The translations under genes and the position numbers were made by a program. From Bacteriovoracia bacterium (lineage in GTDB: Bacteria > Bdellovibrionota > UBA1018 > CAIPTA01): a stretch of DNA of 32,000 bases. Location of the stretch: contig JBFWVL010000001.1 in the NCBI GenBank assembly GCA_050246755.1, positions 340,421 to 372,420 on the forward strand. Direction: 5' to 3'. How positions within the stretch are numbered: the first letter of the stretch is position 1; each line of letters starts with the position of its first letter. Below, in pieces: positions 1 to 32,000 of this stretch. The notes beneath the pieces are model-generated. The model had not been told where the DNA came from. It saw nothing but the letters and a program-made list of their open reading frames with translations, and searched no databases.

Positions 1-380
1 TTCATCGCGGGCGCGAGTAGAACCGGCCCCTGGAAAGCGAGCGCTTCGGTGAGGAGGGCGTCGTCCGCAATTCCCTGGGCGTGCTTCGCCATGAAGTTCG
101 CGGTGGCGGGTGCCACCACCAGGAGTTCGCCCCACTGCGCAAGATCGATATGGGAAGTAGCGCTGAGGTCGCTCACGCCTTGCTGGAGCGAACGCAAAAC
201 GGGCTCACCCGAAAGGGAATGAAACGTAAGCGCCGAAACGAAGCTCTCGGCCGAAGCCGTCATCACCACGCGCACTTCGTGGCCGGCTTTTTTGAATAAG
301 CGCACGAGCTCGCAGGCTTTGTAGGCCGCGATTCCCCCCGTTACGCCAACGATGATTTTAGATTTTCCGGGCAAGGGCAT
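1..380 (-). CDS. coaBC: Phosphopantothenoylcysteine decarboxylase / phosphopantothenate-cysteine ligase (CoaBC/Dfp), N-terminal part only; continues past the left edge
   Basis: Absent from the ORF track because the window edge truncates it. My reverse-complement translation from ATG (comp. 380..378) reads MPLPGKSKIIVGVTGGIAAYKACELVRLFKKAGHEVRVVMTASAESFV...ELLVVAPATANFMAKHAQGIADDALLTE...VLLAPAMN. These are the flavoprotein (CoaC-domain) signatures GGIAAYK, APATAN and PAMN. It overlaps the coaX stop by 23 nt. Confidence 0.8.
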   Translation of the reverse strand, partial: MPLPGKSKIIVGVTGGIAAYKACELVRLFKKAGHEVRVVMTASAESFVSALTFHSLSGEPVLRSLQQGVSDLSATSHIDLAQWGELLVVAPATANFMAKHAQGIADDALLTEALAFQGPVLLAPAM

Positions 381-1095
381 AAAGGCCTTCCAAGGTTAAT
401 CGGGGCCGCTGCTGCGTGATCAGGCGCGACCTACCAGTTAAAAATTTCGCGTTGCCCCCGGTGGCAATCACCGCCGCCAGAGAAGGCAACCTACGCTCTT
501 CCACCATCCGCATCACCATGCCGTCTGCCTGGGCGGCAAACCCGTGGAGTACCCCGCTGCGGATGGCAGTTTCTGTGTTGTAGCCTACCACGGGAGAAAA
601 CTTATCGAGCTCAATCTTGTTTAGCTGAGCGGCATTATTAAGTAAGGCCTCATAGGAAATGGCCATTCCGGGGGCAATGGCGCCGCCCGGAAAGGAACGC
701 TTCTCAACGCCCTCCAGCAAATCGAATTTCGTGGCCGTGCCGGCATCGATCACGAGCACCGCACCGGGAATATCGGATACGGCCTCGAGGTTGGCGAGGC
801 GATCGATGCCCACTTTCTCGGGGCTTTCCACCTCGATGGAAAAACTCCAGGGCGAAGCGTGGGAGGCGAAGTGGACGCTGGAAGCGCGCGCGGAGAAAAA
901 AGCCTCCCAGGCCGCATTATGCGCGGGAACCACCGAGCCGATCACGGCCTTGGAAATTTTCTCTTCAAAGATGCCGGCGGCAGCGCCGGAGAAATCGTCG
1001 GCCGTGGAGAGCGTGCGCTCCGCCTTCAGCATTCCCTCATCGCCGTAGAGGGCGAGCTTGGTGCGGGTATTGCCGATGTCCACGATGGCGATCAC
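358..1095 (-). CDS. coaX: Type III pantothenate kinase
   Basis: 245 aa. The N-terminus MIAIVDIGNTRTKLALY has the ASKHA phosphate-1 motif typical of CoaX, with DAGTATKFD and ATGGNA further in. GTG start in a GTGA overlap with the panB stop. Confidence 0.9.
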   Translation of the reverse strand: MIAIVDIGNTRTKLALYGDEGMLKAERTLSTADDFSGAAAGIFEEKISKAVIGSVVPAHNAAWEAFFSARASSVHFASHASPWSFSIEVESPEKVGIDRLANLEAVSDIPGAVLVIDAGTATKFDLLEGVEKRSFPGGAIAPGMAISYEALLNNAAQLNKIELDKFSPVVGYNTETAIRSGVLHGFAAQADGMVMRMVEERRLPSLAAVIATGGNAKFLTGRSRLITQQRPRLTLEGLYALARKI

Positions 1096-1907
1096 TGCGA
1101 GAGCTCCGCTCCAGGGGAAGAAACCGTTTTGGTCTCGCGCACGAAATCCTCGGCGGCTTCCTTCACCAGGGCCTTCAGATCGAGGCGGGGCTTGGCGAAC
1201 TTGGGGGCTTTACCCGGGCTGAATCCCAACACATCGTTGATCACGAGCACTTCTCCGTCGCAAACTTTACCGGAGCCGATGCCGATCGTGAGGCAGGAAA
1301 CGGATTCGGTGATCACCCGCGCGAGCTGCTCGGTGATGCACTCGAGCACGATCGCAAAACATCCGGCGGCCTCGAGGGCTTTGGCTTCGCGCACGAGGCG
1401 CTCGGCGTCGGATTCGGTTTTGCCGTGAGTATAGTAGCCGCCCATCTGGTGCACAGATTGGGGCGTGAGGCCGATATGCCCCATCACCGGAATGCCCGCG
1501 TTCACGAGGCGGCGGATGGTTTCGCAAACTTCGGGGTAAGCGCCCTCGAGCTTCACGCCCTGGGCGCCGGCTTCGGCCAGGCAGCGCCCGGCGTTGCGGA
1601 GGGCTTCGTCGCCGTTCACTTGGTAGGTCATGAAGGGCAGATCTGCGATCACGAAGGCTTTCTTCGAGCCGCGCACCACGGCGCCGGTATGGGCGAGCAT
1701 CATGTCCATCGTTACGGGCAAGGTGCTCTCATAGCCGTAGACTACGTTGCCGAAGGAATCTCCCACGAGCAGGATCTCCACGCCGGCCTCATCGAGGCAC
1801 TGGGCGGTGACTACGTCGTAGGCCGTGAGCATGGCCACGCGCTCTTTATTTTTTTTCGCGCCGAGGGTGCGCAGGGTATGGCGGCGGATTTCGGTTTGTA
1901 CGCTCAT
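1092..1907 (-). CDS. panB: 3-methyl-2-oxobutanoate hydroxymethyltransferase (ketopantoate hydroxymethyltransferase)
   Basis: 271 aa with MLTAYD...LLVGDS...VIADLPFMTYQ...GAQGVKLEG...GIPVMGHIGLTPQS, a classical PanB motif series. ATGA overlap with the upstream gene. Confidence 0.95.
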   Translation of the reverse strand: MSVQTEIRRHTLRTLGAKKNKERVAMLTAYDVVTAQCLDEAGVEILLVGDSFGNVVYGYESTLPVTMDMMLAHTGAVVRGSKKAFVIADLPFMTYQVNGDEALRNAGRCLAEAGAQGVKLEGAYPEVCETIRRLVNAGIPVMGHIGLTPQSVHQMGGYYTHGKTESDAERLVREAKALEAAGCFAIVLECITEQLARVITESVSCLTIGIGSGKVCDGEVLVINDVLGFSPGKAPKFAKPRLDLKALVKEAAEDFVRETKTVSSPGAELSQ

Positions 1908-2791
1908 GGCTGCACCTCGGAGAGAGATTGCACGAGATCGCGCTTGGCGATATGCGCGCCCAGGCGCTCGGCGAAACCGCCGTTCTCGATCTCACGCCAT
2001 AGCGCTTCGGTGCGCACTTCGAGCTCGGCGGTGGGAAGGATCACTTCAGCGGCCTGCTGGCCTCCGTAGTAGGCGGCGGAGGAAACTTTCTTCAGCATTC
2101 CTTCCACGCCGTGCTCCACCATCATATCGGTGATTAGCTTCAGCTCGTTCAGGCATTCGTAGGTGGCCAACTCTTTATTGATGCCTTTGCCCACCAGGAA
2201 ATCGATGGTTTGCGTCACGAGCTTGGGCACCGCTCCGCAAAGGATCACTTGTTCGCTCAGTAAATCCGTTTTCGCTTCTTCCCCGAAGGTGGAGCGAATG
2301 AGCCCGATGCGGGAGAGGCCGAGCCCGTCGGCCACGTCTTTGGCGATTTCCCAGGCCTTGCCCGAGCCGTCTTGCTCCACTCCAAGCACGCCCATCACCC
2401 CGGAACCAGCCACATACGTTTCCCGTAATTTTTGACCAATCCCCTTGGGAGCCACGAGCACGAGATCGTCGGAAGCGCTCACCGGCAGCTTGCCAAAAGT
2501 AACGGCGAATCCATGAGCAAAGAGAAATTGTCTTCCACTCCCCCCCTCTAAATAACGGCGAAAAAAGCTGGGAATGGCTTCATCGGGGGTTAGGAGCGCA
2601 ATTGGCCCCGAAATAGAACGTAGGTCTTCAGCGGAAACTACGTTGAATCCGTCTAACTTTGCTTGAGCGATTCCCTTACCTTCCAGCCTGCCGGAAACCA
2701 CTACGTTCCACCCAGAATCCCGCAGGTTAGCCGCCCAGGCTCTGCCTTGATTTCCGTATCCCACTAGAGTAATTTGACGCTTGTTGGCCAT
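1904..2791 (-). CDS. Short ketol-acid reductoisomerase (IlvC)-like NAD(P)H oxidoreductase; probable ketopantoate reductase role from context
   Basis: 295 aa. The N-terminal Rossmann motif ITLVGYGNQGRAWAANLRDSG resembles KARI GYGSQGHAHA. LLTPDE, FAHGF, APKG, EEAKTDLLSEQ and YECLNELKLI correspond to KARI metal/substrate motifs. First gene of the KARI-like/panB/coaX/coaBC string. Confidence 0.75.
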   Translation of the reverse strand: MANKRQITLVGYGNQGRAWAANLRDSGWNVVVSGRLEGKGIAQAKLDGFNVVSAEDLRSISGPIALLTPDEAIPSFFRRYLEGGSGRQFLFAHGFAVTFGKLPVSASDDLVLVAPKGIGQKLRETYVAGSGVMGVLGVEQDGSGKAWEIAKDVADGLGLSRIGLIRSTFGEEAKTDLLSEQVILCGAVPKLVTQTIDFLVGKGINKELATYECLNELKLITDMMVEHGVEGMLKKVSSAAYYGGQQAAEVILPTAELEVRTEALWREIENGGFAERLGAHIAKRDLVQSLSEVQP

Positions 2792-2833
2792 AAATAGAGC
2801 TCCGCGTAAGGACTGCTTGTACCAGGGAAAGTT
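2792..2833. promoter_or_regulatory. 42-bp divergent intergenic region between the KARI-like/panB operon and the panD operon
   Basis: This is the only non-coding DNA between two divergently oriented start codons, so both promoters or leaders must lie here or inside flanking coding sequence. AGGGAAAG lies 4 nt before the panD ATG. I did not identify -35/-10 boxes. Confidence 0.3.
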
Positions 2834-3241
2834 ATGCTCCTCAACTTACTCAAAGCCAAGATCCATCGTGCCCAAATAACCGAGGCTAACCTCGCTTATG
2901 AGGGTAGCATCACCATCGATAAAACGATCATGGAAGCGGCCGGCATTTATGCCCATGAGCAGGTGCATATCGTGGACGTGGACAACGGATCCCGCTTCGT
3001 GACTTACGTGATCGAAGGCACCCCTGGCTCGGGCGTAATGTGCGTAAACGGTGCCGCGGCCCGTTTGGTGAGCCCTGGCGACAAAATCATCATCATTTCC
3101 TACGCCCAATTCACCAAAGAAGAGGCCCGCGAGCATCGCCCCCGGGTAGTTCTCATGGGCGAGAAAAACTCGGTAAAAGACGCCTACGACCTCCGCCCCG
3201 GCGTTCCCATCGATCCAGGACAGCCCCTGTCCCGTGTCTAA
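2834..3241 (+). CDS. panD: Aspartate 1-decarboxylase (pyruvoyl-dependent)
   Basis: 135 aa. MLLNLLKAKIHRAQITEANLAYEGSITID contains the Gly-Ser self-processing site, and VNGAAARLVSPGDKIIIISY is also present. Close resemblance to E. coli PanD over its whole length. Confidence 0.95.
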   Translation: MLLNLLKAKIHRAQITEANLAYEGSITIDKTIMEAAGIYAHEQVHIVDVDNGSRFVTYVIEGTPGSGVMCVNGAAARLVSPGDKIIIISYAQFTKEEAREHRPRVVLMGEKNSVKDAYDLRPGVPIDPGQPLSRV

Positions 3242-4775
3242 ACCAATCCTTCCCTGGAATACGCTCCAGCTCGACGGGGAGCTTTCCCTCTTGGAGCAGG
3301 ACCGCATATCCCATTCCGAAGACGCCTCCGTGCACCGCCTCGTGCCTGCCGCGGTAGCCTACCCCCGTACGAAACGAGATCTCGAGCGTATCCTCGCCTT
3401 CTGCCGCCTCCATTCTCTCCCCCTCCACGGCTGGGGTGCCGGAACCAGCCGTGGAGGCCAGCCCCTGGGAAACGGCCTCACGGTGGATTTCCGCAAATAT
3501 TTCCACCATATCCTCGGCTTCGACGAAGCCTCGCAGGAGCTCACGGTGGAAAGCGGCGCCCTCTATTCCGAAGTGCAAAAATACCTGCGCGCCCGCGGCC
3601 GGTCTTTCCCGCCCGATCCCTCCTACCACCAGTGCACGATCGGCGGCATGGTGGCCAATAATGCCGCCGGCATTCACTCCGTAAAATACGGCGGCACCGC
3701 CTCCTATATCGCGGCGATGGAATTTCTCACCAGCGACGGCGCCTGGCACCAAAGCGACCAGCCCGATGCGCTCACGGAAAAAGTGCAGGTTTTTCTCAAG
3801 AAAAATTCTTTTTCGGATTATCCGGCCGTGGAAAAAAATTCCGCGGGCTATGCCCTGAACCGCGGCCTCTCGGCGCAAGGCTACCTTGATCTAGCCCAGC
3901 TTCTCACCGGCAGCGAGGGGACGCTTGGCCTCTTTACGGAAATCCGCCTGCGCACGGTACCGCTCCCGACCGCCTCCTCCTTGGGCATCCTCTATTTTGA
4001 AAGCCTGGAATCCGCGTGCCGGGCCGCTATGGATCTACGAAGTTATGAAATTTCGGCCTGTGAGCTCGTGGATAAAGTGCTTTTGGACCTGCACGCGGCC
4101 GCCACTTCGGAACCAAAGCACGCGAAGAAAATTTCCGGAAATACCTTCCTCGATCTGTTCTACGAGAAAAAAGCGGAAGCGATTCTGGTGGTGGAAATAG
4201 AGGGAGGCTCTACTTCCGCAGCGGAAAAAACACTGCGTCAAGCGCTGGGTTCCGTGACTTCCCTCGATTCCCGCATCGCCCAGTCCCCCAAAGAATCCGC
4301 CCTGATCTGGGACCTGCGCCGCCATACCTCCCCCATTTTGAACCGCCTCGAAAATGGAAAGATCACCATCAAGCCTCTTTGGGCGGTAGAAGACGTTTCC
4401 TTGCCCAAGGAAAACTTCCTCCCTTACCTCACCGCGCAAAAGGCCCTCTTCACCAAACATGGCCTAACCTGCTCCTTCTTCGGCCACGCCGCGAGCTGCA
4501 ATCTGCATATCGATCCCATTGGGATCGATCCGCGTTTGGCACTCCAAAACGAAGAACTGGCGGCGCTATTTGATTTGGTGGCAGAGGAAAGCTACGAGCT
4601 CGTGGTGCGCTTCGGGGGCAGCATCAGCGGTGAGCACGGCGATGGTATTGCCCGCACCCCTTTCCTCAAACTCCAGTATCCAAGCAGCCACCGCTTATTC
4701 GGCCCCTTCAAGGCGCTCTTCGATCCATCTGGTATACTGAATCCAGGCAAGATCGTGGAGGTTCCGCATGCATGA
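3234..4775 (+). CDS. FAD-linked oxidase (GlcD / D-2-hydroxyacid dehydrogenase family)
   Basis: 513 aa. PCMH-type FAD-binding region (AVAYPRTKRDLERILAFCRLHSLPLHGWGAGTSRGGQ, TIGGMVANNAAGIHSVKYG) and C-terminal FAD-oxidase region (GGSISGEHGDGIAR...DPSGILNPGK). GTG start overlapping the panD stop by 8 nt. Confidence 0.8.
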   Translation: MSKPILPWNTLQLDGELSLLEQDRISHSEDASVHRLVPAAVAYPRTKRDLERILAFCRLHSLPLHGWGAGTSRGGQPLGNGLTVDFRKYFHHILGFDEASQELTVESGALYSEVQKYLRARGRSFPPDPSYHQCTIGGMVANNAAGIHSVKYGGTASYIAAMEFLTSDGAWHQSDQPDALTEKVQVFLKKNSFSDYPAVEKNSAGYALNRGLSAQGYLDLAQLLTGSEGTLGLFTEIRLRTVPLPTASSLGILYFESLESACRAAMDLRSYEISACELVDKVLLDLHAAATSEPKHAKKISGNTFLDLFYEKKAEAILVVEIEGGSTSAAEKTLRQALGSVTSLDSRIAQSPKESALIWDLRRHTSPILNRLENGKITIKPLWAVEDVSLPKENFLPYLTAQKALFTKHGLTCSFFGHAASCNLHIDPIGIDPRLALQNEELAALFDLVAEESYELVVRFGGSISGEHGDGIARTPFLKLQYPSSHRLFGPFKALFDPSGILNPGKIVEVPHA

Positions 4776-5841
4776 GTATTTTCCCTACGTGGCACTCGCC
4801 GTGATCGTGGGCACTCTCTGGGCATTCCGCCGTGGAAACGGCGTGCAGGCCGAGCTCCATCACCTGCGCGAAGAAGTGAGCCGCGCCCTCGCCGAGAATT
4901 CCCGGCAGAACCTCGAGCAGGTGGCCCTGCTCGCCACTCAGCTCAACGATCGAATGAAGGAAGCCAACGCTACCTTGCAGCATACCCAGAGCAACGTGGG
5001 CCATCGCCTCGATACCACCGCCCAGGTAGTGGGCCAGCTCCACCAGAAGCTCGGGCAACTCGAGGAGTCTTCCAAACAGATTTTTCAGCTCGGCCAGGGC
5101 CTCCAGGACCTCAAAGATATTTTAAAAAACCCCAAGCTCCGCGGGAATATGGGCGAGTTCTTCCTCGAAGATTTGCTGCGTCAGATCCTCCCGCCCGACC
5201 ACTATAAAATCCAGCATGCCTTCCGCAGCGGGGAGATCGTGGATGCCACCATTCGCCTGGGAGAAGCTTTTCTCTCCGTGGATTCCAAATTTCCCCTCGA
5301 AAGCTTCGTGCGCCTGGTGCAACTCCCCGACGGCGACGAAAATAAAAAACGCGAGCGCAAGGCCTTCGTGACCGCCATCAAGCGCCACGCCGACGCGATC
5401 GCCAAAAAATACATCCTGCCCGACGAGGGCACCTTCGATTTTGCCTTGATGTATATCCCGGCCGAAAATGTTTATTACGAAACCATCATCCGCGAGGAGC
5501 TGCTCGACGACGAAGGCTCGCTCTATTCTTATTTGCTCGGAAAAAAAGTGGTGCCGGTATCGCCCAATTCTCTCTACGCTTATTTACAAGTGATCGTGCT
5601 TGGGCTGCGCGGCCTGAAAGTGCAGGAACATGCCCAGCAAATGATGCTTGATCTGCAGCGCATCGAGGGAGACCTCGGACGTTTCCGCGAAGATTACTCG
5701 GTGCTCGGCAAACATCTCAAAAATGCTGGGGGCACCTACGACGAAGGCGCCAAACGCCTGGACCGTTTTCAGGGAAAACTCGGCATGCTCACCGAAGTGG
5801 GCGGAGTTCCCAAAAAGGAGGAAATTCATGGATCTCTATAG
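4768..5841 (+). CDS. rmuC: DNA recombination protein RmuC
   Basis: 357 aa with an N-terminal TM helix and a coiled-coil region. RmuC-type motifs follow: NPKLRGNMGEFFLEDLL, IVDATIRL...VDSKFPLESF, FALMYIPAENVYYE and VPVSPNSLYAYLQ. It overlaps the preceding stop by 8 nt. Confidence 0.85.
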   Translation: MHEYFPYVALAVIVGTLWAFRRGNGVQAELHHLREEVSRALAENSRQNLEQVALLATQLNDRMKEANATLQHTQSNVGHRLDTTAQVVGQLHQKLGQLEESSKQIFQLGQGLQDLKDILKNPKLRGNMGEFFLEDLLRQILPPDHYKIQHAFRSGEIVDATIRLGEAFLSVDSKFPLESFVRLVQLPDGDENKKRERKAFVTAIKRHADAIAKKYILPDEGTFDFALMYIPAENVYYETIIREELLDDEGSLYSYLLGKKVVPVSPNSLYAYLQVIVLGLRGLKVQEHAQQMMLDLQRIEGDLGRFREDYSVLGKHLKNAGGTYDEGAKRLDRFQGKLGMLTEVGGVPKKEEIHGSL

Positions 5842-6229
5842 CCGCAACTGGTTCCGCGCCCTCTCCTGGCTCTTGGTGCTCGCCTATATGGGTCTCATCT
5901 TCTGGCTGAGCTCGCTCACGGTTCTTCCCGTGGCCATGCGTTTTCCCTACGAGGATAAATTCATCCACGCCGCCGCCTACGCGGTAATGGGTTTTCTCGC
6001 GGCCAACGCGTTCAGCGAGGGCCCGCATAAAAAGCGTTTCTGGCTGGCCTTCATGGTGGCGTCTCTGTACGGAATCAGCGATGAGATCCACCAGGCCTTC
6101 GTTCCCGGCCGCGACGCTTCCGTGTGGGACTGGTGCGCCGATACCACCGGCGCCTGGATGGGGGCCTACCTCTATTTAAAGAGCGAACCGGTATGGCGCA
6201 AAAGCAAGCGAAACCCGCTACCGCGTTAG
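5828..6229 (+). CDS. VanZ-like family membrane protein
   Basis: The track ORF 5648..6229 is trimmed to the internal ATG at 5828 (MDLYSRNWFRALSWLLVLAYMGLIFWLSS). It has multiple TM helices, and DKFIHAAAY...SDEIHQAFVPGRDASVWDW matches the VanZ signature. The upstream 60 codons lie inside rmuC. Confidence 0.7.
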   Translation: MDLYSRNWFRALSWLLVLAYMGLIFWLSSLTVLPVAMRFPYEDKFIHAAAYAVMGFLAANAFSEGPHKKRFWLAFMVASLYGISDEIHQAFVPGRDASVWDWCADTTGAWMGAYLYLKSEPVWRKSKRNPLPR

Positions 6230-6307
6230 GCGCGCTAATCCTGCCAATATCTCAAATTCATTAAGCTTCTTTAGCTTTTCACCGAAGAGAAAGCTGGAGG
6301 ATTTTCC

Positions 6308-6649
6308 ATGCGTGCTCTCATCCTATTTTTGTTTTTGGTGATCGCCCTGCCGCTTCACGCGGAAGCCAAAACCGAAAAGAAAATCAATCTCAAGCCTCAG
6401 CACGGTAAATCGGAAGATCCCGGATCCGCCACTCACCTGATCTACGAAAGCCCGAAGAATTCCGAAAAAGCCTCCGAAGTGGACGGAAAAGGAAAAATCG
6501 TGGCCGGCCAAAACTGCACGGACCAGCTCGGGATGATTTATAAAAAAGGCGATAACGGCTACGAAGGCTGCCTCCGCACCATGGACGCCGCGAGACCAGA
6601 ATCCAGCGATCAGCGCCGCAAGAGCGTGGGCATCACCATCGGAAGATAA
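6308..6649 (+). CDS. Small exported protein, unknown function
   Basis: 113 aa. Signal peptide MRALILFLFLVIALPLHAEA, and a GGAGG Shine-Dalgarno 7 nt upstream. Its stop lies 1 nt before the next start. I recognise no family. Confidence 0.5.
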   Translation: MRALILFLFLVIALPLHAEAKTEKKINLKPQHGKSEDPGSATHLIYESPKNSEKASEVDGKGKIVAGQNCTDQLGMIYKKGDNGYEGCLRTMDAARPESSDQRRKSVGITIGR

Positions 6650-6650
6650 A

Positions 6651-8615
6651 ATGAAACTCAAACCTCTCACCACCGCCGCGATCTCTTCCTTCTTGCTTTC
6701 GGCCTCTGCCGGCACGACCTCCGCCGCCCCCGAAGCCGCAAAAAAAGCGGAATTCAATATCTGCTATTTTTCGCTGAATAAATCCGACGAGTACGATCTC
6801 ACCAAGAGCTTCATGAACAAGCTCAACGCCAACTCGGCGGTGAAGATCAACGTGATCGAGTTCCAGCCCGATAAAGACACCATCGCCAATAAAAAAGAAG
6901 CAATCCCCAATACCGCCTTCCGCAAGATGGTGGAGAGCGGAACGAAGTGCGAAGGCCTCGTGATCTCGGGCCACCATACCGGATCCTACGGAGGCAAGCG
7001 GGCCTACGATAAGCAGCGCCTCGAGATGGACGTGATGGAAGCTCTTTCCTGCGATCCCAAACACGCCGATTTTTTTCGCAATATCAACGCCGTTTGGCTC
7101 GAAGGCTGCCGCACCTTAGGCGTGGGCACGATCGTGGCCGGGCAAGAAGGCGATGAGCGGTTCAATCCCGACCACCACACGAACCGCGTGGGCGGAGTGC
7201 TCGACGACGATCAGCTCGGGCAAAACTACGCCCAGCTCAACAACGAATTCACCAATACCCTCGACCAGGATAATCCCCTCTCTTCGCGTTACCTTCGCCT
7301 CTTTCCCTCGGCCAAGCTTTTCGGCTGGACCCAGACCGCTCCCGGCGAAAAAGCCAATAGCCAGTACTCAATGCTTTTCCACATCGCGCACATGTCGCGG
7401 ATCCTAGACGCGCAAAACGATTTTCCTAAGGAATCCCCTTTGTCTCCCACGATCACCGCCGATTCCGCCGCCCGCTATATGGATGGGGTGCTCCTCGCGC
7501 TCGCGCGCTTCGGCAAGGAAGAACAGAAATGCGAAGAGCTCTCCACCACCGCCTGGATCGCCCACGGCACTAAGGGAAAGCTCAACGACCGCTACGCCTT
7601 CGATAATCCAGACCTAACCGCCTTCACCCCTCTCAGCTCCTCGGGCAATGAGGCCGTGCAAACCATGAAGGGCCTCGACTGCCAGCTCAAAGCCGCCGGC
7701 CGCAGCGCGGACATGGGCAAGCTGAACGCCGTGCTCGACGTGCTCAATGCGCGCCCCGAGCTCTTGCCCTACGCGTTCAATTCCCTCGTGGACCTGCGCA
7801 ATCAGGCCCTCAAGCAAGCCGCCGTGGACAAAAGCGAGGACGGCCGCAAGAAGAAGAGCCAATTCGCCCAGGCCATTCTCGACCGAATGAAAACCCACCC
7901 CACGGTGAAAACTTTCCTCGAGACCAAAATCGCTTCCAAGCAGCTGGGCGTGATGCGCAAGATCGACTACTACAAATTCTATAACAGCATGACCGGCAAA
8001 ACCGTGCCGGCCGTGCAGACCGAAATCGAAGCCCGTATTCTCGACGAGCTCAAAAAGCCCCTGCCCCGCACTTCCCAGACCTCGCGCATGCTCGCGCGCA
8101 GCTACCGTAGGATGATGCTGGAATCGGGTTTAAAAAATAAATTGCTCAGCCCCGGGATCGCCGAATCGATTCTCGCCCTGAATCCCGAATACGACGTGCT
8201 CGAAGCTATGGCAAAATTGATCAACTTCATCCCATCCGACGATAAAGTGGCTCTCTTGGCCCGCCTGGCTTCTTTTCCCCAGGCCAATAAGATCGTGGCG
8301 GGAGAAGTGCTGACGGCCATTCATAATATTCTCGGCGACACTTCTCGCTACCAGAGTTATTACAATTCGCTTTGGGTGCCGCTGAAGAACGTCGACGACT
8401 ACTGGCACGGGGAAATTCACGAAGATAATGGCACCGTAACCCCCGCCACTCCCCTCACCGCCATCCCGCCCGCGGGATCTATCGGGGGACCTCCCGGAGT
8501 ATTGGGCGCCGCGCCGGTACCCGTGCCCCGTAAACCGGGCCAGCCGGCTCCTCCTCCCGCGCCGGTGGAAACTAATCCCGTGGAAGACTTCTTCCGCAAT
8601 ATCTTCGGCCGTTAA
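6651..8615 (+). CDS. Large exported protein, unknown function, with a caspase-like His/Cys motif pair and a Pro-rich C-terminal tail
   Basis: 654 aa. Signal peptide MKLKPLTTAAISSFLLSASAGTTSAAP. Motifs GLVISGHHTG (His108/109, nt 6972-6977) and AVWLEGCRTLG (Cys153, nt 7107-7109). The C-terminus is PPAGSIGGPPGVLGAAPVPVPRKPGQPAPPPAP. It has coding-like composition and is tightly coupled to the upstream ORF. Confidence 0.6.
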   Translation: MKLKPLTTAAISSFLLSASAGTTSAAPEAAKKAEFNICYFSLNKSDEYDLTKSFMNKLNANSAVKINVIEFQPDKDTIANKKEAIPNTAFRKMVESGTKCEGLVISGHHTGSYGGKRAYDKQRLEMDVMEALSCDPKHADFFRNINAVWLEGCRTLGVGTIVAGQEGDERFNPDHHTNRVGGVLDDDQLGQNYAQLNNEFTNTLDQDNPLSSRYLRLFPSAKLFGWTQTAPGEKANSQYSMLFHIAHMSRILDAQNDFPKESPLSPTITADSAARYMDGVLLALARFGKEEQKCEELSTTAWIAHGTKGKLNDRYAFDNPDLTAFTPLSSSGNEAVQTMKGLDCQLKAAGRSADMGKLNAVLDVLNARPELLPYAFNSLVDLRNQALKQAAVDKSEDGRKKKSQFAQAILDRMKTHPTVKTFLETKIASKQLGVMRKIDYYKFYNSMTGKTVPAVQTEIEARILDELKKPLPRTSQTSRMLARSYRRMMLESGLKNKLLSPGIAESILALNPEYDVLEAMAKLINFIPSDDKVALLARLASFPQANKIVAGEVLTAIHNILGDTSRYQSYYNSLWVPLKNVDDYWHGEIHEDNGTVTPATPLTAIPPAGSIGGPPGVLGAAPVPVPRKPGQPAPPPAPVETNPVEDFFRNIFGR

Positions 8616-8677
8616 CGCGGCCGTTTAACCTAGGCGCGTATTGATTTCATTTAGGCAGGCGCAGTATTGTCTCGGCC

Positions 8678-9373
8678 ATGATTACCATTCGTAAATCCAA
8701 TGAACGCGGCCACGCCAACCACGGCTGGCTGGACTCCCACCACACCTTTTCCTTCGCGGATTACTACGATCCCCAGCATATGGGCTATAGCGTGCTCCGC
8801 GTGATCAACGAGGATCATATCGCCGCCGGGCAAGGCTTCGGCACCCACGGCCACCGCGATATGGAAATCATCACCTACGTGATCGAAGGCTCGCTCAAGC
8901 ACAAGGACAGCATGGGTAATTCTGAAGTGATCCGCCCCGGAGAAGTGCAGCGCATGAGCGCGGGCACCGGCGTGCAGCATTCCGAGCATAGCGACCCCAG
9001 CGTGAGCACCCACCTGCTCCAAATCTGGATCCTGCCCGAGAAACTCGGCGTGGCACCGAGCTACGAGCAAAAGCAATTCGCCAACGATTTTTCCTGCAGC
9101 GATATGATTCTCGTGGCTTCCCGTTCGGGCCGCGCCAATTCAGTTACGCTAAACCAAGACGTGGACCTATACGTGGCCAAGGCCCAGGCCGAAGGCGAGA
9201 AACATTTGAAAACCTTCCCCCACCGCCACTTGTGGATTCAAGTGGTGAGCGGAGAGGTGCGCGCGGAAGGCGCCACTCTGGGAAAAGGCGACGGCGCGGC
9301 GATCACGGGCGTGGAGATGCTCGTGATCCAGTGGACGAAGGGTTCCGAGTTTCTCGTGTTTGATATGCCGTAA
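8678..9373 (+). CDS. Pirin family protein (bicupin; quercetin 2,3-dioxygenase-like)
   Basis: 231 aa. RGHANHGWLDSHHTFSFADYYDP...GFGTHGHRDMEIITYVIEGSLKHKDSMGN...VQRMSAGTGVQHSE is the canonical pirin N-terminal cupin metal-site pattern (H, H, H, E). Confidence 0.9.
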   Translation: MITIRKSNERGHANHGWLDSHHTFSFADYYDPQHMGYSVLRVINEDHIAAGQGFGTHGHRDMEIITYVIEGSLKHKDSMGNSEVIRPGEVQRMSAGTGVQHSEHSDPSVSTHLLQIWILPEKLGVAPSYEQKQFANDFSCSDMILVASRSGRANSVTLNQDVDLYVAKAQAEGEKHLKTFPHRHLWIQVVSGEVRAEGATLGKGDGAAITGVEMLVIQWTKGSEFLVFDMP

Positions 9374-9374
9374 A

Positions 9375-9390
9375 TTTGCGGCGCCGCAAA
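9375..9390 (+). terminator. Perfect 16-nt palindrome (TTTGCGGCGCCGCAAA) 2 nt after the pirin stop; possible intrinsic terminator
   Basis: Seen directly. It gives a GC-rich stem of 6 bp with a GCGC loop, followed by AACTTGTTCGTTTT (moderately T-rich). It sits between convergent genes. Confidence 0.4.
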
Positions 9391-9412
9391 ACTTGTTCGT
9401 TTTCCGAACGCT

Positions 9413-9430
9413 ACCTCCGACGTCGGAGGT
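9413..9430. terminator. Perfect 18-nt palindrome (ACCTCCGACGTCGGAGGT) between convergent genes; hairpin, non-canonical terminator
   Basis: Seen directly, 6 nt beyond the stop of the minus-strand ATPase gene. On the plus strand it is followed by AAAAA, so on the minus strand it is preceded by TTTTT. Neither strand has a proper trailing U-tract. Confidence 0.3.
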
Positions 9431-9435
9431 AAAAA

Positions 9436-10806
9436 CTACCCGGCTTTTTTCGCGGCCGCGGCTTTCGCGCGCTGCTGGGCCAGTAAATGCTGGTGGTACT
9501 GCGCGAGCGTCATCCCCGCTTTTACCGCCGCCGCCTGCAAAGCTTGCATCTGCGCCGGGGTTAAATGCGCGAGCCCAGGCGGAACGGCGGCCGGTGCCGG
9601 CTTCGCGGCATGCCCCTGATTCTGGGCCGCACTCAAGGCCAACGCATGGCCCGCGGCTTCCGGTGATCCCTTCAGGGGAATTTCTCCACGGAAAGGATTG
9701 TAACGCCCGCCGGGGAGGGCAAATTTTTCGATGGGGAAATTGAATCCGTTCACGGCGATTTCGTCGAAGAAGGTAGGAATATTTCCGCAGGGCTGCATCC
9801 CGCCGAGGATCTTATGGTCTTCGGCGATCCCGGTCTGCTCGAAACGGAAAATATCCTGGGTCGTATATTTTCCATGCTCGTCTACGCCAAGAACTTCGGA
9901 GATATGGGAAAGCTTACGGGAACCATCGTGGTAGCGCTTCGCCTGGATCACGATGTGCACGGCGCCGGCAATCTGCCGGCGAAGGGCGGCCAACGGAATC
10001 GTGGTATCGCCCATCATCGCGAGGGTTTCCAAGCGAACGAGGCAATCCATCGGGCTGTTACTGTGGGTGGTGCCCATCGAGCCGCCGTGGCCGGTATTCA
10101 TTACGGTGATCAAATCGAGAGCCTCGGGCCCGCGCACTTCCCCCACGATGATGCGGTCGGGGCGGAGCCGCATCGCGGAGCGCACGAGATCGCGGATCGT
10201 GAGCGCTCCTTTTCCTTCGTGGTTGGCGGCCTTGGTTTCGAAACATACCACGTGCTCGGCGGTGATCTGCAATTCGGAGGCGTCTTCCACGATCATCAGG
10301 CGCTCGTCTTTGGGCATGAGGCCGCCGAGCAAGTTGAGGATGGTGGTCTTACCAGAGCCGGTACCGCCCGAGACGATGATATTCTTGGCCAGCGAAATGC
10401 AAAGCTTGAGGAAGTCGGCGCCGTCGGCGCTCATGGTGCCGAAGGAAATAAATTTGTCGAAAGTGATCTCGGCGGCTTTGGAGAACTTACGAATGGCCAC
10501 CGTGGTGCCGGCACGGGCGGCGGGCGGCAATACCGCGTGAATACGCGAGCCATCGGGCAAGCGCGCGTCGAGGGTTGGATTTTCTGCGTCGATCTTCCGT
10601 TTCACGAACTGCGCGATATTGCGGACCGCGGCCTGCAGGGAAGTTTCGTCATGGAACTTGGCGCCTTCCATGAGCTCGAGCTTACCTTTACGCTCCACCC
10701 AGATTTCGGATGGGCCATTGATCAGCACCTCGCTCACCGTAGGGTCGGCGAGGAAGTCTTTAATCGGAGCGAGGAAGGTCGCTATACTCTGGTCGAAAAC
10801 ACTCAA
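9436..10806 (-). CDS. CpaF/TadA/VirB11-family secretion (type II/IV) ATPase with a ~94-aa Ala/Gln-rich C-terminal extension
   Basis: 456 aa. Walker A is VSGGTGSGKTTILN, the Asp box IVEDASEL, Walker B RPDRIIVGEVRG and the His box GHGGSMGTTHSNS. TTG start preceded by GAGGTG. The tail from ALPGGRYNPF onward (nt 9436-9720) is low-complexity and lies outside the ATPase core. Confidence 0.9.
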   Translation of the reverse strand: MSVFDQSIATFLAPIKDFLADPTVSEVLINGPSEIWVERKGKLELMEGAKFHDETSLQAAVRNIAQFVKRKIDAENPTLDARLPDGSRIHAVLPPAARAGTTVAIRKFSKAAEITFDKFISFGTMSADGADFLKLCISLAKNIIVSGGTGSGKTTILNLLGGLMPKDERLMIVEDASELQITAEHVVCFETKAANHEGKGALTIRDLVRSAMRLRPDRIIVGEVRGPEALDLITVMNTGHGGSMGTTHSNSPMDCLVRLETLAMMGDTTIPLAALRRQIAGAVHIVIQAKRYHDGSRKLSHISEVLGVDEHGKYTTQDIFRFEQTGIAEDHKILGGMQPCGNIPTFFDEIAVNGFNFPIEKFALPGGRYNPFRGEIPLKGSPEAAGHALALSAAQNQGHAAKPAPAAVPPGLAHLTPAQMQALQAAAVKAGMTLAQYHQHLLAQQRAKAAAAKKAG

Positions 10807-10836
10807 CGGTCACCTCTTTGGTCGCCTGGCGCTACG

Positions 10837-11265
10837 CTAATCGCGGACAATTACTTGCCCTTCGATTTCCTGCACGGGGCAGTAAAAACGGTATTGCCCC
10901 GGCTTGGTGGGCAGAAAGCTCATCTGCTCCACGGCCTGGTTGGAAATTCCTTTGCGGAGATTGAAATCGTCCATCATGAAGCAGAGCTTGCGCGCGGAAG
11001 CGCTGGTCACGAAAAGTTTCACGGGAATATTTCGGCGCACGAAAATTTTCGCGGGCAGGTAGCCGGTGTCGGTGGCGATGATGCCCACTTCTTGCACGCC
11101 GTGCTTATACACTTCCTCGGGCTTCACGCTTTCTTCGCGTACGGGCTGCACTTCTTGGGTGGAACCGAGGGCTTCGCGCTTTTGCGGAACGCCGGAATAA
11201 TTGCTCTTCGTGGGCGCCGCGCCGGTAAGCGAAACAAATGCGAGTACGGCCAATAAAATTCTCAT
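10837..11265 (-). CDS. Exported cupredoxin-like domain protein lacking the canonical His copper ligands
   Basis: 142 aa. Signal peptide MRILLAVLAFVSLTGAAP, with AGGAGGG before the ATG. The C-terminal ~90 aa follow the cupredoxin_1/EfeO-type pattern (VGIIATDTGYLPAKIFVRRNIPVKLFVT...MSFLPTKPGQYRFYCPVQEIEGQVIV). No HxF or GH..M ligand motifs are present. Confidence 0.55.
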   Translation of the reverse strand: MRILLAVLAFVSLTGAAPTKSNYSGVPQKREALGSTQEVQPVREESVKPEEVYKHGVQEVGIIATDTGYLPAKIFVRRNIPVKLFVTSASARKLCFMMDDFNLRKGISNQAVEQMSFLPTKPGQYRFYCPVQEIEGQVIVRD

Positions 11266-11359
11266 GCGTCCCTCCTAAGCTACTTATCGGGTTTTTCCTT
11301 AATCCTCTCGAGGGGTTTGACCGTTTTTCCCCTAGGGCGCAACTATTTGATATTATTGG

Positions 11360-12367
11360 CTAACGGCGCTCATAGCCGCTGGAGGGAGCCCCGCCATTGC
11401 CGATCTGCGACTGGCAGTCCGCCCCGGCCATCACGGCTTCCGTTTGGATCCACTGCCCTTCACTCTCGAATTGCGCGGGCTCCTTGCGGTTGCACTGAAA
11501 AATGAAGATGTCGTCGGCGGGGCAGCCATTCATCGCGGGCACCTTTACCTGGCCGCGGCCGGCCGAAATGAAATCCACCGGATAGTAATTTCCCTGCACC
11601 ACGATCTGATTCGGGCAAATATACTGATCGGGTGAATCCGGCGTAATCGGCACGGGATTGGCGGCGGCCTCCGCCTGCGCGGTCGCAAAAGTGTCGGCGG
11701 CCACGCGAGGACTCCGCGAGGAAGCAATGCTCCGCGCCGAGGCTTGCTCGGGCGTGAGGCACTCGGTATTGGCCCAAACGCCGCCACCGCGCTCGCAGGT
11801 GACATTCTGCGAAAGCTGAATGGGCGGACTAAATAAACCTACTTTTTCCCATTCGAGCGGCGCCTTGGTGGCCCCGTCGTTGAACGTAACCCTCACCTTC
11901 ACGTGCATGCTCTTGGTATTTTCGCAGCGCCCGCCGGCCGCGCAAACCGGCTCCCAGCTGGCTTCCACGCGCAGCGGACAAGCGGCGCTCGGAAATCCGC
12001 GGCAGCCGAATCCATCCGCGGTCAGCCCCGAATCCAGACCGATTTGGCTGAGCGGCTGGGCCGAAGCCTCGCCCGTTTCATAGAGTAAAAAGTTCGTTCC
12101 TTTGCCGGAACAATCGCCGAGCGCGGAGAAGAGACAAGAAAAAGAGTTTCCGTTGCGCGGCACGCTCACGCTCACTGCTTCCGGAGTGCTGAGCGCCTTC
12201 TCCGCCTGCTCACGCAGGCGATCAAACATTTCCTCCGGACGAACCGCCGCCACTTTGGGCCCCGAAGCACTCGAAGCAATATAATAGAGCCCGCCTATCA
12301 GGGCGCAGGCGCCTAAAGCCAGTACGGCCAGAATCGCAAAACTGCCGTTTTCACGACGAGAAGTCAT
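11360..12367 (-). CDS. N-terminally membrane-anchored, Cys-rich extracytoplasmic protein, unknown function
   Basis: 335 aa. It has a single N-terminal hydrophobic helix (FAILAVLALGACALIGGLYYIASSA). The rest is hydrophilic with many Cys residues. ATG start. I recognise no family. Confidence 0.55.
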   Translation of the reverse strand: MTSRRENGSFAILAVLALGACALIGGLYYIASSASGPKVAAVRPEEMFDRLREQAEKALSTPEAVSVSVPRNGNSFSCLFSALGDCSGKGTNFLLYETGEASAQPLSQIGLDSGLTADGFGCRGFPSAACPLRVEASWEPVCAAGGRCENTKSMHVKVRVTFNDGATKAPLEWEKVGLFSPPIQLSQNVTCERGGGVWANTECLTPEQASARSIASSRSPRVAADTFATAQAEAAANPVPITPDSPDQYICPNQIVVQGNYYPVDFISAGRGQVKVPAMNGCPADDIFIFQCNRKEPAQFESEGQWIQTEAVMAGADCQSQIGNGGAPSSGYERR

Positions 12368-12399
12368 GCCTAACTCATCGGAAGCGTTTAAGGGAAAAT

Positions 12400-12975
12400 T
12401 TAGGGTTGTTGCACTGGGAAGACGGTCTCGAAAATCCCGAACGGGCCGGGAGGCGGCTTATCGCCCGACTCTACGGGCAACGGGATAGGAGGAATGGGGG
12501 CAATAGGACCGATAGACTCGGGATTTGCGGGAACAGCGGTATCAGGCGCTTCCACCGGAGCATCCTCATTATAGATCTTCGAAGCGTTTTGGTCGATGCA
12601 GGTGGCGAGCGAAACGAAATACTTATTGGAAACGTAGATACGGTATGGACTCAAAACATCCCGGAGGCGGCGTACCGGCGCAAAGGTGCAGGTAACCGGG
12701 TGGTGCTTGCCCGACTGCAGATCCGGGTGCCCGTTCGCGTCGTATTTAGTGTAGGTGAGCATGTCTAAATCGAGCGTGCAGGTTTTATTTTCGCAGTGAA
12801 ATTTTTTGAAATCGTAGCCAATATCCCCTTCGCACCAAGTATTATTGCAAGCCTCTTGGATGCCTTCAAGCACGCGGCGCTCCTGGGCGGGCGTGAATAG
12901 AGAGCGAGTGCGGGCCGCGCCGGCTTCCGCCATCCCACCTACCGCGAGAGCAAAAAGGAAAATACTGATTCTCAT
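12400..12975 (-). CDS. Exported Cys-rich protein with Pro-rich C-terminal tail, unknown function
   Basis: 191 aa. Signal peptide MRISIFLFALAVGGMAEA and several Cys (CNNTWCEGD, HCENKTCTLD). The C-terminus is PIAPIPPIPLPVESGDKPPPGPFGIFETVFPVQQP. Confidence 0.55.
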   Translation of the reverse strand: MRISIFLFALAVGGMAEAGAARTRSLFTPAQERRVLEGIQEACNNTWCEGDIGYDFKKFHCENKTCTLDLDMLTYTKYDANGHPDLQSGKHHPVTCTFAPVRRLRDVLSPYRIYVSNKYFVSLATCIDQNASKIYNEDAPVEAPDTAVPANPESIGPIAPIPPIPLPVESGDKPPPGPFGIFETVFPVQQP

Positions 12976-13085
12976 TACCGTCCTATCGACACCTAAAGCC
13001 CCGAACTTTACAGAGAGGAAATAGGCGGTTTTTTAAACGGTAGAGGGTGGAGAATGACGCACCTCTTAACTAAAGGTGCCTGACA

Positions 13086-13856
13086 CTATTTAGCGAGAAA
13101 CTCCACCTTACCCAATTGATCGAACGTGGCACTCACCGTATCGCCCGCACGAAAAGCCACGGCCGCGGTGGCGCCGCCCGCGAGCACGATGGATCCGGCC
13201 GGCAAAGATTCGCCCATGGCGCCCAGTAGCTTCACGAGCTCCAGCAGCGAAAGCAGGGGATTCCCCAGAATGGCGGCCGAAGACCCCTTTTGCGCGGCCG
13301 CTCCATTTTTTTCGAGCGTGATACCGATATTTTTTAGTTCGAGTTCCCCCGGTTTTTTCCTTACCGTACCGAGCACGAAGGCCGAGGAGGAGCAGTTGTC
13401 GGCCACCACGTCGGGCAGGGCGAAATCAAAATTCTCGAAACGAGAATCAATCACTTCGATCGCCCCGCATACGCTCTCGATCGCCGCAATGGCTTCGGCT
13501 TCGGAAGGATTGCCATGCAGCTCTTTACCCATCACGAAGGCAATCTCGGGTTCGGCCTTAGGATGAATTCTTCTTCCGAGCGTGAGCGTCGCGCCGCTCG
13601 CTATTTGCATGCGGTCGGTGAGGAAGCCGTGGATAGGGCTATCAATTCCCATTTGCTCCATCTTGGGCTTGGAGGTCATTCCCATCTTGCGGCCAACGAT
13701 CCGCGCGCCGCCTTTGAGGTGAAGGGCCATGAGCAAGCGCTGCACTTCGTAGCCCTGACCGAGCGAAAAACTCGGCTCTTCCACCGTAAACTTAATTACG
13801 GACTTTCCCGTTTGCTCCGCCGCGAACAATATTCCCGCGATTTCTTGCGCCTTCAT
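13086..13856 (-). CDS. 2-oxopent-4-enoate hydratase / 4-oxalocrotonate decarboxylase family enzyme (AmnE/AmnF, MhpD/XylI/XylJ type), paralog 2
   Basis: The track ORF starts at TTG 13868. I prefer ATG at 13856 (MKAQEIAG...), which has GGAG 6 nt upstream and sits 1 nt after the upstream stop. Motifs are YEVQ, RIVGRKMGMTSKPKMEQMGIDSPIHGFL and EPEIAF...EVIDSRF. Which paralog is the hydratase and which the decarboxylase cannot be told by eye. Confidence 0.85.
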   Translation of the reverse strand: MKAQEIAGILFAAEQTGKSVIKFTVEEPSFSLGQGYEVQRLLMALHLKGGARIVGRKMGMTSKPKMEQMGIDSPIHGFLTDRMQIASGATLTLGRRIHPKAEPEIAFVMGKELHGNPSEAEAIAAIESVCGAIEVIDSRFENFDFALPDVVADNCSSSAFVLGTVRKKPGELELKNIGITLEKNGAAAQKGSSAAILGNPLLSLLELVKLLGAMGESLPAGSIVLAGGATAAVAFRAGDTVSATFDQLGKVEFLAK

Positions 13857-13857
13857 T

Positions 13858-14637
13858 CTATTCTCCAAAAAAACAGTGCACGTTTCCGAGACCAGCGATT
13901 TCCACGTCTACCCTATCGCCCGCCTTCACCGGCATCACCGGCCCAAAGGCGCCGGAAAGAATCACTTCACCGGCTTTCAGTGCCACCCCGAATTTTCCGA
14001 GCGCATTCGCAAGCCAGGCCACCGCCAGGCAAGGGTGATCGAGGCAAGCCGCGCCGGTGCCGGTGGAAAGAATTTCCCCGTTAATTTTCAGGCTCATCTT
14101 GGCGAGGGTTAAATCCAGGGAGGAAAGCGAATGCTTTTCCGTGCCCAGCACAAAGTGCGAAGAAGAGGCGTTGTCGGCGATCGTGTCCTGGATCTTGATT
14201 TTCCAGTCGCGCACGCGGGAATCAATGATCTCGATCGAGGGAAGAATATAGTCCGTTGCGTGGATCACATCCTGCATCGTTATGCCGGGGCCTATCAAGT
14301 CGCTCTTGAGCACGAAGGCCACCTCGCCCTCCACCCGGGGCAAAAGGAGCTTGGCGCGGGAAAGGCTTCCGCCCGAGGAAATCTTCATGTCGGAAGTGAG
14401 GTAGCCGAAATCGGGCTCTTCCACGCCCAATTGTTTCTGCACTGCCCTAGAAGTAAGGCCGATTTTCTTCCCCACGAGGGTCAGGCCTTCTTGCTCGAGG
14501 CGGCGCTTGAGGTTAATCTCGGACACGGAGTAGGCGTTGCCGATCGTGATTCCGGGAAACTGGGCGGTGAGCGGTTCCACCGGCGAGGCCGAGAGGCGGG
14601 CCTGAAAAAGGGCGTCAGCTAAGGAAGTAAGATTCAT
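13858..14637 (-). CDS. 2-oxopent-4-enoate hydratase / 4-oxalocrotonate decarboxylase family enzyme (AmnE/AmnF, MhpD/XylI/XylJ type), paralog 1
   Basis: 259 aa. Motifs are YSVSE, LVGKKIGLTSRAVQKQLGVEEPDFGYL, EGEVAFVL...IEIIDSRV and ADNASSSHFVLG. Same family as the downstream gene, the usual adjacent-pair arrangement in meta-cleavage operons. Confidence 0.85.
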   Translation of the reverse strand: MNLTSLADALFQARLSASPVEPLTAQFPGITIGNAYSVSEINLKRRLEQEGLTLVGKKIGLTSRAVQKQLGVEEPDFGYLTSDMKISSGGSLSRAKLLLPRVEGEVAFVLKSDLIGPGITMQDVIHATDYILPSIEIIDSRVRDWKIKIQDTIADNASSSHFVLGTEKHSLSSLDLTLAKMSLKINGEILSTGTGAACLDHPCLAVAWLANALGKFGVALKAGEVILSGAFGPVMPVKAGDRVDVEIAGLGNVHCFFGE

Positions 14638-14687
14638 CTTCCCCCACTCTAGTGTCAGGCCAGCGTGATTTCAAGAAGGGATACTCG
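14638..14687. promoter_or_regulatory. ~50-bp divergent intergenic region between the hydratase/decarboxylase pair and kynA
   Basis: This is the only non-coding DNA between divergent start codons (14637 minus, 14688 plus). I recognise no boxes. No regulator gene is visible in the cluster. Confidence 0.3.
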
Positions 14688-15557
14688 ATGTCGAAATACG
14701 ACAACTTGGAGCTGAAAGAACTGAACTATAACTCCTACCTCAAGGTGCCCGAATTGCTCGGCCTCCAAAAAGAGCTTTCCGACCCCGCCCACCACGACGA
14801 AATGTTCTTCATCATCATCCACCAGGCCGCCGAGCTCTGGTTCAAGCAAATGCGCCACGAAACGGCTGGCCTCATCGAGGATTTCCGCGCCAATTCCGTT
14901 TCCCGGGCCTTGAAAAAATTCCGTCGCCTCGTGGGCATTATGGATCTGATGGTGAAGCAGATCAATTTGCTAAACACCCTCACACCCGTGGAGTTCGCGG
15001 GCTTCCGCGATAACCTCCGCCCCGCTTCCGGCTTCCAGTCCATCCAGTTCCGCGTGATCGAGTTCGCCTATGGCATCCGCGAAGCTTTTTTCCTGGAATT
15101 TTTCGCCAAAGAAAAATCCATGCAGAGCCAGCTGCAAGACCTACTCAAAGAACCGAGCGTGCACGATGAGTTCGTGCGCCTGCTAAGCCGCTCCGGCTTC
15201 AAGATTCCGGAGTCCCTACTGAATCGCGACGTGAGCCTGCCGTGGACCGAATCTCCCGAGCTCATCGCCACGATCAAGACGATCTACGAGAATCCCCAGG
15301 AAAATTACCATTGGGTTCTGCTCTTCGAGACCATGCTCGACTTCGACGAAAAATTCGCCGTCTGGCGCTCCGTGCATATGCTCATGGTGGCGCGCACGAT
15401 CGGCATGAAGGCCGGCACCGGCGGCAGCTCGGGCCACGCCTTCCTCGCAGGCCGCGCTGGCCTGAGATTCTTCCCCGAGCTCTGGAGCGTGCGCACGGAA
15501 GTGGGCGGCGGATACGGGAATGCCGGGGCGGCCACTCCCGGGAAATGCCCGGTTTAA
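14688..15557 (+). CDS. kynA: Tryptophan 2,3-dioxygenase
   Basis: MSKYDNLELKELNYNSYLKVPELLGLQKELSDPAHHDEMFFIIIHQAAELWFKQ is the characteristic bacterial TDO N-terminus, with GFQS.QFR and GTGGSSG later. The track ORF begins at GTG 14652; ATG 14688 fits TDO N-termini better. Confidence 0.9.
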   Translation: MSKYDNLELKELNYNSYLKVPELLGLQKELSDPAHHDEMFFIIIHQAAELWFKQMRHETAGLIEDFRANSVSRALKKFRRLVGIMDLMVKQINLLNTLTPVEFAGFRDNLRPASGFQSIQFRVIEFAYGIREAFFLEFFAKEKSMQSQLQDLLKEPSVHDEFVRLLSRSGFKIPESLLNRDVSLPWTESPELIATIKTIYENPQENYHWVLLFETMLDFDEKFAVWRSVHMLMVARTIGMKAGTGGSSGHAFLAGRAGLRFFPELWSVRTEVGGGYGNAGAATPGKCPV

Positions 15558-15561
15558 TAGC

Positions 15562-16746
15562 ATGCGCTTCGACGTTTTCTTCTCCATCTGCCAAACTCCC
15601 GTGAACGGCTATACGCCCTCGGAACGCGTGATGTTCGAGAATTTTTTCTCCCAGGCCGAGCTCGCCGATCAACTCGGCGTGGGCACCGCCTGGGTGGCCG
15701 AAACCCACCTCTCCTGCCAGACCCAAAAAGAAAATCCCGGCGCGGTGGTGCCCCACTTCGAGGGCGAGATCGGCCTCAATACCGACGTGCTCCAGGTGGC
15801 GCACCGCTTATTCGCGCGCACGAAAAAAATCCATATCGGCTCCGCCATCCGCAATATCCAGTGCAATGGCGGCCCTATCGCCCACGCCGAAGCGATCCGC
15901 ATGTTTCTCTCGCTCCACGCGCTCAATCCCGGCGAGAAACGCCTTCTCGATATCGGCTTCGCTTCCGGCCGCTTTCCTTTTTCCAATACGCCCTACGGCA
16001 TCCGCCCCCGCAATGAACTGGAGAAAGCCGCCTGGCCCGTGCTCAAGGGAAAGATCTTCCAGGAAGCCACCGAAATTTTCCTGCGTCTCCTCAAGGGAGA
16101 GAAGCTCGCCTCGAAGGATATTTCACCTAAAATCCTCGAGCGCAAAAATTTCCGCAGTGAGGAGGAATGGGAAAAAATCGCCAAGCTCGCCGGCGGTGCC
16201 GACAAAATCGAAGTCCCCGCTTTCTGGAATTTCGATAAAGTGGGCGTGATTCCCTTCGAAGCCCCCATGGATCTGCTGAAGCTCACCATCGGTTGCCACG
16301 ATCTCGAAACCCAGATCTTCGCCAATAAATTCCTGCCCTGCGGAGTATTCAACCTCTCGATCACCCCCGCTCCCCAGATCGAAGCCACGCACCAGGCGAT
16401 GCAAAAAAGCTTTCACCCCGCGGGTGGCCGTTGGACCCGCGCCCATATGCCCCGCACGGTGCTCGTATTCCTGGATAAAAATCGCGAGAAGGCCCGTGCA
16501 CGTGCCCAGGGCGCGATGGAGAATTACTGGAAAGCCATCGAGGGAACCCTTGATCCCGAGAAGATTCGCAATGCCGTGGACAATGCCCTCGTGGGCGACG
16601 CGGCCGAAATCAAGGCGGAGCTGGAAACGCGCTTCCACCGCGACGATCGCCTCATGCTCTGGTTCGATTTCAATAACCACGACAACGAGGAAGTGCGCTC
16701 TTCCATGCGGGAATTCATGGAAAAAGTGGCGCCGAGCCTACAGTAA
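15562..16746 (+). CDS. Luciferase-like (LLM class) flavin-dependent monooxygenase
   Basis: The track ORF 15520.. is trimmed to ATG 15562 (MRFDVFFSICQ...), 4 nt after the kynA stop. It shows the LLM TIM-barrel N-terminal pattern (MRFDVFF...AELADQLGVGTAWVAETHLS) and is ~394 aa. Family-level call only. Confidence 0.75.
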   Translation: MRFDVFFSICQTPVNGYTPSERVMFENFFSQAELADQLGVGTAWVAETHLSCQTQKENPGAVVPHFEGEIGLNTDVLQVAHRLFARTKKIHIGSAIRNIQCNGGPIAHAEAIRMFLSLHALNPGEKRLLDIGFASGRFPFSNTPYGIRPRNELEKAAWPVLKGKIFQEATEIFLRLLKGEKLASKDISPKILERKNFRSEEEWEKIAKLAGGADKIEVPAFWNFDKVGVIPFEAPMDLLKLTIGCHDLETQIFANKFLPCGVFNLSITPAPQIEATHQAMQKSFHPAGGRWTRAHMPRTVLVFLDKNREKARARAQGAMENYWKAIEGTLDPEKIRNAVDNALVGDAAEIKAELETRFHRDDRLMLWFDFNNHDNEEVRSSMREFMEKVAPSLQ

Positions 16747-17036
16747 TTTTTATTTATATCAAACAAGCATAACTCCTCTCACTCACCCTCAAAAAAATCG
16801 CTTTCATTGCCTGACATTTCCTGAAATTTAAATGGGAACTTTTTCTCATGCGGCGCGGCAGTGTTGATTTTATAGAGAAATTTTCCACGCACTTCGAAGG
16901 AGATCCCGCTCTAAATTCATTTTATGAATAGTAACTTTCATCCAGCGCGTCACATCTAAATGGAATCCTAACCGAATTTTTCTTCACAAAAAGATCGCGC
17001 TCGCAGAGGATTACTTCATTCCAGGGGGGAATATTC
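16747..17036. promoter_or_regulatory. 290-bp AT-rich non-coding spacer upstream of the nuclease gene, containing a 6-3-6 palindrome ATTCAT-TTT-ATGAAT (16915-16929)
   Basis: Its composition is visibly more AT-rich than the flanks (runs such as ATTTTTATTTATATCAAAC and GAAATTTAAATG). The palindrome was read directly. GGGGGGA lies 7 nt before the nuclease ATG. Confidence 0.35.
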
Positions 17037-17735
17037 ATGACGAAAAATTGGATCTACTCGCTAAGTCTAGTTCTAGCTCTCACCGCAAACCTTGCTCTAG
17101 CCGGCGGCGCTGCCGTATCGGACCGCCTCAAATGCAATAAGGCGACCGAACTTCCCGTCAACGCAAGCGTAGACCGCGTGGTAGACGGCGACACCGTGAT
17201 CATCCGCGTCCCCACCGGCACCTACTCGGTGCGCATGATGGGCATCGATACCCCCGAAACTCACTTCATGGGCAAGAGCCAGGGCGAATGGGGCGATAAA
17301 GCCGCCGAACTCCTCTCCGACCTACTCCCCGTAGGCACCAAGGTTCGCCTCGAGTACACCGCGGAATCCTGCGATGCGCACGGGCGCCTGCTCGCCCACG
17401 TATTCAAAGGCAAGCTGCACACGAATGCCGAAATGGTGAAGCAAGGCCTCGCCGCCAACTATTGCGTAGCCCCCAGCTTCGAGTATTGCCGCGAAATCGG
17501 AAACCACGTGGCCAACGCCATTAAATACCGCCTGGGTATGTTCGCCGACTCCAACGCCGAGCTTCCCTATGATTTCCGCCGCCGCATTGGTGGCAACGAG
17601 CAGCGCTCTTTCGTGGGCAATCTCTCCACGAAAGAAGTTCTTACTCCCGGCCACCAAGATGACGTTCCGGTTGCCGAACGCGTATTCTTCTATCGCCAGA
17701 GCGACGTGAAGGCCCCCTACTTCATCGCGAAATAA
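17037..17735 (+). CDS. Secreted thermonuclease (staphylococcal nuclease, SNase) family protein
   Basis: 232 aa. Signal peptide MTKNWIYSLSLVLALTANLALAGG. SNase motifs are RVVDGDTVIIR, VRMMGIDTPET and HGRLLAHVF...N.EMVKQGLA. Confidence 0.85.
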   Translation: MTKNWIYSLSLVLALTANLALAGGAAVSDRLKCNKATELPVNASVDRVVDGDTVIIRVPTGTYSVRMMGIDTPETHFMGKSQGEWGDKAAELLSDLLPVGTKVRLEYTAESCDAHGRLLAHVFKGKLHTNAEMVKQGLAANYCVAPSFEYCREIGNHVANAIKYRLGMFADSNAELPYDFRRRIGGNEQRSFVGNLSTKEVLTPGHQDDVPVAERVFFYRQSDVKAPYFIAK

Positions 17736-17752
17736 ATCCTTGGGTTTCTTAC

Positions 17753-17788
17753 GCCTCTGCCTTCACGGGCAGGGGCTTTTTCATTTTA
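17753..17788 (+). terminator. Rho-independent terminator after the nuclease gene
   Basis: GCCTCTGCC-TTCACG-GGCAGGGGC gives a 9-bp stem with one G-U pair and a 6-nt loop. It is followed by TTTTTCATTTTAT, 18 nt after the stop codon. Confidence 0.75.
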
Positions 17789-17827
17789 TGCATCTCGTCA
17801 TGCCTCGCTCCATGGAATAGTGCCTCC

Positions 17828-18859
17828 ATGAGCGACCACGCTTACTCGCAAAACCAATGGGTGCCTCTCGTGGACTACCGTCGCAATGGAGTGGCTGAAT
17901 GCACCATCCACGGCTCCATTGCCTGGGTTTCGGGAACCAAGCTCGTGCACGCCTTTGGCGGGGAAGTGCTCTGCTATGGCCGCTCGATGATGAAGCCCTA
18001 TATGGTGAAGGTTTTCGCCAAAGAGCTCGAGGATATGAGCTGGGAACAGAAAGCCATCTCGGTGGCCTCCCATAACGGCGACACCGAACATATCCGCGTA
18101 GTCAGCTCCGTACTTTCCGAAAGCGAGCTCGGCCTCGTGCAAACCCCGCTCGCGCTGCCGCTGATGCAATTCGGCCAGCAGCGCCGCCGCCCGCGCCGCC
18201 TCTATCATTCCTGCTCCGGCGAACACGCCGCCATCCTCCGTGGCTGCCGCGTGAAGGGCTGGAGCCGCGTTGGCTATGTGTGGCCTCACCACGAATTTTT
18301 CCTCGCCTACCTCGCCCAGGTTCGCACCGTGCTCGGCGCCGATTGGGAACCCAAAGTGATCGCCAAAGACGGTTGCGGATTACCCACGATTTCCATGACT
18401 ACCGTGGAGATGGCGCGACTTATGGCCGATCTCGTAACGAAGAGAAACGACGATTGGGTTTGGGACGCGATGGTGAAGCACCCGGATCTCGTGGGCGGCT
18501 TCAACCGCCTCGATTCCACGATCATGAAATCCTGCGAAGGCCGCGTGATTGCCAAAGAAGGCGCCGACGGCTTGCTCGGGCTCGCAATCGAGCACCCGGA
18601 CTATCCTGATGGCCTCGGGGTAGTGATCAAGATCGCCCACGGCTGGGACATGCGCGCCACCTGGTACGTAGCCCGCTACGTGCTCGGCGTTTTGGGTTTT
18701 GATTTCCGCAATCCCTACCCGCTCGAGCGGCAAAAAGCTTTTCTGGTAGAGGATTGCATCCCGCCGGCGCTAAGGCCCAAGATGGATTCGATTCAGCCCT
18801 GGGACGACTGGGATCCGGATAGAGACCGCTGGAATTTTGATTACCGGGAGTTCACTTGA
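17828..18859 (+). CDS. Asparaginase II family (Rhizobium-type L-asparaginase-like) amidohydrolase
   Basis: 343 aa. Family-like motifs are GRSMMKPYM (Ser-x-x-Lys), SHNGDTEH, HSCSGEHAA, KDGCGLPT and AKEGADGL. Its stop overlaps the TTG start of the downstream aldehyde dehydrogenase (TTGA). Confidence 0.7.
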   Translation: MSDHAYSQNQWVPLVDYRRNGVAECTIHGSIAWVSGTKLVHAFGGEVLCYGRSMMKPYMVKVFAKELEDMSWEQKAISVASHNGDTEHIRVVSSVLSESELGLVQTPLALPLMQFGQQRRRPRRLYHSCSGEHAAILRGCRVKGWSRVGYVWPHHEFFLAYLAQVRTVLGADWEPKVIAKDGCGLPTISMTTVEMARLMADLVTKRNDDWVWDAMVKHPDLVGGFNRLDSTIMKSCEGRVIAKEGADGLLGLAIEHPDYPDGLGVVIKIAHGWDMRATWYVARYVLGVLGFDFRNPYPLERQKAFLVEDCIPPALRPKMDSIQPWDDWDPDRDRWNFDYREFT

Positions 18860-20298
18860 AATTAGCTAACTATATCGACGGCCACGAGCAGGCCCCGCTT
18901 TCGGGAAAGTATTTGCCCAACTACGCGCCCGCTACCGGCGAGATCTATTCCGAGATCCCCGATTCCAGCGCGGCAGACGTAGACCTCGCCGTGAAGGCCG
19001 CACAGAAAATTTTCCCTTGGTGGAGCCAACGCACCCCCGAGCAAAGATCCCAGGTTTTACTCTCGATTGCCGATCGAATGGAAAAATCCGTCGACGATCT
19101 CGTGAACGCCGAGAGCCGCGACCAGGGAAAACCCGTGCACCTCGCGCGCGAAATCGAAATCCCCCGCGCCATCCAAAATTTCCGCTACTTCGCCACCAAG
19201 ATTTTGCACACCGAAGAAACCGCGAGGCCCTCGCAGGCCCTGAGCTCCCTCTCCTACACCTACCGCATGCCCGTGGGCGTGGCCGGATTGATCTCGCCAT
19301 GGAATCTCCCGCTCTATTTGCTCACCTGGAAAATCGCGCCGGCCATCGCCGCCGGGAACACGGTGGTTTGCAAGCCCTCCGAGCTCACGCCGATGACGGC
19401 CTACCTCATGGGCGAAATCTTCAACGAGGCGGGCGTTCCCCACGGAGTGGTGAACATGGTATTCGGCCTCGGCGTCACCGCGGGCGCCGCACTCGCCGCT
19501 CACCCCGATGTGCCACTCATTTCTTTTACCGGCGGTACCGCCACCGGCCGCAAGATCCTCGAGGCCTCGATTCCGCGTTTCAAGAAAACCAGCCTCGAGC
19601 TCGGCGGAAAAAATGCGGCGCTGGTTTTTGCCGACTGCGATCTCGCCGAAGCTGTGATCACGAGCGTGCGCTCATCCTTCCAGAACCAAGGCGAAATCTG
19701 CCTCTGCAATTCCCGCATCCTGGTGGAAGAAGGCATCTACGAGAAATTCGTGGAAAAATTCGCGCGCACGGCGAGCCTCATCCGCGTGGGCGATCCCACC
19801 CTGAAAGAAACCCAGATGGGCCCGCTCGTGAGCAAGGAGCATAAAGAAAAAGTTCTCTCCTATATCAAGCTCGCCACCGAAGAAGGCGGCACTATTCTAG
19901 GCGGCGGCACCGTCCCCCACCTCGAAGCGCCCTTCGATCAAGGCTATTTCGTAAATCCCACGATCATCACGGGCCTCGGCCCCAACTGCCGTGTGAACCA
20001 GGAAGAGATTTTTGGCCCCGTGGCCAGTATCATTCCCTTCAAAACTGAGGAGGAAGCGATTGCGATCGCGAACGGCGTGGAATACGGACTATCCGCCTCC
20101 GTTTGGACCCGCGATATTTCTCGCGCCCACCGCGTAGCCCAGGCCCTGCACGTGGGCACCACCTGGGTAAACTCCTGGATGGTCCGCGATCTCGGCATGC
20201 CTTTCGGCGGCATGAAGCATTCCGGCCTCGGCCGCGAAGGCGGAGATCACTCGCTGAATTTTTTCAGCGAAACGAAAACCATCAGCGTGAAGATATGA
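18856..20298 (+). CDS. amnC: 2-aminomuconate-6-semialdehyde / 2-hydroxymuconate semialdehyde dehydrogenase (ALDH superfamily, AmnC/NbaE/XylG type)
   Basis: 480 aa. The N-terminus MKLANYIDG...AVKAAQKIFPWW and REIEIPRAIQNFRYFA are typical of the HMSD/AMSDH clade. It has the ALDH Glu motif ELGGKNA and the Cys motif QNQGEICLCNSR. The gene symbol is assigned from context. Confidence 0.85.
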   Translation: MKLANYIDGHEQAPLSGKYLPNYAPATGEIYSEIPDSSAADVDLAVKAAQKIFPWWSQRTPEQRSQVLLSIADRMEKSVDDLVNAESRDQGKPVHLAREIEIPRAIQNFRYFATKILHTEETARPSQALSSLSYTYRMPVGVAGLISPWNLPLYLLTWKIAPAIAAGNTVVCKPSELTPMTAYLMGEIFNEAGVPHGVVNMVFGLGVTAGAALAAHPDVPLISFTGGTATGRKILEASIPRFKKTSLELGGKNAALVFADCDLAEAVITSVRSSFQNQGEICLCNSRILVEEGIYEKFVEKFARTASLIRVGDPTLKETQMGPLVSKEHKEKVLSYIKLATEEGGTILGGGTVPHLEAPFDQGYFVNPTIITGLGPNCRVNQEEIFGPVASIIPFKTEEEAIAIANGVEYGLSASVWTRDISRAHRVAQALHVGTTWVNSWMVRDLGMPFGGMKHSGLGREGGDHSLNFFSETKTISVKI

Positions 20299-20813
20299 AG
20301 CTCTTCCTGCTTTTCTTAATTCCTCTTTTTGCCTTCGCCAAGCCCGCGGCACGCAAATCCAAGGCGCCGCCCAAACGCGTAGCCACGAAGATCACTTCGG
20401 GCAAACAGGTTTGCGATATGGTGAAAAAATTCACCACCGCCGGGTTTCCCGCCCAGACCAATATCGATTTCGCCGTGGGGAAAAAGTTCGTGGCCGAAGG
20501 AAAGCTCGGCGCCATCGACAAAAATATCGGCACCTTCCATTTAGCCAATCTCTACCTGCGCGCCATCGCCAAGGGCGAGGAGGGCCTCACCTATAAAGAG
20601 GGCTGCCTAAAAATCAATTTCCCCGACCTCGATAAGGATGGGATTAAGGACCTCGAGCTCTCCGTGACGATGGAGCGACTCGACCCCAAAGCGAATCCTA
20701 AAGTGGTGAGCACCGTGAACTACGAACGCACGTTCATCTACCATCCGGAACAGAAAATCTACGAGCCCATGACCGGCTCCCCTCACCCCTTCGTGGAGCT
20801 CGTGATCAAGTGA
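20295..20813 (+). CDS. Exported protein, unknown function
   Basis: The track ORF 20103.. is trimmed to ATG 20295 (ATGA overlap with the amnC stop). Signal peptide MKLFLLFLIPLFAFAKP; 172 aa. I recognise no family. Confidence 0.5.
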   Translation: MKLFLLFLIPLFAFAKPAARKSKAPPKRVATKITSGKQVCDMVKKFTTAGFPAQTNIDFAVGKKFVAEGKLGAIDKNIGTFHLANLYLRAIAKGEEGLTYKEGCLKINFPDLDKDGIKDLELSVTMERLDPKANPKVVSTVNYERTFIYHPEQKIYEPMTGSPHPFVELVIK

Positions 20814-21190
20814 AACAGGTGATCCTGATCCGCCGCGATCTCAATATGCGCCGGGGAAAAGAAATCGCGCAGGGGTCACACGCCTCGATGGGATTTCTGA
20901 TCGAGCAATTGCGGGCGCAGATGCCTTCTTCGGAGGCTTCGGTCACTCTCGACGCGGCCACGCAGGAATGGATTCAGTTCGGCATGGGAAAGATTTGCCT
21001 GCAGGTTACGAGCGAAGCGGATTTGCTTAGCTTCCACGCGAAGGCGAAGGCCGCCGGAGTGTATAGTTTTTTGGTGAGGGATAGTGGCCGCACGGAATTT
21101 CACGGCGAACCTACCTATACCGCCTGCGCGATCGGGCCCGATACGGCCGAGAGAATCGATGCAATCACGGGTGAGCTGAACTTGTATTGA
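20810..21190 (+). CDS. pth2: Peptidyl-tRNA hydrolase, PTH2 (archaeal/eukaryotic-type) family
   Basis: 126 aa. VILIRRDLNMRRGKEIAQGSHAS...RDSGRTEFHGEPTYTACAIGP...IDAITGELNLY follows the Pth2 pattern (R.DL.MG.GK.AAQ..HA ... D.GRT....T.T...IGP ... TG.LKLY). GTG start in a GTGA overlap. Confidence 0.85.
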   Translation: MKQVILIRRDLNMRRGKEIAQGSHASMGFLIEQLRAQMPSSEASVTLDAATQEWIQFGMGKICLQVTSEADLLSFHAKAKAAGVYSFLVRDSGRTEFHGEPTYTACAIGPDTAERIDAITGELNLY

Positions 21191-21284
21191 AGCGCGGTAA
21201 ATCTCGCGCATGGAAAATTTTCTTCTGCGAACTCACTTACTTAGTATTTAACGCAAGGCTTCTACAGCGCTGCAAGTAATCTAG

Positions 21285-23493
<2,209 letters not shown>

Positions 23494-23497
<4 letters not shown>

Positions 23498-24129
23498 AGA
23501 TTTGGGACATCAGCCCGGTGATTTCCGAGAAGACGGCCGTATTTCCCGGCGACGTGCCTTTTTCCCGCGAAGTTTCGATGGACACGAAAAAAGGCCACCA
23601 CCTCACCCTCTCGGCCATTCGTTCCACGCTGCATATCGGCGCGCACGCCGACGCCGGCAATCATTATCATAAAGAGGGAAAAGGCGTGGAGGCGCGGCCC
23701 CTCGAATCCTACCTGGGCGACTGTGAAGTGATCGCCGTAAAGCTTCCCCGTGGTGCCCGTATCGGAATCGAGCATTTGAACGGAAGAATCCCGCTCGCCC
23801 CCCGCGTGCTCTTCAAAACAAATTCTTTTCCCGATCCCGATCAATGGAACAATGATTTCAATTCTCTCTCGCCCGAGCTGATCGAGTTCCTCGCCGACCG
23901 CGGCGCTATGCTCGTGGGTATCGACACTCCGAGCGTAGATCCCGTGGATTCCAAAGCCCTCGAAAGCCACCAGGCGCTGCACCGCAGAAATCTCGCCGTG
24001 CTCGAGGGAATCACGCTGGAACAGGTAACGGAAGGCGTGTACACCCTGGTCGCTTTGCCGCTGCGAATGAAAGACGCTGACGCTTCGCCGGTTCGTGCTA
24101 TCCTTATAAACAAAGAAACGTTGTTGTGA
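23494..24129 (+). CDS. kynB: Kynurenine formamidase (arylformamidase, cyclase family)
   Basis: 211 aa. MKIWDISPVISEKTAVFPGDVPF and the metal motif LHIGAHADAGNHY are typical of bacterial KynB, as is the C-terminal GIDTPSVDP. ATGA overlap with the upstream stop. Confidence 0.9.
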
Positions 24130-24156
24130 ACTATCAGCCGGACCAAGGGGATCCCC

Positions 24157-24546
24157 ATGCGCGCGCTATTGCTTCTTTCTCTTTTTTTTCTCACCGCCTG
24201 TGCCGGATCAAAATCAAGTAACGACGCCCAAGAGCCCAGCACCGACGAGTGCCTCTCCAATTCCGCCGCCGGCGACGCCTGGGGCGAGTGCAACGTGAAG
24301 AAAACCATTTACCAAAATATGGATAAGCTCGTGGCCTGCCAAGAAAAAAATCCCACCAAGGGCGGTACCATGATGCTGAAGATCAGCCTAAAGACGAACG
24401 GCGTGGTAAAAAAAGTGAGACCGGAAGCCGGCACGGTTCGTAATCGCCCGCTCGAGGCCTGCCTTTCAAAAGCATTCGCGCGCGTGAAATTCGCGGCTCC
24501 TCCCGAGGGAGTGAAGCCAGTTATCTATTTTCCCTTGTCGCTTTAG
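24157..24546 (+). CDS. Lipoprotein, unknown function (C-terminal TonB-C/AgmX-like small domain possible)
   Basis: 129 aa. Lipobox in MRALLLLSLFFLTAC|AGS. Paired Cys and a ~70-aa C-terminal domain ending VKFAAPPEGVKPVIYFPLSL. The domain call is weak. Confidence 0.5.
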   Translation: MRALLLLSLFFLTACAGSKSSNDAQEPSTDECLSNSAAGDAWGECNVKKTIYQNMDKLVACQEKNPTKGGTMMLKISLKTNGVVKKVRPEAGTVRNRPLEACLSKAFARVKFAAPPEGVKPVIYFPLSL

Positions 24547-26060
24547 GGCACAATATTGGGGTAAGCAGCCGGTGAAACTTCCGGCACTTTACCCGGCGCC
24601 GGCAGTGGTTTCTCCACCGATGGCTTAGTCCCTTTTTCCCAGCTATCTAGTTTCGTTATCCAGGGTTCCATCGTAGCGGCCAGTTTTTTACGGAAATTTT
24701 CCATGTCCATGATGCGCACGTAATCGTCGTACATTCGGCCATATTCTTTTTCCATCACGGGATCGAGCTTTTCCTTGCCCACGTGCAGACGATAGAATTG
24801 CCATTGCACGAGCGCGTCCGAAATTTCGTTTTCCGACTCCGCGAGCTTCGCCGCCCAGAAAGCTATTTTGTCGAGGTCGTCACCAGTAGGCGGAGTTCCG
24901 CTTTTTTCCGTTAGGGCGGTAAGCACGTCGAGCGTTTGCCGTTTCGCATCGTAGCTGGAGCGCAGGGAAGGAATGGTCAGCACCTTCTCCTTCAGGGCGG
25001 CCACCCATTTTTCGTCGAAATTCTTTTCGATGCTGAGAACCACGTTATGGAAATCGGGAAGATTGGCGAGATAGCCTTTTTCGATGTCGTCCATTCTTTC
25101 GCGAACCTTTGCCCGCGAGAGGCCTTTCCATTTTTCATCCAATATTTCTTTCTGCAGCGCTTGCAGGGCGGCAATTTTTTCGGTGGCCTTTTCAGGGCGC
25201 GAGGTGGTCAACTTCGAAACTTGTTCCTGAACGAACTCGCCGGCCTCTTTGGTCTTATCGGTACCCACTTTTTTCACTGGATTAACCAGCGGCGCGATGA
25301 AAGAGGTACCCATTTCATAAAGGGGAACGGCGGTGCCGAACGCGATCACCGGCTTAGCCCAGCCATAGAGAAACTTGCCGATTTTTTCGCCCTTGGCGAC
25401 GGCCAAGCTCTTGATCCGGCTATAAAGCCCTGGGTATTCCGAAGCAAGGTAGTGGGGAAGGTTGGAAATCGTGATCCCCTTTCCTTCCACTACATAGAGC
25501 CGCACGAACTGCTGGTCGAAGTATTCGGCGAGAAATTCATTTCCCCGGATTCCCTTAAGGATCTGATCGCTGTCGATCTTGGGATAGGCATTTCCGTTAT
25601 ACATTTCCCTTAGCCATTTGCGGTAGGCCACTAATTCTTGGCGAGGAAAAAGCCCGGCTGCCACCCGCCGCTCCATCAGCTCGTCGAAGGCTTCGCGGTA
25701 TTTTTTCAAAATCACTTTATTGCTCTTGGGCATCGCTTTCATGGCCCGGAATCCATCGGGCACTTCGGTTTCGGCAGGAAAGATGTCTTTTACTTTTATC
25801 TGCTCGAGTTCCACTACCCGGGCGTTTGCCTTTTCCACAAATCCCGGAATGTATTTCCGCACCACGGAAAAATTCTGCTTATAGCTGATCCGGGAATACA
25901 AGCGACGGCAGCCGGCTTCCCCGGCGGCCGGGCTTTCCGCCGGAGCCGCGGCGTGCTCCACGGGGGCGACGGCGGCGCTAGGAGCTTCCTGCGCGTGCGC
26001 ACTCACCGCGCTCAAGAGCAACGCTACGGCGCTAAATTTGGCAAAAAACTTCAGGGGCAT
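24543..26060 (-). CDS. Large exported protein, unknown function
   Basis: 505 aa. Signal peptide MPLKFFAKFSAVALLLSAVSAHAQE, with GGAG before the ATG. It has one internal hydrophobic segment and a Lys/Glu-rich helical C-terminal half with a Pro-rich end. I recognise no family. Confidence 0.55.
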   Translation of the reverse strand: MPLKFFAKFSAVALLLSAVSAHAQEAPSAAVAPVEHAAAPAESPAAGEAGCRRLYSRISYKQNFSVVRKYIPGFVEKANARVVELEQIKVKDIFPAETEVPDGFRAMKAMPKSNKVILKKYREAFDELMERRVAAGLFPRQELVAYRKWLREMYNGNAYPKIDSDQILKGIRGNEFLAEYFDQQFVRLYVVEGKGITISNLPHYLASEYPGLYSRIKSLAVAKGEKIGKFLYGWAKPVIAFGTAVPLYEMGTSFIAPLVNPVKKVGTDKTKEAGEFVQEQVSKLTTSRPEKATEKIAALQALQKEILDEKWKGLSRAKVRERMDDIEKGYLANLPDFHNVVLSIEKNFDEKWVAALKEKVLTIPSLRSSYDAKRQTLDVLTALTEKSGTPPTGDDLDKIAFWAAKLAESENEISDALVQWQFYRLHVGKEKLDPVMEKEYGRMYDDYVRIMDMENFRKKLAATMEPWITKLDSWEKGTKPSVEKPLPAPGKVPEVSPAAYPNIVP

Positions 26061-26129
26061 TCGTTCTCCAGGGGGCCTAGCTATTTATCGGCGCTTCTCC
26101 GGTGAAACTTGAGCGGGCGCCCCTCGGGC

Positions 26130-26157
26130 ATGACACGTAAATAATTGAATTTATTAA
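26130..26157 (+). promoter_or_regulatory. Candidate sigma70-type promoter for pccB (-35 ATGACA, 16-nt spacer, -10 TATTAA) inside an AT-rich patch
   Basis: Read directly from the 189-bp divergent intergenic region. The hexamers match consensus at 5/6 and 4/6. This is purely a sequence-pattern call. Confidence 0.25.
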
Positions 26158-26249
26158 CTTTATTTTACCTTATCGGACCTGCCCCACCTAGCCCGCCCTC
26201 GACGCGGTGCTCGCTTCCTTCCTACACTATTTCGCCTATCGTTATCGGC

Positions 26250-27797
26250 ATGTCGAAAACCCAACAGCAGGCCTTCGCGGCCCTTGAAGCCAAACTTGCG
26301 CAGAGCGAATTTCCCGCCGGCAAAGAACGCGTGGAAAAACAGCATAAAGACGGAAAGCTTTCCGCCCGGGAACGCATCGAGCTGCTCCTCGACAAAAATT
26401 CTTTTCAGGAATTGGACCGCTTCGTTACCCACCGGTGCACGAATTTCGAGCTCGAAAAAAATACTCCGCTCGGCGACGGGGTGGTTACCGGATTCGGCAA
26501 GATCGATGGCCGTATCGTGTACGTTTATTCCCAGGATTTTTCGGTATTCGGCGGCTCGCTTTCGGGCGCGCATGCGGCCAAGATCTGCAAGCTCATGGAC
26601 CTCGCCCTGAAAAACGGAGCCCCGGTGATCGGACTCAACGATTCGGGCGGCGCGCGGATTCAAGAAGGCGTGGAAGCCCTCGGCGGATATGCCGAGATTT
26701 TCTGGCGTAATGTGCAGGCATCCGGCGTGGTGCCGCAGATTTCCGTGGTGATGGGCCCCTGCGCGGGCGGCGCGGTCTATTCTCCGGCGATCACAGATTT
26801 TATTTATATGGTGGAACGCACGAGCTTCATGTTCGTGACCGGCCCCGACGTGATCAAGACCGTGACCCACGAAGAAGTGACGAAAGAAACCCTCGGCGGC
26901 GCGCACACCCACTCCGAAACCAGCGGCGTATCGCACTTCGTGGCCCCCGACGACGCCACCGCCCTCCGCCAGGTGAGAAAGCTCATTTCCTATTTACCCC
27001 TGAACAACGGCGATTTGCCGCCCGCGATCCCGAACGCGGAACCGAGCGACCGCGACACGAACCGCATCCTCGCCGCCCTCCCCGATACTTCGCAAAAACC
27101 CTACGACGTGAAGACGTTTATCGACGATATCGTGGACGAAGGGAGCTTCTACGAAGTGCACGCGGCCTACGCCCGCAATATCGTGGTAGGCTTTGCCCGC
27201 ATCAACGGCCGCCCGCTCGGCGTGGTGGCCAACCAGCCCATGCACTTGGCTGGCTGCCTAAATATCGATGCTTCGCGGAAGGCCGCCCGTTTCGTCCGCT
27301 TCTGCGACTCCTTCAATATACCCCTCGTTTCCCTCGTGGATGTTCCCGGCTTTCTCCCCGGCACCGACCAGGAATACGGTGGAATCATTACCCACGGCGC
27401 GAAGCTCCTCTACGCCTACGCCGAAGCCACCGTGCCAAAAATCACGGTGATCACGCGCAAGGCCTACGGTGGCGCCTACGACGTGATGGCCTCCAAGCAT
27501 ATCCGCGCCGATTTTAATTTCTCTTTCCCCAATGCCGAGATCGCGGTGATGGGCCCCGAAGGCGCGATCTCCATCCTCCACCGCGAGAAGATCGCCAAGG
27601 ATCCCGCCTCGGCGCCGAGATTGGTGGAAGAATACCGCGATACCTTCGCCAACCCCTACCGCGCCGCCGGCCTCGGGTACCTCGACGAAGTGATTCATCC
27701 CAAGGATACGCGCCGGAAAATCGCCGCCGCGCTGGAAGCTACCCGGGGAAAACGCGAAGCGCGGCCGGTTCGCAAACACGGAAATATTCCACTGTGA
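26250..27797 (+). CDS. pccB: Propionyl-CoA carboxylase beta subunit (acyl-CoA carboxyltransferase)
   Basis: The track ORF 26145.. is trimmed to ATG 26250 ([18 protein letters not shown]...[18 protein letters not shown]); 515 aa. It has [38 protein letters not shown] and AYGGAYDVM, a canonical PccB/MMCoA carboxyltransferase series. Confidence 0.9.
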
Positions 27798-29302
27798 GTA
27801 CAACCGTGAAGATGCCGTTCAAAAAAATTCTGATCGCGAACCGGGGCGAGATCGCCATCCGCGTGATCCGCGCCGCCAAAGAACTGGGATTGAAAACGGT
27901 GGCCGTTTATTCCGATGCCGACCGCGATTCGCCCCACGTGCTCCTCGCCCACGAGGCCGTGCCTATCGGTGCAAGCGAAGCGAAGCAAAGTTATCTCGTG
28001 CCCGAAAAAATTCTCGCCGCCGCCGCGGCCACTAAGGCCGATGCCCTGCATCCCGGATTCGGATTTCTCTCCGAAAACGCCGATTTCGCCCGCGCTTGCG
28101 CCAAGGCCGGAATTAAATTCATCGGCCCCAACCCCGACGCGATCGACCTCATGGGCGACAAGCTCCGCGCCCGCGCCGCGATGAAGGCCGCCGGCGTGCC
28201 CATCGTGCCCGGCAGCGACGGCGCGATCGAAACCCTGGCCGAGGCGAAAAAAATCGCCAAGACGATCGGCTTCCCCGTGATCCTCAAAGCCGCGGCCGGC
28301 GGGGGCGGCAAGGGCATGCGCGTGGCCAACTCCGACAAAGAGCTCGAGAATTTTTTCGAATCCGTGCGCAGCGAGGCCCTCAATTATTTCAACGACGGCT
28401 CGGTATTCCTCGAGCGCTACGCCAAGGATCCCCACCATATCGAAGTACAGATCATCGCCGACGAGCACGGCAACGTGGCTCACCTCTTCGAGCGCGAATG
28501 CTCCGTGCAGCGCCGCCACCAAAAAGTGATCGAGGAAGCGCCCTCTCCGTTCCTCGTGGGGCACGACGATATCCGCGAGAAATTATTTGCCGTGGCCGTT
28601 CAGGGTGCCCAGCGCATCGGCTATACCAATGCCGGCACCATGGAATTCGTGATGGACGGCGACCGGAACTTTTATTTCCTCGAGATGAATACGCGCATCC
28701 AAGTGGAGCATCCCGTAACGGAGATGATCACCGGCATTGACCTCGTAAAAGAACAGATCCTGGTGGCCGCGGGAAATAAGCTTTCCTTCGACCCCAAAGA
28801 GCTGAAGCTCAACGGCGCGGCCATCGAGTGCCGGCTCTACGCCGAAAATCCCTTCACTTTCCTCCCTTCGCCAGGCCCCGTGAAAGAGCTCGTGCTCCCG
28901 GGAGGCCCCTTCGTGCGCGTAGACGCGGCGATGCACGCCGGGCAAACCATTCCCCTCGAATACGATCCGATGATTGCGAAACTTTGCGCCTGGGGCCGCA
29001 CCCGCGGGGAATCCGTGAGCCGCATGGCCCGCGTGCTCGGCGAAACGGGCGTGGCCGGCTGCTTAACCAACCTAGCTTTCCTTCGCCGCGTGATGGAAAA
29101 TAAAATTTTCCGGAGCGGAATCTATACTACCGGCTTTATCGCCCAAGAAACCGAGCAGCTCGCGAATCCGAAAGAGCTTCCGCCCGGAATCGAATCGGAA
29201 GCCGAGCTCAGGGAACTATTGGCCTTGCTCGCGAGCACCGAAGAAAAAGTTCCCGCGCAACCCGAAGCTTCGGCCTGGTGGAGGATGACTCATGTCCGAT
29301 AA
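27794..29302 (+). CDS. Biotin carboxylase subunit of acyl-CoA (propionyl-CoA) carboxylase, without a biotinyl domain
   Basis: 502 aa. It has [18 protein letters not shown], the ATP-grasp motifs ([32 protein letters not shown]) and the BC C-terminal domain. GTG 27794 (GTGA overlap) and ATG 27812 are both possible starts. No AMKM motif occurs in this ORF. Confidence 0.9.
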
Positions 29303-29807
29303 AGCCTATACTCTTCCCGGCGGACAGCAGTTCGAGCTGAAGAACGGTCCGGGCGGTGAATATCTCGTAAAGCGCGAAGGCAGCGAGGAGACCGCTTCCC
29401 GCATCTCCGCCGACTCTCACGTAATCGATCACGAAACCAAACGTCTCTACCTCGGCTCCGCCAAAGCCCGGCAGCTCTTCTGGGTATACGCCGTTCGTAA
29501 TAAACGCATTCTCTCCTGGCCGGGCGGCTCGATGGAGATCGACGCCGTGGATCTCTCGGAAGGCGCCGCCTCCGCCGGCGGCACGATCAAGCCGCTGCGC
29601 CTCACCATGCCGGGAAAAGTGCTCAGCATCAAAGTGAAGGAAGGCGATACCGTGGAGGCTGGCCAGGGTCTCGTGGTGGTAGAGGCCATGAAAATGGAAA
29701 ATCTTTTGCTTGCGCCCGCCGCCGCGAAAGTGGCGAAAGTACACGTGCAAACGGGCGACCGCCTCGAATCCGGCACCACCCTCATCACCTTCGAGGCCCT
29801 TTCATGA
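29292..29807 (+). CDS. Biotin carboxyl carrier protein (biotinyl/lipoyl-attachment domain)
   Basis: 171 aa. The C-terminal 70 aa are MPGKVLSIKVKEGDTVEAGQGLVVVEAMKMENLL...GDRLESGTTLITFE, with the EAMKM biotinylation motif. It overlaps the BC stop by 11 nt. Confidence 0.85.
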   Translation: MSDKAYTLPGGQQFELKNGPGGEYLVKREGSEETASRISADSHVIDHETKRLYLGSAKARQLFWVYAVRNKRILSWPGGSMEIDAVDLSEGAASAGGTIKPLRLTMPGKVLSIKVKEGDTVEAGQGLVVVEAMKMENLLLAPAAAKVAKVHVQTGDRLESGTTLITFEALS

Positions 29808-30472
29808 TTCGCTTGCTCGCCGCCCTCTTGCTGGCGTTCTCGCTCCTTTCGGCCAAGGCCGTAACCTATAAAGCGTATGTACTGATGCCGGTAGACGAGG
29901 CCGCGAAGGAAAAATCGTTCCTGGATTTCCGCACCAAGCTCCTGAAGGCCATCGAAGCCAAAGACGCGGCCTACCTTTCTTCGATCCTCGCGAAAAATAT
30001 CGCCTTCAGCTTCGGCGGGGAAGGCGATGGTGATGGGCCAGCCGGCTTCCGCCGCATGTGGAATCTCAACAAGCACCCGGAAAGAAGCAAGGTTTGGGCG
30101 GAACTAAAAGCCGTCGTAGCCCGCGGCGGAAAATTCAATGAAGACCTCACTTCCTTCGACGCCCCTTACGTGTCCGCGGCTTGGCCCAGCGCCTACGATT
30201 CCTTCGACTACTCCGCCGTGGTGGAGAAAGACGCAATCGTGCGCGAACGGGCCCGGCTGGACGCGCCCGTTCTGCAAAAAGTTTCTTATGAGATCCTGCG
30301 CGTTACCAGCGACTGGTCCAATAAACCCAATGCCTGGAGCACCGTGATTCTTCCCAACGGAAAAAAAGGGCATATCCAGAATCGCTTCCTCCAGTCTCCG
30401 GTGGGCTACCGCGCCCGTTTCGAAAAAGTGGGCAAGGATTGGAAAATGGCCACATTCATTGCGGGAGACTGA
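29804..30472 (+). CDS. Exported protein, unknown function, embedded in the pcc-mcm operon
   Basis: 222 aa. Signal peptide [23 protein letters not shown] overlaps at both ends (29804-29807 and 30470-30474) tie it to the flanking genes. I recognise no family. Confidence 0.5.
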
Positions 30473-32000
30473 TGAAGGACCTCTCGAAATCCAATAATCG
30501 CACGCCTTCCGGCCTCGACCTCCGTACTTTCTACGGCGAACCTCCTCCAGGAGAGTTTCCCTTCACCCGCGGCGTGCACAAAGACATGTACCGTGGCCGC
30601 CTGTGGACCATGCGCCAGTACGCGGGATTCGGCACCGCCGAAGAGAGCAACAAGCGCTACCGTTACCTTCTCTCGAAGGGTACCACCGGCCTCAGCGTGG
30701 CCTTCGATCTTCCCACCCAGATGGGCTTCGACTCCGATCACCCCATGGCCATAGGAGAAGTGGGCCGCGTGGGCGTGGCCATCGATTCCATCGCCGATAT
30801 GCGCACCCTCTTCCGCGGCATCGATCTGGCGCGCGTGACCACCTCGATGACGATCAACTCCACCGCCTCTATCCTGCTAGCGCTCTATATCGCGGTGGCC
30901 GAAGAGCAAGGCGCCGACCTCAGCAAAATTTCCGGCACCATCCAGAATGATCTCCTCAAGGAATATATCGCGCGCGGCACTTATATTTTCCCCCCCAAAG
31001 CCTCACTCCGGATCATCACCGATATTTTCGACTACTGCCGCAAGCAGGTGCCCAAATGGAATCCCATTTCGATCTCGGGCTACCATATCCGCGAAGCCGG
31101 CTCCACCGCCGCCCAGGAAATCGCTTTTACGCTGGCCAATGGATTTACCTACGTAGACGCAGCGCTGGCCGCCGGCCTCACCATCGACGAATTCGCGCCC
31201 CGGCTCAGTTTCTTCTTCAACGCTCACAACCATCTCTTCGAAGAGGTGGCCAAGTTCCGCATCGCTCGGAAAATCTGGGCTGAAACGCTCCGCGAGACCT
31301 ACGGCGCCCGTGATCCTAATTCGCTTAAATTAAGGTTCCACGCCCAAACCGCGGGCTCCATGCTCACCGCGCAGCAGCCCCGCAATAACCTTATTCGCGT
31401 TACGGTGCAGGCCATGGCGGCCGTGCTCGGCGGCGCGCAGAGCTTGCACACCAACGGCTACGACGAAGCCCTCTCCCTCCCCACCGAAGAGAGCGCCTCG
31501 CTCGCCCTGCGCACCCAGCAGATCCTCGCCTTCGAATCCGGAGCCGCCGACGTGGCCGATCCTTTAGGCGGCTCTTACTTTGTGGAGGAGCTCGGGCGCG
31601 AGCTCGAAGAGAAGGCGCGCTGGTACCTAAAAGAAATTCATACCCGCGGCGGCATGATCGCCTGCATCGAGGCAGGCTACGTGCAGAGGGAAATCCAGGA
31701 AGCGGCCTATAAAACGCAATTGGCCACCGACCAGGCCGAGCAAGTGCAGGTGGGCGTGAATTCCTTCCAGGCCGACGAGCAGTCCGAGACGGATCTCCTG
31801 AAAATCGACCGCTCCTTGGAAGCCAAGCAGATCAAAAAAACCAAGAAATTTAAAAAGGACCGAGACCAAAAAAAGGTTCACGAGGCTCTGGCACGATTGC
31901 AAACCGCGGCTAAGGGAGCAGAAAACCTCATGCCTTTTATCCTGGCGGCCGTAAAGAACGAGGCCTCTCTCGGCGAAGTCAGCGACTCCCTCCGATCGGT
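30472..32000 (+). CDS. Methylmalonyl-CoA mutase, catalytic (substrate-binding) domain; continues past the right edge
   Basis: Absent from the track because the edge truncates it. My translation from ATG 30472 reads [23 protein letters not shown]...[59 protein letters not shown]...[21 protein letters not shown]...[14 protein letters not shown]...FHAQTAGS. The Tyr in RQYAGF and the Arg in ARGTY are the positions I recall distinguishing MCM from isobutyryl-CoA mutase. Confidence 0.9.

Follow-up and report, generated by a model that had tools for sequence, protein, structure and literature searches.

The classical kynurenine pathway starts with tryptophan 2,3-dioxygenase (TDO) and arylformamidase, continues with KMO (a class A FAD enzyme), kynureninase (PLP-dependent), 3-hydroxyanthranilate dioxygenase (HAO, a cupin) and ACMSD, and reaches 2-aminomuconate semialdehyde and its dehydrogenase (AMSDH), the side chain being released as alanine and CO2. 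In the amn/cnb/nbz clusters of nitroarene degraders, 2-aminophenol is obtained from nitrobenzene via hydroxylaminobenzene mutase and is processed by AmnB, AmnA, AmnC, AmnD, AmnE, and AmnF. A third relevant system is the 4-hydroxyacetophenone pathway of Pseudomonas fluorescens ACB, in which the Baeyer-Villiger monooxygenase (BVMO) HapE and the esterase HapD convert an aryl ketone to an aryl ester and then to a phenol, hydroquinone, whose ring is subsequently cleaved. When the aryl group of an aryl alkyl ketone is electron-rich, Baeyer-Villiger oxidation yields the aryl ester; for kynurenine, the acyl part of such an ester is β-aspartyl. Among luciferase-like monooxygenases (LLMs), the 2,5- and 3,6-diketocamphane monooxygenases are type II BVMOs that share the luciferase-like TIM barrel, take FMNH2 from a separate reductase, attack the carbonyl of a bicyclic ketone with a nucleophilic peroxyflavin, and form a lactone. 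Bacterial luciferase has been grouped with the type II BVMOs (PMC6352141), and for two further LLMs, RslO1 and MsnO8, polyketide epoxidation has been proposed (PMC8093152).

The locus described here lies in a stretch of 32,000 nucleotides from a Bacteriovoracia bacterium, referred to as the window, in which an LLM gene sits among genes for TDO, arylformamidase, and the cleavage of 2-aminophenol. The relevant features are the following.

13086..13868, minus strand: 2-oxo-3-hexenedioate (4-oxalocrotonate) decarboxylase-like protein, AmnE/DmpH-like (TIGR03218, E 1.4e-72, under cut-off; Pfam FAA_hydrolase)
13858..14637, minus strand: 2-oxopent-4-enoate hydratase-like protein, AmnF/DmpE-like (TIGR03220, E 1.1e-96, under cut-off; Pfam FAA_hydrolase)
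14652..15557, plus strand: TDO, kynA (Pfam Trp_dioxygenase, E 1.7e-52)
15562..16746, plus strand: divergent LLM flavin monooxygenase, a proposed kynurenine/N-formylkynurenine Baeyer-Villiger oxygenase (open reading frame, PF00296, AlphaFold2, Foldseek, neighborhood)
17828..18859, plus strand: Asparaginase_II-like (AsnaseII-like) Ser-Lys hydrolase with a class 3 asparaginase fold (PF06089, E 4.8e-49)
18856..20298, plus strand: 2-aminomuconate-6-semialdehyde dehydrogenase, AmnC-like, AMSDH (top seven PDB matches all this enzyme, E ∼1e-136)
21318..22226, plus strand: 2-aminophenol 1,6-dioxygenase β (catalytic) subunit, AmnB (PDB, E 1e-123)
22223..23497, plus strand: AmnA (2-aminophenol 1,6-dioxygenase α) fused to a RidA-type, AmnD-like deaminase (PDB matches)
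23494..24129, plus strand: arylformamidase (kynurenine formamidase), KynB-like (Pfam Cyclase, E 1e-15)

AmnB is 60 to 61% identical to 3vsg_B and 8ihg_A, ungapped over 292 residues, and its stop codon is overlapped by the ATG of the AmnA-RidA gene at 22223. The AmnA part of the fusion matches the α subunit 7txy_A (E 1.3e-57), and the C-terminal 130 residues match the 2-aminomuconate deaminase 6izh (E 6.8e-23). The formamidase, decarboxylase, and hydratase assignments are those of the best NCBIfam match, all of which fall under the curated equivalog cut-offs (for the arylformamidase, 206.8 bits against TIGR03035 with a cut-off of 223); the best NCBIfam match of AMSDH is likewise under cut-off and names a 2-hydroxymuconic semialdehyde dehydrogenase. 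The window thus carries counterparts of AmnB, AmnA, AmnC, AmnD, and the AmnE/AmnF pair, but in contrast to the amn/cnb/nbz clusters it has TDO, formamidase, the LLM, and the asparaginase-like hydrolase, AmnA is fused to RidA, and a Pfam scan of 27 window ORFs detected no 4-hydroxy-2-oxovalerate aldolase or acetaldehyde dehydrogenase family, enzymes for which the genes may lie elsewhere. The same scan detected no kynureninase, KMO, HAO, or ACMSD, whereas the TDO and arylformamidase start and the convergence at 2-aminomuconate semialdehyde and AMSDH are common to the window and the classical pathway.

The LLM gene encodes 394 amino acids, from the ATG at 15562 to the stop codon at 16744-16746. 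The TDO gene ends with TAA at 15555-15557, followed by tagc and the LLM ATG, so that the 4-nt spacing given by the initial annotation agrees with the ORF coordinates. One gene caller placed the start at the in-frame ATG at 15520 (P0001, 408 aa); homologs of ∼395 aa argue for 15562, and their N termini, which read M-(R/K)-F-D-V-F-F, are in line with that start. For TDO, the ORF opens at a GTG at 14652, and the true start is more likely the ATG at 14688, since the TDO of a related locus (L001) begins at the equivalent Met. The LLM ORF is a real gene, as 3245 database proteins match it at E ≤ 1e-3 and the best 120 are all at least 64% identical. The initial annotation considered cotranscription with kynA nearly certain. 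Since no terminator-like site was found at the junction of the two genes, cotranscription is plausible; a weak terminator-like site is located 3' of the LLM gene at 16851-16866. Direct adjacency of kynA and LLM is limited to the clade of the window and is not the conserved feature.

The LLM protein is a divergent member of its class. It scores 32.4 bits against Pfam Bac_luciferase (PF00296, gathering cut-off 27.9), and this match covers only the N-terminal half (LLM residues 1-181, profile positions 1-142 of 314). A PDB search with the single sequence was empty at E ≤ 10, a profile built from 46 homologs gave marginal LLM matches only (chain 8k74_A at E 0.007), and no NCBIfam model, including those for SsuD and F420 enzymes, matched at E ≤ 1e-5. 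The fold was settled by structure prediction. The AlphaFold2 model (pLDDT 89.7, pTM 0.89) matched 98 PDB chains at E ≤ 1e-3 in Foldseek, of which the best 50 all have the LLM fold, with a top match at E 1e-15 and TM 0.69/0.81. The model confirms a predicted luciferase-like TIM barrel, a (β/α)8 fold superimposable on LuxA-type structures. In the 46-homolog profile alignment, His49 falls on the second His of EHHF, a motif of LuxA-type proteins, and G-S-A-I of β3 aligns with G-T-A-I, which hints only indirectly at binding of reduced FMN (or F420) at the C-terminal face of the barrel; conserved residues include His49, Asp75, Arg293, and Asp362-Arg363. The LLM-class label of the initial annotation is therefore correct, though it is barely visible by sequence. 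Bac_luciferase is the sole Pfam match, and neither a KMO-type FAD_binding_3 domain nor the Rossmann class A fold is present in the protein. At least 59% identity is retained across members from Bdellovibrionota, Acidobacteriota, Planctomycetota, and Sericytochromatia, and outside this tight family there are only ∼10 full-length relatives, with 34 to 49% identity. By sequence the family forms an island of its own (296 representatives of 1.84 billion); in species-level reference genomes it was found in at least 346 stretches, from several phyla. Current database names for its members are "alkanesulfonate monooxygenase-like" or "LLM class oxidoreductase."

The best Foldseek matches of the LLM model are FMN-dependent LLMs (E 1e-15 to 1e-12, TM 0.6-0.8), and the nearest solved structures are RslO1, the myxobacterial and Vibrio luciferases, and MsnO8 (E 1e-15 to 1e-11, TM up to 0.81 on the target), all of them FMN-dependent two-component oxygenases, although the LLM is only 12 to 18% identical to these proteins and its gene context is entirely different. 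The F420-dependent LLMs (Adf, Mer, FGD) follow at ranks 24-48 and SsuD/MsuD at ranks 35-49 of the best 50, and the nearest structures are thus neither F420 nor alkanesulfonate-type enzymes. A JGI label, "SsuD/methylene-H4MPT reductase-like," was rejected as a statement of function given the low Foldseek rank of SsuD and the lack of an NCBIfam match, and no ssu/tau sulfonate-utilization genes were found in the window or in related neighborhoods. The likeness to diketocamphane monooxygenases put forward in the initial annotation holds at the level of the fold; 3,6-DKCMO (4uwm, 5aec) appears at Foldseek ranks 32-38 with 14 to 15% identity and gives no sequence match. The chemistry that we propose for the LLM would resemble theirs in its use of FMNH2 from a separate reductase and of a nucleophilic peroxyflavin directed at a carbonyl, whereas the substrate would be an acyclic aryl-ketone amino acid and the product an aryl ester.

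A two-component enzyme of this kind would depend on a flavin reductase. As the initial annotation noted, none is visible in the window, either in the Pfam scan of the 27 ORFs or by tblastn with the Fre-like and SDR proteins of related loci. This absence is uninformative, because type II BVMOs such as the diketocamphane monooxygenases use distally encoded flavin reductases such as Fre (PMC6352141). A Fre/LuxG-type NAD(P)H-flavin reductase gene (FNR fold) is located upstream of the LLM gene in 18 related loci, a neighbor that favors FMN over F420. In ∼55 of 82 loci the gene next to the LLM gene on its upstream side encodes an atypical SDR, which was considered as a reductase partner or as essential to oxygenation and was rejected, as it is missing from the window clade and from some Thermoanaerobaculia loci. 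Since these keep LLM-AsnaseII-AmnBA without it, the SDR cannot be essential, and it has no role in the proposed scheme.

The main evidence for function is the conserved gene context rather than adjacency to kynA. We inspected 82 LLM loci in 32-kb or ±10-kb windows, 33 of which, from Bdellovibrionota, Acidobacteriota, and Planctomycetota, had full flanks. Among these 33, AMSDH accompanies the LLM in 97%, a RidA deaminase domain in 85%, and AsnaseII and AmnB in 76% each. The latter two co-vary perfectly (25 loci with both, 8 with neither, 0 with one), and in split operons AsnaseII leaves together with AmnBA and does not stay with the LLM. Substitutes for the hydrolase or the dioxygenase were sought in three loci that have neither (L027, L034, and L049) and rejected; because downstream there are only unrelated genes, for a peptidase, a tRNA-editing domain, and the synthesis of lipid A, or ORFs with no Pfam match, the operon appears to be simply split. 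L034 belongs to Sulfidibacter corallicola M133 (NZ_CP071793), the single cultured carrier of the LLM that was found. Across all 82 loci, AsnaseII is present in 57, and its gene lies within 250 bp of the LLM gene in 32 of 58 cases, overlapping or abutting it in many lineages. The initial annotation would have given up its reading if the closest relatives were F420 reductases or alkanesulfonate-type enzymes and other genomes showed no kynurenine linkage; that is not the case, and TDO and/or arylformamidase lie within 10 kb of the LLM gene in 16 of the 33 loci with full flanks, which represent at least three phyla. The recurrent neighbor clusters include no kynureninase, KMO, HAO, or ACMSD, and since these enzymes are absent here and in the window, oxygenation and side-chain removal to 2-aminophenol would be the missing step.

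More distant relatives of the LLM, at 34 to 46% identity, keep the module in other, unrelated contexts in which the kynurenine linkage recurs. In L085, TDO, AsnaseII, and LLM genes overlap by 4 nt in a BGC-like operon, and in L087 the LLM gene is followed by a gene for an AsnaseII::arylformamidase fusion protein and then by TDO. AmnBA was not found at either locus within flanks of up to 8 kb, the L085 contig ending ∼3.9 kb downstream. AsnaseII is found beside LLM relatives at 34 to 43% identity, including as LLM-AsnaseII pairs. Two other relatives (L088 and L095) form LLM-PrnB-family pairs with a GNAT and an α/β-hydrolase, and two remote relatives are orphans.

The AsnaseII-like hydrolase belongs to the same Pfam family as ReAIV and ReAV of Rhizobium etli, which are class 3 L-asparaginases, but is only distantly similar to them (E 1e-15), and no NCBIfam model matches it. 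In ReAV, Arg47 binds the α-carboxylate of the substrate and Cys135, Lys138, and Cys189 form a zinc site (PMC12292245). The equivalents of Arg47 and of the Ser48-Lys51 and Ser80-Lys263 tandems (pattern II, Arg-Ser-x-x-Lys) are kept; R52, S53, K56, and K243 are invariant in all 49 LLM-linked AsnaseII proteins and S81 is present in 48. By sequence, the zinc site (pattern I) has degenerated and its pattern is not present. The window protein has Cys129, Glu132, and Cys183 at these positions, with Glu in place of Lys; across the LLM-linked proteins the Lys position is K in 19, E in 14, and H in 14, and both Cys positions are Ser or Asp in 16 of 49. Retention of the Ser-Lys tandems and the Arg with loss of the zinc site fits a β-aspartyl substrate with a different leaving group, and the genomic setting, catabolic or biosynthetic with an LLM, differs from asparagine utilization. 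We propose that the protein is a β-aspartyl-(2-aminophenyl) ester/anilide hydrolase.

Our current hypothesis, to which we assign a probability of roughly 0.6, is that the LLM is an FMNH2-dependent Baeyer-Villiger oxygenase of kynurenine or N-formylkynurenine. As the oxygenase of a two-component system, it would take as substrate the aryl ketone that results from TDO action, either L-kynurenine or perhaps N-formylkynurenine. The side-chain ketone would be attacked by a nucleophilic flavin peroxide and the electron-rich 2-amino(formamido)phenyl group would migrate in a Baeyer-Villiger/Dakin-type reaction, giving the β-(2-aminophenyl) ester of L-aspartate, which as the free amine could rearrange to N4-(2-hydroxyphenyl)asparagine. 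The AsnaseII-like hydrolase would split this β-aspartyl derivative into L-aspartate and 2-aminophenol, with arylformamidase removing formate before or after that step. AmnBA would then open 2-aminophenol by meta-cleavage to 2-aminomuconate semialdehyde, where the route would meet the classical pathway, and the dehydrogenase, RidA deaminase, 4-oxalocrotonate decarboxylase, and hydratase would carry the product toward central metabolism. KMO, kynureninase, HAO, and ACMSD would thereby be replaced, and the side chain would leave as aspartate. The coupling to AsnaseII supports this reading, because the Baeyer-Villiger product of kynurenine requires a β-aspartyl hydrolase, and so does the coupling to the 2-aminophenol dioxygenase pair AmnBA; the initial annotation had drawn on neither. 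The logic would be that of the HapE/HapD pathway, although HapE, a class B FAD/NADPH enzyme, has a single component, its partner esterase has another fold, and the phenol is hydroquinone rather than 2-aminophenol. Comparative genomics thus supports the suggestion of the initial annotation that the LLM oxygenates these substrates, either as a type II BVMO or as some other novel enzyme. Several observations speak against Baeyer-Villiger chemistry: the LLM has negligible sequence relatedness to proven type II BVMOs, its top structural neighbors RslO1 and MsnO8 are proposed epoxidases and not BVMOs, kynurenine, as an o-amino aryl ketone, offers a deactivated electrophile, about half of the full-flank loci have neither TDO nor formamidase within 10 kb, the SDR finds no place in the scheme, and two remote relatives of the LLM are orphans.

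The joint loss of AsnaseII and AmnBA from split operons can also be explained by a different ordering of steps. The LLM could be a non-canonical kynurenine 3-hydroxylase, that is, a KMO analogue, in which case AmnBA would cleave 3-hydroxykynurenine to a 3-acyl ACMS analogue and the AsnaseII-like protein would act as a C-C (retro-Claisen) hydrolase to release aspartate and 2-aminomuconate semialdehyde. The perfect covariation of AsnaseII with AmnB is in keeping with this order, the released acyl group would again be β-aspartyl, ACMSD would not be required, and the electrophilic-type oxygen transfer (epoxidation) proposed for RslO1 and MsnO8 would suit a hydroxylase. We nevertheless regard it as improbable. 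L085 and L087 retain TDO, LLM, and AsnaseII (and formamidase) but show no AmnBA within the flanks inspected, which reach up to 8 kb, so that ring cleavage does not appear to be needed before the hydrolase acts. In addition, the enzymes to which AmnB aligns without gaps at 60 to 61% identity use small 2-aminophenols, and serine-β-lactamase-fold enzymes are, to our knowledge, not known as C-C hydrolases.

A further possibility is that the LLM forms 2-aminophenol from a different compound, such as anthranilate that a kynureninase has released and that the LLM would decarboxylate oxidatively, with AsnaseII being a true asparaginase or an unrelated syntenic amidase. A kynureninase could be encoded outside the 32-kb or ±10-kb windows that were inspected, and the absence of TDO and formamidase from about half of the full-flank loci would be accommodated. 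Fusion of AsnaseII to arylformamidase in L087, however, places the hydrolase in the tryptophan-to-kynurenine segment, its close association with the LLM gene (32 of 58 within 250 bp) extends down to 34% identity, and the zinc site that has degenerated is the one tied to asparagine recognition. We know of no precedent for LLM-catalyzed decarboxylative hydroxylation and rate this possibility as slighter still than 3-hydroxylation. Least probable in our estimation is that the LLM is not an O2-activating FMN enzyme of a tryptophan metabolite at all but an F420- or NAD(P)H-linked oxidoreductase, an alkanesulfonate-type enzyme, or an enzyme of the lower pathway. Although F420-dependent LLMs and SsuD/MsuD are among the significant Foldseek matches (ranks 24-49), FMN-dependent oxygenases rank first, Fre/LuxG-like reductase genes adjoin the LLM gene in 18 loci, sulfonate-utilization genes and NCBIfam SsuD or F420 matches are lacking, and identified enzymes already fill every role in the lower pathway.

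The openly searchable full-text literature yielded no account of a kynurenine Baeyer-Villiger oxygenase or of a route from kynurenine to 2-aminophenol and aspartate. If the Baeyer-Villiger reading is confirmed, it would add a third bacterial fate of kynurenine to the routes via kynureninase to anthranilate and via KMO to 3-hydroxykynurenine. It would also bring into tryptophan metabolism both the cleavage of an amino-acid side chain by flavin-peroxide Baeyer-Villiger chemistry and a hydrolase with the class 3 asparaginase fold, links that were not found in the searched literature, and would give a new function to an LLM family of at least 346 genome stretches in several phyla. A TDO/LLM/hydrolase/formamidase cassette would be a genetic module for making 2-aminophenol, a precursor of phenoxazinones and benzoxazoles, from tryptophan.

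The finding may also bear on predatory bacteria: kynA is the gene most specific to predators, yet the other steps of the kynurenine pathway are missing from obligate predators (Pasternak et al. 2015, PMC4646340). Among the best 120 matches to the LLM of a Bdellovibrio MAG, there were no named cultured predators. Somewhat short of even odds, in our judgment, is the broader proposal that the LLM holds the central step of a widespread but so far undescribed tryptophan route replacing KMO, kynureninase, HAO, and ACMSD, that its TDO-LLM-hydrolase cassette is reused in BGCs as a generator of 2-aminophenol, and that the "unknown pathway" to which the orphan, predator-specific kynA belongs is this route (PMC4646340). 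The proposed route may account for the orphan kynA in predators, and its confirmation would make this published puzzle directly testable.

The luciferase-like monooxygenase (LLM) is encoded in a gene cluster which, within the window, consists of the following members.

Genes of the LLM cluster in the window (coordinates, strand where listed, identity)
13086-13868, minus: 2-oxo-3-hexenedioate decarboxylase as best match (NCBIfam)
13858-14637, minus: 2-oxopent-4-enoate hydratase as best match (NCBIfam)
14652-15557, plus: tryptophan 2,3-dioxygenase (TDO, kynA; Pfam Trp_dioxygenase, E 1.7e-52), start listed as GTG 14652
15562-16746, plus: LLM, ATG 15562, 394 codons
17828-18859: Asparaginase_II (class 3 asparaginase) family protein (Pfam family match), here the AsnaseII-like hydrolase
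18856-20298: 2-aminomuconate-6-semialdehyde dehydrogenase (best seven PDB matches all that enzyme, E ~1e-136)
21318-22226: AmnB, beta (catalytic) subunit of 2-aminophenol 1,6-dioxygenase (E 1e-123; 60-61% ungapped identity to 3vsg_B and 8ihg_A)
22223-23497: AmnA, alpha subunit (E 1.3e-57), fused to a RidA domain; ATGA overlap at its start
23494-24129: arylformamidase (NCBIfam)

Based on these gene identities, the cluster encodes the entry to kynurenine (TDO and formamidase) and a complete route from 2-aminophenol to 2-oxopent-4-enoate. AmnA is the non-catalytic alpha subunit, and the top RidA-domain PDB match of its fused domain is 2-aminomuconate deaminase. This fusion recurs in many relatives; a standalone 139-aa RidA protein is found instead in 19 loci. 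Neither kynureninase, KMO, 3-hydroxyanthranilate dioxygenase, nor ACMSD was found among the 27 window ORFs scanned. The same scan returned no flavin reductase, in agreement with the initial annotation, which had seen no such partner in the window. Only the LLM and the AsnaseII-like hydrolase remain to join these two ends.

Several other features accompany the cluster. A staphylococcal-nuclease-like gene with a signal-peptide-like N-terminus (17037-17735) is inserted between the LLM and AsnaseII genes in the window's clade only (5 loci), and is followed by a strong terminator-like hairpin (17753-17776; 10-bp stem, T-run). Two small unannotated ORFs, one lipoprotein-like (MKLFLLFLIPLFAFA...) and the other 126 aa, lie between the dehydrogenase and AmnB (~20296-20813 and 20810-21190), a position held by a DUF4920 protein in the related locus L001. 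Downstream of the cluster is a same-strand acyl-CoA carboxylase set (26145-29807; carboxyltransferase, biotin carboxylase, and biotin-carrier protein), separated from the formamidase by a 505-aa ORF with no Pfam match (24543-26060, minus).

The LLM ORF does begin 4 nt past the TDO stop codon, as had been described (TAA 15555-15557, then tagc, then ATG 15562), and zero terminator-like sites lie between the two genes. An alternative in-frame LLM start, ATG 15520, was rejected, as homologs are ~395 aa long with a conserved N-terminus, M-(R/K)-F-D-V-F-F. For TDO, alignment suggests that ATG 14688 (MSKYDNLELKELNYNSY...), which matches the start of the L001 orthologue, is more likely the true start than GTG 14652. 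The LLM matches 3245 database proteins, the best 120 of which are at least 64% identical, and the ORF is therefore a real, widely conserved gene. The sequence signal for its class is barely detectable: the Pfam Bac_luciferase profile reaches 32.4 bits (cut-off 27.9) and aligns to just the N-terminal half, no NCBIfam model matches, and no PDB chain is found at E <= 10. An AlphaFold2 model (46 homologs as input; pLDDT 89.7, pTM 0.89) was therefore compared by Foldseek, and the predicted fold upholds the LLM-class label. The model resembles luciferase-like TIM barrels, with RslO1 at the top (E 1e-15), followed by myxobacterial luciferase, LuxA/LuxB, 8k74, 2i7g, a PKS OX domain, and MsnO8. The first F420 enzyme stands at rank 24, 3,6-diketocamphane monooxygenase at 32, and the first SsuD/MsuD entry at 35, with identity of 12-18% throughout.

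An exhaustive HMMER search over 1.84 billion 50%-identity representatives (E <= 1e-3) recovered only 296 proteins, mostly fragments with ~10 full-length relatives at 34-49% identity, and reached no ordinary LLM. The family thus stands apart as a small and isolated group of the superfamily. Within this group, proteins from 82 loci share 59-80% identity with the window protein and derive from Bdellovibrionota, Acidobacteriota (Holophagae, Thermoanaerobaculia, and the cultured Sulfidibacter corallicola M133), Planctomycetota, and Sericytochromatia; in species-level reference genomes, 346 stretches encode a relative. A signature is kept down to 34% identity (D4, F6, S8, W44, H49, D75, G93, G103-G104-P105, G132, G136, E154, W158, W291, R293, and D362-R363). 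One 1501-aa representative, P0126, aligns to the LLM through its N-terminal ~207 residues (46% identity, two matched stretches) and may represent either a fusion or an error of assembly or gene calling.

Linkage was counted by tblastn of window proteins against the 82 loci, many of which are truncated contigs. The dehydrogenase was the most frequent partner (65 loci), ahead of the AsnaseII-like hydrolase (57) and the AmnB/AmnA pair (47); TDO (17), formamidase (13), and the decarboxylase/hydratase pair (8) were detected less often. In the 33 loci whose flanks reach 8 kb or more on each side, the frequencies were 97% for the 2-aminomuconate semialdehyde dehydrogenase, 85% for the RidA domain, 76% each for AsnaseII and AmnB, and 16/33 for TDO or formamidase. 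AsnaseII and AmnB co-vary perfectly in this subset (both in 25, neither in 8, a single one in 0), and the AsnaseII gene starts within 250 bp of the LLM stop in 32/58 cases. Loci without AsnaseII/AmnBA (L027, L034, L049, L052, and L074) have the order TDO-(SDR)-LLM-dehydrogenase-RidA, with formamidase in L027 and L049. Unrelated genes come next in the three that were scanned (L027, L034, and L049), and we therefore regard these as split operons and not as an alternative solution.

Unbiased ORF clustering of the loci gave no further recurrent metabolic partner beyond an atypical SDR and a Fre/LuxG-type reductase, both absent from the window. The SDR (~260 aa) is encoded on the same strand directly upstream of the LLM in ~55/82 loci (e.g., L034:9228-10004, L009:5737-6537, and L049:9249-10004). 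It keeps the glycine-rich NAD(P) motif; in 55/55 the catalytic Tyr is missing, Lys is replaced by Arg, and Asn by His, a motif shared by its nearest PDB relatives, uncharacterised Burkholderia SDRs. This SDR is missing from each of the 9 loci that carry the 4-oxalocrotonate decarboxylase/hydratase pair; it might reduce flavin, or act as an ene-reductase that opens a different lower branch leading to 2-oxoadipate. In six Thermoanaerobaculia loci, among them L066 (7752-9158), a gene just upstream of the LLM encodes an outer-membrane channel of the FadL/TodX family, which would be consistent with import of a hydrophobic or aromatic substrate.

AmnBA acts on a small 2-aminophenol, and TDO together with formamidase yields kynurenine, an o-aminoaryl ketone. 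We propose that the LLM would catalyze a Baeyer-Villiger (BV, Dakin-type) oxygen insertion into kynurenine with migration of the electron-rich aryl group, converting Ar-CO-CH2-CH(NH3+)-COO- to Ar-O-CO-CH2-CH(NH3+)-COO-. The product would be the beta-(2-aminophenyl) ester of aspartate, which, through its free o-amine, might shift to N4-(2-hydroxyphenyl)asparagine. Both forms would be beta-aspartyl derivatives for the AsnaseII-like hydrolase, and asparaginases hydrolyse this bond type. Across 49 LLM-linked members of the hydrolase, Arg52-Ser53-x-x-Lys56, Ser81, and Lys243 show little or no variation, and correspond to Arg47, Ser48-Lys51, Ser80, and Lys263 of the asparaginase ReAV. In ReAV, Arg47 binds the alpha-carboxylate, Ser48-Lys51 is the nucleophile tandem, and a zinc site (Cys135/Lys138/Cys189) is thought to aid asparagine recognition (PMC12292245). 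In the LLM-linked proteins the zinc site is degenerate: the Lys position is Glu132 in the window protein and K, E, or H across members, and in a third of the 49 Ser or Asp stands in place of Cys. As judged by residue conservation, the hydrolase fits the beta-aspartyl picture.

Within the LLM fold, luciferase and the diketocamphane type II BV monooxygenases (BVMOs) are established examples of nucleophilic peroxyflavin attack on carbonyls. In these systems FMNH2 diffuses from distal reductases, Fre included (PMC6352141), and so the missing reductase gene in the window is no argument against the BV proposal. The Fre/LuxG-like protein, an FNR-fold NAD(P)H-flavin reductase of 258-264 aa with no Fe-S domain, is encoded divergently upstream of SDR-LLM in 18 Bdellovibrionales loci (e.g., L011:489-1265 and L002:7599-8393, both minus). 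It is a candidate for the partner missing from the window, and these neighbours mildly favour the BV proposal.

The strongest argument comes from the gene neighbourhoods of the full-length relatives (34-49% identity), which are independent in both phylogeny and context. P0143 (34-35%; L085:14-13067) lies in a biosynthetic-looking TDO-AsnaseII-LLM operon with 4-nt overlaps and no AmnBA, whose other genes encode AMP-binding, PALP, DUF1611, MR_MLE, ACAD-like, GNAT, and MFS proteins and a second LLM. P0134 (39%; L087) is followed by a 530-aa fusion (9221-10813) of an AsnaseII-like part (residues 5-284; 33% identical to the window protein, SxxK kept) and an arylformamidase part (residues 314-522; 46%), with TDO adjoining and no AmnBA within 8 kb. 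For P0132 (40%) and P0129 (43%), the AsnaseII gene is directly next. P0130 (42%) and P0124 (46%) precede a gene of the PrnB family, which belongs to the IDO/TDO-like heme superfamily, with GNAT and alpha/beta-hydrolase genes nearby and, in one case, TDO and TrpAB. These LLM-PrnB pairs sit in biosynthetic-looking clusters (L088:353-7511 and L095:1-12391), and L095 also carries two BMC shell proteins, PEP-utilising enzyme domains, TrpAB, and TDO. P0121 (49%) has an aldehyde dehydrogenase next on a short contig, and P0123 and P0127 are orphans. A heme tryptophan-dioxygenase-type enzyme, this LLM, and a hydrolase therefore form a module older and more widely spread than the catabolic cluster. The initial reading of the LLM as a candidate kynurenine or N-formylkynurenine oxygenase gains support from comparative genomics well past kynA adjacency. 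In a variant of the proposal, N-formylkynurenine would replace kynurenine as substrate; formylation would leave the ketone less deactivated and block the O-to-N shift, and the variant is consistent both with TDO-LLM adjacency and with the AsnaseII::formamidase fusion.

The perfect AsnaseII/AmnB co-variation would also be accounted for if the LLM were a KMO analogue, AmnBA opened 3-hydroxykynurenine, and the hydrolase cleaved a C-C bond to give aspartate and 2-aminomuconate semialdehyde. However, AmnBA is missing from the modules of L085 and L087, and AmnB is closely similar to small-substrate enzymes, which makes this explanation unlikely. We give still less credence to an LLM that converts anthranilate to 2-aminophenol, with kynureninase encoded elsewhere and AsnaseII incidental, as the LLM-AsnaseII coupling is deep and AsnaseII is fused to formamidase. 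Marginally less probable again is that the LLM is no FMN oxygenase of a tryptophan metabolite at all but an F420, SsuD-like, or lower-pathway enzyme, given the structural-neighbour ranking, the Fre neighbours, and the gene context. From the genomic comparisons, we place the BV mechanism at a probability of roughly 0.6, and hold it somewhat more probable that the LLM and hydrolase jointly turn TDO-derived kynurenine into 2-aminophenol.

The LLM probably works like a diketocamphane BVMO; it has the same superfamily fold but no detectable sequence relationship, and for this reason is not classed in that family. The proposed pathway follows the same logic as the 4-hydroxyacetophenone route, in which a BVMO is followed by an esterase and then ring cleavage. 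Its lower half matches the amn/cnb clusters, and it shares the first two steps and the convergence point with the kynurenine pathway. Full-text literature searching, with subscription journals outside its coverage, found no description of the enzyme, intermediate, or route. The fold and reaction type are known, while novelty appears to lie in the substrate, in the hydrolase partner, and in the tryptophan route that results.

The window and most LLM carriers are Bdellovibrionota MAGs, and the best 120 matches to a Bdellovibrio-MAG LLM protein were all MAGs, with no cultured obligate predator among them. Of all bacterial genes, kynA is the most specific to predators, and obligate predators have no other gene of the kynurenine pathway, "suggesting ... 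another, unknown pathway" (PMC4646340). The LLM route may be an answer to the missing kynurenine pathway of these predators.

What the first reader, a model, noticed from the sequence alone, without database searches (positions are those of the whole stretch)
17828..18859. Asparaginase-II-family hydrolase translationally coupled to the aminomuconate-semialdehyde dehydrogenase
Seen: a 343-aa Asparaginase_II-like ORF has its stop overlapping the TTG start of amnC (TTGA at 18856-18859). It carries the Ser-x-x-Lys (SMMK) and DGCG motifs. It reads CSGEH where, as I remember it, the characterised Rhizobium enzymes read CSGKH, with that Lys at the metal site.

Established: the family hydrolyses the beta-amide of asparagine. 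No step in canonical aromatic amine catabolism needs an asparaginase.

Inference: the enzyme has been recruited to cleave a beta-aspartyl aryl ester or anilide, releasing 2-aminophenol.
Basis: partly seen in the sequence, partly recalled or inferred. Interest (0 to 1): 0.65.

Follow-up and report, generated by a model that had tools for sequence, protein, structure and literature searches.

The report
Asparaginase-like hydrolase in tryptophan-to-aminophenol pathway
This asparaginase-family gene is almost always found beside a flavin monooxygenase gene and 2-aminophenol ring-cleavage genes in three bacterial phyla, which suggests an undescribed way of breaking down tryptophan: kynurenine is oxidised to an aspartyl-aminophenol compound that this enzyme splits into aspartate and 2-aminophenol.

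Summary
ORF 17828-18859 (+, 343 aa) is a PF06089 / class-3 asparaginase-fold protein. Its TGA overlaps the TTG start of an AmnC-like aldehyde dehydrogenase. It reads CSGEH where both solved Rhizobium etli enzymes read CSGKH, and that Lys is a zinc ligand.

Neither feature is diagnostic:
- Four-base overlaps are the local habit; the dehydrogenase is coupled the same way to unrelated genes.
- Orthologues in the same gene context carry Glu, Lys or His at that position.

The informative evidence is synteny. The gene belongs to a tightly conserved subfamily (65-87% identical across Bdellovibrionota, Acidobacteriota and Planctomycetota). This subfamily sits next to one particular luciferase-like monooxygenase (LLM): 28 of 33 informative LLM-seeded metagenome loci carry it. 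The pair is usually followed by AmnC, AmnB and AmnA::RidA, and often accompanied by tryptophan 2,3-dioxygenase and arylformamidase. No kynureninase appears in the three Pfam-annotated cluster loci or in the window.

Best reading: LLM performs a Baeyer-Villiger oxidation of kynurenine (or N-formylkynurenine). This hydrolase then cleaves the resulting beta-aspartyl 2-aminophenyl ester or N4-(2-hydroxyphenyl)asparagine to Asp and 2-aminophenol.

I found no paper describing this route.

The parts
17828..18859 (+). Class-3 asparaginase-fold (PF06089) Ser-Lys amidohydrolase, 343 aa. Predicted beta-aspartyl-(2-aminophenol) ester/anilide hydrolase.
   Evidence: The AF2 model has pLDDT 82.6; its best Foldseek matches are ReAV/ReAIV at TM 0.61-0.67.
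17981..17995 (+). R52-S53-M-M-K56. Equivalent to ReAV Arg47 (substrate anchor), Ser48 (nucleophile) and Lys51 (base).
   Evidence: Alignment. Invariant in 32 subfamily members. Roles taken from PMC12292245 and PMC12951835.
18212..18226 (+). C129-S-G-E132-H133 metal-site motif. Glu replaces the Zn-ligand Lys138 of ReAV.
   Evidence: The position varies (E/K/H) among orthologues in the same gene context.
18368..18379 (+). D181-G-C183-G. Equivalent to ReAV Asp187 and the Zn ligand Cys189.
18846..18859 (+). GGGAG Shine-Dalgarno followed by the TTGA stop/start overlap with the aldehyde dehydrogenase gene.
15562..16746 (+). Luciferase-like flavin monooxygenase (LLM), 394 aa from the MRFDVFF start. 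Predicted kynurenine or N-formylkynurenine Baeyer-Villiger monooxygenase and conserved partner of the hydrolase.
14652..15557 (+). Tryptophan 2,3-dioxygenase. Its stop lies 4 nt before the LLM start.
   Evidence: (TIGR03036, E=9.6e-82).
18856..20298 (+). AmnC-like 2-amino/2-hydroxymuconate-6-semialdehyde dehydrogenase.
   Evidence: TIGR03216, E=1e-172; 575 bits, below the equivalog cut-off of 693.
21318..22226 (+). 2-aminophenol 1,6-dioxygenase beta (catalytic) subunit, AmnB.
   Evidence: 3vsg_B E=1e-123; 8ihg_A E=8e-123.
22223..23497 (+). 2-aminophenol 1,6-dioxygenase alpha subunit (AmnA) fused to a RidA-type 2-aminomuconate deaminase.
   Evidence: 7txy_A E=2.7e-57; 6izh_A E=5e-23 on residues 296-422.
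23494..24129 (+). Arylformamidase (kynurenine formamidase, KynB).
   Evidence: TIGR03035, E=3.4e-61.
13858..14637 (-). DmpE/AmnF-like 2-oxopent-4-enoate hydratase.
   Evidence: TIGR03220, E=1.1e-96.
13086..13868 (-). DmpH/AmnE-like 4-oxalocrotonate (2-oxo-3-hexenedioate) decarboxylase.
   Evidence: TIGR03218, E=1.5e-72.
17753..17776 (+). Intrinsic-terminator-like hairpin after the inserted SNase gene. It separates the TDO-LLM unit from the hydrolase-ALDH unit.
   Evidence: 10 pairs, 7 G-C, T-run.

Best explanation
The ORF encodes an active class-3-asparaginase-fold serine amidohydrolase that works as the second half of a two-enzyme module with the neighbouring luciferase-like flavin monooxygenase (LLM).

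Proposed route:
1. Tryptophan is opened by tryptophan 2,3-dioxygenase and deformylated by arylformamidase to give L-kynurenine.
2. The LLM, using FMNH2 and O2, performs a Baeyer-Villiger (Dakin-type) oxygen insertion between the 2-aminophenyl ring and the side-chain carbonyl. The product is the beta-(2-aminophenyl) ester of L-aspartate. This ester can rearrange by O-to-N acyl shift to N4-(2-hydroxyphenyl)-L-asparagine.
3. The asparaginase-like enzyme holds the alpha-amino acid end at its metal/Arg site exactly as ReAV holds L-Asn. Ser53 attacks the beta-carbonyl and releases L-aspartate plus 2-aminophenol instead of ammonia.
4. 2-Aminophenol is then degraded by AmnB/AmnA, the AmnC-like dehydrogenase, the fused RidA deaminase and the DmpH/DmpE-like enzymes.

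Shown: family membership, an intact catalytic apparatus, the Lys-to-Glu change, the identity of the downstream Amn enzymes, and the cross-phylum gene linkage.

Inferred: the substrate of the LLM, the direction of migration, the order of deformylation and oxidation, and the substrate of the hydrolase.
For: **Linkage**
- In AsnII-seeded genome loci, 14 of 20 have the LLM and/or the AmnC-like ALDH adjacent. These include Bdellovibrionota and Acidobacteriota/Thermoanaerobaculia.
- In LLM-seeded metagenome loci with at least 2.5 kb on both sides, 28 of 33 carry the hydrolase within 5.6 kb, mostly under 200 bp away. Of the 33, 22 carry ALDH, 17 AmnB plus AmnA::RidA, 7 KynB and 5 TDO.
- Some loci hold only the divergent LLM/hydrolase pair.
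- A Planctomycetota contig reads TDO-FKBP-SDR-LLM-x-x-AsnII-ALDH-AmnB-...-RidA-KynB.
- A 56%-identical relative sits in a compact SDR-LLM-AsnII-ALDH-AmnB-AmnA::RidA-KynB operon. A 47%-identical relative sits in TDO-x-SDR-LLM-AsnII.

**Downstream substrate**
- AmnB matches solved 2-aminophenol 1,6-dioxygenase beta subunits at E=1e-123. AmnA and 2-aminomuconate deaminase are also matched.

**Upstream source**
- TDO and arylformamidase are in the same clusters.
- No kynureninase, KMO, HAAO or ACMSD family appears in the three Pfam-annotated cluster loci (L001, L027, L108) or in the window.

**Enzyme**
- Arg47, Ser48, Lys51, Ser80, Cys135, His139, Tyr156, Asp187, Cys189, Thr193 and Lys263 of ReAV are all kept, and are invariant or nearly so in the subfamily.
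- In ReAV the metal anchors the alpha-amino and alpha-carboxy groups of L-Asn, and Arg47 anchors the substrate (PMC12951835; PMC12292245). An alpha-amino acid with a beta-carbonyl is therefore the expected substrate type.
- Kynurenine plus one O, with aryl migration, has exactly the asparagine skeleton with the amide NH2 replaced by O-aryl or NH-aryl (chemical reasoning).

**LLM fold**
- The LLM model's fold relatives include type II Baeyer-Villiger monooxygenases and a BV-type PKS OX domain.
- A Fre-like NAD(P)H-flavin reductase sits in six of the loci.

**Precedent**
- Pseudomonas fluorescens ACB degrades 4-hydroxyacetophenone via 4-hydroxyphenyl acetate to hydroquinone, using a BVMO and then an esterase (PMC3727088).
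Against: - No biochemical data exist for any member of this subfamily or of the partner LLM.
- The LLM has no close characterised relative. It gives 32 bits to PF00296, no PDB sequence hit, and fold matches at only 13-18% identity and TM about 0.6. Baeyer-Villiger activity is therefore a guess from fold and context.
- Six of 20 genome loci show the hydrolase with no pathway gene within 10 kb: Sericytochromatia, one Acidobacteriota contig and L023.
- Five of 33 LLM loci lack the hydrolase nearby.
- An SDR that accompanies the LLM in 28 loci has no role in the scheme.
- I could not examine whole genomes for kynureninase elsewhere.
- In the window, the hydrolase is separated from the LLM by an unrelated nuclease gene and a terminator.
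Confidence: 0.55

Rival explanations
1. It is an ordinary L-asparaginase (L-Asn to L-Asp plus NH3). Its place among aromatic-catabolism genes is an accident of a compact genome.
For: - It is a PF06089 member with the complete catalytic set of ReAV/ReAIV.
- Sources name its relatives 'asparaginase'.
- In some genomes the orthologue stands alone among housekeeping genes.
- In the window, unrelated genes (SNase, Pth2) are also interspersed, and 4-nt overlaps are general.
Against: - Linkage to one specific LLM holds in 28 of 33 LLM-seeded loci, and to AmnC/AmnB/AmnA across three phyla. It persists down to 47% identity.
- The protein is only 22-25% identical to the characterised asparaginases.
- It has its own strongly conserved subfamily features: an RRRPRR loop and a W/D-rich C-terminal extension.
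Confidence: 0.1
2. The LLM/hydrolase pair does act on a kynurenine-type ketone, but with alkyl rather than aryl migration. This would give O-(2-aminobenzoyl)-L-serine, hydrolysed to anthranilate plus serine. Alternatively, the LLM does a different oxygenation, such as ring or N-hydroxylation, and the hydrolase cleaves some other amide.
For: - The linkage evidence is the same as for the best explanation.
- Enzymes can override intrinsic migratory aptitude (general knowledge).
- LLM-fold enzymes also perform hydroxylations, epoxidations and RutA-type amide cleavage (fold neighbours).
Against: - The conserved downstream enzymes are 2-aminophenol 1,6-dioxygenase subunits, not anthranilate dioxygenase or anthranilate-CoA ligase.
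- An anthraniloyl-serine ester puts the scissile carbonyl one atom further from C-alpha than in asparagine. That does not fit an active site whose alpha-amino-acid anchor and nucleophile are both conserved.
- The electron-rich 2-aminophenyl group is the better migrating group (chemical reasoning).
Confidence: 0.1
3. The pair supplies 2-aminophenol from a non-tryptophan source, for example another aryl ketone or amide xenobiotic, or a plant benzoxazinoid product. TDO and KynB are merely neighbours.
For: - Many loci show LLM-AsnII-ALDH-AmnB-AmnA without TDO or KynB in the fetched 10-kb flanks. Of the 33 informative loci, only 5 carry TDO and 7 carry KynB.
- Amn pathways are classically xenobiotic (nitrobenzene, chloronitrobenzene; titles of 3vsg and 7txy).
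Against: - TDO and/or arylformamidase recur in the clusters of Bdellovibrionota, Planctomycetota and unassigned metagenome contigs. They often abut the SDR/LLM or close the operon.
- LLM loci that lack the hydrolase still carry TDO or KynB (L041, L070, L073, L081).
- The conserved alpha-amino-acid anchor argues for an amino-acid substrate.
Confidence: 0.1
4. The protein acts downstream as an amidase or deaminase on a ring-fission product, such as 2-aminomuconate or its semialdehyde, rather than upstream of ring cleavage.
For: It is translationally coupled to the AmnC-like dehydrogenase in the window and in many loci.
Against: - A dedicated RidA-type 2-aminomuconate deaminase is already fused to AmnA.
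- The tightest and most persistent partner is the LLM, including loci that hold only that pair.
- 2-Aminomuconate is an enamine, not a carboxamide.
Confidence: 0.03

Closest known systems
Class 3 L-asparaginases ReAV and ReAIV of Rhizobium etli (PF06089; PDB 7os3, 8cly, 9g66)
   Same: - Same Pfam family and fold (E=1e-15 and 2e-11 by sequence; Foldseek TM 0.61-0.67).
- Same two Ser-Lys tandems, Arg anchor, two Cys metal ligands, and His139/Tyr156/Asp187 equivalents.
   Different: - Only 22-25% identical.
- The Zn-ligand Lys138 is Glu here, and K or H in sister clades.
- It has a subfamily-specific basic loop (Q118-R124, low pLDDT) and a roughly 45-residue W/D-rich C-terminal extension.
- It is genomically tied to a monooxygenase and to aminophenol catabolism rather than to asparagine use.
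- The predicted leaving group is 2-aminophenol, not ammonia.
Aryl-ketone Baeyer-Villiger/esterase modules, e.g. 4-hydroxyacetophenone monooxygenase plus 4-hydroxyphenyl acetate esterase of Pseudomonas fluorescens ACB
   Same: Same logic: oxygen insertion next to an aromatic ring converts an aryl ketone to an aryl ester, and a hydrolase then releases a phenol for ring cleavage (PMC3727088).
   Different: - The monooxygenase there is a single-component FAD/NADPH type I BVMO, and the esterase is unrelated.
- Here the oxygenase is a luciferase-like (type II-like) enzyme, the hydrolase is asparaginase-fold, the substrate would be an amino acid, and the acid product is aspartate.
amn/cnb 2-aminophenol meta-cleavage clusters (Pseudomonas sp. 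AP-3, P. pseudoalcaligenes JS45, Comamonas CNB-1)
   Same: AmnB, AmnA, an AmnC-like dehydrogenase, an AmnD-type deaminase, and a decarboxylase and hydratase are all present.
   Different: - In the known clusters, 2-aminophenol comes from nitroarenes via hydroxylaminobenzene mutase, and none contains an asparaginase-family gene or an LLM (my knowledge of the published clusters).
- Here the feed appears to be tryptophan.
- AmnA is fused to the deaminase.
Bacterial kynurenine pathway clusters kynA-kynB-kynU
   Same: Tryptophan 2,3-dioxygenase and arylformamidase are present and clustered.
   Different: Kynureninase is absent from the three Pfam-annotated cluster loci and the window. The LLM/hydrolase pair occupies its logical position.

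Membership tests
Class 3 L-asparaginase / PF06089 Asparaginase_II | Significant match to the family profile | tested here: met
   PF06089 at E=4.8e-49, 167.5 bits against a cut-off of 25; residues 15-293 match model positions 1-294 of 322.
Class 3 L-asparaginase / PF06089 Asparaginase_II | ReAV-like two-domain alpha/beta fold | tested here: met
   AF2 model with pLDDT 82.6 and pTM 0.84. The top 41 Foldseek PDB hits are all ReAV/ReAIV (E about 1e-15, TM 0.61-0.67). The next hits are beta-lactamases and glutaminase at E>1e-3.
Class 3 L-asparaginase / PF06089 Asparaginase_II | First Ser-Lys tandem with preceding Arg (ReAV R47-S48-x-x-K51) | tested here: met
   R52-S53-M-M-K56; R, S and K are invariant in the 32-member alignment.
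Class 3 L-asparaginase / PF06089 Asparaginase_II | Second Ser-Lys tandem (ReAV S80 ... K263) | tested here: met
   S81 (ASHNGD) and K243 (KEGADG) are aligned and invariant.
Class 3 L-asparaginase / PF06089 Asparaginase_II | Zn site Cys135 / Lys138 / Cys189 | tested here: not met
   Both Cys are kept (C129, C183), but the Lys is Glu132. Lys138 is 97% conserved among ReAV orthologues (PMC11024299). Whether Glu still binds a metal was not testable.
Class 3 L-asparaginase / PF06089 Asparaginase_II | Hydrolysis of L-asparagine as the physiological reaction | not testable with these tools
   Needs an enzyme assay. Gene context argues for a different physiological substrate.
2-aminophenol meta-cleavage (amn) gene cluster | Two-subunit LigB-type 2-aminophenol 1,6-dioxygenase | tested here: met
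   21318-22226 matches AmnB/CnbCb at E=1e-123. 22223-23497 matches AmnA/CnbCa at E=2.7e-57.
2-aminophenol meta-cleavage (amn) gene cluster | The asparaginase-family gene is a canonical member | not tested
   No asparaginase-family or LLM gene is part of the published amn/cnb clusters as far as I know. That rests on my knowledge; no cluster record was examined. My literature searches combining these terms returned nothing relevant.
Baeyer-Villiger monooxygenase + ester hydrolase catabolic module | Partner oxygenase is a BVMO | tested here: inconclusive
   The LLM has the luciferase-like TIM-barrel fold. Its neighbours include the type II BVMO 3,6-diketocamphane monooxygenase (4uwm) and a BV-type OX domain (6ket), but also luciferases, hydroxylases and F420 enzymes. 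Identity is 13-18%.
Baeyer-Villiger monooxygenase + ester hydrolase catabolic module | Oxygenase and hydrolase genes persistently adjacent | tested here: met
   28 of 33 informative LLM loci carry the hydrolase, often with overlapping stop and start.

The most novel reading that the evidence does not exclude
Bdellovibrionota, Acidobacteriota, Planctomycetota and other uncultured bacteria use a previously undescribed fourth fate of kynurenine. A luciferase-like flavin monooxygenase performs a Baeyer-Villiger/Dakin-type oxidation. A class-3-asparaginase-fold enzyme then hydrolyses the beta-aspartyl aminophenyl ester or anilide. The products are L-aspartate and 2-aminophenol, and the latter enters an Amn meta-cleavage pathway. 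This would make the Amn pathway a natural amino-acid catabolic route rather than a xenobiotic one. It would also give the 'asparaginase II' family its first non-asparagine physiological substrate.
Probability: 0.5. Interest if true: 0.85.

Novelty: new variant of a known kind. Interest (0 to 1): 0.72.

Why it matters
- **Tryptophan catabolism.** Bacterial degradation of tryptophan is textbook material with three known fates of kynurenine: kynureninase to anthranilate, the KMO/3-hydroxyanthranilate route, and transamination to kynurenate. A route that releases aspartate and 2-aminophenol would be a new branch, and it is apparently widespread in soil and freshwater phyla that are poorly cultured.
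- **Origin of the Amn pathway.** It would explain what the 2-aminophenol (Amn) pathway is for in organisms that never meet nitroarenes.
- **Asparaginase annotation.** Class 3 'asparaginases' are being studied as antileukaemic leads. The family would then contain N4-aryl-asparagine or beta-aspartyl-ester hydrolases, so the blanket annotation 'asparaginase' for hundreds of database entries is probably wrong.
- **Metal site.** Natural Lys/Glu/His variation at the odd Lys metal ligand is a ready-made experiment on that site.

Tried and rejected
1. **Lys-to-Glu as the functional switch.** Rejected. The motif is clade-specific (CSGEH, CSGKH, SSGHH clades), but every clade is LLM/Amn-linked, and orphans also read CSGEH.
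2. **Translational coupling in the window as evidence of function.** Rejected as specific evidence. The same overlaps join ALDH to a secreted 172-aa protein and to Pth2.
3. **First three neighbourhood look-ups.** These suggested that linkage was confined to the closest relative. Wider sampling overturned that.
4. **SDR as a core pathway enzyme, or as a replacement for the DmpE/DmpH branch.** The SDR is present in 28 loci and never occurs with the FAA hydrolases. However, 59 LLM loci have neither, so no conclusion is possible.
5. **Sequence search of the LLM against PDB and NCBIfam.** No hits. Only fold-level similarity was found.
6. **Literature.** Six searches combined kynurenine, Baeyer-Villiger, 2-aminophenol, luciferase-like monooxygenase, asparaginase, amnB and tryptophan dioxygenase. 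None found a description of the route.
7. **Active-site pocket.** I could not inspect the leaving-group pocket because model coordinates are not exposed.
Full report
**1. The observation**

ORF 17828-18859 (+) is real: ATG start, 343 aa. It matches PF06089 Asparaginase_II at E=4.8e-49, and no NCBIfam model matches it.

Its TGA stop (18857-18859) overlaps the TTG (18856-18858) of a 480-aa aldehyde dehydrogenase ORF. A GGGAG lies at 18846-18850. The dehydrogenase aligns from residue 4 to TIGR03216, 2-hydroxymuconic semialdehyde dehydrogenase, at E=1e-172. At 575 bits it is below the equivalog cut-off of 693. 'AmnC-like' is therefore a fair name, and the TTG start is plausible.

**2. The Lys-to-Glu claim**

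phmmer against PDB sequences finds only the Rhizobium etli class 3 asparaginases: ReAIV (8cly, E=1.3e-15) and ReAV (7os3, E=1.6e-11). The printed alignments place CSGKH of both opposite CSGEH of this protein.

The literature says the following.
- ReAV binds Zn through Cys135, Lys138, Cys189 and a water. Lys138 is 97% conserved among ReAV orthologues. K138A keeps about 1.5-2.5% activity with weakened Zn binding (PMC11024299).
- The metal does not act in catalysis. It anchors the alpha-amino and alpha-carboxy groups of L-Asn, and Ser48 is the nucleophile (PMC12951835).
- Arg47 anchors the substrate (PMC12292245).

All other catalytic residues are kept here, and are invariant or nearly invariant in 32 subfamily members:

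| ReAV | This protein |
|---|---|
| R47 | R52 |
| S48 | S53 |
| K51 | K56 |
| S80 | S81 |
| C135 | C129 |
| H139 | H133 |
| Y156 | Y150 |
| D187 | D181 |
| C189 | C183 |
| T193 | T187 |
| K263 | K243 |

An AF2 model (pLDDT 82.6) matches ReAV/ReAIV at TM 0.61-0.67 and 22-25% identity.

The substitution is not special to this gene's situation. Among the 120 best database relatives, all 65-86% identical, the motif is CSGEH in 84, CSGKH in 28 and CAGKH in 6. Among orthologues in the fetched loci it is CSGEH 54, CSGKH 10, CAGKH 1, SSGHH 6 and CSGEY 2. A neighbour-joining tree shows these as separate clades, and all of them lie in the same gene context. In the wider family, represented by clusters at 50% identity, Lys dominates: CSGKH in 57 of 85 full-length hits.

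**3. The surroundings in the window**

| Coordinates | Gene | Evidence |
|---|---|---|
| 13086-13868 (-) | DmpH-like decarboxylase | |
| 13858-14637 (-) | DmpE-like hydratase | |
| 14652-15557 (+) | tryptophan 2,3-dioxygenase | TIGR03036, E=1e-81; |
| 15562-16746 (+) | luciferase-like monooxygenase (LLM); start 4 nt after the TDO stop | |
| 17037-17735 (+) | secreted SNase-type nuclease, followed by a strong terminator-like hairpin at 17753-17776 | |
| 17828-18859 (+) | the asparaginase-like gene | |
| 18856-20298 (+) | AmnC-like ALDH | |
| 20295-20813 (+) | 172-aa secreted protein | |
| 20810-21190 (+) | Pth2 | |
| 21318-22226 (+) | AmnB | E=1e-123 to solved 2-aminophenol 1,6-dioxygenase beta subunits; |
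| 22223-23497 (+) | AmnA fused to a RidA-type 2-aminomuconate deaminase | |
| 23494-24129 (+) | arylformamidase | TIGR03035, E=3e-61; |

No kynureninase, kynurenine 3-monooxygenase, 3-hydroxyanthranilate dioxygenase or ACMS decarboxylase is in the window.

The cluster therefore has the entry of the kynurenine pathway and the whole 2-aminophenol meta-cleavage pathway. Nothing known connects kynurenine to 2-aminophenol. Two genes of unassigned role sit in between: the LLM and the asparaginase-like hydrolase.

The stop/start overlap also joins ALDH to the secreted protein, that protein to Pth2, AmnB to AmnA, and AmnA::RidA to KynB. It is the local style, not a mark of partnership.

**4. Comparative genomics**

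The window comes from a Bdellovibrionota-type organism; the closest loci are Bdellovibrionales and Oligoflexia MAGs at 82-87% identity.

*Hydrolase-seeded genome loci.*
- 14 of 20 have the LLM and/or ALDH/AmnB/AmnA adjacent.
- These comprise eight Bdellovibrionota loci (one of them Bacteriovoracia) and six Acidobacteriota/Thermoanaerobaculia loci arranged LLM-hydrolase-ALDH-AmnB-AmnA::RidA.
- Six are orphans: four Sericytochromatia, one Acidobacteriota contig and L023.

*Further look-ups.*
- Two contigs read Fre-like reductase, PPase, SDR, LLM, hydrolase, ALDH (then AmnB and AmnA::RidA in one), with overlapping stops and starts. Both are CSGKH types.
- A Planctomycetota contig reads TDO-FKBP-SDR-LLM-x-x-hydrolase-ALDH-AmnB-...-RidA-arylformamidase.

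*Reverse test, seeded with the LLM in metagenome contigs.*
- There were 33 loci with at least 2.5 kb on both sides of the LLM.
- 28 carry the hydrolase within 5.6 kb, typically 15-250 bp away.
- 22 carry ALDH, 17 AmnB plus AmnA::RidA, 7 arylformamidase and 5 TDO.
- In eight related loci the hydrolase and LLM are a divergent pair; in six of these no other pathway gene was detected, and in L092, the one I annotated, the flanks are housekeeping genes such as recA. Two of the eight also carry the ALDH.
- LLM loci that lack the hydrolase still carry TDO or arylformamidase (L041, L070, L073, L081).

*More distant relatives keep the pairing.*
- A 56%-identical protein sits in SDR-LLM-hydrolase-ALDH-AmnB-AmnA::RidA-arylformamidase.
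- A 47%-identical, shorter, CSGKH protein sits in TDO-x-SDR-LLM-hydrolase.

The LLM/hydrolase pair is thus the conserved core. Tryptophan-opening genes lie upstream of it and aminophenol-cleaving genes downstream.

**5. Mechanism proposed**

Kynurenine is 3-(2-aminobenzoyl)alanine. It is asparagine with the amide NH2 replaced by a 2-aminophenyl group.

1. A flavin-peroxide Baeyer-Villiger (Dakin-type) insertion with aryl migration would give L-aspartate beta-(2-aminophenyl) ester.
2. The free ortho-amine can take over the acyl group and give N4-(2-hydroxyphenyl)-L-asparagine, a stable anilide.
3. Either compound keeps the asparagine skeleton that a class 3 asparaginase active site recognises: alpha-amino acid at the metal/Arg site, beta-carbonyl at the Ser nucleophile.
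4. Hydrolysis gives L-aspartate and 2-aminophenol, which is the substrate of the AmnB/AmnA encoded next door.

The rearrangement would explain why an amidase scaffold rather than a generic esterase was recruited. The order may differ: oxidation of N-formylkynurenine first, with deformylation of 2-formamidophenol last.

Supporting points:
- Fold neighbours of the LLM model (pLDDT 87.4) include 3,6-diketocamphane monooxygenase (a type II BVMO) and a BV-type PKS OX domain. They also include luciferases and other oxygenases, at 13-18% identity.
- A Fre-like flavin reductase occurs in six loci.
- The BVMO-then-esterase route from 4-hydroxyacetophenone to hydroquinone is an established precedent (PMC3727088).

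Everything about substrates is inference. None of these proteins has been assayed.

**6. Rivals**

- An ordinary asparaginase placed by accident. This is hard to square with the cross-phylum linkage.
- Alkyl migration giving anthraniloyl-serine. This does not fit the downstream aminophenol dioxygenase or the geometry of the conserved active site.
- A non-tryptophan source of the aryl ketone. This is possible, because many loci show no TDO or KynB within 10 kb. However, TDO or arylformamidase recurs in three lineages.
- A downstream deaminase role. This is unlikely, since a RidA deaminase is already present and the tightest partner is the LLM.

**7. Known or new**

Six full-text searches combining kynurenine, Baeyer-Villiger, 2-aminophenol, luciferase-like monooxygenase, asparaginase, amnB and tryptophan dioxygenase found no description of such a route. 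The library does not cover subscription journals, so this is absence within that library only.

All the protein families are known, and so is the BVMO/hydrolase logic. Three things would be new: its application to kynurenine, the use of an asparaginase-fold enzyme as the hydrolase, and a natural amino-acid feed into the Amn pathway. I rate it a new variant of a known kind, of high interest if confirmed.

**8. Unresolved**

- The role of the SDR that precedes the LLM in 28 loci.
- The function of the orphan copies.
- Whether Glu132 binds a metal.
- Whether carrier genomes lack kynureninase genome-wide.

Noticed in passing
window 18856-21190, 22223-22226 and 23494-23497: A chain of 4-nt stop/start overlaps: hydrolase-ALDH (TTGA), ALDH-172-aa secreted protein (ATGA 20295-20298), that protein-Pth2 (GTGA 20810-20813), AmnB-AmnA::RidA, and AmnA::RidA-KynB. 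Overlap is the local habit and also joins unrelated genes.
   Followed up: yes
window 20810-21190 (+): A Pth2-type peptidyl-tRNA hydrolase (PF01981, TIGR00283 arch_pth2, the archaeal/eukaryotic type) is encoded inside the catabolic cluster of a bacterial genome. It is preceded by a 172-aa signal-peptide protein with no family hit.
   Followed up: no
window 17037-17776 (+): A secreted staphylococcal-nuclease-type gene with a strong intrinsic terminator is inserted between the LLM and the hydrolase. This insertion is seen only in the Bdellovibrionota loci (L001, L006-L009, L029, L030, L032).
   Followed up: partly
window 22223-23497 (+): The non-catalytic AmnA subunit is fused to a RidA-type 2-aminomuconate deaminase. 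The fusion is conserved in most related loci. In the Planctomycetota locus L027 the RidA is a separate gene.
   Followed up: partly
L025-L027, L034, L035, L041, L054-L057, L060-L063, L080-L083, L108, L110 and others (28 loci): An orthologous short-chain dehydrogenase (47-60% identical among loci) sits immediately upstream of the LLM, often abutting it. It is absent from the window and never co-occurs with the DmpE/DmpH-like genes. Its role in the proposed pathway is unexplained.
   Followed up: partly
L025, L026, L034, L035, L040, L060: A Fre/LuxG-like NAD(P)H-flavin reductase (FAD_binding_6 plus NAD_binding_1) lies just upstream of the SDR-LLM genes, fitting a two-component FMNH2-dependent oxygenase. 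In five of the six loci an inorganic pyrophosphatase gene lies beside it.
   Followed up: partly
L039, L044, L054, L055, L080, L083: A clade of hydrolase orthologues (sequenced through the motif in five of the six loci) reads SSGHH: the first Cys ligand is replaced by Ser and the Lys by His. The gene order is changed to LLM-ALDH-AmnB-AmnA-hydrolase. The metal site may be different or lost while the context is kept.
   Followed up: partly
L002/L022, L012, L014, L021 (Sericytochromatia): Orphan orthologues (70-73% identical) have no pathway gene within 10 kb. In L002 the gene directly follows ribF (FAD synthetase). Two read CSGEY, with the conserved His139 equivalent changed to Tyr.
   Followed up: no
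window residues 108-123 and 295-343 of the ORF (about 18149-18196 and 18710-18856): Two subfamily-specific features are absent from R. etli enzymes. One is an invariant basic loop QxRRxRR with low model confidence. The other is a W/D-rich C-terminal extension (PWDDWDPDxDRW), which the 47%-identical relatives lack.
   Followed up: partly
L025 518-3424: In one 3.9-Mb contig the SDR-LLM-hydrolase-ALDH block lies a few kb from phenylalanine hydroxylase, 4-hydroxyphenylpyruvate dioxygenase and homogentisate dioxygenase genes. This makes an aromatic amino-acid catabolic neighbourhood.
   Followed up: no
window 6651-8615 (+) and 24543-26060 (-): Two long ORFs (654 aa and 505 aa) have no Pfam or NCBIfam match.
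   Followed up: no
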